A DNA stretch of 50,942 nt from the IMG/VR virus record IMGVR_UViG_3300007509_000009, positions 1 through 50,942 of that record; one strand, 5' to 3'. The first letter of the stretch is position 1. Each line of letters begins with the position of its first letter. The translations under genes were made by a program, and so were the position numbers. The stretch is from a virus. Lineage: Duplodnaviria; Caudoviricetes. This document shows, one piece after another, positions 1 to 50,942 of this stretch. The notes below the pieces were generated by a model. That model saw only the letters and a list, made by a program, of their open reading frames with translations, was not told the origin of the DNA and ran no database searches.

Positions 1-119
1 CGGTTACCAGCGGAGTCTGAGCCAGGATCTCTGGGCCTTCTTCCAGGACTACGGACTCCACCTCAAGGCCAAGATCAGAGGGCAGCACCCTCTCCATCTG
101 GGCCGGGTTCTCCGGGGTA
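1..119. repeat. 119-bp terminal direct repeat (circular assembly overlap), copy 1
   Basis: 1-119 is identical to 50824-50942 and lies inside a reading frame that continues across the join. Confidence 0.97.
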
Positions 120-2518
120 GCCGGGGCTGGGCGACCGAACCCATGCAGCTGAGCACGAGAAACCATGACCGGAATGCTCTCAATACCGGCATCCTGCAAA
201 GCGGCAAGCCTGGTGTTCCCGTCCAGTAGTGTTGCGTGTCCCGTTTCCATATCGAAGCCAAGTTCTAGCGGCTCAAACAGGACTCCTCCCGACCTGAACT
301 CCTCGGTTAGCCGAGGAAGCAGCGTCTCGGTAGGCTCGGTAATGTTATCAGGGCCTTTCGGGACCACCCTGCGGTCTTCTGATCGGAACTTGGCCAAGCT
401 GCTCGTCTTTACATATTGGACATTAGGATTGCCCTGCCAACGCTCTGACAGCCTTACCCTGGCGGACGCGGGAATCGGGGCCTGACGGACAATGGCCGGC
501 GTCTCACCAGCCCTTTCAGCGGCACGCCTGGCCTGATACTCCTGCACTGCCAAATCGGCCAGGCGCTTAACCTCCGCCTCATACGCATCCCCTGCGGCCT
601 CGCCAAGATTCTGTCGGATGGCATCTGCAGTGTGAGCGTGATCGCGGCTGAGACCGGTCCCGCCGTGGTGCAAAAAGTCATCTCGCGCTTTTTGGATGAT
701 TCGGTCTTCGCTGGGCATCTGCGCCTGTTCGCGAGCAGAACTCTCGGGCTCCGCCACAGCCTCTTGGGCCTGTTGCTCGCCGGTAAGCTGGGCTACGACC
801 TTTTCCGCGATGGCCTGCGGGGACTCGGTTGTTACATCCAAGCCAAAGCGGTCGAGTAGCTCCATGGGATCAACGCCCCACCGCTCACCCATGGTCACCA
901 GAAAGTCGGCCAGAGGCGCGGCCTTGCTCTCCGCCTCGGTTTGTCCAGCGGCAAGCAGGCGTCCAGCGATCTCGTCACGCACCTCCAGGATCTTGGCCGT
1001 CTGCTCACGCATGCGCTCCCCGGTCTCCCGCGCATTGGGGGCCTCGGGAGCGGCTCGCAGCTCTGCGGCCAAGCGAGCGTTGTGCGGAGTAGGTGCAATA
1101 TGCTGCGCGTACTTGCTGGCCGGAATGGCGATCTGGTGACCGGCTTCGGCGGCGTTGTCGTAGGCGTCCGCCGAACCCAGCACGGTATCGGCCACTTCTC
1201 TCGGGTCCAGGTTTTGGCTTTGCCAGTACAAGTCCCACTGGGCTTTGTCAAAGTACACCAGGTCGTTGCCAATGGCGGCCTCGACAGCGGCCTCCGACGA
1301 GCCGATCCTGGAGTCCTTCAGGTCCTTGCCGATCTTCTCCCAGGCGCGCTGGTTAGCTCTCGCCATACGGGCGGCGGAGATGTCTCTCGCCGTGGCTGGC
1401 GCTGAGAACGCCGCGCCATAGGTAGAGCCGGCAGCTGCTCCGACCAAAACCCCTTCGCCCACGCGGGCCAGGTTTTCTGGAGTGAAGACCTCATCAGCTA
1501 ACATCTCGATGGTTACAGGAACGCCCCTGGTCAAGGCGTCGGTGATTGCGTTCGCGTGCAGTTGAATCAACTCCTGCGCGCCTTCTTCTGCGCCTTCCTC
1601 CAGGCCGGCAATAGCCAGATTGCGACCGATCTTTCTGAAGGCTTTCCGGTAGGTCTGCTTCCCCAGCATGTCGATGACGGCATGTTTCGAGAACATCCGA
1701 GCTAGAGAGTTTGCTCCGGGGATCAGGATCTTCTCAGCACCCAGGCCGGCCTCAACGACCCCGCTCATGAGCGCCACAACGTGGGCGGCGGGAGAGGCTA
1801 TCTCGGGGTCCACCCCGTGCTCGTCCACCATCTCATTAAAGGCGTGCGGGGCCATCGCGTGGTAGGAGGCCCGGATCATGCCGATAATGTGGCCGGCGGT
1901 GTAGCCCGCGCTCGCGCCACCAAGAGTTCCAATACCTGGAACGACGCTTCCAACGGTGCCCCCAACGGCAGCGCCAGTGATCCCGCCCTTTATGCCTTCG
2001 GCCCATACCTCAGCCATGAACGGAGCGGTGCCTACGACCTCCGGTATCCACCACTCATCTATGTTGCCCAGGCCCACCTCATAGGCGCGCTCTCGGTTCA
2101 TGATCTCCTGGTAGCGGTCGAACTCTTGCTGGTCGTCGTCGTTCCACTCTTCGCCTTGCCCAACAAGGTGTCGCCAACGCTTGTTGGAGATCCCGGTGGA
2201 GTCCAGCATTGCGTTGTTACGCTCAAGGGATCGCTTCGACCACTCCCACTGCCGCTCCACCCAGGACAGGGTCTCAGGCTCCTCAACCGGGTTGTCTTTC
2301 AGGAACTGCGCGGTGCGCGGGGAGTGGCGGACGATCCCCTCCCAATCAATCTTCGGCTCTGGCTTCTCTCCGCTGCGCTCAACCGCTTGGGAAGACACGC
2401 CCATCTGCTTGCCCATATCGATTGACTCGGGCGACACCGGCTCCCTGGAGGCGACCTCCAGGTCAGAAGCACGCCGCTGGGTCTGCCCATGCAACGCTTC
2501 CCAGTTAATCTCGCTCAT
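1..2518 (-). CDS. N-terminal part of giant polyvalent ejection protein (T7 gp16 position); continues across the origin into 50823-42815, 3508 aa in total
   Basis: ATG at 2518 overlaps the upstream TAA (TAATG). I read the frame codon by codon with no stop down to position 97, which equals 50920, the first codon of the 2701-aa track ORF. Contains a glycine-zipper hydrophobic stretch (GGITGAAVGGTVGSVVPGIGTLGGASAG) and a ParB-like motif (LLDGNTRLAALQDAGIESIPVMV). Confidence 0.92.
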   Translation of the reverse strand, partial: MSEINWEALHGQTQRRASDLEVASREPVSPESIDMGKQMGVSSQAVERSGEKPEPKIDWEGIVRHSPRTAQFLKDNPVEEPETLSWVERQWEWSKRSLERNNAMLDSTGISNKRWRHLVGQGEEWNDDDQQEFDRYQEIMNRERAYEVGLGNIDEWWIPEVVGTAPFMAEVWAEGIKGGITGAAVGGTVGSVVPGIGTLGGASAGYTAGHIIGMIRASYHAMAPHAFNEMVDEHGVDPEIASPAAHVVALMSGVVEAGLGAEKILIPGANSLARMFSKHAVIDMLGKQTYRKAFRKIGRNLAIAGLEEGAEEGAQELIQLHANAITDALTRGVPVTIEMLADEVFTPENLARVGEGVLVGAAAGSTYGAAFSAPATARDISAARMARANQRAWEKIGKDLKDSRIGSSEAAVEAAIGNDLVYFDKAQWDLYWQSQNLDPREVADTVLGSADAYDNAAEAGHQIAIPASKYAQHIAPTPHNARLAAELRAAPEAPNARETGERMREQTAKILEVRDEIAGRLLAAGQTEAESKAAPLADFLVTMGERWGVDPMELLDRFGLDVTTESPQAIAEKVVAQLTGEQQAQEAVAEPESSAREQAQMPSEDRIIQKARDDFLHHGGTGLSRDHAHTADAIRQNLGEAAGDAYEAEVKRLADLAVQEYQARRAAERAGETPAIVRQAPIPASARVRLSERWQGNPNVQYVKTSSLAKFRSEDRRVVPKGPDNITEPTETLLPRLTEEFRSGGVLFEPLELGFDMETGHATLLDGNTRLAALQDAGIESIPVMVSRAQLHGFGRPAPATPENPAQMERVLPSDLGLEVESVVLEEGPEILAQTPLVT

Positions 2519-4152
2519 TACTCAACCCTTGCGTTGGGTTTCTGCAGGGGAGGTTCTCCAATGTCGGTGACCACCGAGTCCGGGTAAGGCAGCGAGTTGT
2601 CCTCCTCTTCCTCTTCGCGAGGAGTGAAGAACGGCACCATGCCCTCCGGGTCGAAGTTGCCGCCAGACTCGGGTGGATTCGGGTTGACCAGGTAAGCCTG
2701 GTACAGGTCCAGCAGGGACTGTTCAGTCAGCGCGCCAAGGTTCTCTTGGGCTTGCTGCCGGAACCAGGTGGGAACGTCGTCCGGGTCGTCGATCAAGAAG
2801 GCTTCTCGGGAGGTGTCGAGCCACTTACGATCACGCACCTCATCCTGCACCAAGCGTTCGGCCACGGCGCGCATTTCGCTCTCCGGCATGTTGCGCCCCT
2901 CGTTCTTGGGGTCGGACTGCCAGGAGTCGATGGCCTCGCCCATCATGCGGTGGAAGCGCGCAGCCTTCTCCATGTCCTTGGTGTTCTTCGGGTTCACCAG
3001 ATCCATGTCCAGCTGGCCCAGAGCCTGCTGGGTGATCTGAGCCCTGGTTGCCGCATGGGCAGCGGCACCCTGGTCGTTGTCACGGGCGGAGTTGTACCAG
3101 CCCGAGATGGTCTTGAACTCGGAGTCTTCCATGCTGGCGCGAAGGGGTCCGCTCTCCGACTCGAAGTAGCGGATGAACCCCTGTGGGTCGGTTTGGTACA
3201 TCACCTGTAGGCGAACGTACTCCTGCCAATCGGTGGTGAGGGTGCCCTCGTTGAGCTTCTTGTCATACTCGATTAGGGCCTTGCGGTCAGAGACCTTCAG
3301 CTTGTGCCAGTCTTCCGACCCTTGTAGGGACGCGAGCCCCTGCTGCTCCACCTGGGTAGTCATAGCAATCATGCCGTCCGAGTATGCGCGGCTCATGCGT
3401 GACGCCTGTTTGGTCTCGGCGGAATAAATCGCATTGTTAGCCCAAGCCAACTGGGCATCGGCCATGTCCTGGGGTAGCCACTTGGGATCAGCGATGGTGC
3501 CGTCCGGGCTTGTCAGGATGGCGACCTGCTCCTCGGGGGTAAGCGCGGCCACTGCAGCCAGAGAAGCGGTTGCGGTTGCCTCCTGGCGTGCCAGCTGGTC
3601 CTCTCCCTCGACGAGTATCCCGTGGCTCTTGGCGTCATCAATCCAGGCATTCATCTCGTTGAGAATGTCCTCGCGCTGGCTCGGGCTGGTTGCTCGCATA
3701 ATGTCGCGCCGGCCCCGCTCAAGGTCAGCCTTGAGGGTGGCGCTGCGGACCTTCTGCTCAGTGGTCCAGGAAGCAGATTTCACATCCGCCATGCCGCTGC
3801 TGATGTACGAGTCTGCGTCCATCTCAAACAGGGCGGACGCCCTCCTACCCCGGACCAGCTTGCCGGCCTCGGCGCGAGCCTCCTTCATGGCCTCGTTGTA
3901 CAGGTTCTCGTAGTCACCGTACTGGTCGCTGCGTGACAAGCGATCCATGACGTCTATGCGGGCGGAGTTGAGAACGGACTGGGCCTTGATCAGGTCCGAC
4001 TTGTCCTGCCTCTCGAACGCGTTCTTGGCGATGGAGGACAGCATGTTGCCGGTGGCCTCCAGGCCAGACATGTCCGAGGCAATCCGTATGTTGCCCGTGC
4101 GGCCTTGAACGCTCTGCAGGCCTATCGCTTCTGGGTCAGGTAAGTTGGGCAT
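2518..4152 (-). CDS. Internal virion/ejection protein (T7 gp15 position), 544 aa, helical
   Basis: Synteny after a gp14-like gene; MPNLP N-terminus; Ala/Glu/Gln-rich helical sequence. Confidence 0.75.
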   Translation of the reverse strand: MPNLPDPEAIGLQSVQGRTGNIRIASDMSGLEATGNMLSSIAKNAFERQDKSDLIKAQSVLNSARIDVMDRLSRSDQYGDYENLYNEAMKEARAEAGKLVRGRRASALFEMDADSYISSGMADVKSASWTTEQKVRSATLKADLERGRRDIMRATSPSQREDILNEMNAWIDDAKSHGILVEGEDQLARQEATATASLAAVAALTPEEQVAILTSPDGTIADPKWLPQDMADAQLAWANNAIYSAETKQASRMSRAYSDGMIAMTTQVEQQGLASLQGSEDWHKLKVSDRKALIEYDKKLNEGTLTTDWQEYVRLQVMYQTDPQGFIRYFESESGPLRASMEDSEFKTISGWYNSARDNDQGAAAHAATRAQITQQALGQLDMDLVNPKNTKDMEKAARFHRMMGEAIDSWQSDPKNEGRNMPESEMRAVAERLVQDEVRDRKWLDTSREAFLIDDPDDVPTWFRQQAQENLGALTEQSLLDLYQAYLVNPNPPESGGNFDPEGMVPFFTPREEEEEDNSLPYPDSVVTDIGEPPLQKPNARVE

Positions 4153-4155
4153 TTA

Positions 4156-4611
4156 CTAAGCCTTAAATCGGTCGTAAAGGGTGCCGACGCCCTCAGAGAT
4201 AGTGCCCACGGATTTCAGAATGCCCTGTGCGCGGGCTTGTTTGCCCATGGCGCGAGTGGCCTGCCCCTGGGTTCTCAGGGTGTCGGCCTCGGTGGCACCG
4301 GAGTACAGCTTAGCCATGGCGTTGTACTCGGAGCGGGCCGCGATGCGGTTCTCCACGTCCTGCACGGTGGCATCATCCGCGCCGGCACCCGAAGCTGCCG
4401 CCACTGCCTTCGAGCGAGAGAGGGCTATATCGCCCTGTCGCAGAACCTCTGCGGCATCACGCTGCGCGGACGCCTGGCTCTCGTTGGCCTGGCGATCCAT
4501 CATCTCGCCCTGCAGGTCCGCGATCTTCTTCTGATCCGACCCCTGCCTGATCTGCGAGTAAGCGGTGACCAGCGTCCCGGCTACCATCAATGGCAACACC
4601 AACTGTCCCAT
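4156..4611 (-). CDS. Internal virion protein (T7 gp14-like), 151 aa
   Basis: Hydrophobic N-terminus, Ala/Gln-rich body with AVAAASGAG motif, synteny. Confidence 0.75.
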   Translation of the reverse strand: MGQLVLPLMVAGTLVTAYSQIRQGSDQKKIADLQGEMMDRQANESQASAQRDAAEVLRQGDIALSRSKAVAAASGAGADDATVQDVENRIAARSEYNAMAKLYSGATEADTLRTQGQATRAMGKQARAQGILKSVGTISEGVGTLYDRFKA

Positions 4612-4951
4612 CTATAAACCTCCATACCTCCTCATCCACCCGCTCAAAGCCGAGGTGAGTAAGGAACGACTCTGATGTCGGCTCACTATGCTCCTGGTAC
4701 GCAATGACCGGTAGCAAGCAATTCCGCATGATACGACGGACTGCTGCCGCCGTCCTATAAATCGAGACCGGGTGGTCTCTTAGATCCTCGGGAATGTCCG
4801 CAAACGCCACCCAATATCCGCCATCCAGCCAGACCCCGCCCAGGCCGCGCACCTTATCGCCCTCCATCAAGGCAGCTCCCCTGAAGTGGGTGAAAGGCGA
4901 CATGTCGAAGAAGTCCTCGAAGATGTCCCTTGTTAGTGGGACCACCCTCAC
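4457..4951 (-). CDS. T7 gp13-position GNAT-like protein, about 164 aa
   Basis: GTG start overlaps the nozzle stop (GTGA); SESFLTHLGF resembles GNAT motif B; the C-terminal ~50 codons overlap the next gene. Confidence 0.6.
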   Translation of the reverse strand: MRVVPLTRDIFEDFFDMSPFTHFRGAALMEGDKVRGLGGVWLDGGYWVAFADIPEDLRDHPVSIYRTAAAVRRIMRNCLLPVIAYQEHSEPTSESFLTHLGFERVDEEVWRFIDGTVGVAIDGSRDAGHRLLADQAGVGSEEDRGPAGRDDGSPGQREPGVRAA

Positions 4952-7593
4952 CGGTCGTACTCCGTATCCAAAAGCACGGCCATCACCGTGGCGTGCTTGG
5001 GTGCCTGGCCCTGCAAGCATACCCGGGCATCGGTCTCCACCGTGCCGTTGAACGGGATGAAGGGCTCATCATAGGCCTGGTAGTCCGACGACACCGTGGT
5101 CTCATCTTCTATGACAGGCAGATTGTCCATGGTGGTAAAATCCTGCCCGTACTCCAGCCCTTGCCGGTGGGTGGGGCCGAGGATCAGGCCAATCTGGCGG
5201 ATCATCTTATCTATGTTCAGGAAGGGGCGCGTCTGGCTGGACAGCTTGGTGGACTTAAACTGCGCGGTGTAGGGCAGCCCGACTATAACGTCGGACGCTG
5301 CGGTGCTCAGCGCAATGGCTCCGCCGGAAACCGTGTGCAGCTCGGGGGCCCCGTTTGAATCGACAATGGCATCCCCATCGGCCCAGACCACCACACTCTC
5401 ACCGTTGAGGTGCGATAGCCCGGTAATGGACGTGGTTGCAGCGCCGGAATAGACAACGTGTGAGTCAACACACTTATTGGTGGTGCCCCCTTGACACTCG
5501 GACTCAAGCGCCCACTTCTCGATAAACCGACCCGTGTCGCGGTTTATGACATAGTAGACTTGGTCCTCATCGGTGCCTGGCAGCACCACACACTGCTCCA
5601 CATTGCCATCAGTTTCAAACCGTACCCAGCACTGCACGTCTTCCACGTCGTCAAAGACAAGGATGACCACGTTGCCGTCGTCCAGCACGCAGTGGATGCG
5701 TGTGTCTGGCTGTCGTTGCACAGCGACCTGCCGCACGCCTGGGCTCGCCACGTCCGGGTAGATCCGGGTGAGGTCGGTGGAGGCGTAGTCGAACTTGCCC
5801 CCGTCGTAGCCCATTAGGTACACGCGCAGGCCGGAGCGTTGAACGAAGATGCCTGAAGTGTCCACAGCAATGGCGGCCATCTCGGCACTTCCCTGCGTGG
5901 ACGAGTTCTTGAGACTGAACGCAGTGGGAGTTAGGGGCTCATCGAAGGAGGAGGACCGGGCCCCCTTCTCCGCGCTGTCCGTGCCTATCATGAGCCGCAA
6001 AAGCGGCAACAGCCAGTTAATGCGGTCCACCGGGCCCTGCCCAATGGTCCTGGAAATCGGCCCCGAATCGCCTTCAATGAAGTCGTCGAAACCCTCGAAC
6101 GCGTCCGAGGCCGACCCCCAGATGTTGTCCTTGCCGGCCCACCAGGTCCTGCCCTCATAGAGGGCCACTGCGGAGGGGAAGCCGCGATAGGTGCTCCAGA
6201 ATCCTTCAGCCCACAGGGCCGAGGCTTCGGTGCCGCCAAGGTTCTTGATTACGGATGCGGTGACCGTGGTCTCGTTGGTCACCGTGCGGATCTTTGTGAT
6301 GCCTATGATCGAGCCACCGTTGTAGGTTAAGGTGGCAGCGGCTGTGCCAGACGTGTACGCAGTCATCTGCAAACGGTAGTAGGTGATCTGGTTGTCCAGG
6401 CCATCGTCGTAGGTGAGCGAGGTCGCCCCGGTCCAGGACTGCACGTCCACCCATGATCCAGGCTCAACCACGGAACGCTGCAGGGTAACCGTGCCTACAA
6501 AGGTGCCCGAGATCTGTACGATGAAGCGGCGCGTGTTCTCCACGCCCGTGACGCGGATCTCGTCGGTGGCCGCGTTCAGGGCACCCAGGTTGGCCGTGAC
6601 AATCTGTCCAACGGACTCGATGCGAAACAGTGCGCCGGCATGGCCCGACTTGAACAAGGGCCTCGACGCCGTCAGGGTCACCTCACCCTGAATCGCAGAA
6701 GCAGAGATGGTGATGTCGCCTGTGTTCTCCGGGCGGAAGGGGCCGTCAAGCGGCTCGTACTTCACCAGCGACCAAGTGCGCGTGGCACGGCGCTCAATCT
6801 TGTATTGGTGGTAGCCCTCGCAGGCCAGGTAAATCACGTCCGCCGACTGGTCGTAGCGGATCTTCTCCAGGTCCGCCTCAGCGTAGGGGCTGGTCAGGGA
6901 GATCGCTCCGCTGCCTTCCATCGCGATGGAGTCCACCAGCTTCTGCCATCGGTCCCGGTTGGAAAACTCCACCCAGATGCTGGCACCTGTGGGGGTCACT
7001 GCCAGAGAGTGCTCGCCAGTTCCCAGCTCCCCGGAAAACAAGTCATCGTCGTCTTCTGTGGAACCCATCCTCACAGTGACGGGGCCCTGCTGGATGATAA
7101 TCTTGATGCCGTGCTCGGTGTTCTGGTCAGCAGCGGCCACCGTCAACTGCTGGGTCTGCTTGGCGGCGTCTGTACCGGTGCCGGTCAGTCCCATGTAGCC
7201 GCCCGCTACGTGGGCCGAGGACGCTGTGCCCTCGTCATTGTCTGTCCAGCCGGTAGTGATGTCAGAATCGAAGGTGCCGTTGGTGATCGTGGTGGAGCGG
7301 GCTGTGCGCGTAATCACTGCCTCGTCCACATGGACGGTCATCAGGACGTTCCTGAACTCCACCAGGGCCAAGTCGTTGGTGGCGAAGACGAAAGGCACGA
7401 GGAACGCCTGGCCCGAGAGAGTCGATATGTACTCCAGCCCAGGGCGTAGCATCATGGGTCCGAAGACACGGGGCATCCAGTTGGTCTGAGTCTCGGCTGA
7501 CAGTGCTACCCTGTCCAGGTCCGTCCTGGCCAAGGCCAGAGGAGATACGAGCCCCCGGTTAAAGGTAAGTAACTGGCTGGTGTCACGAGGCAT
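4948..7593 (-). CDS. Tail nozzle / tail tubular protein B-like, 881 aa
   Basis: TFNRGLVSP...RTDLD...NW...GP...RPG N-terminus; QSADVIY, GFPSAVALYEGRTWWAG and VGLPYTAQF motifs typical of podophage nozzle proteins. Confidence 0.85.
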   Translation of the reverse strand: MPRDTSQLLTFNRGLVSPLALARTDLDRVALSAETQTNWMPRVFGPMMLRPGLEYISTLSGQAFLVPFVFATNDLALVEFRNVLMTVHVDEAVITRTARSTTITNGTFDSDITTGWTDNDEGTASSAHVAGGYMGLTGTGTDAAKQTQQLTVAAADQNTEHGIKIIIQQGPVTVRMGSTEDDDDLFSGELGTGEHSLAVTPTGASIWVEFSNRDRWQKLVDSIAMEGSGAISLTSPYAEADLEKIRYDQSADVIYLACEGYHQYKIERRATRTWSLVKYEPLDGPFRPENTGDITISASAIQGEVTLTASRPLFKSGHAGALFRIESVGQIVTANLGALNAATDEIRVTGVENTRRFIVQISGTFVGTVTLQRSVVEPGSWVDVQSWTGATSLTYDDGLDNQITYYRLQMTAYTSGTAAATLTYNGGSIIGITKIRTVTNETTVTASVIKNLGGTEASALWAEGFWSTYRGFPSAVALYEGRTWWAGKDNIWGSASDAFEGFDDFIEGDSGPISRTIGQGPVDRINWLLPLLRLMIGTDSAEKGARSSSFDEPLTPTAFSLKNSSTQGSAEMAAIAVDTSGIFVQRSGLRVYLMGYDGGKFDYASTDLTRIYPDVASPGVRQVAVQRQPDTRIHCVLDDGNVVILVFDDVEDVQCWVRFETDGNVEQCVVLPGTDEDQVYYVINRDTGRFIEKWALESECQGGTTNKCVDSHVVYSGAATTSITGLSHLNGESVVVWADGDAIVDSNGAPELHTVSGGAIALSTAASDVIVGLPYTAQFKSTKLSSQTRPFLNIDKMIRQIGLILGPTHRQGLEYGQDFTTMDNLPVIEDETTVSSDYQAYDEPFIPFNGTVETDARVCLQGQAPKHATVMAVLLDTEYDR

Positions 7594-8110
7594 CGGCGTA
7601 TGCCCAGCTATACCCTCCGTGGGTCTTCAGCCGGCCTCTTGCCGCAGAAACCACGCTCGCTCGCCGGAAGCCATTCCTTCCTGCCTCGGAAGCAGACGCG
7701 AACACCAACGGACTACGCCCAGGAGCGGTTGCTATAACCGGGCGTCGGGTATCCTGTCCCAACGCTCGCCTAGCGTGCTCCTGGTTCTCAGCGTCCGTAC
7801 ACCACTCAAGGTTCTCGGGCCGGTTGTCAGTCTTCACCCCGTTGAGGTGATTAACGTAATCCTTGCCTGGCTTGCGAGGAACGAAGGCAGTCGCCACTAG
7901 ACGGTGGACGCTGGCAAACGCTCTAACGCCGCCGGCACACAGCTCCAGTCGGAGGTATCCCTTGCCGGTTGGGTAGGCACCCCTAACCTTTCCTCGTCGC
8001 TTGTGGAGCAACCCCCGGTTGGGAACCAACCTATCAAGAGACCGGACCCTCCCCTGCGAAGAGACCTCGTAGATCCCCTCGTAGCCCTCTATGGGACGCC
8101 ACTCCTCCAT
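7583..8110 (-). CDS. NUMOD4-HNH homing endonuclease with C-terminal NUMOD1-like motif, 175 aa
   Basis: EEWRPIEGYEGIYEVSSQGRVRS (NUMOD4); VHRLVATAF...VNHLNGVKTDNRPENLEWCT (HNH); FASASEAGR...KTHGGYSW. Confidence 0.93.
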   Translation of the reverse strand: MEEWRPIEGYEGIYEVSSQGRVRSLDRLVPNRGLLHKRRGKVRGAYPTGKGYLRLELCAGGVRAFASVHRLVATAFVPRKPGKDYVNHLNGVKTDNRPENLEWCTDAENQEHARRALGQDTRRPVIATAPGRSPLVFASASEAGRNGFRRASVVSAARGRLKTHGGYSWAYADAS

Positions 8111-8112
8111 AG

Positions 8113-8724
8113 TCAGACCCTGGGTCCGCGAGAGCGTGACCAGGACCCGTGGGGCGGAAACCGGGCGGGCTCGTTCATGGCGTCGCTTGAGCGGGCCTCG
8201 CGCAGAGCCAGGTCCCGGGCCTGAAACAGCCGCCTCTCGGCCTCATCAGACAGCGAGGTGGCCCTTGCCCGAATGCGCCAGGCCAGGTCGTGCTCACAGA
8301 AGGCTGTGAACTTCTCCGGCCACAAAGCGAGGTCGTTGCCGTATGACGAGTCGTTGGACACGTAGCTCACGTAAATGACCTGCAGGTCGGAATACCACCG
8401 GCCCCGCTCATCCTCGTACCGGGTGAGCGGCGCGTTGAAGTAGGGGTCGGACGCCACGCCTGCAGTGCGTATCCAGTCAGAGGGCTTGATGAACCCGTGC
8501 GTGTAGCCGAAGTCCGGGTCAATGCCGGCGTCGTAGTTGCGCTCGGTGGTGCGAATCGCGAAGTTCCACAGGCCGTCCGATAGCCAGCGGTCCACAATGT
8601 CGCCGCTGTCCCATGCGGTATCCAACGAACGTCGGTGCTCGTTGTTATCGGTCAGGGCGGAGAGGGATCGCTCTCCGAGTAACAGCAAGGCCTGGTTGTA
8701 CAGCTTGAGCCTTGATGTGGCCAA
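8113..8724 (-). CDS. Tail adaptor / tail tubular protein A-like, 203 aa
   Basis: LYNQALLLLGE...WNFA...PSDWIR...ARSSDAMNEP pattern; synteny. Confidence 0.82.
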   Translation of the reverse strand: MATSRLKLYNQALLLLGERSLSALTDNNEHRRSLDTAWDSGDIVDRWLSDGLWNFAIRTTERNYDAGIDPDFGYTHGFIKPSDWIRTAGVASDPYFNAPLTRYEDERGRWYSDLQVIYVSYVSNDSSYGNDLALWPEKFTAFCEHDLAWRIRARATSLSDEAERRLFQARDLALREARSSDAMNEPARFPPHGSWSRSRGPRV

Positions 8725-8727
8725 AGG

Positions 8728-9216
8728 TTACCTCCGCAATGCAGCGACGTAGTCCTTCAAATCCCGTTCAGCCTCTGCCCTACTACCAAGCCCGGAGAAG
8801 ATGCGCTCGCTATCGCTCAGGCGATAGATGCCCCACTTCGTGGTGGGGTTGCCCCACTTAACCTCGTACTCGCTCACGTCCACAATCTCATTAACCTCCA
8901 GGTTATGGAAGCTCAGGATCTGGGCGTTGACCCACAAGTCGCCCGTGCCCAGCACGATCATCTCGGCGAACCAGGTCATGTTCTCCGCGTAGACGTCGAT
9001 GCGGTCACAGGGATTGATGACGTTGGCCACCAGCTTCCAGAAGGCCGGGTCGGTCAGGTCTTCTCTGACAACTTCGGGGCCAACAGTAGCAACGTGGTGT
9101 AGACGGGCCGCCCGAGCATGTGTCAGGCGAGAGCGTACAAGAGGAGACGCGGGACTACGCACTGCTTCCAGTGCAGATTCGGTCTGGACTTCTTGGGTCT
9201 GGGCAGCTTCTGCCAT
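8728..9216 (-). CDS. Hypothetical phage protein between head and tail genes, 162 aa
   Basis: GGAG RBS, tight packing, protein-like composition. Confidence 0.75.
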   Translation of the reverse strand: MAEAAQTQEVQTESALEAVRSPASPLVRSRLTHARAARLHHVATVGPEVVREDLTDPAFWKLVANVINPCDRIDVYAENMTWFAEMIVLGTGDLWVNAQILSFHNLEVNEIVDVSEYEVKWGNPTTKWGIYRLSDSERIFSGLGSRAEAERDLKDYVAALRR

Positions 9217-9227
9217 GAGGACTCCGT

Positions 9228-9265
9228 AAAATAGGAAACGGTGGGCCCATAATAGAGCCCACCGT
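9228..9265 (-). terminator. Intrinsic terminator after capsid/decoration genes
   Basis: Minus strand ACGGTGGGCTC-loop-GGGCCCACCGT followed by TTCCTATTTT. Confidence 0.7.
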
Positions 9266-9283
9266 CCACATCAGGCAACCAAC

Positions 9284-9544
9284 CTAAGAGGTTACTGCCT
9301 GAGACTCCAGGGCCGTAGCCGCGCCGCCAGACGTGACTGCCGTCACGAAGGCGACTCCCCCATCAGGCGCGCTTGAGTCGAAGATGACGACAAAGTCGCC
9401 AACATTCATACCCAGATCGTCACCGTTGGAGAAGTAGTCGGCTGCCGTGACCGTAGCCACGTCATCAGTGGATGTGTACATCCAGATCTTCTGCCCAGGG
9501 CCTGAGTTCACCAGAGTCGGAGGACTAGCAGTTGAATAAGCCAT
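9284..9544 (-). CDS. Probable capsid decoration/cement protein, 86 aa
   Basis: Directly after the capsid gene, GGAGG RBS, YTSTDDVATV...YF...GMNVGD beta-rich motif. Confidence 0.65.
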   Translation of the reverse strand: MAYSTASPPTLVNSGPGQKIWMYTSTDDVATVTAADYFSNGDDLGMNVGDFVVIFDSSAPDGGVAFVTAVTSGGAATALESQAVTS

Positions 9545-9557
9545 TAACAATACCTCC

Positions 9558-10415
9558 TTAGTCCGCCGTCAGAGCCGAGCCATCATGGTCCATGACTACC
9601 ACGCCGCTGTTCTGCAGCAGCTTGGAGCCCATGTAGATGGTGGTTCTTGCCCATGAGCGGTCTTGCTCTTCATCGTAACCAACGCGTGCGTCAATTCCCG
9701 CCACGTTGGCCGCGTGGCCAATGGCGTTCTTGTGGAACATGAAGCACTTCTCTGCACTGGTCCCGACGCCCGGCACGTTGGGGTGAACGATCCACTTAAT
9801 GCCCATCCACATGTAGTAGCCGGGCAGGTCGCTCCAGTCCATCTCGCCAGATTCGAGCGGCTTCTTGGTGACATAGTCACTGTTGCCAAACTCTTTCACC
9901 TGGTTGATGTACGCCTCAAAGGCCGGAGAAATAAGCGCACAGATCTGGCCGTCAAACGGCACCTCTGCTACGCCAAGAATGGTTTTCGCACGCGTGACCA
10001 GGTCCAGGTTCGCAGGCACGCCTGCGCCGGAGTTCACCGTCACCGTGCCCGTGTTCAGGGCGGTGATGATGTCATCGTCGATAGTGCGATTGATTACGCC
10101 CATCGAGGTCATCTGCATGATGCGCCGCTGGTCTCCCTGCGACTCGAAAACATTGAAACCGGACTTGCGAACCAGGTCATGGTTCTCAGTCAGGGTTGCG
10201 GTCAACTGGGTGTTGTTGTCCGCTCGGGCGGTGATGTCACCGTCCAGACCGCGTGTCACTGCGGTCGCACCGCCAGAGTCAGCTACCAGGAACGTCGCTT
10301 GGTTGCCCTTGAATTGCGCTTCGGTCGTAACCGCATCACGCAACAGGGACTGCCGCTGCTCGAACCCGTGGATGTACTCCTGGCGATATTGGATCTGTGG
10401 GGCGTTGTCCGCCAT
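9558..10415 (-). CDS. Major capsid protein, 285 aa
   Basis: QYRQEYIHGFEQRQSLLR N-terminus; INRTIDDDII, WMGIKWIVHP and HKNAIGHA motifs; AGGAG RBS; synteny. Confidence 0.88.
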   Translation of the reverse strand: MADNAPQIQYRQEYIHGFEQRQSLLRDAVTTEAQFKGNQATFLVADSGGATAVTRGLDGDITARADNNTQLTATLTENHDLVRKSGFNVFESQGDQRRIMQMTSMGVINRTIDDDIITALNTGTVTVNSGAGVPANLDLVTRAKTILGVAEVPFDGQICALISPAFEAYINQVKEFGNSDYVTKKPLESGEMDWSDLPGYYMWMGIKWIVHPNVPGVGTSAEKCFMFHKNAIGHAANVAGIDARVGYDEEQDRSWARTTIYMGSKLLQNSGVVVMDHDGSALTAD

Positions 10416-10429
10416 GATTCCAATCTCCT

Positions 10430-10590
10430 ATGTACTAACGAAGTTTGGTGCATCAGGCTTCGGGTGGCCGCATTGCTGTTTCCATCTGGGGGGTCCTTGC
10501 GGGGCCAGACTTTCACGGCTGCGGGGCGTTGCCGCTACATCGGTAAGGTCGTTGCCGGGCCTGTTGCCAGGGGTATCGGCTAACCTTGAG
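10430..10590 (-). ncRNA. Candidate structured 5' leader RNA of the capsid gene
   Basis: About 170-nt non-coding leader with three GCAA-capped stems (CCUG-GCAA-CAGG, GCG-GCAA-CGC, CC-GCAA-GG) nested in AAGGUU/GACCUU, GCCG/CGGC, UCUGG/CCAGA and CCGCA/UGCGG helices. Confidence 0.6.
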
Positions 10591-10595
10591 AACGC

Positions 10596-10623
10596 ATTCT
10601 ACGGGGGGCGGGCCTCGTGTCAA
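10596..10623 (-). promoter_or_regulatory. Sigma70-type promoter for the capsid operon
   Basis: TTGACA-16 nt-TAGAAT on the minus strand. Confidence 0.7.
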
Positions 10624-10723
10624 GTGCCCGCCCACCCCACTTAGCTGCTGAGGCTTGCCATGCGGGGACTGCAGGGCGGGCGGCTAATTCTAGCACGCGC
10701 TGCTAACAAAACGCTCCCCACAT

Positions 10724-10930
10724 TCAATCCGCTTCGAGCAACTCGATTTTCTTTTGCAGATAGTGCGCGGCCTTCAAGAGATCCGTTTTCCGGTCACCCT
10801 TGGATCTGAGAAGATACTTGATTACATTGCCCTCGAAAAAGTCGAGGTCGTATTCTTCTATGACGTCCCAGGGTTGGATGGCACGCAGCCGATAGTGATC
10901 GCCGCCGACCTGCGTGTCGCTCGCGCTCAT
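10724..10930 (-). CDS. DUF3310 / T7 gp1.7-like putative nucleotide kinase, 68 aa
   Basis: QVGGDHY...IQPWD...FFEGNVIKY...DLLKAAHYL; ATGA overlap with the upstream stop. Confidence 0.85.
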   Translation of the reverse strand: MSASDTQVGGDHYRLRAIQPWDVIEEYDLDFFEGNVIKYLLRSKGDRKTDLLKAAHYLQKKIELLEAD

Positions 10931-11172
10931 TTTACTTCTCTCAAACCGGCCCGCGACAGATAATCGACCAGCTCGGTCATCAGCTCCAGGTGCATAGCCA
11001 CCAACGCGAGCCAGCAATCATTCAGATCGACAGGACCCTCCGGCCCATCAGCGGCCACCCCGCTAAGGTCCAGGTCCTCCAAAGACATCAGCACACTGAG
11101 ACTGCTCGACAGCGAATCGTGAAATCCTTGTAGGCCATCGTACTGCTGCTGGACCAGCTTCATATCAATCAT
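10927..11172 (-). CDS. Hypothetical acidic protein, 81 aa
   Basis: Overlaps both neighbours in operon fashion. Confidence 0.6.
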   Translation of the reverse strand: MIDMKLVQQQYDGLQGFHDSLSSSLSVLMSLEDLDLSGVAADGPEGPVDLNDCWLALVAMHLELMTELVDYLSRAGLREVK

Positions 11173-12388
11173 TGCTTCTCACCCTCACGATGCTGGCAAC
11201 ATGCCGTTCCACCTCGCCGAACTCCCGGTGGTGGACGATGGCGTTCATTTCGCGCATGGCTCGGTATCCCTTTGCATTGGTCCAGGCGTCTTTCGCCGCC
11301 AGTGTCCTGAAAAACTCGACCCCCACCCCGGACGGTTCGTGCTTCCGCTGGGTGTGGAAGTGGCCCAAATACCAATACCGGAACTCTGTTGCCGCCCACT
11401 CTTGGGGGCAGTCCTGAGCCAGGATTCCCGGCAGCTCTTGGATCTTCACATCATGTCCGTGGGTTGATCCGATCAGGCTTTTACCGAACTGATAGTACCA
11501 AAATGGATTGGGTGACGCGTCCACTTTGACCCTCGGCTCTTTCTCGTAGAACGCGTCCAGGATGAGTGCCAGCGCGTGACTGGTGTGATCGTCGTGGTTG
11601 CCAATGTTGTTGCGGACGATGACCTTCTTGTGCTTTTTGAGCGCGGCCTCGATGCAGGCCCGCATCGTCGCTGCGCCCATTCTCATCACGCGAGGCCACC
11701 GTGTATCAACATCCAACGGGTTTTTGCCTCGTGTAGTTACGTTCTGCTGATTGTCGGCGTGGAAAAAATCGCCCAGGTTCAGGATGATGGCCAGATCGCT
11801 AGGCGGGGCCGCTTCCGCCAATCGCGTCGTTGCAGAGATCAGATCTTGCGCCGCGATGTCAGTGTCAAAATCTTCGCCGGCTTCTTCTCCCCAAGCGTAC
11901 ATCCCCAGGTGGGGGTCGCCCATAACGTAACAGGTCAGCCGATCTTTGGAGGAGACCTTGGGCACCTTGACTTTTTTGGCTACTCCCCGGACTTCATCAG
12001 CAAGCTCCATAGCAAACGCACGCATCTGCTCAGCCTTTTGCTGCTCTTCAACCTGAGTCTTGTTCCACTGAATGATTACGTTGCCGTCAGCGTCGTAAAG
12101 CGTGGATGTACCTTTGACGAAATAGCCGGGGGCCGCCGCGTGGGTCATGTCGTGCGCGGGAGAGAATCCTCGCTTTGTGGCGCGGGCACGCACTTGCCCC
12201 ACGGCATCCGTGACGGTGGTGTGAGAGATCCCCATGGCTTTAGCCGCTGCGCGTGTCGTGCCGTGTTTGATCAGCATCTCAATCTTTTCGCGCTGCTTCG
12301 GCGTGGGCTCGCCGTATTCCAGCAACAGCCCCAGTTCCCTGGGATCATGCGATGCCGGGTGGCTTAAATGTGGTGAAGGCTTCGTCAT
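11165..12388 (-). CDS. HTH-fused calcineurin-like metallophosphoesterase, 407 aa
   Basis: HGTTRAAAKAMGISHTTV (HTH); GDPHLG, LGDFFH, GNHD, THGH and GHFH metallophosphoesterase motifs. Confidence 0.88.
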   Translation of the reverse strand: MTKPSPHLSHPASHDPRELGLLLEYGEPTPKQREKIEMLIKHGTTRAAAKAMGISHTTVTDAVGQVRARATKRGFSPAHDMTHAAAPGYFVKGTSTLYDADGNVIIQWNKTQVEEQQKAEQMRAFAMELADEVRGVAKKVKVPKVSSKDRLTCYVMGDPHLGMYAWGEEAGEDFDTDIAAQDLISATTRLAEAAPPSDLAIILNLGDFFHADNQQNVTTRGKNPLDVDTRWPRVMRMGAATMRACIEAALKKHKKVIVRNNIGNHDDHTSHALALILDAFYEKEPRVKVDASPNPFWYYQFGKSLIGSTHGHDVKIQELPGILAQDCPQEWAATEFRYWYLGHFHTQRKHEPSGVGVEFFRTLAAKDAWTNAKGYRAMREMNAIVHHREFGEVERHVASIVRVRSND

Positions 12389-12485
12389 GATTTCACCCGA
12401 AGCCCAATATGCACGGCGCTCGAATCGACCATACTACTTTCCTTGGCGAGGGAGCGAGTGGCGATAGTACCAAGGAATCTGCGCC

Positions 12486-12510
12486 AAAAAGAAGGGGCCC
12501 GAAGGCCCCT
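12486..12510 (-). terminator. Intrinsic terminator with UUCG loop
   Basis: AGGGGCC-TTCG-GGCCCCT-TCTTTTT on the minus strand; the preceding 12-bp stem (12520-12561) also has a U tail. Confidence 0.85.
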
Positions 12511-12650
12511 GAAAAAGATCGGGGTCCTGGCCGACAGTGGGAAGTAAGAGCCAGGACCCCGGGGGCTCAGGCAAACAAACCAGCGAAAACCCGAGCCGTG
12601 AGCCTGCCTACTGGGGGGCTACCGTGGGAGGACGGTGCTGCAGGCTCGCC
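12486..12650 (-). ncRNA. Candidate multi-hairpin antisense small RNA, about 160 nt
   Basis: Own promoter upstream, three GC-rich stems with pyrimidine-rich loops (CCUCCC; UUUUCGCUGGUUUGUUUG; UCUUACUUCCCACUGUCG) and U-tailed terminator hairpins; no credible ORF. Confidence 0.75.
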
Positions 12651-12653
12651 CCG

Positions 12654-12683
12654 ACCTTACTCTTGCCGACGCGGATAGGTCAA
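12654..12683 (-). promoter_or_regulatory. Putative sigma70 promoter of the sRNA
   Basis: TTGACC-18 nt-TAAGGT on the minus strand, just past the stop of the C1q-like gene. Confidence 0.5.
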
Positions 12684-12687
12684 CAGC

Positions 12688-13374
12688 CTATCTGATCCGG
12701 TGTATGAAAAACGCTGTCTCCCCAGTTTCCGTGGACACGTCTGTGGAGTCGCTGACGTCAGCGCGCCATCGAACGACCTCGCCTGCTGACAGGCTGATAA
12801 TGCCCGCTGCCGACAGCCCACCGCCGCCACTCGTCTCGCGCTGGTAGTCCTGGCCACGGATTGGCGGGGCCGGCTCTATCCACGTGCCGGAGCCCTGATC
12901 TCTCTGAATGAAGGCAAACGCCCGAGAGCGCGTTGCCCCTCCGCTGCCGTCGTCGTTAATTGGCATGTTAAGGCTAACATGATAATAGCCGGCGTCGGTG
13001 ACAGTAACCTCTCCAGAACTCAGCGCATAGTTGGCGTCCGGGTCAAACGCTTCCGAATCGAAAACGAGCGTGGCCTCGGTAGTGCTCAGATTCTGCGAGC
13101 CGGTGATCTCAAAGCCGGCTGGCTTTGCATCTACCCCGCTGCCAAGGGCGGCGATGGCCTGCTTCACCCGCTCGGGGCTCCACGTGCGTAGTGCCGTCTC
13201 GGTGCCCGCTTCGGCCTCTACTTGGGTGACATCGGGGGAGCTGATGGAGACCCAGGATGTGCCGTCCCAGCGCACCATGTCGCCAGTGGTCCCGACAGGA
13301 AGGACCTGCCCAGTCCCCTTCAGCGTCTGAAGGTACTCGGCAATCCACCGTGCATCTACTTCCTCAAGCGCCAT
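12688..13374 (-). CDS. Short fibre-like protein with C-terminal C1q/TNF-like domain, 228 aa
   Basis: TQVEAEAGTETALRTWSPERVKQAI fibre repeat; LVFDSEAFD...TVTDAGYYHVS...ISLSAGEVV...FFIHRI C1q-like pattern. Confidence 0.7.
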   Translation of the reverse strand: MALEEVDARWIAEYLQTLKGTGQVLPVGTTGDMVRWDGTSWVSISSPDVTQVEAEAGTETALRTWSPERVKQAIAALGSGVDAKPAGFEITGSQNLSTTEATLVFDSEAFDPDANYALSSGEVTVTDAGYYHVSLNMPINDDGSGGATRSRAFAFIQRDQGSGTWIEPAPPIRGQDYQRETSGGGGLSAAGIISLSAGEVVRWRADVSDSTDVSTETGETAFFIHRIR

Positions 13375-13541
13375 GAGTACCTCAAACGGTCTCCGTTAAC
13401 ATACCAGCGCACAATCTGAAGATCGACCAGCGGTCCCGACATGGCGCACAGGGTTGAGCAGAAGGGGGCGGTCTTGTACTCCATAACATTGCCGCAATGG
13501 TCGCACCGTCGTTCGTCTTCAGGCGGCGCGCTCTTCCTCAT
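13356..13541 (-). CDS. Small Cys-rich (Zn-binding) protein, 61 aa
   Basis: CDHCG...FCSTLC; ATGA coupling to the scaffold stop. Confidence 0.55.
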   Translation of the reverse strand: MRKSAPPEDERRCDHCGNVMEYKTAPFCSTLCAMSGPLVDLQIVRWYVNGDRLRYSWRLRK

Positions 13542-14497
13542 CCCCGGCGGGCGAGCTTCTGCTCCGCTTCGATGATCTGCAGGTACTCCTGCTGCATGCG
13601 CGTGTTGCCGTTGGCGTCTTTCGGGCCCTTCCAGTATTCGCTGCCTTGGCTCTTCATGGCCGTCTCAATGACGTCCTTGCGTGCCTGCATTGACTCCACC
13701 GTGGGTGCGTCCAGGCCGGTCAGGGTGCCTACGGGGTTCAGGTCGCGAGCGGTCTGCGCCAGCCACTGCATGATCTGGGGATCGTTCCCCAGGATGTTGC
13801 CGTCCAGGCCCCGGGCGGTCAGCAGCTTCTCGCTCAGCTCTTCCCCCAGCAGGTTGCCAATGGCGTTGATGTTGGGCCGGTAGTCGCTCTGCCAGGCCAT
13901 GCGTAGCTCGTCCACGCCCGCCTGCTTAAACGCCCGATCCGCTTCAATCTGCTGGGAGGCCTCCTGCTCGGCCAGGTCCGCGTACCAGCGGATCGCCTCG
14001 CTCGCTTGAGCCGGGTTCAGGTTGGTGGCGTGTGCAACGTCCTTGATGAACGACTCCACGATGCTCTCGTCGCCCTCTGGAAGAACTCTGCCATCCAAGT
14101 CCAGGTCGTAGCCCTCGGGCTTCAAAGGGATACCATTCTCCTCGCGCCATGCTTGAACCTCCTCGTCGCTCGCATCAGCAGCAAGTTGACGGCGCAGCTG
14201 GCCGGCAGACATCTGCTTACGCAAACCCAAGAAGGCCTCGGCCATCTTCTGCGGGGACGTGTACCGACTAAGGATAGACAGGCCGGCCTCGTCATCACCG
14301 GCCAACTGTGCGGCCCAGTCCTCTGGGAACCCGGCAGGAGCGTCAGTGCTGACCTCCTCGGTTCCGTCGATGGGGCCAACATCACCCTCTGCAGTATCAG
14401 TGGTCGCCTGATCACCCGCTGGGAGATCAACGTCGGACTGGGCGGAAAGGTCTACATCGCCACCGTCCATAGGATTTTCAACAGCCGCTTCTGCCAT
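13538..14497 (-). CDS. Capsid scaffolding/assembly protein, 319 aa
   Basis: Acidic disordered N-terminus; GIPLKPEGYDL, ELRMAW and LGNDPQIMQWL motifs; position between portal and capsid. Confidence 0.8.
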   Translation of the reverse strand: MAEAAVENPMDGGDVDLSAQSDVDLPAGDQATTDTAEGDVGPIDGTEEVSTDAPAGFPEDWAAQLAGDDEAGLSILSRYTSPQKMAEAFLGLRKQMSAGQLRRQLAADASDEEVQAWREENGIPLKPEGYDLDLDGRVLPEGDESIVESFIKDVAHATNLNPAQASEAIRWYADLAEQEASQQIEADRAFKQAGVDELRMAWQSDYRPNINAIGNLLGEELSEKLLTARGLDGNILGNDPQIMQWLAQTARDLNPVGTLTGLDAPTVESMQARKDVIETAMKSQGSEYWKGPKDANGNTRMQQEYLQIIEAEQKLARRG

Positions 14498-14500
14498 GGG

Positions 14501-14761
14501 TTACGCAGCCTCCCCGTCTGAACACTGATTAGCCTGCAGCACCGTGGTGCGCATCTTGTGGGCGATGCTATCCACGTCTACCGGGTAGGACTGTCCGAGC
14601 AGCGCGTTAGCCGCAAGCACATGTTCCAGCGCAGACTCGTAGTGTGCGCGGGCTTTTTGAACCGTGGTGCCGCCGGGCGCGGGGCCGGCGTTAGCCTCCA
14701 GCTCCTCAACCCGTTCGCTTAGCGCCTCTACCTGCTCTTGCAGTTGGGCCTTGGTCGCCAT
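14501..14761 (-). CDS. Small coiled-coil protein, 86 aa
   Basis: GGAGG RBS; heptad N-terminus. Confidence 0.6.
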   Translation of the reverse strand: MATKAQLQEQVEALSERVEELEANAGPAPGGTTVQKARAHYESALEHVLAANALLGQSYPVDVDSIAHKMRTTVLQANQCSDGEAA

Positions 14762-15068
14762 CTTCTGTCACCTCCATCAGCGCGGTGTAGTTGATCCGGG
14801 TGGTCTTCACGATCTGGGAGGCAACGTAACGCTTCCCCTCCGCGAAGGCCGTCAGTCGGTCGCCATCATAGCCAACATTGAAGCTGAGGTCATAAGCCCC
14901 ACAAACGTCCTCTATGATGGTTTTCATGGCCAACTTCTGCTGATCCGCGTCCGCTTGTCCGTTTATGCACGCCTCAATGGCTCGGCCCTTGGCAATGTTG
15001 GGCCTGCCGGCTGCGTCTTTGCCACCCCAGTCGAAGGGCCGAAGCGCGGGCGGGGGCGTTTTGCTCAA
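14706..15068 (-). CDS. BPP-1 Bbp19-like protein, 120 aa
   Basis: ADADQQKLAM...CG.YDLSF...TAFAEGKRYVASQI motif directly after the portal. Confidence 0.7.
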   Translation of the reverse strand: MSKTPPPALRPFDWGGKDAAGRPNIAKGRAIEACINGQADADQQKLAMKTIIEDVCGAYDLSFNVGYDGDRLTAFAEGKRYVASQIVKTTRINYTALMEVTEDGDQGPTARAGRGAKRTG

Positions 15069-16651
15069 CCAAGGACCCCAGCGACTTGTTGTGCGGTCTC
15101 AAGGTCTTGCTGCATTTCGGACTGCGCCTGCATCTCCGCAACTCGCTGCGCCTTCTCGCGCTCGGAGACGGTCCAGTCGGTGGGAGCACCCAGGCCAATC
15201 AAGGCGTCCTTGAATGCCTCGTGGAAGTCCAGCTCGGCGGCCAGCGTAGTGTCTGCCTGCACAGCCTGTTGGAGCAGGCCCAGGACCTCTTGGAACTGAG
15301 CGGTCTTCTCCGCGTCCTCTGCTGCCTGTAGGGGCGTCTCGAACTGGAACTTTACTTCCTTTCCGCGCAGTGCCTCGGGCAGGGTGTCCATCGGGCCGAA
15401 GCCGCCGAACTGCATGATTAACTCAAAGGTCGAGTCGCACAGGGCGAGGTTGTACTCGTCCTCCATGGGCTCGAACAGCGGCAGCGCCTGGCGGATGTAT
15501 TCCTGAACGCGTTCACGAGTCTCGGTGGCCGTCATCTGGTGACCCTGCATCGGGGGCAGCGAGATCTTGTTCAAATAAAACGCTTCCTTCATCGCGAGGT
15601 TGATGTCGTCTCGTATGTTGAACGCAACCGGGAAGGCACCCTTGTCCTGAGTGATAGGCCTCAGCGCCTGGCCAAGGCGCTCGTCGTAGTCCTGGTCCAC
15701 CCAGGTAATCCCGCCGGCAAACAGCTGCACGTCGGATCTCACCACGTTGTCCGTGGCCACCATGGGCGGGTTGACATACCGCTCGCCGGCCTCTAGCAGC
15801 GTCAGGGTGATCGCCTGGATTAGGCGAGCATCAGGCAACGCAACCATCACGGCGGGGCTGTGCGCGTACTGGGACCCGCTGTGCGCCCACCGGGGAACGA
15901 TGTACTCGAAGCGGTCCATGGGGATCGCCTCCATGACGTGCTCGTTCTCCACGTCGATGTGCAAGGAGACGTACTTGCGCCGCCCCTCGGGGTCGGGCAT
16001 CACAACGTGCCGGCACTCAATCTCGCGGTGCCTGCCTTGCTTGTGGCCACCCTCCCAAGCCTGAAGGATCTTGGGGTGGAGCGTGGCACCGGGTTTCTTG
16101 CCGAACTTCTCGATCAGCTGGTCAATGCGCGGCTTCCACTTGCGGTGTATCGTATCGACATCCCCGCTCACGTTCTCCTGCCAAGCGCAGTCCTTCAAGT
16201 GCCAGGTCTGGTACAGAAGCCCATCCAGATCGCCGTTCATAGTGATCTGCATCACGCACTGGCCAAAGGTGGAGAAGTCGTTGTCGGCCAGCTTGGCGGC
16301 ACGCTGAAACTTTGCCCGCCGGTCTTCCATGATTCTGAACTGCACGTCGCCGGCATAGTCGAGCCATTCGCGTGCCTCGTGGTTTTCCCACTCCTCTCGG
16401 GCGGCTCTCAGCTTGAACCACCGGCCACGGCGTAACATAGAGGACAGGGAGTCGGCCAGGTCTCTGCGGGCCAGGACGGGGGCGCTTGTCATGAGGTGCG
16501 ATGCGAACTCGTCCCCAAGGTCACGCGTGTAGGTGAAGTTCGCCCGCTCAGGGTAGAACTGCTCGGCCACCTCCTGCCACAGACTGTCCAACGTCGCCTT
16601 GTCGCTGAACAACTTGTTGCCCAGCCCAATGACTGTCTTGGCGTCGTCCAT
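15065..16651 (-). CDS. Portal (T7-like head-tail connector), 528 aa
   Basis: LWQEVAEQFYP, VPRW...YAHSPA..ALPDAR and MTATETRER motifs. Confidence 0.92.
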   Translation of the reverse strand: MDDAKTVIGLGNKLFSDKATLDSLWQEVAEQFYPERANFTYTRDLGDEFASHLMTSAPVLARRDLADSLSSMLRRGRWFKLRAAREEWENHEAREWLDYAGDVQFRIMEDRRAKFQRAAKLADNDFSTFGQCVMQITMNGDLDGLLYQTWHLKDCAWQENVSGDVDTIHRKWKPRIDQLIEKFGKKPGATLHPKILQAWEGGHKQGRHREIECRHVVMPDPEGRRKYVSLHIDVENEHVMEAIPMDRFEYIVPRWAHSGSQYAHSPAVMVALPDARLIQAITLTLLEAGERYVNPPMVATDNVVRSDVQLFAGGITWVDQDYDERLGQALRPITQDKGAFPVAFNIRDDINLAMKEAFYLNKISLPPMQGHQMTATETRERVQEYIRQALPLFEPMEDEYNLALCDSTFELIMQFGGFGPMDTLPEALRGKEVKFQFETPLQAAEDAEKTAQFQEVLGLLQQAVQADTTLAAELDFHEAFKDALIGLGAPTDWTVSEREKAQRVAEMQAQSEMQQDLETAQQVAGVLG

Positions 16652-16824
16652 TACAGGCCCCCGAGTCTATCGTCCTCGGACAGGGTGGTCACACGGGGGC
16701 GGGGCCGATCCTTGGCCGCCCTGGTGAGTTCCGGCTCATCCTTCAGGACGGCATTGCGGGCAGCACCCGGATCGTTAGGGCGCTTGCGCTTGTGGAAGAT
16801 TCCCATGCCCAATAGCTTAGCCAT
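16651..16824 (-). CDS. Small basic gp7.3-like protein C, 57 aa (not in ORF track)
   Basis: MAKLLGMGIFHKRKRP...RVTTLSEDDRLGGL; TGATG and TAATG overlaps at its two ends. Confidence 0.75.
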   Translation of the reverse strand: MAKLLGMGIFHKRKRPNDPGAARNAVLKDEPELTRAAKDRPRPRVTTLSEDDRLGGL

Positions 16825-17030
16825 CAGACACCTCCAAGGCGGAAGTCATCCTCGCCCAGGAGCGTATTGTTCAGGGCCGCCCTGCGACGTCGGCGGGCCT
16901 CGGGGCCCTCGTCAGTCACCTGGGAGCCGCCGTACTCCTCGAAACCTTTGTCTTCCATAGCCTCACGGGCCTTCTGTTTCTTGGACTTCCCCTGCTTGCC
17001 GGGGAGGATCTTGCGTGCGAGCTTACCCAC
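16824..17030 (-). CDS. Small basic gp7.3-like protein B, 68 aa
   Basis: Ends NTLLGEDDFRLGGV; coupled to neighbours. Confidence 0.75.
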   Translation of the reverse strand: MGKLARKILPGKQGKSKKQKAREAMEDKGFEEYGGSQVTDEGPEARRRRRAALNNTLLGEDDFRLGGV

Positions 17031-17193
17031 CTAACGGCTCCCTGCTGTTGTCGGAAAGGATTGTGGAAATGCGCCCAGAAGCTCGACGCTTGTTTGCGTT
17101 GCGCCGCTTGTCAGCCTCGATCATCTTCATGTCGGGCATGGGCTTGACCGGCTCAGGCTCGGGAACCTTGACGCCTTTGAACAGACCTGCCAT
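17023..17193 (-). CDS. Small basic gp7.3-like protein A, 56 aa
   Basis: MAGLFKG..PEPEP...SGRISTILSD...LGG; GGAGG RBS. Confidence 0.75.
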   Translation of the reverse strand: MAGLFKGVKVPEPEPVKPMPDMKMIEADKRRNANKRRASGRISTILSDNSREPLGG

Positions 17194-17200
17194 GGGGGAA

Positions 17201-18568
17201 CTACCTCCTGCCACCAACGGATCGTCGTACTTGTGGTCGGGACTGTACCACCTTCGGTTTTGCTGCGGTAGTCTTCTTCCGAGCCACGGCGGGAAACAGC
17301 TCTGTTAGCGCCCAAACCATCGCGTCCAGCCTGTCCGGGGACTTGTCGCCCTCGTAGCCAGACATAGTCATCGCACACATCTGCTCCTCCAGGAAGGGAA
17401 ACATCCCCGCGTGCCACACCTTCTGGGACTCGTAAAGCGCCGCGATAGGCTCTGCCCTGACCACCTTGCCTCGGGTGGCGGTGACCTTCTTGAAGGGGAT
17501 GTCGGGACCGTTCATGCCGGAACGGGTCGCCCGTATGACCATTCCGACCATGTCCCCGCCGTAGTTGGTCTCACCCACCACCATGTCGGCATTGTGCCTA
17601 TCGAAGGCCTCACACACAGCCTTGCCCCACTGCTCCGGTGCCGCCTTGAAGGTCAAATCCTCCAGGATGTAGGCCATGCCATCGATGCCCAGGCCGGCAA
17701 CCACGATGCCAATCTCGTCACTGCGCTCGTCTTCCGCACCGGACGCCCCGGACGGGTCCACACCGATAACAATGCGCTGCATGTCGGGCAGCTGTTCCGG
17801 CGCTCGCTGCTGGTCCAACAGCTCCTCGGGCCAGAGTACGCCCTCGCCAATATCGCCGAACGCACCCTCATAGAACCGTTTGCGCTCTCTGGTGCTCAGC
17901 TGCAGGAGCACATTCTCTATGTAGTCGTCGGCCAGGTTCTCCTGGTTGTCCGTGGGGTTCATCTGAAAGCAGTTGAAGTCCTCGGGGCGTGCGTACTGCT
18001 GCCTCGTATCGGGGTTCAGCCGCTCAACGAACACCCGGTAGGTCCAGTGGCTCTTGGACGGCGGGTTGCAGTCGTAGTAGACGCGTAAACGCAGCTGGCC
18101 ACCCAGCTGAGTATCCACTCGCTGGGCAAGACGGGTGAGTGACAAGTTTCTGGACGCCCAGGGGATCTGTGAGCACTCGTTCAGGAAGATGCTGGCGTAC
18201 TCCTGTCCGAGGATTTTCTCAGTGCGATCTTTGTCGTCCAGGCCGGAGAACCAGACCTCAGAGCCGCCCGGCATCTTCGCGAAAAAATCGGTGCGGTCCA
18301 GTTGATAGCTAACGTCCGGGAAGCACAGCTTCATCATCTTCGGCCAGGTGTCGGCGATGATAGAGGTCTTGATCGCGTTGAACCGATAGCGAAAGACCGC
18401 ATGCCGGCTACCAGGCGCTGCCAGGGCCCGAGTAGCGATGGCCCTGCAGATCACGAACGTCTTCCCAGAGCGGGAGCCGCCATAGAGCATGGAGTGCAGG
18501 GCGTCACCGCCCAGCATGTTGTTGGCCTTGACCTGGGCCTGCGTTAGGTGGAAAGCCTGCGCCGCCAT
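17201..18568 (-). CDS. terL: Terminase large subunit, 455 aa
   Basis: Walker A GGSRSGKT, Walker B variant IFLNECSQ, DCNP coupling motif, nuclease IGVDPS and SPDRLDA. Confidence 0.95.
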   Translation of the reverse strand: MAAQAFHLTQAQVKANNMLGGDALHSMLYGGSRSGKTFVICRAIATRALAAPGSRHAVFRYRFNAIKTSIIADTWPKMMKLCFPDVSYQLDRTDFFAKMPGGSEVWFSGLDDKDRTEKILGQEYASIFLNECSQIPWASRNLSLTRLAQRVDTQLGGQLRLRVYYDCNPPSKSHWTYRVFVERLNPDTRQQYARPEDFNCFQMNPTDNQENLADDYIENVLLQLSTRERKRFYEGAFGDIGEGVLWPEELLDQQRAPEQLPDMQRIVIGVDPSGASGAEDERSDEIGIVVAGLGIDGMAYILEDLTFKAAPEQWGKAVCEAFDRHNADMVVGETNYGGDMVGMVIRATRSGMNGPDIPFKKVTATRGKVVRAEPIAALYESQKVWHAGMFPFLEEQMCAMTMSGYEGDKSPDRLDAMVWALTELFPAVARKKTTAAKPKVVQSRPQVRRSVGGRR

Positions 18569-18759
18569 GTTCGCCTGTTAATCACGTCCGCCACGCGTGT
18601 GCAGCTCCAGTCGGAGTAGACCGCCACAGAATGTGTGTCGATGCGGCAGCGCACCGCAGTGCCTGACGACTTCTGGAGTGGCTGGCCCTCCACTTTGGTC
18701 ACTCTCGCCACAGAGCTGGGGTCCAGCCACAGGTCAGTCCCGACCTTGACCAGCCTCAC
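18544..18759 (-). CDS. Small beta-rich hypothetical protein, paralogue of 18756-18968, 71 aa
   Basis: GTGA coupling; shared pattern with its neighbour. Confidence 0.6.
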   Translation of the reverse strand: MRLVKVGTDLWLDPSSVARVTKVEGQPLQKSSGTAVRCRIDTHSVAVYSDWSCTRVADVINRRTWRRRLST

Positions 18760-18968
18760 AGACCTTCCCTTTCGTTCAGGGCCGCCTCGACAGCAACCAT
18801 CACACGCTTCGGGGTCCAATTCGACTCCACCTGAGTACCGTGGGTCGTTTCGACCACACAGCGGATAGCCCGCCCATCAGGGCCCGTGCCGTCCGTGCGG
18901 CGAGCCGAAAAGAAGGTGTTCGCGTCAAAGTAGGTCTCGGTGTCGATTTTTGCGGGTACGGGTCTCAA
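18756..18968 (-). CDS. Small beta-rich hypothetical protein, 70 aa
   Basis: AGGAGG RBS before TTG; coupled to the next gene. Confidence 0.6.
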   Translation of the reverse strand: MRPVPAKIDTETYFDANTFFSARRTDGTGPDGRAIRCVVETTHGTQVESNWTPKRVMVAVEAALNEREGL

Positions 18969-18969
18969 T

Positions 18970-19311
18970 CTGGGCCTCCTGCTGCCGGTTTATTGCCACA
19001 TGTTCTCCCAGGCCCATGATGATCTCAACCATCGTAGATAGGTTTTGCCTATCGACTTGATGTCTTGCGATTGCTTTTATTTATGCTTCCCTACCCATCT
19101 CAGGGACGCGTTCCTGTAAAGCCAACCGGTGATTGCAGGCCCGGCGCTTGGCAGGGTCACGCTCATAGCATCCTTCCTCAAACCCCCTGGCGCAAATGAT
19201 GCAGAACGGCTTCAGGCCGTCGAAGGTGGTGCTGTCCGAGAAAAACTCAGATCGTCGCTTGGTGACCTCGCAGGTTTGGCAGAGCTTCATCTGCTCCACA
19301 GGGAGGTTCAC
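18970..19311 (-). pseudogene. Probable decayed HNH endonuclease (Zn-finger N-terminus retained as a 76-aa ORF)
   Basis: KLCQTCEVTK..SEF...DGLKPFCIIC...RVPEMGREA*IKAI: in-frame TAA at 19081-19083, no recognisable HNH motif after it. Confidence 0.45.
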
Positions 19312-19409
19312 AGCGTCCGCAGCACCTGTATCGTCAGGTACGAGATGGCCGTGCCGACGACCAGCGCAATGAGTGTGGCGCTCGCGGCTCTCTCCAGCAG
19401 ATTCATCAT
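19308..19409 (-). CDS. Single-TM micropeptide, 33 aa
   Basis: MMNLLERAASATLIALVVGTAISYLTIQVLRTL; ATGA and GTGA overlaps on both sides. Confidence 0.55.
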   Translation of the reverse strand: MMNLLERAASATLIALVVGTAISYLTIQVLRTL

Positions 19410-19594
19410 GCTGTTGTCACCAAGACGGTGTCGAATCTGTCCTGGTTATCCACATGTCGCCCACGGCGCAGCTGTCTCAGCTGTTCTGGGCTCACCACCA
19501 CGCGGTGCGGTGGCTGCCCCTTTGCCAAGGAATAGTAGGCGATGAAGCCCCGCACGAGGGCGGGCGCATCGTCTCTCCTACTTGCTTCTGCCAT
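19406..19594 (-). CDS. Hypothetical protein, up to 62 aa
   Basis: Fills the operon, stop coupled to the next ATG; start uncertain. Confidence 0.45.
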   Translation of the reverse strand: MAEASRRDDAPALVRGFIAYYSLAKGQPPHRVVVSPEQLRQLRRGRHVDNQDRFDTVLVTTA

Positions 19595-19682
19595 ATCGTT
19601 TTTTTCTCTTGCTGGCTTGTGACGTGCCTCGCCGGATGGCCTTGTGAGCGCGGTTGGCGCGGCGTCCCTGATACTGGGTCAT
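19578..19682 (-). CDS. Possible highly basic 34-aa peptide
   Basis: MTQYQGRRANRAHKAIRRGTSQASKRKKRYGRSK fills the gap between genes; weak RBS. Confidence 0.35.
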   Translation of the reverse strand: MTQYQGRRANRAHKAIRRGTSQASKRKKRYGRSK

Positions 19683-19689
19683 AGGTGCA

Positions 19690-20019
19690 TTATCCATACT
19701 GCTCTTTCATCTCCATGATCGTGCTCATAGGGTTGGCCCGGTCCTCCTCCTGCAGGGCCTCGTGCATCATTCCCTCAGCCGTGGCCGTGACGCAGTTGAT
19801 CAGCGTGCCAGCCGTCAGCCCCTCGAACCCCAGGTCAACATGCTGCGTTTTCCCCTTCCCGGACACTTGGCAGTACAAAGTCCGAAGCGTCCGGTTCGCG
19901 TGATAGGTCAGGACAAACCCCGGCCACTTCTCGGAGAGCGCATCCTGCGCCCCGTCAACCGCCGACTGAATCCGAGTCGGCGATCCCCTCACCGGAGCGT
20001 TGTTCTCCTTTTGAGTCAC
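19690..20019 (-). CDS. Hypothetical protein, 109 aa
   Basis: GTG start overlaps the TerS stop (GTGA). Confidence 0.6.
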   Translation of the reverse strand: MTQKENNAPVRGSPTRIQSAVDGAQDALSEKWPGFVLTYHANRTLRTLYCQVSGKGKTQHVDLGFEGLTAGTLINCVTATAEGMMHEALQEEDRANPMSTIMEMKEQYG

Positions 20020-20375
20020 AGCAGTTTGGCGTCCGAGTCGTCCAGCTTCACAGTCACCGGCTCTCCGCCGGCACCAGTCAGCTCGCGGCGGTCGGAGTAG
20101 CCAGCGTGGTTCTTGAGCCAGAACAACGGTCCCGTGACATTGGACCCGTACAGCAAGCGCCGCTCGACCACGGTCTCGATCCGCAGCCGGGCCCTCTCTA
20201 TGACCTCGGCGAATCCCTCCGCCCCAGCGTAGGAGTACCACGCCGTCTTCGCCACGCCGCAGAACAGAATCAACGAGCCAATCGTCGGTTGCTCGTTGTC
20301 TTCGTCCTCGAAGAACTCGTCGATTCGAGCCTCCAGGATCTCAGGTGATTGAAAATATTGGGCTTTTTTTGGCAT
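20016..20375 (-). CDS. terS: Terminase small subunit (P22 gp3-like DNA packaging protein), 119 aa
   Basis: FQSPEIL...IDEFF...PTIGSL...WYSY...FAEVIERAR..IE...FWLKN..GYSDRRE pattern. Confidence 0.85.
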   Translation of the reverse strand: MPKKAQYFQSPEILEARIDEFFEDEDNEQPTIGSLILFCGVAKTAWYSYAGAEGFAEVIERARLRIETVVERRLLYGSNVTGPLFWLKNHAGYSDRRELTGAGGEPVTVKLDDSDAKLL

Positions 20376-20394
20376 TACCTGAACGCGTTCCTGA

Positions 20395-20426
20395 GTGTTG
20401 ACTTTGGGGAACGGGTGTGGGACAAT
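20395..20426 (+). promoter_or_regulatory. Early promoter P1 with overlapping operator-like motif
   Basis: TTGACT-17-GACAAT with extended TG; GTGTT-N4-TT-N4-AAC at 20395-20412. Confidence 0.7.
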
Positions 20427-20453
20427 TCTATCTGCCGGGGCAATCCCGCGCAA
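20425..20453 (-). promoter_or_regulatory. Leftward (packaging/late) promoter overlapping P1
   Basis: TTGCGC-17-TAGAAT on the minus strand, about 50 nt upstream of terS. Confidence 0.6.
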
Positions 20454-20476
20454 GTACAACCTCTACGGAGATGATC

Positions 20477-20608
20477 ATGACCGATACCCGCCTCTTCCGC
20501 ACCATCGCATTCCGATCCAAGCAAGGCCTCGTCAAGGTCTTCTGGGGATTCAACCATCACCGCCGGGCCGCTGAATGGGCCGCCCTGCCTGCTTTAGAGG
20601 GGTGTTGA
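20477..20608 (+). CDS. Small early protein, 43 aa
   Basis: GGAG RBS 6 nt before the ATG, downstream of P1. Confidence 0.55.
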   Translation: MTDTRLFRTIAFRSKQGLVKVFWGFNHHRRAAEWAALPALEGC

Positions 20609-20633
20609 CTTTTTTTAACGCTTCCCTCATACT
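20602..20633 (+). promoter_or_regulatory. Early promoter P2 with operator-like motif
   Basis: TTGACT-17-CATACT; motif at 20602-20619. Confidence 0.78.
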
Positions 20634-20669
20634 TCCTCCTGAGCCCGCAAAACAAACCAAGGAAACACA

Positions 20670-20891
20670 ATGGAAATTTTTACTAACACAGATCGCACGT
20701 ATGCCACTTACGCTCGGGCAAAGAAAAGGGCGCTCGCGCTTGAAGAGCGCCACCTCGCAATCAACGGTGAGGTGATTGGTGCGCCGCCCCGATTTGTTAT
20801 TGCAACTAACGAAGCAGGTCGGTTCTACCCGGTGTTCATCGGCCTCAGCACGGTTGATTTGATACACGCTGGCGCGTGCGTGGCCAATTAA
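20670..20891 (+). CDS. Small early protein, 73 aa
   Basis: AAGGA RBS; first gene after P2. Confidence 0.75.
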   Translation: MEIFTNTDRTYATYARAKKRALALEERHLAINGEVIGAPPRFVIATNEAGRFYPVFIGLSTVDLIHAGACVAN

Positions 20892-20915
20892 AGTAGGGAC
20901 ACGGGAGAACCAGAA

Positions 20916-21092
20916 ATGAAAAAGCGCGATTTGTTGACGCACGTTGGGCTGGAGGTTCTATCGAATCACGGCTACAGCATGGAAGAGTCGGTAGCCTACC
21001 TTGAGGAGCTGCGGCGCTTGCCGAAAGCTGAAATCTCGGCAGAGTGGCGACGACTGCGCTCATGCCGGCCATTACCGAAAGGGAGGCAGTGA
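20916..21092 (+). CDS. Small early protein, 58 aa (not in ORF track)
   Basis: GGAG RBS; MKKRDLLTHVGLEVLSNHGYSMEESVAYLEELRRLPKAE... Confidence 0.65.
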   Translation: MKKRDLLTHVGLEVLSNHGYSMEESVAYLEELRRLPKAEISAEWRRLRSCRPLPKGRQ

Positions 21093-21096
21093 GCGC

Positions 21097-21528
21097 ATGA
21101 GCCGCCGAGTAGACCCTCAGATTTCCTCGGGAGCCATGAGCGCCCAACCCTGCTGCGGCCCGGCCTCTATCTCGTTGGCGTGCGGCATTCCGCTCGGGGA
21201 AGCGATGCTCGCCGTGCAGGTGGCGGGCGGGTACGTGTCCCCACGGTGGCGGGGGGCCGTGAAGGCAGTCGCCCACCTGGAGACGGCGATCAAAGCCGTA
21301 GGCTGGTCCAGCAAGCGCATAACGGACGGGCGCGGCGTCACACTCAGGTGCTGGGTGGACGAGTTCTCTCGCCCCAGCGGGGTGTACATCGTCCGCACCG
21401 GGAACCACTTCCAGGCTGTAGTGAGGCAGGTTGTCAGCGACCAGCAGCAGCAGCTGAGGCACGCCGACGACTTCTGGGGAGCGCGCAAACGCGTAACCCA
21501 CATTTTAGAACTGAAGGAGAAGGCATAA
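21097..21528 (+). CDS. Putative papain-fold (C39-like) peptidase, 143 aa
   Basis: CCGPASISLACG nucleophile motif and YIVRTGNHFQAV...D. Confidence 0.55.
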   Translation: MSRRVDPQISSGAMSAQPCCGPASISLACGIPLGEAMLAVQVAGGYVSPRWRGAVKAVAHLETAIKAVGWSSKRITDGRGVTLRCWVDEFSRPSGVYIVRTGNHFQAVVRQVVSDQQQQLRHADDFWGARKRVTHILELKEKA

Positions 21529-21743
21529 TGGATAACATAGACATCAAGCACGCGCAGTGGATCGTCGAGCGCACAAAACAGCAACTGCAGGATGCGCGTC
21601 TCGCCTTGCGTCTTATCCAGGTCGGGAAAGATCTGTCCACTGCTTCCTCCCTGCTCGAAAGAACCGCACGTAAGGCGAGCGAGGTCGCGAGGAATGCGGA
21701 ACATCTCGCGGGAGAGACCGAAAGGGAGGTAGTGAGCGCATGA
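21528..21743 (+). CDS. Small helical early protein, 71 aa
   Basis: TAATG coupling, GGAG RBS. Confidence 0.7.
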   Translation: MDNIDIKHAQWIVERTKQQLQDARLALRLIQVGKDLSTASSLLERTARKASEVARNAEHLAGETEREVVSA

Positions 21744-21768
21744 GCAGACCGAAACGATGGAGGGACTA

Positions 21769-22044
21769 ATGGACAACTACCGAGCGGTCGCACTGGCCGA
21801 AGGCTTCGAGGAAGACGTCTCCGAGGAGGAGTACATCGCCGGCTACCAGGAGCTGATCAATAGCGGAGTCGCCTGGCGTCTCGAAGGATCTGTCGGTCGC
21901 GCTGCGATGGACATGATCGAGGCCGGCAAGTGCATGCTTGGTGAGGAGGGCCACCGTGACTACTGGGGCAACTACGTCCCCTCCCGTCACGAGGTCCTCG
22001 CCGGAACCAAGGGCTCCCCCGAATACGTTCAGGAGAGATCATGA
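21769..22044 (+). CDS. Conserved-type phage early protein, 91 aa
   Basis: YQELINSGVAWRLEGSVGRAAMDMIEAG motif; GGAGG RBS. Confidence 0.75.
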   Translation: MDNYRAVALAEGFEEDVSEEEYIAGYQELINSGVAWRLEGSVGRAAMDMIEAGKCMLGEEGHRDYWGNYVPSRHEVLAGTKGSPEYVQERS

Positions 22045-22205
22045 ACAAGCCTGACGACGGGGACAGAGTAATCGTTGTCCTGGTGGATGACAAGGAACAC
22101 CACGGGACCGTGGACTGGGTCGGTGCGGCCCAGTTCGCGGTGGAGCTTGACGATGGATGGCCGCGTCAGCTGATCCTATTCACCGAAGCCTGGAGGCCGG
22201 AATGA
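22041..22205 (+). CDS. Small SH3-like beta protein, 54 aa (not in ORF track)
   Basis: ATGA coupling, AGGAG RBS; GDRVIVV...GTV...AVELDDG. Confidence 0.65.
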   Translation: MNKPDDGDRVIVVLVDDKEHHGTVDWVGAAQFAVELDDGWPRQLILFTEAWRPE

Positions 22206-22439
22206 CAACATTAGAAGAGTGGGGGCAGTCAATAGGGTTAGTTGCCCCCCCTTCTTAAACAGCGGGCTTCTTTTAGCCCAGCGGGTGGAGGCGCACATAT
22301 CGCCCGCAGCAGGAGGCTCTCAGGCGTGGCAGGCAGCTCTAAGTGCCCCCGGCCTTGGTTCCTTCCGAGCGCGATCTCGGTTGAGCTGATCCTGCCGGCT
22401 GGCCCACGTCACGGGCCCCTCTTCTTGAGGGTTTGAGGG

Positions 22440-22471
22440 GTGTTGACTTTTCCTAACACTTCTTTCATACT
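22440..22471 (+). promoter_or_regulatory. Early promoter P3 with operator-like motif
   Basis: TTGACT-17-CATACT; full dyad GTGTT-N10-AACAC. Confidence 0.8.
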
Positions 22472-22496
22472 TCCTCTCGAACCAGCGGAGAACAAC

Positions 22497-22748
22497 ATGA
22501 CCAACTACACGGGAGTCCAGACCGAGATCATCCAGGAGCATCGGACTGCCAATCACCGCTGCATCGTGATGGAGGCCCCGCTGCGAACGAAGCACGAGCA
22601 CTGGATCGTCGCCATCGAGCGCCTGGACAAGCCTGGGGGCCCCGGCCTGAACTGGGTCCGGGTGTCTGACCGCGAGTTTGAAACTCGGAGTGAGGCCATC
22701 GACCACTACGCCAAGTTAACCCTTGGACTCTTTTACACGCACTTCTAA
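22497..22748 (+). CDS. Small early protein, 83 aa
   Basis: GGAG RBS after P3. Confidence 0.7.
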   Translation: MTNYTGVQTEIIQEHRTANHRCIVMEAPLRTKHEHWIVAIERLDKPGGPGLNWVRVSDREFETRSEAIDHYAKLTLGLFYTHF

Positions 22749-22794
22749 CGAACAACCAGCAACGGGGCCTTCGGGCCCCTAGGGACAAACCAGC

Positions 22795-23394
22795 ATGAAA
22801 GACCTGATTGACTTCCTCCAAAAGGCTGCCGACAAGTCCAGCTTCGCGGCCAGCCTATCCAACTTCTACGCCCGAAAGGGCTACCTGACCGAGAAGCAGA
22901 TCGCTGCCGCCGAGAAGATGAAGGCCAAGTGGGAGGCCCCGCGCAAGGCTGACGCCAACGTGGCGGGCAACGGGCTGGTCGCGCTGCAAAGCGCCTTCGC
23001 CAACGCCAAGGCCTCCGGCCTCAAGCGCCCCAAGCTGAGGATCTCGGACGTGGCCTTTTCCCTGGCCCCGGATCACGGGCGCAACGCCGGCCACATCTAC
23101 GTGAAGCTGACCGGAGCGATGGGAGCCGAGTACGGCGAGTACCAGGGCAAGATCAGCCCCGAGGGCGACTTCTTCAAGGTACGCAACGCCTACAGCCTCA
23201 TCGAGGACGTGGTTAAGGGCTTCGGGTCTGACCCCCTGGCTGCGGCCATCGTCCACGGCAAAGAGTCCGGTGAGTGCGCTTGTTGCGGGCGCGAGCTGAC
23301 TGACCCCAGCAGCATTGTGAAAGGCATCGGCCCAGTGTGTGAGAAACGCTGGTTCCCGGATGGATCAATCGACAAGGCCGCTTCGGCGGCCTAG
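22795..23394 (+). CDS. DUF6011-like Zn-ribbon protein, 199 aa
   Basis: KGYLTEKQ N-terminal motif; C-terminal CACCGRELTDPSSIVKGIGPVC. Confidence 0.8.
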   Translation: MKDLIDFLQKAADKSSFAASLSNFYARKGYLTEKQIAAAEKMKAKWEAPRKADANVAGNGLVALQSAFANAKASGLKRPKLRISDVAFSLAPDHGRNAGHIYVKLTGAMGAEYGEYQGKISPEGDFFKVRNAYSLIEDVVKGFGSDPLAAAIVHGKESGECACCGRELTDPSSIVKGIGPVCEKRWFPDGSIDKAASAA

Positions 23395-23405
23395 GGAGAC
23401 AAGAG

Positions 23406-23654
23406 ATGAGTAATTTACCGGACAGTGTGAACGCGGGTGATCCGGACGCCCCTTGGAACGCGCCAGACATCAATGATAAGTGGCGCTGGTTCCAGGTGAG
23501 CGTGGAGTTGGACGTGTTCACGCAAACCGAGGATGACGTCCGAGACATAATTGAAGGCCTCACCAAGCTGGGGACACCCAAATGGTCCTACGACCAGAAG
23601 AAACTCTGCATCAGTGTGGACGATGTGAAAATTTCATCAGAGGAGGAGTTGTGA
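23406..23654 (+). CDS. Hypothetical protein, 82 aa
   Basis: GGAG RBS; DPDAPWN motif. Confidence 0.65.
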   Translation: MSNLPDSVNAGDPDAPWNAPDINDKWRWFQVSVELDVFTQTEDDVRDIIEGLTKLGTPKWSYDQKKLCISVDDVKISSEEEL

Positions 23655-24106
23655 TTCAGACTCAAGATGCCGTGGCGTTTGCCTCGATGGCACACGCGGG
23701 GCAGGTGCGGAAGTACACTGGCGACCCCTACATCGTTCACCCCATTGCGGTGGCGAAAGCGGTCCAGGAACTGGGGGGTGACGACGCCATGGTGGAGGCA
23801 GCCCTGCTGCACGACGTTGTCGAGGATACCGACATCGAGCCCATCGACGTCACGCTGGCGTTCGGTGAGGACGTTAGCATCCTGGTGGTGGAGCTGACCA
23901 ATATCTTCACCAAGGAGCGGTTCCCGCAACTGAGCCGGGCCGAGAGGAAAGCCAGGGAGTGCGACAGGCTCTCCAGGATCTCCGACCGGGCCAAGCTGAT
24001 CAAGCGATGCGACATCGCCCACAACGCCGGCTCGATAATAGCGCATGACCCACAGTTTGCCACAGTCTGGTTGCCCGAGGCAGCCGCTCTGATGGAGGTG
24101 CTGTAG
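23651..24106 (+). CDS. HD-domain hydrolase, SpoT/small alarmone hydrolase-like, about 151 aa
   Basis: AHAGQVRKYTGDPYIVHPIAVA, AALLHDVVEDT, VVELT and AKLIKRCDIAHN motifs; GTGA overlap, GGAGG RBS. Confidence 0.85.
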   Translation: MIQTQDAVAFASMAHAGQVRKYTGDPYIVHPIAVAKAVQELGGDDAMVEAALLHDVVEDTDIEPIDVTLAFGEDVSILVVELTNIFTKERFPQLSRAERKARECDRLSRISDRAKLIKRCDIAHNAGSIIAHDPQFATVWLPEAAALMEVL

Positions 24107-24109
24107 GGG

Positions 24110-24142
24110 GTGTTGACTTTCCCTAACGACATGTGAGAACAT
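24110..24142 (+). promoter_or_regulatory. Early promoter P4 with operator-like motif
   Basis: TTGACT -35 inside GTGTT-N4-TT-N4-AAC (24110-24127); weak -10 (GAACAT at 18 nt). Confidence 0.55.
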
Positions 24143-24193
24143 GTCCCTGTAGCCGAAGTATCGAGCTAATCCAACCTCAAACCAGGAGATGAC

Positions 24194-25300
24194 ATGACCT
24201 ATCTTTGCGAACTCCCAGCACCAGATCTGCGTAAGGCGATCCACGTCTGCATCCAGGCGCGGCGTCCGGTGATGCTTCACGGTGAGCCCGGCATCGGTAA
24301 GTCTGACAACGTGCGTCAGATTGTCGAGTCCATGCAGGGCCTCATCATCGATTTGCGGGCCAGCCAGATGGACCCGACCGATGGCAAGGGTGTCCCCTTT
24401 GTCCAAGAGGGTCGGACCCGCTGGGCCATCCCGGATTTCCTGCCAAGCCCCGAGCTGGCAGCTCAGTACCCGATTGTTGTGATCTTCCTCGACGAGCTGA
24501 ACAGTGCTCCCCTGATGGTTCAGGCGGCTCTCTACCAGCTGGTCCTGGACCGACAGCTCGGTGACTACGTCCTGCCGGATAACGTCCACATAATCGCAGC
24601 GGGCAACCTGCAGTCTGACCGGGCGGTGACCAACCGGATGTCCACCGCGCTCGCTGACCGATTCTTCCACCTGAAGCTGGGCGTTGAGAACGCGTCCTGG
24701 GAAAACTGGGCGCTGGGCTTCGAGGGTCTGGACCAGGAGAAGCTGGAGATCATCGACCCCATCGCGAGCCTCCCGCTGCACCTCGCAGTGATTGGCTACC
24801 TGAGGCTGCGTCCTGAGGACCTGCACCAGTTCGACCCGAAGTCGGGGGAACTCAGCTTCCCGACGCCACGAGGCTACCAGTACGTCAGCGACGTGCTCAA
24901 GGTCTGCGAGGCCACTGGGGTGAACGGAGCCATCGAGTCCGCCCTCCTGGCAGCCAAGCTTGGCGAGTCAGCCGGCGGAGGCCTGGCCGGATTCCTGAAC
25001 ATCTTCAGGGATGCGCCGAGCCCGCTGGAGATCCTCAAGGACCCGGCAGGGTTTGAGATTCCCGACCGGCCCGACCTGAACTGGGCTCTGTCCGGTGCGC
25101 TGGCACAGCGAGCGACCCTGGACAACTTCGCCGACATCATGGTCTACGCGAACCGAGTGGGAGCGTCGAGCAAGGCCGGCAAGGAGTACGAGGTCCTGAT
25201 GGTGGAGGGCTCGGTAGCGCGGAACCCCGAGCTTCGGGAGACCAAGGAATACTGCGACTGGGCCATCCGGTTCGGCAACGACATCATTTTTTCAGACTAG
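24194..25300 (+). CDS. MoxR-like AAA+ ATPase, 368 aa
   Basis: GEPGIGKS, IFLDELN, AAGN, ALADRF, PTPR. Confidence 0.92.
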   Translation: MTYLCELPAPDLRKAIHVCIQARRPVMLHGEPGIGKSDNVRQIVESMQGLIIDLRASQMDPTDGKGVPFVQEGRTRWAIPDFLPSPELAAQYPIVVIFLDELNSAPLMVQAALYQLVLDRQLGDYVLPDNVHIIAAGNLQSDRAVTNRMSTALADRFFHLKLGVENASWENWALGFEGLDQEKLEIIDPIASLPLHLAVIGYLRLRPEDLHQFDPKSGELSFPTPRGYQYVSDVLKVCEATGVNGAIESALLAAKLGESAGGGLAGFLNIFRDAPSPLEILKDPAGFEIPDRPDLNWALSGALAQRATLDNFADIMVYANRVGASSKAGKEYEVLMVEGSVARNPELRETKEYCDWAIRFGNDIIFSD

Positions 25301-25308
25301 GAGGAACC

Positions 25309-26175
25309 ATGACCAACAACGTAATCATCGCAACGCTCAAGATCAGCCAGTGGTATCCGCGTAAGTACGACGCCAAGGCGAGCCGCAAGGTCGCCGAGCT
25401 GTTTGGGCAGAGTGCCGCCAGCGAGCTGGGCCGATTCAACAAACTGCTGATCAACATCGACTCGATTAAGCCGCTGCAGAAAGCGTGTCGCGCAGTTCGG
25501 GCAACGCACTACGACATGACCACGCCCTGGACCGACAACGGTCAGCGTGCCCTGCCGGTGGCCCTGTACAACGATTACTGCAAGGTGATCGCCGAGGCCA
25601 AGGCCGAGGTTGACAAGCTGGCCGACGAGTTTGCGCTCGGCACCTACGCGCTGCAGCGCGAGCAGGCTGCGGTTCGGTTGGGCGAGCTATTCAACCCAGA
25701 GGAGTATCCCTCAGCCGCCGAGGTGCGGGCAAGGTTCGGTGTCGAGGTGAAGTTCGCCCCGGTCACCGACCCGGACGTAGTCCGGTGGAAGCTGCCACAG
25801 GCGGACGCCGACAAGATCATCGCCGACGTGAAGGCGGATCTTGAGAAGACCACGGCAGCCTCTCAGGAACACGTTGTCCAGACTGTAGTGTCTCGGGCGA
25901 AGGAGTTCGTTGAGAAGCTGAAGAAGTGGGAGGACGGCGACGCCAAGCACCTCCACGCAACTGCGGTGGAGAACCTGCGGGACATCACCGACCTGGTGGC
26001 CAAGGGTCTCAACGTGACCTGCGACACCAACCTGACCGACATGGCCGCTGAGCTGGCCGACCGGATTCAGGACGTCCACATCGATCAGCTGAAGCACGGC
26101 GAGGCCTTGCGGAAGCAGAAGATGCGCGAGGTGGACGCGGTGCTTGACCAATTCTCGGGGGTGTTCCCGTCATGA
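25309..26175 (+). CDS. Helical partner of the AAA/vWA module (DUF3150-like), 288 aa
   Basis: TTPWTDNG.R.LP and LGELFNPEEYPSAAEVRARF motifs; synteny. Confidence 0.65.
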   Translation: MTNNVIIATLKISQWYPRKYDAKASRKVAELFGQSAASELGRFNKLLINIDSIKPLQKACRAVRATHYDMTTPWTDNGQRALPVALYNDYCKVIAEAKAEVDKLADEFALGTYALQREQAAVRLGELFNPEEYPSAAEVRARFGVEVKFAPVTDPDVVRWKLPQADADKIIADVKADLEKTTAASQEHVVQTVVSRAKEFVEKLKKWEDGDAKHLHATAVENLRDITDLVAKGLNVTCDTNLTDMAAELADRIQDVHIDQLKHGEALRKQKMREVDAVLDQFSGVFPS

Positions 26176-27416
26176 GCAGCGAAGCGAAAGCAATCCAACA
26201 GGTAACTCGGGCCAGGTCCTTCCTGGTCCAGAACTACCAGTTGTTCGGCAGCCTGGCGCTGCGACAGAAGCTGGTCTCCACGGAGGTGCTGCCGGGCGGA
26301 GCCTTCAACCACACGATGGCGACTGACGGTAAGCACATCTTCATCAACCCCGAGTGGACCCTGGAGCGGAGCAAGGCCGAGCTGGTCTTCCTGGTGGCGC
26401 ACGAGGCGCTGCATCCGGGGTTCTGCCACCACCTCAGACGAGGTGACCGGGACCCCGAGCGATGGAACATGGCCTGCGACTTGGCGATCAACCCGATCCT
26501 GGTCAAGGCTGGCCTGACCATGCCCGAGAAGGGCTTGCTGGACTGGCAGTACGCCGGAATGAATGCGGAGGCGATCTACAACCTTCTTCCTGAGAGCCAG
26601 GCCGAGGAGGACGGGGAGGAAGAAGGGCGCGGCCAGGGAGCCGGTGGTGAAGGCCAGGAGGGCGAGGGCCAGCCCAGCGAAGGTGGCGGAGAGAGCACGG
26701 CAGGCGCTGTGGGAGACGCTTTCACCGACGATGCCCGGGGCCAGGTGATCGACTCCACGACTGCCGCGTCGCCCGCTGAGCGGTCTGCCGAGGAGCGTGA
26801 GTGGAAACTCGCGGCCAGCCAGGCTGCACAGTTCGCGCCGGCAGGCTCGGGCAAGGGCATGTTCCAGGACACTTTGAAGGCGGCCAATGAGGCTGTCTTG
26901 GACTGGGGCGAGATCATGCTGCAGTGGCTCACGCAGACCACGCACGAAGACTACAGTTACGCCAGGCCTAACAAGCGGTTCGTTGCGCAGGACATGTACC
27001 TGCCGAGCCGACACTCTGAGGACCTGTCGCCATGGTTGTTCATCATCGACGTGTCGGGCAGCCACATGCGCGCCGCGCCGAAGGCCATCGCTGAAGTTGA
27101 GCGGGCCATGAACGACCTCACCCCGGAGTGGGTGGATGTGATCTTCCACGACGACTACGTGCTGGACGAGCCCTTGCGGTTCGAGCCGGGCGACGAGGTT
27201 GAGGTGGACATCCCCCACGGCGGGGGCACGAGCTTCGCCCCAGTCTGCGACTGGATCGCGCAGTCAGAAGAAGAGTATTCGGCAATCATCTGGTTCACGG
27301 ATCTTGAGACGTGGGACTGGGATGACTGCCAAGCGCCGGACCAGCCGCTCATCTGGGTGGACTGGCACGGCAAACTGAAACCACAGTTCGGCGACGAGCA
27401 TGTGATTGTCACTTAA
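26172..27416 (+). CDS. DUF2201-type metallopeptidase-vWA protein, 414 aa
   Basis: TMATDG, VAHEALH (HExxH), WNMACDLAIN; MIDAS DVSGS, GGGTSF, WFTD. Confidence 0.9.
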   Translation: MSSEAKAIQQVTRARSFLVQNYQLFGSLALRQKLVSTEVLPGGAFNHTMATDGKHIFINPEWTLERSKAELVFLVAHEALHPGFCHHLRRGDRDPERWNMACDLAINPILVKAGLTMPEKGLLDWQYAGMNAEAIYNLLPESQAEEDGEEEGRGQGAGGEGQEGEGQPSEGGGESTAGAVGDAFTDDARGQVIDSTTAASPAERSAEEREWKLAASQAAQFAPAGSGKGMFQDTLKAANEAVLDWGEIMLQWLTQTTHEDYSYARPNKRFVAQDMYLPSRHSEDLSPWLFIIDVSGSHMRAAPKAIAEVERAMNDLTPEWVDVIFHDDYVLDEPLRFEPGDEVEVDIPHGGGTSFAPVCDWIAQSEEEYSAIIWFTDLETWDWDDCQAPDQPLIWVDWHGKLKPQFGDEHVIVT

Positions 27417-27434
27417 TATGGAGGTCTACAGACC

Positions 27435-27983
27435 ATGAGAACGATTGATTTAAACACAGTGGGGGACAGAGCCCCGCGCCCGGCGAACGCCAGTAAACTG
27501 CGAGCGTTGTATGACGCGGTTGATGCGATCGGAGGCAGCGCCAACATCGCTGAGGTCATCAGCTATTTGCCCTGCACCGACGATTACGAGTTGAAGTGGA
27601 AGGGCAAGCCGATCAAAGTTGACGGGGTTCGCAAGAACCTCGCAGACGCGGTGCAGCGTGGATACCTGGTTCACAACACGGGCGGGCGAACGGCAAATTC
27701 CCGCTGGAGCATCGCGCCGGGCGCATACTTCAAGGTTCGCTACCTCGCGATGTCGCGAGCTAAGGACAACCTCAGAGTGAAGGTGGTAGCGGAACAACCG
27801 CAGCATCAGCCCGGGCTTGAGGTCCGCGAGCCGCACTCGGTGCAGCCGCTCCCGTACCATCGCCAGCCGGTGGCTCAGGAGGACACCGAGGCCGGGTGGG
27901 AGAAGGTCAAGCAGGCGGGGGTCGCCGCTCTGGCCATCCTCGCAGCTTTCGTCTTGGGGATAATCGCAGCTGGGCAGTTGTAG
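27435..27983 (+). CDS. Possible winged-helix protein with C-terminal membrane anchor, 182 aa
   Basis: GGAGG RBS; VRKNLADAVQRGYLVH...RWSI; terminal AGVAALAILAAFVLGIIAAG. Confidence 0.6.
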   Translation: MRTIDLNTVGDRAPRPANASKLRALYDAVDAIGGSANIAEVISYLPCTDDYELKWKGKPIKVDGVRKNLADAVQRGYLVHNTGGRTANSRWSIAPGAYFKVRYLAMSRAKDNLRVKVVAEQPQHQPGLEVREPHSVQPLPYHRQPVAQEDTEAGWEKVKQAGVAALAILAAFVLGIIAAGQL

Positions 27984-27992
27984 GGAGGACAC

Positions 27993-28223
27993 ATGCAATA
28001 TCCGCCAACCGCAAAGGAGTTGCGGGAGTGGTGCGCCGACAAGGGCCTCTCCCGACGCAAGTGCGTCAGTTTGTTAGACGTGGGTCCTCAAACCGTGTCC
28101 TCGTGGCGGGCAGGTCACAGCACAATCCCGTACTCGGTATGGGTTGTGCTGCGCCTGTTCGCCGCCGACTCTCCCGAAGAGATTCAGGAGGTTGTGGACG
28201 ACGTGAGAGCTATCGAGCTTTAG
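27993..28223 (+). CDS. XRE/KorC-like HTH regulator, 76 aa
   Basis: PTAKELREW...GLSRR...LLDVGPQTVSSW...IPYSVW; last gene of the early unit. Confidence 0.75.
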   Translation: MQYPPTAKELREWCADKGLSRRKCVSLLDVGPQTVSSWRAGHSTIPYSVWVVLRLFAADSPEEIQEVVDDVRAIEL

Positions 28224-28885
28224 AGGTCGCCCGCGAATATCCACGGAACGACGACGGTGCCGCTCACGAGAATCTCGGTGGTGACACCGTCGTCGATGTC
28301 CGCCGCGTCAATCAGGACGGTGAGGTTCACATCCTCAGCTGTGGAGCTGCCGTTCAGCACCAGGGTGGCCGCATCCGCTTTCAACGTCTGATCCGCCGCC
28401 GCGTAAGCCGCGAACGTGATGTCCGCTGCGGTGCAGATGTCGTCGTCGGTGGCATCCGTGCCCAGGGCGTCGGCGTTGGCCGGCAACAGAGAACCGATCC
28501 CGATCTGCCCTTCGGGCGTGGCGTCGGTAAAATCAGCCTGCTTGCCGCTGGCAATGCTAAAGTCCAGGTTCGTCGCATGAGCGCCCAGGACGTTGATGTA
28601 TCCCTCCGGGAAGGTGTACAGCTTGAATCCGCCCACTCCGTTACCCGTGGTGACCGACACAACCGACAGGGGCGTGTTCGTCAACGTGAGCGTGGTGATG
28701 TGGACGCTGCCCATCCCCTGCTCCCGGGCCACGATGGTAGATCCGTTGACCGAGCCAGCGCCTGTGCCGGGCGGGTCAATCGCCAGGTGCTCATTCAAGA
28801 GCAGTCCGTGATCTTTTGAAATCGCAAAAATGCGACCCCAGATAGATCGAAGGGCATTATTTGCGTAGTCGTTACCTACAGCCAT
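28220..28885 (-). CDS. Beta-rich putative virion (head decoration-like) protein without signal peptide, 221 aa
   Basis: AGGAG RBS; Thr/Asp/Ala/Gly-rich jelly-roll-like composition. Confidence 0.6.
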   Translation of the reverse strand: MAVGNDYANNALRSIWGRIFAISKDHGLLLNEHLAIDPPGTGAGSVNGSTIVAREQGMGSVHITTLTLTNTPLSVVSVTTGNGVGGFKLYTFPEGYINVLGAHATNLDFSIASGKQADFTDATPEGQIGIGSLLPANADALGTDATDDDICTAADITFAAYAAADQTLKADAATLVLNGSSTAEDVNLTVLIDAADIDDGVTTEILVSGTVVVPWIFAGDL

Positions 28886-28930
28886 TGGTCATCTCCTGCT
28901 GTGCTTATTGCTAATGGAGCCGAGAGCACT

Positions 28931-29299
28931 CTACAGTGCTGGATTGGAACATACAATCTCAGCGTCTATGTCGGCGCTTGCGCCGGCCACGCTGGTCACC
29001 GCAAACCGGTAGCGGGTTGTGGCGTACACGTTCAGAGGAATTGCCCCGGAATCCCCGGATGACCAGGTTGACGTGGTGTCCACGTCGTACCAGTCACCAA
29101 ACGAGTTCTGATATTCCAGGACCACGGTGCCGCTGTCGTAACCCCCGCCGCCGTCGTTAACGGAGACGCGGGCCGAGCCGGTCAGGCACAGGGTGGTGGC
29201 AAACTGACCGTTGGTGGTAATGGTTTGCCGCGCCGCCAGACTCGGCAGCGACGAGAACGCCAGCACTGCAGCCAGCGCGGTTACGGTTACCTTAATCAT
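28931..29299 (-). CDS. Secreted small beta-sandwich protein, 122 aa
   Basis: ATGA coupling; signal peptide MIKVTVTALAAVLAFSSLPSLA; 2 Cys in the mature part. Confidence 0.75.
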   Translation of the reverse strand: MIKVTVTALAAVLAFSSLPSLAARQTITTNGQFATTLCLTGSARVSVNDGGGGYDSGTVVLEYQNSFGDWYDVDTTSTWSSGDSGAIPLNVYATTRYRFAVTSVAGASADIDAEIVCSNPAL

Positions 29300-30723
29300 C
29301 TTTCTGGACACAGTGGATCTCCTGTTGCATCGTCTTTCCAGCTTCTGATGGGCTCCAGCGTCGAGCAGCTGGGGCCTTCCGAAATCGAGAATATGTGGGT
29401 CTCATCCGCATACGGCGTGCCGGCGCTTTCATCCAGCATCTCGCACTGCAGCTCGCCGCTAGAGGTTGACCACTCGTAGCCGCCGTCGTCATTCAGGAAT
29501 GACAAGGTCCCCGACGTGACGTCGCATCCATACCAGTCGCCCACCTGGTAGGGAGACACCCAGATGCCGTCCTCACAACCAGTTCCCTGAATGCAGGTTA
29601 CCTCGCCAGTGTGCGTCCCACCAGGCGCGGTGGTGACGTTGTTTACCTCGGTGGCCGCCGTCGCGTTTGGAGTACCGACAGAATCCTCGGCTCCGCACCA
29701 AATGTCATAAGTCGTCTCCACCGTGAGGCCCGTGACGGTAATCGCCGCTGCCGCCCCGCTCGAAACATTGAGGTGGCTGAATGGGCCGCTGACCACGCCC
29801 GTGCCTGTGCCAGCTTTAAGGTTGGCATATGATGGCGTGTTGCCGGTGCTGTACGCCGAACAATAGTGGTCAATGGGGCCTGTCGCATCCGTTGCCGTGG
29901 CGGCGATGGCGACCGTGGTAGCGGTCTTATCGCCTTGCGCGGGGGCGCTCGTGTAAGCAGGGGCATCGCTTTCTGCAGCGGACTCGGCAAAAATTATGAC
30001 CGTGCCGTATGCGGCGCTACCGCTATCGGTGGTAGTAAACGTCTCGCTCTGGGAGGCGGCGCTGCTCACGACCTCCGCGCTGACTCGCAGCTCGGCTGCG
30101 CCATTGCTTGCGCTGCCGGGGCAGGCAGCCGCGTCACCATCATTGAAACTGGAACTGCCAGAAATCGAGGGGCCATCTGTTCTCCAAGCGTTGCAGTTGG
30201 AGGCCCTCCAGCCGTAGATTACCAAAGCGTTGGCAGTTGAGTTCGTGGCAGACCCCGTTGAGAGACTTGTCACGCTTCCGCAGCCCTCGTTTTCTCCCGA
30301 CGCATCCACGCCGGTCAAATCCAGATCCGTCTCGTCGTATTCCTGCATTACTCCGGCTATCGTGTGAAATACATCGCTAGTGTGTGCGTCATAGCTAAAG
30401 CTTGTCTCTGTGCCATCCGACACTTTCCACGCCACCCCACCTCCGGCGCACCCGTTTCCGCCATCGTAGGTCTGAATGGCCGTAAATCCGGTGGGCAGCG
30501 TTTCAGAGCGGCTGATGCCTCCGGTGTTTTCGCGGACGACCCAATGAAACACCAACAAGTGTCCACTGGTGGGTGTGCTCCAACCATCGCCTGAGTCAAT
30601 CGTGAGGCTTTCGGTGTTGCTGCCGTCGTAGGCTGTCTGTACAGGCGTGGCGCTGATCGCCGCCTGAGCGGGTACGACTGCCAGCAAAGCGATACATCCA
30701 ATCAGCAGTTTAATCATGTTCAT
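29296..30723 (-). CDS. Secreted Cys-rich fibre/adhesin-like protein with FN3-like domain, 475 aa
   Basis: ATGA coupling; signal peptide MNMIKLLIGCIALLAVVPAQA; 12 Cys in the mature part; VTGLTVETTYDIWC. Confidence 0.78.
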   Translation of the reverse strand: MNMIKLLIGCIALLAVVPAQAAISATPVQTAYDGSNTESLTIDSGDGWSTPTSGHLLVFHWVVRENTGGISRSETLPTGFTAIQTYDGGNGCAGGGVAWKVSDGTETSFSYDAHTSDVFHTIAGVMQEYDETDLDLTGVDASGENEGCGSVTSLSTGSATNSTANALVIYGWRASNCNAWRTDGPSISGSSSFNDGDAAACPGSASNGAAELRVSAEVVSSAASQSETFTTTDSGSAAYGTVIIFAESAAESDAPAYTSAPAQGDKTATTVAIAATATDATGPIDHYCSAYSTGNTPSYANLKAGTGTGVVSGPFSHLNVSSGAAAAITVTGLTVETTYDIWCGAEDSVGTPNATAATEVNNVTTAPGGTHTGEVTCIQGTGCEDGIWVSPYQVGDWYGCDVTSGTLSFLNDDGGYEWSTSSGELQCEMLDESAGTPYADETHIFSISEGPSCSTLEPIRSWKDDATGDPLCPER

Positions 30724-32735
30724 TTGCACGCACTCGATGGGCAGGCGTCGTTGGTCAGCGTGGCCGCTGGGTCTGTGCGAATGAACGGCAGCACCCCCGT
30801 TTTCCACACCTGATCTGGCTCACCCCACGGACCTTGAGCGTAGTCGAAAGTTTCTATCCAAAACAAATGTGTGCATTTGACATCGTCGTTGCACCACTGA
30901 ACAAAAATTTCAGGACTATAGCCACCTTGCTGTCCAACCCAGTGCCCCTGTCCGAGCTGGTCACCTCCTACTCGGTAAATCATGGGGATGATCCCGGTCG
31001 GGTCGTCTTGCTTTATTGAGTTGAACGTGCGGATGGGATGCGCGTCAGCCGTCAAATCCTCCAGGCCATCGGGGCAGTCCGGGTCTTGGGGACCACTTCC
31101 CCAGGGCTGGTTAACGCACAACGGCGGCAGGTCTGTGTTGCCGAGCCCAATGTCGTTGGCTTGCGCCCAGGCCACGATGTCGTCGTGATCGTCCTGATCA
31201 CCAATCGCCCAATTCAAATTCAAAATCACGCTCGTTCGCGGGAAGTAGCTTTTCACGCCAAGGGCTAGAGCCTTGAGTCCCTCGCGGTGGCCGGCCACGG
31301 TAAATCCAGGGGCCCGGCCTCCGCCCGCCCCTCCCACGGCGCTCTCAAGATTGACGATTACGGCTTCCAGCCGTGGGTGCGAGTCCAAAGCCTTTCCCAT
31401 GGCTTGCCAAAACTCCAACAACTCGGTTCGCACGTTTGAGTTCCACATTGCCAGCCCGTGTGAGCTGTTGTTGGTGCGGTCACAAATCGTGTCGGTGGGG
31501 TATTTGTCCCACATCCACCCGGGATGGACGAAATCGTAGACCGGTTCAACCTCGCCCTGGAAGCCGTCCTCGGTTGTCGGGCAGTAGACGTTGGCCCCGC
31601 CGTATTTTTGGTCGTGGAACCAAAAAATCATGTGCTTGTCGGTGTCCAGCGTTTCAAGAAAATCCAGGTCCTCGCGAATCTCCTCAATGGCCGGGCCGTA
31701 CCCCCCGTCAGTGGGCTCCAGCTGGCCCCAATGAGTGACGAACGTGACCCCTGCGAACGCGTCCTCGTCGTAGTACGCCCAATGGTTCTGCCGCCTGCGC
31801 TGATGATCCTCGTCAAAAATGACCATCCCTTTACCGGCCTTTGTTCTGCTCCCCAACCCGACCGTGTACACGTAGTGGCCCGGGTTCCATTTTTCGGGCA
31901 TGAACACGTCGTCAATGTCAATCAGGGTGGGGTCGTCGGCTGCGCGGTAGTCCACAAAATTGATCTTGGCCTTGGCCCCGCGCCCAGTACCCGTGCCATC
32001 GGCATACCAGCGCAGGATGTTGCTGTCGCCCGCGTCGTTGTAGCACGTTGAGATTTTTACCGGGTCGCCAGCTTCGCCATCCCACTGGTGAGACAATGTC
32101 AGCGTATCCGCCGAATAATCTTCTCCATCCATGATGCACAGGTCCACGCCAAGGGTGTTGATGCCTGCCGCTGCCTCTGCCGGCGTGTCAAAGTCGCAAC
32201 CCGAGGAACACAAAGTCATCACGGTTCCGGTGAGATCGTTGCCCCCGCCCCCGCCGCCCGCAAGCGTCGTAAAGGCGTTGGTCGCCTTCAAATACTGCTT
32301 GCGATTCGCCTTCCACTTGTGACTGCAATATCCGGTGTAGCTGGTGTCGGCGCTTAGCCCCGTGACGCTGAAATCATGCACGCCCGCAGCGGAAACGGCC
32401 TCGTTGTCGCATCGGCTGCCGCCGCATACCCCGCTGCAGTTCTGAACGTCTTCTGGGGACGGGGCGCTGGCGGAGGTCAGGGCCGCGCAGTAGTAAATTG
32501 TCCCCGACCCTTTGTTGGTGTAGCAGTTGGCCTCAGACGCTGTGGCCGTCAGGGCGCTACCCGATTCAACCTGGTCTAGGGCGGGGGGGCACGGGGACTC
32601 ATCCGTAGCAAACGTGTTGATGTCCGCAACAAAGGTTTGGGTGTGCGTACAACCCTTCATAGCATGACGGGTAGTGCCGGAATGGGCCGACGCCGCGAAG
32701 AGAATTAACAGGCAACCCAATATTGTGAGGCGCAT
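30720..32735 (-). CDS. Secreted FN3-like plus glycoside-hydrolase-like (TIM barrel) protein, 671 aa
   Basis: Signal peptide MRLTILGCLLILFAASAHS; VTGLSADTSYTGYC; KWNPGHY...WGQLEPTDGGY...HPGW...LDSHPRLEAV..ESA clan GH-A-like pattern; 20 Cys in the mature part. Confidence 0.75.
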   Translation of the reverse strand: MRLTILGCLLILFAASAHSGTTRHAMKGCTHTQTFVADINTFATDESPCPPALDQVESGSALTATASEANCYTNKGSGTIYYCAALTSASAPSPEDVQNCSGVCGGSRCDNEAVSAAGVHDFSVTGLSADTSYTGYCSHKWKANRKQYLKATNAFTTLAGGGGGGNDLTGTVMTLCSSGCDFDTPAEAAAGINTLGVDLCIMDGEDYSADTLTLSHQWDGEAGDPVKISTCYNDAGDSNILRWYADGTGTGRGAKAKINFVDYRAADDPTLIDIDDVFMPEKWNPGHYVYTVGLGSRTKAGKGMVIFDEDHQRRRQNHWAYYDEDAFAGVTFVTHWGQLEPTDGGYGPAIEEIREDLDFLETLDTDKHMIFWFHDQKYGGANVYCPTTEDGFQGEVEPVYDFVHPGWMWDKYPTDTICDRTNNSSHGLAMWNSNVRTELLEFWQAMGKALDSHPRLEAVIVNLESAVGGAGGGRAPGFTVAGHREGLKALALGVKSYFPRTSVILNLNWAIGDQDDHDDIVAWAQANDIGLGNTDLPPLCVNQPWGSGPQDPDCPDGLEDLTADAHPIRTFNSIKQDDPTGIIPMIYRVGGDQLGQGHWVGQQGGYSPEIFVQWCNDDVKCTHLFWIETFDYAQGPWGEPDQVWKTGVLPFIRTDPAATLTNDACPSSACK

Positions 32736-32747
32736 ACCGTGCTCTCC

Positions 32748-32945
32748 TTACAACTCGTCGATGGCGTTCTGGGCTCGATCCGCGAAGGCGTCCAGCTCCT
32801 CCGGGGTCGGCTCCCTGTTTTCGGCCTGAGTCGCATCCCACAGCGCCTTCACGCTGGCGAACGCAATGCCAAGCCGGTTGAGGCCCGAGAGCGCGAGCAA
32901 TCCCAACTGGACGGCCTCCCGCAATTCCTTGTTTCTGTCGCTCAC
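32748..32945 (-). CDS. Small amphipathic lysis-associated protein, about 65 aa
   Basis: GTGA overlap with the lipoprotein stop, GGAGG RBS; REPTPEEL motif. Confidence 0.6.
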   Translation of the reverse strand: MSDRNKELREAVQLGLLALSGLNRLGIAFASVKALWDATQAENREPTPEELDAFADRAQNAIDEL

Positions 32946-33349
32946 CGTTCTGCCTCCAAATGCCACATATACCGCTCAACGGACCCGAGCAGGGCGCGAG
33001 CCTCGGCCATCAGGACCTCGGCGTTGCGGTGGTTGCTGGCGCGCACTGCCGCACACTCGTCCGAGGTGAGGTTGGCCGCGCAGGTCGCCCGGTAGGCTGC
33101 CGCGTAGGCCTCTTTCGCCGCGTTGTTCTTGTTCTGGGCATCCTGCAAGGCCCGAGCGATCCGCTCCTTCTGGTCGGTCTGCATCCAAGAGCCGGCGGCA
33201 CACGAGCCGCCTGGCTCGGTATTGCCGCACGCCTCATGGGTCCAGTCGGCGGCTGCCTCGATGCCAGCATAGACGCCGGCAATGGTAAGCCCGCCGGCCT
33301 GACAGGCAGACACCAACGCCAAAACCGCTACGACTAATAAGGTTCTCAC
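32942..33349 (-). CDS. Lipoprotein, possible spanin-equivalent, 135 aa
   Basis: Lipobox VSAC after a hydrophobic core; follows holin and endolysin; 4 further Cys. Confidence 0.75.
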   Translation of the reverse strand: MRTLLVVAVLALVSACQAGGLTIAGVYAGIEAAADWTHEACGNTEPGGSCAAGSWMQTDQKERIARALQDAQNKNNAAKEAYAAAYRATCAANLTSDECAAVRASNHRNAEVLMAEARALLGSVERYMWHLEAER

Positions 33350-33573
33350 TCGGAGTCTCCTGTGAGCTTGTTGACCTGCTTTCTGAACCAGTTGGCTTGA
33401 AAGTCTTTGAAAAAGGAGATGATCACCCCGAGTCCGACAACAATCAGAGCGGCCTGGGAAACCTCTGACAGCTCCGTGACCCCCTCTTGTGACAGCAACG
33501 CTGTTAAGGCGGTTGCTCCGTTGATGATGGCAGCTGTGGCCGCCCCGACAATGACTGACGATAGGTTCATCAC
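33346..33573 (-). CDS. Probable two-TM holin, about 75 aa
   Basis: Two hydrophobic segments and a basic C-tail, next to the endolysin. Confidence 0.6.
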   Translation of the reverse strand: MMNLSSVIVGAATAAIINGATALTALLSQEGVTELSEVSQAALIVVGLGVIISFFKDFQANWFRKQVNKLTGDSE

Positions 33574-33689
33574 GCTACTCCGACTGATTGTGTTTTCGGG
33601 CGTGCCCGCCCACAGACAAAACGTGTAGATTTTCTACCACATGGAGGCCGGATACCAGCATGTCTACTCATGTAAAGGCGGGCAAGTTT

Positions 33690-34028
33690 TCATGCGACCC
33701 CATTGTGAAGGAACGAAAAGTGGACGCCGTCTCGATTACGGAACCGCCCACCCCACCTGGCCAGCGGGTGCATACTTTCCCACCTCTCACCGAGCGTCTG
33801 ATAAACATCCCAGTCCCAGGTAAGTTTGCCGCCCTGCATCGCAAACAGATCCAGCGCCAGCCTCTTGCAATGGTTGCTGTTGACGATGCCCTTGCCGGCA
33901 GCCGCATAGATCTCGGCTTGCTCCTTTGTCCTGAACGCCTCCCCATAGATCACGGGGTAGCCGTTCCTGAAGGCCCAGGTGATTAACTGGCTAATGTGCA
34001 GGGCGAAGTCGGCCTGTTTTTCGTTCAT
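33690..34028 (-). CDS. Endolysin, peptidase M15 family, 112 aa
   Basis: EAFRT.EQ, SNHCKRLALD (SxHxxxxAxD), WGGRF, DGVHF. Confidence 0.9.
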   Translation of the reverse strand: MNEKQADFALHISQLITWAFRNGYPVIYGEAFRTKEQAEIYAAAGKGIVNSNHCKRLALDLFAMQGGKLTWDWDVYQTLGERWESMHPLARWGGRFRNRDGVHFSFLHNGVA

Positions 34029-34038
34029 TGACTCGTAG

Positions 34039-34326
34039 TCAGTCAAGGCCGTGTAACTCCATCTCGATCTCAGCGATCTCGTCTTCCAGCTCACGGATGG
34101 TGGCCTGGCGGGCCGGGGAGTATTGCTCACTGGGAGAGTACGACTCGTAGTTCTCCAGCTCTCGCTTCGCCCGCTTCGCGCCGCGCAGCTCGGCCTTTAG
34201 GCTGGTGCCAATGGGCTCGTGCCTGGCATCCAGGTAGGCCACCAAACCTCCGCCGGCCAAAGGAAGAATCACCACGGCGACCAAGTAAGAAACCGCGTTG
34301 CTTTTGACGTGCTCAATCGTGGTCAT
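34039..34326 (-). CDS. Single-TM coiled-coil protein (lysis-associated), 95 aa
   Basis: TM segment YLVAVVILPLAGGGLVAYL followed by coiled coil. Confidence 0.65.
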   Translation of the reverse strand: MTTIEHVKSNAVSYLVAVVILPLAGGGLVAYLDARHEPIGTSLKAELRGAKRAKRELENYESYSPSEQYSPARQATIRELEDEIAEIEMELHGLD

Positions 34327-34579
34327 CGTGTTTCCATGGCGGAATGTCGGGCCGGTGGAACCGTATGATGTGCTTGAGCATCCCCTTCATTTCAGCCGTC
34401 TCCACCTTGATGGCGGTCACATCTCCCGCAACCTTTTCGACCTTCTGGTCAATTGTCTCGTGAGATTTTTCGTTGTCGCTGAACTTCTGCTGGACATACC
34501 ACAGCACGCCACCAGCCATTGCGACCAGCAAGGAAACAACGTATTTCAGGGGAACCCCCTGCGCTACAAGATCATCCAC
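34313..34579 (-). CDS. Single-TM coiled-coil holin-like protein, 88 aa
   Basis: TM segment YVVSLLVAMAGGVLWYV followed by heptads. Confidence 0.6.
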   Translation of the reverse strand: MDDLVAQGVPLKYVVSLLVAMAGGVLWYVQQKFSDNEKSHETIDQKVEKVAGDVTAIKVETAEMKGMLKHIIRFHRPDIPPWKHDDHD

Positions 34580-34642
34580 AGTGAAGCCTTAGCGCGCTGA
34601 GAGTTTCGACGACTTAACGTGACTGCAGAACGGGACCTTAAC

Positions 34643-34972
34643 TCAGGTCTCTCTAATTTTATACCCCATGGATTCCAGGATCGCCTTCTTCAGCTTGAAG
34701 ACTTCGGTGCGGAACCCCTTCACGTCTTCAATGATGAAGGCGTCACCCTCCCAGTACGTGAAGTCGGCCACGTAGACCACTTTCCGCCCGTTGGGGTATC
34801 GCTTGGATCGATGCTTGAGGGGGCCGGCTGGCCCAATCAGGTTTATGCGGACCTGTTCCTGCAGGTCCCGAATCTCGCCGGCCTTCTCCAAGAGCTTCAA
34901 ATCCTGGGCGCGAGCGGCCTCCTTCGCGGAGTCGTAGCCGTCAGTCTTCCGATTGCGATACTTGCTTCTCAT
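34643..34972 (-). CDS. DUF1064 PD-(D/E)xK nuclease, 109 aa
   Basis: SKYRNRK, DSAKEAAR, YVADFTY, EDVKG. Confidence 0.9.
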   Translation of the reverse strand: MRSKYRNRKTDGYDSAKEAARAQDLKLLEKAGEIRDLQEQVRINLIGPAGPLKHRSKRYPNGRKVVYVADFTYWEGDAFIIEDVKGFRTEVFKLKKAILESMGYKIRET

Positions 34973-34978
34973 GGCTCA

Positions 34979-35386
34979 TCAGGCGCTTTCAGGCGGGGGA
35001 ATGGTGTAGCCATGCTCTCCCGCCAGAATGATCAGCTCGTCGATCAGCCGGCTGTACTCGTCCTTGCCCGCGTCTGCGCTGGAGGCATTGGGCACCTCGC
35101 GCACCGTCCCCCCAAACCGGACAGTCTTGGACACGCCAAACGCCCGGCACTTACACTCGTTGTGGATGAAAGCCTCGGACTCCTTGGCGTTCATCCCTAG
35201 CTCGGCCCCGAAGGCCTTGAGCACGGTCCAATAGTAGCCGCGCTGCTCTGACGTGTGCAGCACCTTGGGCTCGCCAAAGCGCACAACGAACGGGCTGCCG
35301 GCCTGGTAGCGCCCCTTTATTTCATCCATTGCCTTCTGGGCTGCCGCTTTAGCCCCCTTGTTAACGACTATCTGCTGGTTTGCCAT
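34979..35386 (-). CDS. NinB/Orf-like recombination protein, 135 aa
   Basis: TSEQRGYYW...SSADAGKDEYSRLIDELIILAGEHG. Confidence 0.75.
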   Translation of the reverse strand: MANQQIVVNKGAKAAAQKAMDEIKGRYQAGSPFVVRFGEPKVLHTSEQRGYYWTVLKAFGAELGMNAKESEAFIHNECKCRAFGVSKTVRFGGTVREVPNASSADAGKDEYSRLIDELIILAGEHGYTIPPPESA

Positions 35387-35922
35387 AGAGGTCCTCGTAG
35401 CTGTGCATGCGGATCTTCTCAGGGATCTCGCACACTCTGTTGAATGCTGCGATCAGACTTGCGGTCCCACTCCGCTTTAGCTGATCGGCCAGTGCTCTGC
35501 TGCTGGGCTCTCTGTCCACAGTGTCGGCGATCTCCCGGACCACTTCTTTGGAAAGGTTCACGGCGGCGCTGATGGACTCCTGTGTGAAAGTGTGACCACG
35601 GTTTACCATGGCGGAGGACCAGGACATCCAGGTCAAGCCGCGCAGTTTGTCCGTAAAAATATGCCCGACGCTGCGGGGATCGTCGTCAGGCTCGACCACC
35701 TGACGCTGAGCAGCTTGTGGCCCCATGATGATCGCCCGGCATTGTGGCGCGTTGGGCATCTGGCGTTCACCGTACTTCCTTAGCTCCACCAGGCCGCGAG
35801 CCATTGCCGGCGGGGAGATGTCGTCAAGGTTGTCGGCCCACGTCCCGGATGCGTCCCGCGAATCTACTCGCTTGAACGCTGACGGGTAGTTATCCCTTAA
35901 CACGCTCCACACGGCGAGCACG
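35361..35922 (-). CDS. Helicase loader/inhibitor-like protein (lambda P / SPP1 G39P-like N-terminus); start uncertain
   Basis: LRDNYPSAF...TWADNLDDIS...MPNAPQCR pattern; follows the initiator-like gene; frame is open up to 36080. Confidence 0.55.
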
Positions 35923-36237
35923 TTGGGCGACCTGCCGTAATTCGGCTGCGGTCGGTAGTCTTGCTCCACCGTTGATATGCTGTTCGATGAGGTCTGCGGC
36001 ACTATGTCCTGCGCTCTCGTCGGGCCAAACGTCCTGCCATCCATTGATGATGCTCCTGTCCAGTAGCTGGTTTGGGTCATGGCCTTCGCCCATGAGGCGG
36101 GCCAACTTTCTCATGAGTCGCTTCTTCGCGACATCGGTCATGGGTTTCTTGATGCCCTTGCGGTGGGCGATGAAATCCTCCCAGGTCTCGGCGTCGAGCC
36201 AGTCCGGCACCAGGGCGTTGTTAAACAGATCGGTCAC
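35890..36237 (-). CDS. Stand-alone C-terminal domain of a lambdoid replication initiator, 115 aa
   Basis: PDWLDAETWEDFIAHRK..KKPMT...GHDP...SIINGWQDVW; GTGA coupling, GGAGG RBS. Confidence 0.72.
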   Translation of the reverse strand: MTDLFNNALVPDWLDAETWEDFIAHRKGIKKPMTDVAKKRLMRKLARLMGEGHDPNQLLDRSIINGWQDVWPDESAGHSAADLIEQHINGGARLPTAAELRQVAQRARRVERVKG

Positions 36238-36746
36238 ACAAGCCTCCAGACCCTAACAAGCCGGCTGTGGTTCTTTACTCGCTCCGACTTCTTGAACTGG
36301 CCGGTGAACTGCCAATGGCTCTCGGCGAATATCGACCCAGCCGCCGGCCCCAGGGTTGTCACCCCATGCCGAGACTCCAGCACGCGGCCAACTCGATCTG
36401 AGTCACACTGCCTATCTGCGTCATCGGTCGCAATCTCCATCGCGATCTCCCTCGCCAGGGCCAGGTCGCCCTGCTGGGCGTTGGCGGCCAACTCCATCCC
36501 CTCGGATTTAAGGCGGTCAGATTCTTCGCCATTAAAGAGCCCTTCTTGTCTGGGCGCATACAGAGACTGAACGGCATCGTAATACTCTAGGGCCTCGGTG
36601 ACGTTTGGCCAGTTACCCGGCACCAGCTCCCCGCCCTTTGTCATGGTGCAGACGGTTCTCCCGCCCACCTTCGCCCAGCTGATGGCCCAAACTCCGTTCT
36701 TGATCGCGTACTTGCCCCAACGGGACCAACCTTTGGGTAAGTTCAC
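36234..36746 (-). CDS. Hypothetical protein, about 170 aa
   Basis: AAGGAGG RBS before the GTG at 36746; C-terminal GSIF...NHSRLVRVWR motif. Confidence 0.65.
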   Translation of the reverse strand: MNLPKGWSRWGKYAIKNGVWAISWAKVGGRTVCTMTKGGELVPGNWPNVTEALEYYDAVQSLYAPRQEGLFNGEESDRLKSEGMELAANAQQGDLALAREIAMEIATDDADRQCDSDRVGRVLESRHGVTTLGPAAGSIFAESHWQFTGQFKKSERVKNHSRLVRVWRLV

Positions 36747-37036
36747 CCTAACCTCCTTGTTTTCCTTGATGGGTAGGCTGGCCGGTGACCCGGGCACAGA
36801 CCCCCCGACCCCCCATGTTACTTTTGGTAACACAGCAGGCGGAGAGTCGATGCTGAGAGATAGGCTAGACCGTATATTCCCAGGCATCCCGGCATGCAGA
36901 TTAACGTCACCTTGCCGCTCCCACCCTGTGACGGACGTCGTTGCGCGCTACAAGACGTTCTGGGACAATCTCGCCGCTCGGTGCGGTCTATGGATTTCCT
37001 GTGAGTCTGTAGCCCGGCCACGACGCCGAGTTCTGC

Positions 37037-37066
37037 ACTATATGCGCCCCCGAGACTCTCCGTCAA
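37037..37066 (-). promoter_or_regulatory. Sigma70-type promoter embedded in an inverted repeat
   Basis: TTGACG-18-TATAGT within GCAC..TGCGCCCC / GGGGCGCA-GTGC arms. Confidence 0.55.
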
Positions 37067-37078
37067 CGGGGCGCAGTG

Positions 37079-37282
37079 CTATGCGTTGTCGTAAAGCTCC
37101 TCATGGTCGCCCAGCACCAGTCGGACCAGCCCCACGCCCTTCATGGTTACGCGCTGGTCACGATGGATGTCCTCCCCTTGAAAGTCAGGGCTTTCGCATT
37201 GACACGGGTCACCCCAGCGATTCTCTGAGAGACGCGTTCTTACGACACCGTCGCCGAGAACCTCAATGGTCAGGTAGCTCAT
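37079..37282 (-). CDS. Hypothetical protein, 67 aa, divergent from the cro-like gene
   Basis: ATG just downstream of the leftward promoter; no HTH visible. Confidence 0.55.
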   Translation of the reverse strand: MSYLTIEVLGDGVVRTRLSENRWGDPCQCESPDFQGEDIHRDQRVTMKGVGLVRLVLGDHEELYDNA

Positions 37283-37299
37283 GTGCTGCCCTGGTGCTT

Positions 37300-37344
37300 A
37301 AAGTTTGCGAAGCTTAACACAGGGTGTTACCATTCGCCAACTTT
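37300..37344. promoter_or_regulatory. Divergent promoter/operator switch with two inverted operator-like sites
   Basis: Imperfect inverted repeat (16/20); + strand TTGCGA-17-TACCAT and - strand TTGGCG-18-TAAGCT, both with extended TG. Confidence 0.78.
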
Positions 37345-37360
37345 TACGAAGGAGAGCATT

Positions 37361-37564
37361 TTGGCAAGGGCACAAAACGTCCGGGCACAGGACTATATTC
37401 GCAAGCACGGGCAGCGCGAGGTCGCCCGACAACTAAGCGTTAACCCGGGCACAGTACACAGCTGGCTGGAGAGCGACCGTCCGATTGTGATCAAGTTGAT
37501 CCAGGGCCTACCGGTTGAAGTCTCTGTCACCAAAGTGCTGTGGCCGAGAGAGGAGAGCGCATGA
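37361..37564 (+). CDS. cro: Lambda Cro-like repressor, 67 aa
   Basis: TTG start with AAGGAG RBS; QDYIRKHGQREVARQLSVNPGTVHSWL then a beta-hairpin RPIVIKLIQGLPVEVSVTKVLWP, paralleling lambda Cro. Confidence 0.75.
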   Translation: MARAQNVRAQDYIRKHGQREVARQLSVNPGTVHSWLESDRPIVIKLIQGLPVEVSVTKVLWPREESA

Positions 37565-38337
37565 CAGACGCAAAAACAAACCAGGAACTCGTTCCCAGGG
37601 AGGAGCCACAAAACGAAGACCGCAGCGCCCTCGTCGAGCTGATCGACAAGGTTGCCACGAACCCAGACGTTGACGCCTCGAAGATGAGCGAGCTGCTCGC
37701 CATCCAAGAGCGGATCTGGGACAGGGAGGAGGAGCACGCCTATAACGTGGCGATGCGCCAGGCGCAGCAGGACATGCCCCAGATTCATGCGGCAGACGTG
37801 AACACGCACACGAAATCCAGTTACGCAAAGCTGCACCGGATCATCAGGGCCATCACTCCGGTCTACACCCATCACGGCTTTAGCCTGAGCTTCTCTCAGG
37901 TGGATTCCCCGCTGGCGGGGCACATCCGCATTGAGTGTGAGGTGTCCCACATTGCGGGGCATACCAAGCAGAAGTTCTTAGACCTGCCAGTGGTGGACAC
38001 CGGGATCAAGGGAGAGAAGAACATGACGCTCACCCACGCACAGGGGTCGGCTTTCAGCTACGCCCGACGCTACCTGACGCTCATGGTGTTCAACCTGGCG
38101 ACAGGAGATGACGACGACGGGAATGCCGCCGGCACCGTTGAGTACGCGTCCCAGGAACAGATCTCTCGGCTCCATACGCTATTTGACAAGTCGTCCAACG
38201 AGAAGTGGGTGAAGGACACCAAAGAGTGGCTGCACAAGGCGCACGGGGTGGCAGACATCGAGCTGATCCCTGCGAACAAGTTCGAGGGGATCTACCGTGC
38301 CGTGTTCGCGGCCACCGGGCTGGGAGACAAATCATGA
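37561..38337 (+). CDS. ERF-family single-strand annealing protein, 258 aa
   Basis: SSYAKL...HGFSLSF...SHIAGH...QGSAFSYARRY...DDDGN. Confidence 0.9.
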   Translation: MTDAKTNQELVPREEPQNEDRSALVELIDKVATNPDVDASKMSELLAIQERIWDREEEHAYNVAMRQAQQDMPQIHAADVNTHTKSSYAKLHRIIRAITPVYTHHGFSLSFSQVDSPLAGHIRIECEVSHIAGHTKQKFLDLPVVDTGIKGEKNMTLTHAQGSAFSYARRYLTLMVFNLATGDDDDGNAAGTVEYASQEQISRLHTLFDKSSNEKWVKDTKEWLHKAHGVADIELIPANKFEGIYRAVFAATGLGDKS

Positions 38338-38492
38338 CGCTGATCATTGCTTGGATTCTGATCGAGGCCCATGACCTGGGCTTTTGGTGGGCGCTGGCGG
38401 CTGCCGGGGTGTGGGTTGGCCGCGTCCTGAACGCCCGATACCTAGCCAAGACGCGGGCATCGAGTTCTTCATCTGGCTGGTCAGACTGGTGA
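38334..38492 (+). CDS. Small membrane protein, 52 aa
   Basis: ATGA and GTGA coupling; hydrophobic. Confidence 0.55.
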   Translation: MTLIIAWILIEAHDLGFWWALAAAGVWVGRVLNARYLAKTRASSSSSGWSDW

Positions 38493-39112
38493 TCCGCTAC
38501 GACATTGAACAAGGAACGCCCGAGTGGCACCTGCTGCGCTTGGGCCTGCCCACCGCGAGCGAGTTTGGCAAACTGGTCACCCCAGTGGAGATGAAGCCCT
38601 CCAAGCAAAGCGACGACTACGCCCGGACTTTGGCCGCCGAGCTGTGGACCGGCGAGCTGGTCGATTCATTCACCGGGAACGCGTTCACAGAGAACGGCAA
38701 GGCCTCCGAGGAGGCCGCCAGGCTGTACTACGCGATGCTAACGCACCGCAGCGTGGAGACGGCGGGGTTTATAATGAACGACGAGTTAGGTGCGGGAGCG
38801 AGCCCAGATGGGCTCATGTTGGGGGATGCCGGGGCATTGGAGATAAAAAGCTGTGGTGCAAAGCGGCACATCCAATGCCTCGGCCTTTCTGAGTGCCCGC
38901 GTGAGTACCGCGCTCAGTGCCAGGGGATCTTGATGGTCGGCGAGCCCGAAGGCATCCAGTGGGTGGACCTGCTCATGTACGCGCCCAACCTGCCGTGCAA
39001 AGTGTTTCATGTGGAACCAGACCTGAAGTACCAGGCCGCCCTGCGTAAGCAGCTGGCGCTGGTAAGGGCCGAGCGCGACCGCTACTACGACATCATCGAA
39101 GGATCTGCTTAA
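38489..39112 (+). CDS. YqaJ/lambda-exonuclease-family nuclease, 207 aa
   Basis: QGTPEW..LR.G..TASE, GASPDGL, LEIKS, QCQG. Confidence 0.92.
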   Translation: MIRYDIEQGTPEWHLLRLGLPTASEFGKLVTPVEMKPSKQSDDYARTLAAELWTGELVDSFTGNAFTENGKASEEAARLYYAMLTHRSVETAGFIMNDELGAGASPDGLMLGDAGALEIKSCGAKRHIQCLGLSECPREYRAQCQGILMVGEPEGIQWVDLLMYAPNLPCKVFHVEPDLKYQAALRKQLALVRAERDRYYDIIEGSA

Positions 39113-39381
39113 TGCTGGTTTACGAGAGCATTGGACCGCTGAACGTCCGTATCTACGACAAAGACGTCTCGGACTTTCCGTTCGAGATTCACCTCTTCGG
39201 AGAGGAGCAGGCCGGGATCAGGACGCGATCAGCTTTTGAGTTTGACCTGCAGCAGGCGAAGAAACTACGAGACATTCTGTCCAAGGGGATCGCGGCCAGA
39301 GAGAAGAACCTCGGGCTACATGACGACGCCGGCACGGCAGCGATCAATCTGCGCCATGGCGAACCTGCGGAAAGCGGCTAG
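39112..39381 (+). CDS. Hypothetical protein, 89 aa
   Basis: TAATG coupling. Confidence 0.6.
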   Translation: MLVYESIGPLNVRIYDKDVSDFPFEIHLFGEEQAGIRTRSAFEFDLQQAKKLRDILSKGIAAREKNLGLHDDAGTAAINLRHGEPAESG

Positions 39382-39631
39382 AGGCGCACCGTGTTGCATC
39401 CGGCAGCCGGGGTGCGCGCCGGGCCCGGGCAACGAAACCGTGGTCCTATGCCACCGGAGAGGCGCTGGGGTGGCCGTGAAGAGCGACGATACCGACGCCT
39501 GCCTGGGATGCCACTCCTGCCACGATGTCCTGGATGGACGCCGTGACGGGCTCTTGGGGGACTATGACGAAGTCTTCGAGGAGGCCAAACGCCTTACACA
39601 CGTCTACTGGAAAAGACGGGGGTTAATGTGA
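39356..39631 (+). CDS. DUF1364/YbcO-like Zn nuclease-like protein, 91 aa
   Basis: LRKAARG..C.IR.PGC...ETVVLCH...KSDD...GCHSCHDVLDGR. Confidence 0.85.
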   Translation: MANLRKAARGAPCCIRQPGCAPGPGNETVVLCHRRGAGVAVKSDDTDACLGCHSCHDVLDGRRDGLLGDYDEVFEEAKRLTHVYWKRRGLM

Positions 39632-39915
39632 CGAGCCTGCGAACAGCGATCAACGACAAGTGTCTTGATTGCATTTATGACGAGGAAGTACCCGGCGGGC
39701 CAACCGAGCAGATCCATCTCTGCACGGCCATGGACTGCCCGCTGTGGGAGGTAAGAAAAAGGCTGTATCTGAAGGACCCCAAGTCCGCTGGTACTCCCAC
39801 CCGGCTCAGGAAGCGCCTGCAGGAGGCAGGGGTGCCCGACCATAAAGCCCACCAAATCATCTACGGACAATCGGCAGAAGAGGGAGGGGAGAATGACTCA
39901 CCCAACGCCAATTAA
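39628..39915 (+). CDS. Cys-rich phage protein, 95 aa
   Basis: AINDKCLDC...C...DCPLW..R. Confidence 0.7.
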   Translation: MTSLRTAINDKCLDCIYDEEVPGGPTEQIHLCTAMDCPLWEVRKRLYLKDPKSAGTPTRLRKRLQEAGVPDHKAHQIIYGQSAEEGGENDSPNAN

Positions 39916-40267
39916 GTACAACCCGGACAAGCCAGACGGCAAGCCGCTGAATTGGCTGCATATCGAGGGGTGGACCATTGCCGAGCTGTCCGCCGAGATG
40001 CAGCGGGCAACGGGGCTGTCGGTGCCGCACAAGCGCATCACCTCGTGGGAGGTCACCACTGGTCACCGCATGCACAGGCGCTGCGTGAAGTGCGAGCGCA
40101 AGCTGTCTTTTGCCAGCTTCCTTCTGGACGACGAGAGGAGCATCTCGCGCAAGTGCGGGCTATGCCGGCGCAACGATCAGCCGAAAAACTTGATCGTCCT
40201 GGAGGGGGACGCGTTCATAGCAACCAGGCCCTTCGGCATCTGCCGCCAGCGGGGGAGCAGAGCATAG
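39893..40267 (+). CDS. HTH plus Zn-finger protein, 124 aa
   Basis: GWTIAELS...RITSWE; CVKC...CGLC; GGGAGG RBS. Confidence 0.6.
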   Translation: MTHPTPIKYNPDKPDGKPLNWLHIEGWTIAELSAEMQRATGLSVPHKRITSWEVTTGHRMHRRCVKCERKLSFASFLLDDERSISRKCGLCRRNDQPKNLIVLEGDAFIATRPFGICRQRGSRA

Positions 40268-40274
40268 TCCCGGT

Positions 40275-42797
40275 CTACGTGATCGCGATACCCCAGGAGC
40301 TTTCGGCCTTCACGTACCACTTCGAGTCCACCCACTTCAGGGTGACGCTCGCGCCCACCTCGGAGAACACGATTGACGTTCCCACCGCGATGTTGGAGTC
40401 TGCATCAGGCTCCAGAGTGCCGTTGCCGCCATCGGTCTTCATGAAGATCTCGACCTCCTGGCCCTCGAACTTGCCATCGGCGATCTCCAGAGCCTCGGCC
40501 CCGCCGGTTACCAGCATAATGGTCTTCGAGTAGATGCTGACCGGGATCGTGCCCGCGCCCGAGTTGTAGGTGACCACCTGGCCCTGGACCAGCCGTGGGG
40601 CGACACCGTTCGCCACATCGCCCTCGATGACCCGCTGCACTTCCACGTCAGAGGCGTTGTCCTGCACGTAGACGCCGTACCGCTGGCCTGAGCCAACATT
40701 CCAGTGAGTGATGCTCGCGCCGCTTTCATTGACAAGCGTGCCCCCGTTCAAGTCTGTAACGGAGTAGTCTTCGTTGACGGTATTGACCGCCGTCACCTCC
40801 AGCTTGGTGTTGTTGACACCGTTAGCGAACCCAGTAGTGACCGCGATGGTATCGCCCACCACAGCCGTGGTCAGGTTGCCCGCCGCCGACTTGATCTTGC
40901 CGGTGGAACCAGAGGCATCGGTGATTGCGCCGTCCGTGACCGCCGTAGACGTGGTCGCGTCCCCGCCACTCTCCTGCTTGTTGCCGGAGATCACGGAGAT
41001 CATCACGCTCGACGGGCCGTTCACATATACCCCGGCCCTCTCCAGGTCGGTCTCCAAAGTGTCCTTGCCGTTATCCTGAGCCACGCACCCGGAAATGACT
41101 ATTCGCTCGTAGTTCGCGCCGACATGGAACCCGGCGTCGTAGTTGTCGTACCCGTGGCAGCCGACAAAGCTGACGTCGTCACTAGCAACTGAGTACCCGT
41201 GGGCGAAGTTGTCCCACGACGTGCAATTGGTGAGGGACTTGCCGCCATTCATAAAGCAACCGGTGAGCCCGTTGTAGCCGAAGCTGCAGCCTTCGATGCG
41301 ATTGTCTCCGCCGGAAAGGCGCAGGCCATCACCCGCGTTGGCCGTGAACTCGCAGTCCCCGAAGTAGGACCCGCCAAAGCTCTTGAAGCCCGCTATGTTG
41401 TCACCGTCCAGGGTGAGAGAGAACCCGGTGCCCGATCCGGTGGTGCCCGTCTGTGACAACGTGTCCCCGTCTTGAATCGTGCCGACCTGGCCGGAGTTGT
41501 CCACCGTAAACTGGGTGACCGCGCCCGTGCTGACTGCATCCACGGTGACCGTCACCCCGTCCGTAACGGTGATTACATCACTCACCGCGTGGCCGCTTCC
41601 GCCCGCGAACGTGCCCTCGCTTGTTGGACTGTTGTCATAGGAGGTTTCATCCTGGCCGTCTATCACATGGCCAAAGGTGCCGGTGACCGTCTTACAGCCC
41701 TCCTCCGCCCAGTGGCTTATTGTCAGGTTAGAGAAGCGGGCGTTACGGATTCCTTCGCAGTAGACCCCTATGCCGCGAGAGTTGTTAGCGGTCGCGCTGC
41801 CGCTGCTTGGGTTGGCCGTGCCAGTGGCCCGGCGGTTGCCGTAAATGACCAGGTCCTCCAGGCCGCCGCCCCAGCGTGCGCCGGTATCCGTGCCTTGGTA
41901 CTGAAACCAGATAAAGGGGTAGTCCCCTGAGTTATCCGGGTGCTCGGTCAGGGAGGCGGAGTCTTTCAGCTTGATCACGGAGCCGAATAGCTCGATGTTC
42001 TCGCACTGACCGAAGATGTCCCCAATATGCCCGCCATCCCCATACAGCGTAATCCCAGGCTGGGTGACCTTGATGTTGTCGGACGAGATATACACCCCAG
42101 TGGGGAAGTAGACCCGCGCACCCTTCAGACTGGCCGTGTCCTGAATGTAGGAGATGCAGTTCATAATCGCCGTGCGGTCGTCGGTCACGTTGTCGCCCTT
42201 CGCACCAAATTGCTTGACCGATATGAAGTTGTACCAGATCAGTTTCCAGCGTGCGCCATCGGTGCCCACGATGATCGAGCCGCCGTTATCCGACGAGGTG
42301 GTGTCTGAGGTGTCGTGCCAGTAGTGTCCGCCTCCCCCGTCCCCCTCGTCGTAGTATCCCGTAACAAAAGCGCGGGTGGTGGAGGTGCTGTCGAGCGCCT
42401 TCAGGGCATCAATGTCGGTCACCACCGGCATGCCCGTGAGGCTGCCCACCAGGGAGCGCGAGAAGGTGAGGTTGTTGGTGCCAATGTCCACCGTGTCGGC
42501 TGTTGTTAGCCGGTACACGTCGCCATTGGCCAACGGCACGAGGGTTCCCTTGCGGACATCGCGGGTGCCATCGAAGTCCTTCGCCCGGACCCAGGCCGCA
42601 TTCGCCTTCACGATGTAGATGCCGTTCTCGGTGGTGGCGGTCTGGTTCTTTACCAGGACGCGGTCACCGTCTACGACCGCTACGCCATTGACCGTCTGCT
42701 CACCCGAAAGGGTGAGGTTCGCGGTGCTTTCTACCAGGACGGGGGCCTTGATGCCCTCGTCGGAGGTGAAACCTATAACTCTGTCCGTTGAAGCCAT
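40275..42797 (-). CDS. Tailspike / receptor-binding protein with pectate-lyase-like beta-helix, 840 aa
   Basis: LSGEQTV...GDRVLVKNQ...ENGIY N-terminus; SVKQFGAKGDNVTDDRTAI...VYFPTGVY; beta-helix repeats. Confidence 0.88.
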   Translation of the reverse strand: MASTDRVIGFTSDEGIKAPVLVESTANLTLSGEQTVNGVAVVDGDRVLVKNQTATTENGIYIVKANAAWVRAKDFDGTRDVRKGTLVPLANGDVYRLTTADTVDIGTNNLTFSRSLVGSLTGMPVVTDIDALKALDSTSTTRAFVTGYYDEGDGGGGHYWHDTSDTTSSDNGGSIIVGTDGARWKLIWYNFISVKQFGAKGDNVTDDRTAIMNCISYIQDTASLKGARVYFPTGVYISSDNIKVTQPGITLYGDGGHIGDIFGQCENIELFGSVIKLKDSASLTEHPDNSGDYPFIWFQYQGTDTGARWGGGLEDLVIYGNRRATGTANPSSGSATANNSRGIGVYCEGIRNARFSNLTISHWAEEGCKTVTGTFGHVIDGQDETSYDNSPTSEGTFAGGSGHAVSDVITVTDGVTVTVDAVSTGAVTQFTVDNSGQVGTIQDGDTLSQTGTTGSGTGFSLTLDGDNIAGFKSFGGSYFGDCEFTANAGDGLRLSGGDNRIEGCSFGYNGLTGCFMNGGKSLTNCTSWDNFAHGYSVASDDVSFVGCHGYDNYDAGFHVGANYERIVISGCVAQDNGKDTLETDLERAGVYVNGPSSVMISVISGNKQESGGDATTSTAVTDGAITDASGSTGKIKSAAGNLTTAVVGDTIAVTTGFANGVNNTKLEVTAVNTVNEDYSVTDLNGGTLVNESGASITHWNVGSGQRYGVYVQDNASDVEVQRVIEGDVANGVAPRLVQGQVVTYNSGAGTIPVSIYSKTIMLVTGGAEALEIADGKFEGQEVEIFMKTDGGNGTLEPDADSNIAVGTSIVFSEVGASVTLKWVDSKWYVKAESSWGIAIT

Positions 42798-42814
42798 GGT
42801 GTCAATTAACCCTC

Positions 42815-45800
42815 TTATTGTGGCCCAAACATCAGCAAGCGCAGCGCATCACCTGGGTGATCTGCCTCGCCGTCAAGGATTTCCATCATACCCGTAAACG
42901 ACCGCTCGGTCTGAACTGCCGGAAGGTGGAACAATACGCCCGTGGTTCGATTGAGCGCCTTCCAGAAAGGCGGATCAAGGTCGCCCTGCCTAACCTGCGT
43001 GGTTAGGTTTGCTAGTTCAGCGAATGCTCTTGCTCCAGCCGGGCCCTTGTAGCCGTGGTAACCCATGACAGCCGAGCCTAGCTCGCGCACGCCAGGGATG
43101 GTGCCCATAGCATACGAAATAATCTCTGCCGTCAGCTCTTCCTTTATGTCGTCCTCATCCTTGTCTTCGAGATTTCCGAAGAGCGCCTCCTGTAAGAAGT
43201 ATCCAACAACGGCTGGGACCATGTAGAGGAGCATTATGTCCCCCACCCACCCGGCAGCACCGGTTACGCCACCCTGACCAAGGCGCTTGCGCGTTTGCTC
43301 GATTGTCATGTTGTAGGTGGTGCTGAAGAACGAGTAGAAGTTGGTCCACAGCTTCATGAACGGAGAGCCGCGCTGGATGGCGGCCAGGTCAATTATCTGT
43401 CCACCGGCCTGAGCGTCACGCACAGACTGGTCGGCCACCGCAACGGCCTTCGCCTCGTCCATGCCGGAAGCCATGGATTTCTCGTAGGCACCGAGCCAGG
43501 TGGGAATGTCTACCACCATCTGCATGCGCGTAAGCATCCAGAACAGGGTGTCCCTCATCCCGCTGTGGGGCCCTTCCACCCTGTTCCGAATCTCATTGAT
43601 TTCACGTAGCTGTGTGCGGGCCCTGTCTCTCATAAACGGCGACACACTGTTGATCCACTTGACAGTTCCTTCCATGTGCTGCGCGTCACGCCCGGCCCAC
43701 TTCAGGAATCCCTTCGCTACCCACTGCGGGCCAACCCGCACGATGGACTGGCTCAGGCCGAGGATCTGCACTGAGGTGGTGGTGAACGAGTATCCCATGG
43801 AGGCAATGGAAGAGCCGACTCTCAGGTGGTTGAAAAACCGCTCCCACCCGTTCTTTGCGCCCACGTAGCCGGCAGCGACGTCGGTGATGATGTTCTTGAG
43901 CTGATCGTATTTCACGCGCCCGAACCCGTCGCGGATTGCTTTCTCGACTCGCCGGTCACCCAGCACGCGATTCAGGTCTACCAGCATCTCAGTGTGGGTC
44001 AGGTCGTGGATCACGTCGTCCAGGTGCTGGAAGATCGCGCCGAAGTCGAGACGCATGGGGCGCTCCAGCGGCTTCGCTACGCGGCCCTTCCTGTGGCCGT
44101 GCCGGGTCTGGGCTCGAACTGATGCCCCGCCCATGGCTCGCTTCGCTTTCTCGACCGCATCCAAAACCTCCGCCCGGTTGGACAGCTTAGAGTTGTACAG
44201 CGCCGGAAAGTATTGGCCCTGGACCTCGCCAAACTTGGTCTGAATCGTCAGCCCCTCAACCTTCTCCGGGGCGAACCCATCCAGGCGCTCGGCCAAAGCC
44301 TTGGAGTCGGCCCAGTAGCTATTGACCACATTCCAGATGCTTTCGATGAAGCTCCAGTCTTCCTGAGTCAGTGTGTCGAGGATCGCCTGAACCTGGGACT
44401 CCGACCAACCGTATCCGGCCATCAGGCGCTCGCGGTTACCCTGGTTGCCCCAGTTCATCCCCACCATGATCCGGCCCATGCGCGTGAGAGAATCGTCGAT
44501 CTCGGGGATAAATTGCTTTGTGTACATCGAGTCGTCGATCCGCATGCCCATGAATCGGGTGGCGAAATTCTTGGCCTGCTCTGACCAGGTGGCGAACGGA
44601 CGGAATGCCTCAAAGACCTTCTTCGCCGCCTCAGCTCGCATGTCAGCTTCTCGGTCAGCGGCCTCGTTGGCTGGCCGGATGAACGCTTCCCAGGCGAGCC
44701 CGCCGTCCTCGAACCCGTCCAGCTCCCGGATGATGGAGGAGGCCTTGCGGAACATCCCGAACGCGTCCCCAAAGAATTGGGAAGCTCGGTCCTGGGGAAG
44801 CTCGGTCTCTATGTCCGTAGGCCCCTTCTTGTTCTTGTTTTCATTGAGCGCCTCAACAAGCGCCTCAACGAATGCGTCGAACGAACGCTGGTCCTGGATC
44901 TTCATCAGCCGGTTCTTCAGCCGGGCCAGATGCTCCAGGTGCTTCATGCTGTCGCGCACCTCGCGCAACTCTTCGATACGAAGCTCTTTGTAGTTCTTGC
45001 GGTATGCCTCGTTGAGTATGTTGTCAGGCAGGGAGATAGGCTCGCCAGCCTCTTCCTTCGCCTCAACGAAGTCGCGCAGCGACTGCCTCTCATCCAGGGC
45101 CCGCAATGGAACATTGGCGAACTCGAACCGGGAGGCGATCTCCATGATCTGTTCCAGGTAGCCGGCCTTGCCCATGGCCTGGCGGACCTGCTTTCTGCCA
45201 AACTTCCGCACGTACTTGACGGTTGCGGCAACCTCCTCCTTGACTCGTCTCGCCTCCTTGTACAGCTCCAGGTTCAGCAGCTCCTGGCGCTTGGCCTGAG
45301 CGGCTGCCTCGAAATCCTGGCGGGCGAGCGCCTGGGTTGCTTCTCTGGACGCTTTCTGGGACGCGGTCAGGTAGAGACCGGGGCGGAGGGCGCGGACCTT
45401 TTGGGCAGCGATCATGCCCCTGGCTACCTCCCTGAAGGTCTTCAGGGTGGGCACCTCGTCGCGCAGAATCTGCCGGCCTGTGCGCTGCTGTGCCTGCATT
45501 GCTCTGATTGCTGGTGCCGCTGCACGCTGCATGGCCCGCAGGGCTTTCATTTCCGCACGCACCATCTCAGCTTGCTTGTCGTTGAGGGTCACCTCCATGG
45601 CCTTCTCGGCCAGGGCCTCACGATCCTGAAGCAGGCCTGGGTATTTCTCCCTCATGCGTTGCTCGCCCATCTCCTTGGCCACCGCCAGCTGGGGCCGGGC
45701 ATCCCGGATCAGCTGAATCATCTCGTCTGTGGAGCTGATCCCCACCATCTCCGCGATCTGGTCAGGGTGAACCCCCTCGTCGTCGAGCATGCCCCGGAAT

Positions 45801-48800
45801 GGGCGCAGGTCTCCGGTCAGCTCTTTCATGGTGGCCCGGTCCAGCTTCAGATCGAACTCGCGCCCGTCAGGCAGCACACCGTTCTTCAGGGCATTGATCA
45901 GGATGTACTCTTGGCTCCAGTTGGTCTCCTCGATGGCCTGGTCGATCTCGGCCTTGAGGCGCTTCTTCCACTCCGTGCGGTTCTCTCGCATCCACTCCCG
46001 GATCAGCTGCTGCTGCAGGCGCTCACGAGCCTGCCGGCTCTCGTCTGCAATGCCAGTCTGGTAAGCTGCCCATTCAGCGTCGGACATGTTGGGAGGCTTG
46101 TTCATGAACAGCGGGGTGATCTCTGCCTCGGCCTGAGCGGCAGCGATCTGCTCATCAGTGGCCAGCATGCGGTCGAACACGCCGCGCACCTCGTCATTGA
46201 GCGTGACGTTCAACGCCTTGGCGTCGTCGTAGAGGCCGATCAACCAGGCGCGGAACCTGGCGAATGCGCGGCGCAAACCAACCGAGGGAGCCTTGCCCTC
46301 CATCGCGTAGGCCTCGAACCCGCGAGCGAATTGCTCCTTCTGGTCTACGCCGATCTCGTCGATGGAGCTGACGCCAAACCACTGCAGCAGAACCTCCATG
46401 TCGTCAATCATGCGAAGCTTGTTGTCTCCGATAGCCTCGCCACGCTCAGTGGCTTGTTGAGCCTCCCGGACCAAGTCAGAGAATATCTCCAGGAATACGT
46501 GTCCTGACTCGTGAATGAACGTGGAGGCGTCGGCGTTCTCCAGCAGGCCAATCTTCATTGTGCGATCTGCGGAGATAGCCGTGTACCCGCGAGGGCCGGA
46601 GGGGTCGCGCTGTTCCAGGCGCTCGACCTCAATCAAAGCCTCATCCCAGATCACGAAGTTGCGCTCGTCGGAGGTGCGGCCTTTGTAGGTGAGGCCGGGG
46701 ATGCCAGCTTCGGACAAGAACTCTGATGCTCCCCGCGCCCCGTCCAGCCTTTCGAGGGCGTTGTATAGCTTCCACCCGGGTTGATACAGCCACCTCGTAA
46801 CAGAAGCCTCAACGGCCTGCTGCTCCGTATCGTACTGAGCAAACGACTGGACCCGAACAGTCCCGCCAATGACATCCCGTGGTGCGTACCTGTACCCGTA
46901 CTTCCCGTCATCCTGAAAGATCTCCCTGCCCACGCCCGCCAAGTGCTCCATCACCGGTCTCAGCGCATCCTGAATCTCCTGAGATTGCTGTATGGGCTGC
47001 CTGTCGTAGTCCAGAAGCTCCTCGGTCTCGGGGATGTTGACTTCGTAGAGGTGGCCCTTTTGCATCTCGAAGGTGTCTTTCAGATGCTTGTCTAGTTTCC
47101 TTGCCGCTGGGTTCGTATCGAAAGCAGCCGGTTTTCTTCCTGCAGAGAATGAAGCAACCCCGTTGTCAACGATGTACCCGTAAGGATCGCTCTTCTCTCC
47201 CACGAAGTCTCTTGCCCACTGCTCTATCTCACTGAGAGAGAGTTTTTGCCCTGACTCTTTGTGGATGAACTCTCTCTTGCCCAATGCTCTTTGATAGTGC
47301 TCGCCGACCTCCTTCTTGCTCGCGAAGTACAGACCCCAGCCATACGCCTGACGGCCTTCGCCCGTACCAATGGCGTGCAGGCTGAACTTCTCGAATCGGT
47401 GCGGGGAGCCATGCCAGGCGGACTGGTACAGGAGCTGCTCGGGAGCAAACTGCTCGAAGAACTCCGGGCGCACCAGGGTCTCGTGCTCGATCTCATCGGC
47501 GCGGCCTGCTTCACCCAGGATGCGGGATACTGCGTCGTCCGTCAGGATTCTTGTTATGCGCGCCTCTCCGGCAATGACCCAGGGGTCACCGTACTTGGAG
47601 TAGTGGTACAGGCCACCAACCGGCACGGCGCTACCCAGGCGGGGCTCACCCGTCGTCTCCAGGATGGCGTCGTAGTCAATGTCGGCGGACACCTCCATCT
47701 CCACATACACCCGATTGGGCGCAATGGTGCCGGCCTTGGTTCTTAGCTGAGGTGTGATTGGCAGCATGGCCCCGTGAATCCCCGCCGAAGGGAACAGGTC
47801 CATCTTGGCCTGGGTGGAGAGCACGCCGTACTCCCACTTGCCCACAGTAAAGGGGAGAGGTTTCTTGCGCCCCTTGGCGTCTAAGACTCTGCCAGCGAAC
47901 AGCGGGTACAGCTTCCCGTCTTTGCCTACCTCAACCAGCTTGTAGGCCTTTACTGTTTTTCGGGGCGGCCTTCTTTCGGCCCCCTGTTCAGCCCGTCCAC
48001 GAACCGCTGCACTATCCGCGATCTCTTCTCTCGGAGTGCTTGCTTCGTAGACGGTGTCTGAGATTTCTCCCGCTTTTCTTGCGGCATTGAGTTGCTCCAT
48101 GACCCGGCTATCCAGGTCGGTGTAATCAATCTTCTGAATGGTCTCCAGGGGTGCAACCTGAGAGTTTCCGAACCCCCGCGTGTTATCAATCAGGATGACC
48201 TCAACCTGATCGTTGTCCGCATACAGGTCATTGATCTGGGAGATCGCCCTCGACGAGCCAATGTGCCCCCTAACAAACGGGACCACGTTGACCACCCTGC
48301 CAGTGCTCATCGCCCTCGGGAGTGCGCCGCTGCCGTCGATGCCAGGGGTTCCTCTGAACGCCTCCACAGGATCTCGCATCACATAGATGATCTCGACGTT
48401 GGCCCCGGTCTTCAGGACGAGGTCGATGCGCCTGGCTGCCTTGTCAGCGTTCCCCATGATCGTGTCATAGGTGAACACTGACTCCTCGTCACCAATGGCG
48501 TCGCGGATGGCGGAGGTCTTCCCTGCGGCAGCACCACCAGCGGTGAACAGGACCGTGTCGTCAGCGGTGAGCCCTGCGACCTTCTCTTCAAAGTACCGGT
48601 TGGTGAACCAGCTGGCCGGCTCGTGTACTGCGTTGGACAAAGACTTGTCTGCCGCATAGGAGGGAACCAGCAGGCGGGCCTCGTCTACGTTGATGACGGT
48701 GCCGCCCTTGGTGCCTTCCAGCTCGGCGTAGGCGGCCTTCGCGGCCTCATAGTCCTCGAAGACCCGGGTGGCCTCGTGCGCCACGCGTCGTTCTCTCTGG

Positions 48801-50942
48801 GTCAGACCCTTCGGGTAGGGGATGCCCGGAGTGTGCGTCTCCACCTCCAGCGGTTGAAAAACCACTGCGGCCTCGCCTGCGGCACCACCCCTGGACCAGT
48901 AGCCCAGGTAGCCCGAGTCTCTGACGAGCCGCTCAGCGTAGGTGTAGATGTCTGCGCCCTGCCGGCCAGCGGCAGCAGCGGCACCCCTGAAGTCTGCCGG
49001 ATCTCGATCCCAGTCGTACAGGTCGCGGGCTTCCACCGAGGTGACGTTGACACTGTCTCCAAGGCCCGGCTCTTTTACATAGCCACCCGGCTTGTCAACC
49101 GCAATCCCGTAGTAGGACCGGTTGACCCAGTCCTTGGGATTATTCAGTCGGCGTCGGTTTTCCTCTCCGGGGATTCCTCGTCCGTAGAAGGCGGGGTCAA
49201 TGAGGTCTCGTCGCTCTTCTGAGTAGTGGACGAGTTCGACTCTGCCGTCAGACCGAACTGTTGGGCCATCTCTTGCTGAAGAATCCTGCTGAACTCCGCG
49301 TCCTGGCGCGAGCGCCGCTCTTGCTCCTGCCTTCTCAAGTCCCTCGGATCTGAGGAGGCCTTCGTATAGCCCCCGCCGATCACGTACCCAGCTTTCGAGA
49401 CCGGGTCGTCGTCCGAGAGCAGCTTCAAACCTCTCCGCTCCAGCTTGTCCTTCAAGGTCTCGTTCCCAGTCGATTGTTGGGCCATAGTCTCCGTCCGCGT
49501 AGGTGCCCTCGACCTCGCCACCCAACTCCTCCTTCAGGGCCTGGACCCCATCTAGGAATGTATCGGTGTCGCCGAGCGCATTGTCAAAGTTGACGACATA
49601 CAGCTTGCCGTCGATCTCAGTATACCCGAAATCGCGCCCGAATGTTACCATTCCTGAACGCTTTAGTACATCCCGCTCAACCCCAGAGAATACGGCGGCT
49701 GCGACCACCCCCTCGTCGTTAGGATCAAGCGTGTTCGATATTCTGAACCACGGCACAGCCTGTTGTCTGAACACGTACTGGACAATGCGGGCGTAGCTCT
49801 CTACCTCGTCCCGCGACATGCGGCGGACCCTCTCCTGCATGTCGGAGACTTCTGCCGGTAGCGCCACCAGGCTGGCCACCCGGTTGGGCATGAGGGTCTC
49901 ATTCCACAACCCCAGGCCGCCCTCGTTGGCTGCCAGCGGGATGCCGAGACTCTGGGCGATCAGATCTCTGCCATCTTGGTCCACCACTAGGGCCAGGGAG
50001 TCCATCCTGAACTGAGCCTTCTGGAAGTCAGTCAAGGAGCGGTATAGATTGGCTGCCGCCGAGCCCGGGGCCGGTGTTACCTCGAAGGTGACGTGGTCGG
50101 TTAGCTCAGCCAGAGCCTCGTGAAACGTCGCGCCGCTGAGCCCCTTGTCATCACGGTACTGGGTCCACACGAGGGCCTGAACCTGCATGGGCAGAAGGTC
50201 GGTTCCGTTCACCGCGTTGAAGTGCTGGGTGACCGCCCGCATGATCGTCTGGCTGACGCGGTTGCGGGCGGGGGTTCCGACGTTGCCGGAGGGCGGGGGC
50301 ACATACCCCATGGCCCCGTAGATGTGCCTGTCGATGGTAGAGGCCAGCACGTTGACCGGGCTGTCAGGGAACATGGCGTCATGGATGTTCTGGTAGAACG
50401 CGAGCGTCTTCTCGGCGAACCCAGGGGTCTCCATGGTGATCTCGTCCGCCTCCAGGGCGGTCATGATGTGCTCTGAGCTTTGGTGGCCTACGTGTGGCGA
50501 CGTGTTGCCCTGCTCGATCTGATAAGCGGCACTAACAGCCAGATGGACGTTAGACGTGACTCCCTCGTTGGCAGACAGCAAGGCAAGTATGCGCGCCATG
50601 CGATCCGCCCGGGCGTAGTCGTTGTTCACCAGGCGCAGGATCATATTGCCAATGTCCTGATACCAGTAAGCCGATAGCGGGAAGTTGGTCAGGGCCCGCT
50701 GCGCGTAGTCGAAGATCCGGTTGGCAAGCATGTCGATGTCTGCTTGCGTCACAATCCCGGGCGGGAATCCAGCCAGTTCACCAGTCTTTTTGTTCGCGAG
50801 CCGCGTCTTACCGACGTTTACGCCGGTTACCAGCGGAGTCTGAGCCAGGATCTCTGGGCCTTCTTCCAGGACTACGGACTCCACCTCAAGGCCAAGATCA
50901 GAGGGCAGCACCCTCTCCATCTGGGCCGGGTTCTCCGGGGTA
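42815..50942 (-). CDS. Main part of the giant polyvalent ejection protein (HhH-glycosylase-like, two ART-like, zeta-toxin-like kinase, zincin peptidase, helical C-terminus)
   Basis: WHGSPH...GTGEG.QAYGWGLYF; AGGAAAGKTS; TFIHESGH...EQFARGFEAY; frame continuous with 2518-1. Confidence 0.92.
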   Translation of the reverse strand, partial: TPENPAQMERVLPSDLGLEVESVVLEEGPEILAQTPLVTGVNVGKTRLANKKTGELAGFPPGIVTQADIDMLANRIFDYAQRALTNFPLSAYWYQDIGNMILRLVNNDYARADRMARILALLSANEGVTSNVHLAVSAAYQIEQGNTSPHVGHQSSEHIMTALEADEITMETPGFAEKTLAFYQNIHDAMFPDSPVNVLASTIDRHIYGAMGYVPPPSGNVGTPARNRVSQTIMRAVTQHFNAVNGTDLLPMQVQALVWTQYRDDKGLSGATFHEALAELTDHVTFEVTPAPGSAAANLYRSLTDFQKAQFRMDSLALVVDQDGRDLIAQSLGIPLAANEGGLGLWNETLMPNRVASLVALPAEVSDMQERVRRMSRDEVESYARIVQYVFRQQAVPWFRISNTLDPNDEGVVAAAVFSGVERDVLKRSGMVTFGRDFGYTEIDGKLYVVNFDNALGDTDTFLDGVQALKEELGGEVEGTYADGDYGPTIDWERDLEGQAGAERFEAALGRRPGLESWVRDRRGLYEGLLRSEGLEKAGARAALAPGRGVQQDSSARDGPTVRSDGRVELVHYSEERRDLIDPAFYGRGIPGEENRRRLNNPKDWVNRSYYGIAVDKPGGYVKEPGLGDSVNVTSVEARDLYDWDRDPADFRGAAAAAGRQGADIYTYAERLVRDSGYLGYWSRGGAAGEAAVVFQPLEVETHTPGIPYPKGLTQRERRVAHEATRVFEDYEAAKAAYAELEGTKGGTVINVDEARLLVPSYAADKSLSNAVHEPASWFTNRYFEEKVAGLTADDTVLFTAGGAAAGKTSAIRDAIGDEESVFTYDTIMGNADKAARRIDLVLKTGANVEIIYVMRDPVEAFRGTPGIDGSGALPRAMSTGRVVNVVPFVRGHIGSSRAISQINDLYADNDQVEVILIDNTRGFGNSQVAPLETIQKIDYTDLDSRVMEQLNAARKAGEISDTVYEASTPREEIADSAAVRGRAEQGAERRPPRKTVKAYKLVEVGKDGKLYPLFAGRVLDAKGRKKPLPFTVGKWEYGVLSTQAKMDLFPSAGIHGAMLPITPQLRTKAGTIAPNRVYVEMEVSADIDYDAILETTGEPRLGSAVPVGGLYHYSKYGDPWVIAGEARITRILTDDAVSRILGEAGRADEIEHETLVRPEFFEQFAPEQLLYQSAWHGSPHRFEKFSLHAIGTGEGRQAYGWGLYFASKKEVGEHYQRALGKREFIHKESGQKLSLSEIEQWARDFVGEKSDPYGYIVDNGVASFSAGRKPAAFDTNPAARKLDKHLKDTFEMQKGHLYEVNIPETEELLDYDRQPIQQSQEIQDALRPVMEHLAGVGREIFQDDGKYGYRYAPRDVIGGTVRVQSFAQYDTEQQAVEASVTRWLYQPGWKLYNALERLDGARGASEFLSEAGIPGLTYKGRTSDERNFVIWDEALIEVERLEQRDPSGPRGYTAISADRTMKIGLLENADASTFIHESGHVFLEIFSDLVREAQQATERGEAIGDNKLRMIDDMEVLLQWFGVSSIDEIGVDQKEQFARGFEAYAMEGKAPSVGLRRAFARFRAWLIGLYDDAKALNVTLNDEVRGVFDRMLATDEQIAAAQAEAEITPLFMNKPPNMSDAEWAAYQTGIADESRQARERLQQQLIREWMRENRTEWKKRLKAEIDQAIEETNWSQEYILINALKNGVLPDGREFDLKLDRATMKELTGDLRPFRGMLDDEGVHPDQIAEMVGISSTDEMIQLIRDARPQLAVAKEMGEQRMREKYPGLLQDREALAEKAMEVTLNDKQAEMVRAEMKALRAMQRAAAPAIRAMQAQQRTGRQILRDEVPTLKTFREVARGMIAAQKVRALRPGLYLTASQKASREATQALARQDFEAAAQAKRQELLNLELYKEARRVKEEVAATVKYVRKFGRKQVRQAMGKAGYLEQIMEIASRFEFANVPLRALDERQSLRDFVEAKEEAGEPISLPDNILNEAYRKNYKELRIEELREVRDSMKHLEHLARLKNRLMKIQDQRSFDAFVEALVEALNENKNKKGPTDIETELPQDRASQFFGDAFGMFRKASSIIRELDGFEDGGLAWEAFIRPANEAADREADMRAEAAKKVFEAFRPFATWSEQAKNFATRFMGMRIDDSMYTKQFIPEIDDSLTRMGRIMVGMNWGNQGNRERLMAGYGWSESQVQAILDTLTQEDWSFIESIWNVVNSYWADSKALAERLDGFAPEKVEGLTIQTKFGEVQGQYFPALYNSKLSNRAEVLDAVEKAKRAMGGASVRAQTRHGHRKGRVAKPLERPMRLDFGAIFQHLDDVIHDLTHTEMLVDLNRVLGDRRVEKAIRDGFGRVKYDQLKNIITDVAAGYVGAKNGWERFFNHLRVGSSIASMGYSFTTTSVQILGLSQSIVRVGPQWVAKGFLKWAGRDAQHMEGTVKWINSVSPFMRDRARTQLREINEIRNRVEGPHSGMRDTLFWMLTRMQMVVDIPTWLGAYEKSMASGMDEAKAVAVADQSVRDAQAGGQIIDLAAIQRGSPFMKLWTNFYSFFSTTYNMTIEQTRKRLGQGGVTGAAGWVGDIMLLYMVPAVVGYFLQEALFGNLEDKDEDDIKEELTAEIISYAMGTIPGVRELGSAVMGYHGYKGPAGARAFAELANLTTQVRQGDLDPPFWKALNRTTGVLFHLPAVQTERSFTGMMEILDGEADHPGDALRLLMFGPQ
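50824..50942. repeat. 119-bp terminal direct repeat, copy 2
   Basis: Identical to 1-119. Confidence 0.97.

What the first reader, a model, noticed from the sequence alone, without database searches (positions are those of the whole stretch)
12486..12683. Multi-hairpin small RNA whose loops are antisense to the phage's own early-gene ribosome-binding sites
Seen: a minus-strand unit with a promoter-like TTGACC-18-TAAGGT, three GC-rich stems with exposed pyrimidine loops, and U-tailed terminators. Loop 2 (UUUUCGCUGGUUUGUUUG) can pair with 22478-22491 (CGAACCAGCGGAGA, 14 contiguous pairs including 3 G-U, covering the SD of the 22497 gene), 22783-22794 (12 pairs abutting ATG 22795), 20650-20659 (10 pairs, next to the SD of the 20670 gene), 24178-24189 (8+4 pairs over the AAA ATPase SD) and 37574-37584 (11 pairs in codons 5-8 of ERF). 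Loop 1 (CCUCCC, extendable to GUCCUCCC) matches GGGAGG SDs at 21081, 21724, 27983 and 39882. Loop 3 can pair with GGGAGGUAG at 21724-21732. Known precedents: P1 C4 and P4 CI antisense RNAs, and CCUCC-loop cuckoo sRNAs. Inference: a multi-target RNA repressor that silences early genes, possibly standing in for the missing CI or shutting early genes off late in infection.
Basis: partly seen in the sequence, partly recalled or inferred. Interest (0 to 1): 0.88.

Follow-up and report, generated by a model that had tools for sequence, protein, structure and literature searches.

The report
Phage small RNA matching early-gene leaders
An uncultured marine phage carries a terminator-flanked hairpin whose loop is the mirror image of a short motif that sits almost only at the translation starts of its own early genes, so it may be an RNA switch that turns those genes off, though nobody has yet seen the RNA itself.

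Summary
The structures are real. The 299-nt minus-strand gap 12389-12687 holds two GC-rich hairpins (SL1, SL2) and two intrinsic terminators (T1, T2).

The G-U-inclusive pair counts are at chance: 309 sites genome-wide, 11 at translation starts, about 10 expected. Loops 1 and 3 show nothing special.

The Watson-Crick core of loop 2 is not chance:
- CAAACCAG, its complement, is the most start-region-enriched 8-mer in the genome. It occurs 6 times; 5 lie at gene starts and the sixth is the loop's own opposite strand.
- Of about 101,850 18-mers, the loop-2 window ranks first for trans complementarity to start regions.
- Loop shuffles give P = 0.001-0.005.

Four targets sit on or beside the Shine-Dalgarno sequence or AUG of early genes (20670, 22497, 22795, 24194). 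Three lie at recombination genes.

Best reading (about 0.5): a base-pairing RNA, made alone or as the 3' end of the first late transcript, that represses early-gene translation.

Missing evidence: expression data, close relatives for covariation, and a convincing promoter. It matches no Rfam family. Verdict: a new variant of a known kind, supported only by computation.

The parts
12654..12683 (-). Putative weak sigma-70-like promoter, TTGACC-18 nt-TAAGGT. It starts 4 nt downstream of the stop codon (12690-12688) of the 228-aa ORF.
   Evidence: Coordinates. The -35 region shares TGTTGAC with the four early promoters, but this 7-mer occurs 12 times in the genome. The -10 hexamer matches the consensus at 3 of 6 positions, and the tool's promoter scan did not report the site.
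12600..12647 (-). SL1: an outer 8-bp stem (GAGCCUGC/GCAGGCUC) enclosing an inner hairpin with the 6-nt loop CCUCCC (12631-12626).
   Evidence: Minimum-free-energy fold and base-pair probabilities; coordinates.
12564..12597 (-). SL2: a 9-bp stem (GGCUCGGGU/GCCUGAGCC) closing the 16-18-nt U/G-rich loop 2.
   Evidence: Loop positions are mostly unpaired in the ensemble.
12572..12589 (-). Loop 2, the proposed seed: UUUUCGCUGGUUUGUUUG, core CUGGUUUG.
   Evidence: It is the top-ranked 18-mer in the genome for trans complementarity to start regions: 7, 5 and 3 start regions at 8, 9 and 10 nt. Shuffle P = 0.001-0.005.
12511..12560 (-). T1/SL3: a 12-13-bp GC-rich stem with a 17-nt loop, then GAUCUUUUUC. 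This is an intrinsic terminator.
   Evidence: (-28.3 kcal/mol, the strongest hairpin-plus-T-tract in the genome).
12486..12510 (-). T2: AGGGGCC-UUCG-GGCCCCU followed by UCUUUUU. This is a second intrinsic terminator.
   Evidence: The same 16-nt hairpin occurs at 22764-22779 (+).
20650..20659 (+). Target site in the leader of the 73-aa early gene (ATG 20670). AAACAAACCA abuts the AAGGA Shine-Dalgarno sequence.
   Evidence: 10 nt Watson-Crick; the duplex spans -21..-4.
22478..22491 (+). Target site at the 5' end of the leader of the 83-aa early gene (ATG 22497). It covers the GGAG Shine-Dalgarno sequence.
   Evidence: 8 nt Watson-Crick (AACCAGCG) inside 14 contiguous pairs. It gives the best duplex energy, -20.7 kcal/mol.
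22783..22794 (+). Target site abutting ATG 22795 of the DUF6011 gene.
   Evidence: 10 nt Watson-Crick within 12 pairs; the duplex spans -13..+7; gene family.
24178..24185 (+). Target site overlapping the AGGAG Shine-Dalgarno sequence of the MoxR-like AAA ATPase gene (ATG 24194).
   Evidence: 8 nt Watson-Crick; gene family.
37574..37584 (+). Target site in codons 5-8 of the ERF recombinase gene (ATG 37561).
   Evidence: 11 nt Watson-Crick; gene family.
35374..35384 (-). Target site in codons 1-5 of a 135-aa NinB/Orf-like gene (ATG 35386).
   Evidence: 9 nt Watson-Crick within 11 pairs; weak phrog_72 hit.
36066..36074 (-). Target site at the start of the 227/239-aa ORF. It lies at -30..-22 of ATG 36044, or at codons 3-5 if ATG 36080 is the start.
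   Evidence: 9 nt Watson-Crick. The start codon is ambiguous.

Best explanation
The minus strand of 12486-12683 encodes a base-pairing regulatory RNA of about 135-165 nt.

How it would be made. Either from its own weak sigma-70-like promoter, starting near 12647, or as the stable 3' end of the first late transcript (small terminase, large terminase, portal, scaffold-like, 228-aa ORF). It would end at terminator T1 (about 12512) or T2 (about 12486).

How it would act. The exposed SL2 loop carries the seed CUGGUUUG plus flanks. The seed pairs with a CAAACCAG motif that this phage places next to, or on top of, the Shine-Dalgarno sequence or start codon of early genes (20670, 22497, 22795, 24194), and at the starts of three recombination-module genes (35386, 36044/36080, 37561 ERF). 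Pairing would block 30S ribosomal-subunit binding, and perhaps trigger mRNA decay. If the RNA is made with the late genes, it would switch off early-protein synthesis late in infection. That would make it an RNA counterpart of the T4 RegA and RegB proteins.

What is shown: the structures, the terminators, the complementarity and its statistical enrichment.
What is inferred: that the RNA is transcribed and stable, that it pairs in the cell, that it represses, and when.
For: 1. In an unbiased scan of all 41,662 8-mers present, CAAACCAG is the most start-region-enriched. Five of its 6 copies lie in the -30..+25 windows, which hold 3.4% of positions (binomial 2.8e-7). CAAACCA is the top 7-mer, with 6 of 11 copies there.
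2. The only copy outside a start region is the opposite strand of loop 2.
3. Among all 18-mers on both strands, the loop-2 window ranks first for the number of start regions matched in trans: 7, 5 and 3 at 8, 9 and 10 nt. All 8 windows that reach 5 start regions at 9 nt lie at this locus.
4. Runs of 8 nt or more occur in 6 of 64 start regions, against 2 of 832 internal sense windows and 2 of 832 antisense windows. 2000 shuffles give P = 0.005 at 8 nt and 0.001 at 9 nt.
5. Duplex energy of -17 kcal/mol or better occurs in 6 of 64 start regions against 11 of 734 internal windows (Fisher 0.0013; shuffle P 0.01).
6. The matches extend beyond the shared core in different registers that follow the loop: AAACAAACCA, AAACAAACCAG, ACAAACCAGC, AACCAGCG.
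7. In the two paralogous early promoters (a 55-nt repeat, 82% identical), the motif sits at non-homologous offsets. It therefore was not simply copied along with the promoter.
8. In the four early genes the duplex covers the Shine-Dalgarno sequence or the AUG.
9. The loop is predicted to be unpaired. It lies directly upstream of the two cleanest intergenic hairpin-plus-U-tract terminators found in my own scan, and both read on the minus strand only.
10. The same pipeline run on two related phage genomes gives no comparable motif.
11. Precedent: lambda late-operon sRNAs are reported to interact with early-operon RNAs (passage read).
Against: - No RNA run holding the sequence was listed, so there is no evidence on transcription either way.
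- No relative is close enough to test conservation or covariation. Portal identity is 52% or less in viral and metagenome contigs. The 228-aa neighbour has no relatives. Public runs that hold the phage are near-identical.
- The promoter is weak and the scan tool did not call it.
- With G-U pairs allowed, or at mild energy thresholds, there is no enrichment.
- Cofolding the whole RNA with each leader does not single out the proposed targets. The top three were 33349, 4611 and 22795.
- The seed matches are short (8-11 nt).
- About five other loci reach 7 start regions at 8 nt. They are anti-Shine-Dalgarno-like strings inside genes, except 24175-24195, which is the opposite strand of the 24194 target.
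- Gene starts come from my own heuristic caller.
- The finding was selected because of these matches, so the shuffle P values are partly post hoc.
Confidence: 0.5

Rival explanations
1. This is an ordinary structured 3' end. SL1 and SL2 are stabilising or processing hairpins, and T1 and T2 are a tandem terminator that closes the first late transcription unit. On this reading the loop-2 complementarity to gene starts has no function. It would be a coincidence, or a decaying inverted copy of an early leader.
For: - The element sits directly after the last gene of a terminase-portal-scaffold block.
- It carries the strongest terminators in the genome.
- No promoter was called, and no RNA family matched.
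- The plus strand of the loop resembles the 20670 leader over about 20 nt, which fits a copy origin.
- Energy models that allow G-U pairs are not selective.
Against: - The only non-start copy of the genome's most start-enriched 8-mer would have to fall by chance in an unpaired loop. Only 6.3% of 18-mer positions lie outside genes and leaders at all.
- The loop ranks first genome-wide.
- Shuffle P = 0.001-0.005.
- The matches extend in several registers.
Confidence: 0.27
2. The region is the 5' leader (attenuator) of the exonuclease operon. The TTGACC promoter would drive a roughly 260-nt leader in which T1 and T2 stop most transcripts, and read-through expresses the 15-codon upstream ORF and the exonuclease gene. 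Any short RNA would be a by-product, which could still act in trans.
For: - The order promoter-like site, hairpins, two terminators, Shine-Dalgarno-preceded upstream ORF (12432-12385), then ATG 12388 overlapping it, matches leader architecture.
- In phage 201phi2-1, 8 of 11 sRNAs found by transcriptomics came from premature termination in 5'UTRs (passage read).
Against: - I found no alternative antiterminator fold.
- Two strong terminators in tandem make a poor tunable attenuator.
- This reading does not explain the loop-2 match to gene starts.
- The promoter is weak.
Confidence: 0.12
3. CAAACCAG serves something other than this RNA. It could be a site for an RNA-binding translational repressor or an endonuclease in the manner of RegA or RegB, a translational enhancer, or a DNA operator. 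The copy at 12572-12589 would then be a further site or decoy read on the plus strand.
For: - The motif is strongly tied to gene starts whether or not the loop matters.
- T4 uses proteins to recognise short motifs in early start regions (passages read).
- On the plus strand the motif is also displayed in a hairpin loop.
Against: - The plus strand has no promoter of the early type nearby; the TGTTGAC sites are listed.
- The plus strand has no U-tract terminator here.
- All 7 start-region copies are in the sense orientation of their genes, and their distance from the early promoters varies from about +1 to +30. This argues against a DNA operator.
- No RegA- or RegB-like protein turned up in the 50 ORFs scanned.
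Confidence: 0.1

Closest known systems
T4 RegA (translational repressor) and RegB (endoribonuclease cutting GGAG in early start regions)
   Same: Both give post-transcriptional silencing of many early phage mRNAs at once, by recognising a short sequence in or beside the ribosome-binding site. Both help the switch from early to later expression (review PMC3014915, passages read).
   Different: Those regulators are proteins. Here the proposed recogniser is an RNA loop and the recognised motif is CAAACCAG. Nothing has been shown experimentally.
P1 C4 and P4 CI antisense RNAs (features recalled, not from a call)
   Same: Each is a small structured phage RNA whose loops pair with repeated complementary sites in the phage's own early transcripts.
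   Different: As recalled, those are immunity factors of temperate elements. They are processed from the very operon they control, act on two sites, and work largely through premature termination or coupled translation. Here there are seven dispersed sites in several operons and no sign of lysogeny genes. No Rfam family reached threshold.
Lambda Hfq-dependent sRNAs PreS/LPR1, LPR2 and 6S (bioRxiv 10.1101/2024.10.31.621285; abstract and section 17 read)
   Same: They are phage-encoded trans-acting sRNAs. The late-operon RNAs LPR2 and 6S are reported to interact with early-operon RNAs.
   Different: PreS acts on host genes (dnaN, alaS). No multi-gene motif at the phage's own ribosome-binding sites is described in the parts I read. 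There is no sequence relation.
3'UTR-derived base-pairing sRNAs of bacteria (class recalled; review PMC5502269 seen only in a search listing)
   Same: Each has a seed in a single-stranded region just upstream of the mRNA's own intrinsic terminator, and is made either from an internal promoter or by processing.
   Different: Those are host-encoded and belong to stress regulons. Here the RNA would be phage-encoded and would time the infection cycle.
Rfam BjrC68 (Bradyrhizobiaceae sRNA)
   Same: A two-hairpin shape with GC-rich stems and a U tail. The weak match covers SL2 and T1 (20.9 bits).
   Different: The score is well below the gathering score of 39. The loops do not align; they are 17 nt here against 15 and 3 in the model. 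The match reflects shared shape, not membership.
CCUCCUCCC-loop ('cuckoo'/CcsR-type) sRNAs of Alphaproteobacteria (recalled)
   Same: An anti-Shine-Dalgarno C/U-rich hairpin loop, as in SL1.
   Different: There is a single 6-nt CCUCCC loop here, not repeated 9-nt motifs. There is no Rfam hit. GGAGG Shine-Dalgarno sequences occur in late genes as much as in early ones, so no selectivity follows.

Membership tests
Trans-acting base-pairing sRNA (generic class) | Intrinsic terminator (GC-rich hairpin plus U tract) at the 3' end | tested here: met
   T1 and T2 lie on the minus strand.
Trans-acting base-pairing sRNA (generic class) | Single-stranded seed region | tested here: met
   Loop 2 is mostly unpaired in the predicted ensemble. 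This is a prediction only.
Trans-acting base-pairing sRNA (generic class) | Seed complementarity concentrated at translation-initiation regions beyond chance | tested here: met
   for Watson-Crick pairing. Not met when G-U pairs are counted freely.
Trans-acting base-pairing sRNA (generic class) | A discrete, stable transcript (own promoter or processing) | not testable with these tools
   No RNA holder was listed. The promoter-like site is weak.
Trans-acting base-pairing sRNA (generic class) | Conservation of structure and seed, or covariation with targets | tested here: inconclusive
   No relative close enough was found. Exact loop searches gave only chance hits. The runs that were laid are near-identical.
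Rfam BjrC68 (RF02353) | Score at or above the curated gathering score (39 bits) | tested here: not met
   20.9 bits. No family in the window reaches its gathering score.
P1 C4 / P4 CI-type immunity RNAs | Match to a curated model, or encoded within and processed from the operon it represses, in a temperate element | tested here: not met
   No Rfam match. The RNA lies in the late structural block, not in the target operons. No integrase or CI was found in the 50 ORFs scanned. The family's defining features are recalled.
CCUCCUCCC-loop (cuckoo/CcsR) sRNAs | Repeated hairpins with CCUCCUCCC loops | tested here: not met
   There is one 6-nt CCUCCC loop and no Rfam match. The family definition is recalled.
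Intrinsic (Rho-independent) terminator | Stable GC-rich stem-loop followed at once by a U-rich tract on the transcribed strand | tested here: met
   T2 was called by the tool (7 pairs, 6 of them G-C, loop 4, TCTTTTT). T1 scored -28.3 kcal/mol in my scan.

The most novel reading that the evidence does not exclude
This is a phage 'early-gene regulon' run by one RNA. A small RNA made with the late genes, or cut from the 3' end of the late terminase-portal transcript, would use one loop to recognise a dedicated leader motif (CAAACCAG). The phage would have installed that motif beside the ribosome-binding sites of at least four early genes and three recombination genes. The result would be a timed translational shut-off of the early programme: an RNA-only equivalent of T4 RegA or RegB, in an uncultured marine podovirus lineage.
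Probability: 0.4. Interest if true: 0.8.

Novelty: new variant of a known kind. Interest (0 to 1): 0.62.

Why it matters
Small RNAs are now being detected in lytic phages by transcriptomics, but their targets and roles are mostly unknown (passages read; review PMC12197685, passages read). The early-to-late switch in phages is usually explained by proteins.

This case gives a concrete hypothesis that can be falsified: one loop, one 8-nt leader motif and seven named sites. It can be tested with reporters alone, without culturing the phage or its unknown host.

If confirmed, it would show that a phage can wire its own temporal programme through a shared RNA 'address' next to ribosome-binding sites. 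It would also give a simple search rule for other phage genomes: find the top start-region-enriched k-mer, then look for its complement in a terminator-proximal loop.

Tried and rejected
Family and similarity searches
- Rfam at gathering scores on the whole window gave 0 matches. At E up to 10 on the region, only sub-threshold hits appeared: BjrC68 at 20.9 bits, microRNA models, Atu_C8 and Bp1_781. I rejected these as family membership.
- No tRNA or tmRNA.
- blastn of the region against 50,697 phage records gave no match.

Search for relatives
- Exonuclease gene: 98 relatives at 52% identity or less. I read the upstream 700 nt of 16 of the 80 loci kept. All lie in unrelated contexts, so the gene is mobile and tells nothing about synteny.
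- The 228-aa neighbour has no relatives.
- Portal: 22 viral and 28 metagenome loci, all 51% identity or less over the best segment.
- In the 12 loci I mapped, those with clean ORF calls run portal, scaffold, then capsid with a 120-220-nt gap, with no 228-aa ORF or exonuclease gene in between.
- AAA ATPase: one relative at 37% identity.
- Best cultured phage by portal is about 29% identical.

Exact searches with the 18-nt loop
- One viral hit, inside a coding region.
- 56 hits in genome contigs. None has the flanking stem, so they are chance.

Same motif pipeline on two related records (G001, G002): no analogous motif or loop.

Pairing and energy models
- G-U-inclusive run counts show no enrichment.
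- Duplex energies at -10 to -14 kcal/mol show none either (Mann-Whitney P 0.84).
- Duplex folding with an extended loop, and cofolding with the whole RNA, were dominated by melting of GC-rich stems and were not informative.

Other checks
- Loops 1 and 3 as specific regulators: rejected.
- No shared late-promoter motif between the region upstream of the RNA and 10 other upstream regions.
- A fixed distance between the motif and the early promoters' -10 boxes, which a promoter or initiator element would require: rejected, because the offsets differ.
- Expression: no RNA holder was listed.
- The four DNA runs laid (X6-X9) are contigs. X7-X9 are essentially identical to the window. X6 differs at 75 places, and none of the 40 shown lies in 12389-12687. 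However, 35 are not shown and cover there is thin, so this says nothing about conservation.
- Supplementary files of papers were not opened. The sRNA tables of the phage transcriptome papers (for example Table S4 of PMC11512511) might list similar late-region RNAs.

Literature
Searches for a phage sRNA that silences its own early ribosome-binding sites were. Papers opened were. I found no description of such a system in what I read. This covers only the held open-access library.
Full report
**What the window is**
The window is a complete virus record of 50,942 bp with direct terminal repeats. The repeat is 119 bp. GC content is about 60%.

Public runs that hold the sequence are marine or seawater metagenomes: 10 holders in 6 studies, 3 of them possibly the source.

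The phage has a T7-type portal, a Phage_capsid_2 major capsid protein and a large terminase. No cultured phage has a portal more than about 29% identical. No uncultured contig exceeds 52%. It is therefore an orphan lineage with an unknown host.

**Where the finding sits**
On the minus strand the gene order is: small terminase (20459-20016), large terminase, portal, a 319-aa scaffold-like protein, a 61-aa ORF, a 228-aa ORF with no family, then the 299-nt gap 12389-12687. After the gap come a 407-aa HTH/metallophosphoesterase gene ('DNA repair exonuclease', phrog_704), a DUF3310 gene and the major capsid gene.

In the 12 related loci I mapped, those with clean ORF calls go from scaffold to capsid with only a 120-220-nt gap. 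The block from the 228-aa ORF to DUF3310 therefore looks like an insertion. The finding lies at the 3' end of the first late transcription unit.

Yes, as anatomy.
- TTGACC is at 12683-12678 and TAAGGT at 12659-12654, 18 nt apart.
- SL1 is 12647-12600, with loop CCUCCC.
- SL2 is 12597-12564, with loop 2 at 12589-12572.
- T1 is 12560-12511 and T2 is 12510-12486.
- The fold is more stable than shuffles: z = -3.6, with 0 of 200 shuffles as good.
- In my own scan for hairpins followed by T tracts, T1 (-28.3 kcal/mol) and T2 are the cleanest intergenic, sense-strand terminators in the genome. The tool also calls T2.
- The terminators work only on the minus strand, which fixes the strand of any RNA.
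- The promoter is the weak point. The -10 hexamer matches the consensus at 3 of 6 positions and the tool finds no promoter in 11000-14000.
- The phage clearly uses sigma-70-type promoters elsewhere. There are four early ones, gGGGTGTTGACTTT-17 nt-CATACT or similar, at 20396, 20603, 22441 and 24111. A near-consensus TTGACA-16 nt-TAGAAT lies before the capsid gene.

**Is the complementarity more than chance?**
The answer depends on how pairs are counted.

With G-U pairs allowed it is not. Sixteen of the 18 loop bases are G or U, so the loop pairs promiscuously. There are 309 runs of 10 or more pairs, 11 of them in start regions, where about 10 are expected. Duplex energies at mild thresholds show nothing.

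With Watson-Crick pairing it is.
- 6 of 64 start regions (-30..+20) hold a run of 8 nt or more. That compares with 2 of 832 internal sense windows and 2 of 832 antisense windows.
- 2000 loop shuffles average 1.08 (P = 0.005). For 9 nt or more the count is 4 against 0.31 (P = 0.001).
- At -17 kcal/mol or better the count is 6 of 64 against 11 of 734 (Fisher 0.0013; shuffle P 0.01).

- I ranked every 18-mer of both strands by the number of start regions (-30..+25) it matches in trans. The loop-2 window came first, with 7, 5 and 3 regions at 8, 9 and 10 nt. All 8 windows that reach 5 regions at 9 nt lie at this locus. The other loci with 7 regions at 8 nt are strings inside genes that complement Shine-Dalgarno-plus-ATG or Met-Ala-Glu starts, except 24175-24195, which is the opposite strand of the 24194 target.
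- I ranked all 8-mers by enrichment in start regions. CAAACCAG came first: 5 of 6 copies, binomial 2.8e-7 among 41,662 8-mers, about 0.01 after Bonferroni correction. CAAACCA was the top 7-mer, ahead of the Shine-Dalgarno strings.

The single copy outside a start region is the opposite strand of loop 2. Only 6.3% of 18-mer positions lie outside genes and leaders at all.

Two related genomes put through the same pipeline show nothing comparable.

**What the targets look like**
- Four sites are in 5' leaders of plus-strand early genes, and their duplexes cover the Shine-Dalgarno sequence or the AUG: 20670 (-21..-4), 22497 (-20..-5), 22795 (-13..+7) and 24194 (-17..-4).
- Three of those genes are the first gene after an early promoter.
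- Three further sites lie at the starts of recombination-module genes: a NinB-like gene at 35386, the ORF at 36044/36080, and ERF at 37561.
- The matches extend beyond the common core in different directions that follow the loop sequence.
- The promoters at 20603 and 22441 share a 55-nt repeat (82% identical). When that repeat is aligned in register, the motif of one lies opposite non-motif sequence of the other. The motif was therefore acquired separately and not copied with the promoter.

**Loops 1 and 3**
- GGGAGG, the complement of loop 1, is just a strong Shine-Dalgarno sequence. It has 39 copies, and GGAGG sits at 20 starts, 14 of them on the minus strand.
- Loop 3 shows no enrichment (P about 0.9).
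- I do not count either loop as evidence.

**Mechanism**
The best-supported reading is a base-pairing RNA whose SL2 loop masks the ribosome-binding sites of early genes. Its position just before the terminators of the first late unit makes a 3'UTR-type RNA at least as likely as a separately transcribed one. In that case it would appear with late transcription, and the effect would be a late shut-off of early translation.

Only the sequence-level facts are shown. Transcription, stability, pairing in the cell, repression and timing are all inferred.

**Evidence against**
- There is no expression evidence in either direction.
- There are no relatives for a covariation test.
- The promoter is weak.
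- The seeds are short.
- Cofolding with the whole RNA does not single out the proposed targets.
- The gene starts are my own calls.

**Rivals**
- A plain tandem terminator with a fortuitous or decaying leader copy (0.27).
- A leader or attenuator of the exonuclease operon (0.12). This does not exclude trans action.
- A motif that serves a protein or another function, with the loop copy as an extra site (0.10).

**Comparison with what is known**
- The proposed function resembles T4 RegA and RegB, which silence many early mRNAs at their start regions, but with RNA as the recogniser.
- The closest RNA precedents are P1 C4 and P4 CI (recalled) and the lambda late-operon sRNAs that contact early RNAs.
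- It is not a member of any curated family.
- In the three literature searches and the papers opened I found no phage sRNA described as targeting a shared motif at several of its own early ribosome-binding sites.

**Verdict**
- Observation: partly confirmed.
Loop 2 is supported; loops 1 and 3 and the CI idea are not.
- Novelty: a new variant of a known kind, supported only by computation.
- Interest: 0.62.

Noticed in passing
window 20396-20416, 20599-20648, 22437-22486, 24107-24127 (+): There is a family of early promoters, gGGGTGTTGACTTTnnCTAAC. Two of them share a 55-nt repeat that ends in TCATACTTCCTC. These define the plus-strand early operons.
   Followed up: partly
window 24128-24145 (+): A perfect 7-4-7 palindrome, GACATGT-GAGA-ACATGTC, overlaps the -10 region of the third early promoter. 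It looks like an operator for a dimeric repressor.
   Followed up: no
window 10596-10623 (-) and 10687-10695 (-): A near-consensus sigma-70 promoter, TTGACA-16 nt-TAGAAT, and a second extended -10 (TGCTAGAAT) lie in the structured gap of about 300 nt before the major capsid gene. Late genes therefore seem to use host RNA polymerase.
   Followed up: partly
window 12385-12432 (-): A 15-codon upstream ORF (MVDSSAVHIGLRVKS) has its own AAGGA Shine-Dalgarno sequence. It ends in ATGA, overlapping the exonuclease start codon, which suggests translational coupling.
   Followed up: no
window 22764-22779 (+) and 12494-12509 (-): The same 16-nt hairpin, GGGGCCUUCGGGCCCC, occurs as terminator T2 and, without a U tract, in the leader of gene 22795 just upstream of its loop-2 target site.
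   Followed up: no
window 21074-21102 and 21717-21745 (+): A 29-nt duplicated translation-start region (ACCGAAAGGGAGGyAGTGAGCGCATGAGC, 97% identical). The second copy opens only a 9-codon ORF.
   Followed up: partly
window 10724-13374 (-): The block of 228-aa ORF, exonuclease, 81-aa ORF and DUF3310 gene lies between scaffold and capsid. The related contigs with clean ORF calls have only a short gap there. The exonuclease's relatives sit in unrelated phage contexts, so it is a mobile cassette.
   Followed up: partly
window 21522-22039 (+): In one marine run (X6), a contig replaces 516 nt of the early region with 353 other letters. This is a natural cassette swap in a variant that is otherwise about 99% identical.
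   Followed up: no
window 36747-37078 (-) and 22206-22440 (+): Two further long non-coding gaps hold GC-rich hairpins, for example GCGCCCCG...CGGGGGCGC. I did not examine them for RNAs.
   Followed up: no
window 42815-50920 (-): A single ORF of 2701 aa runs up to the terminal repeat. It was not annotated here.
   Followed up: no
window 1-119 and 50824-50942: A 119-bp exact direct terminal repeat.
   Followed up: yes
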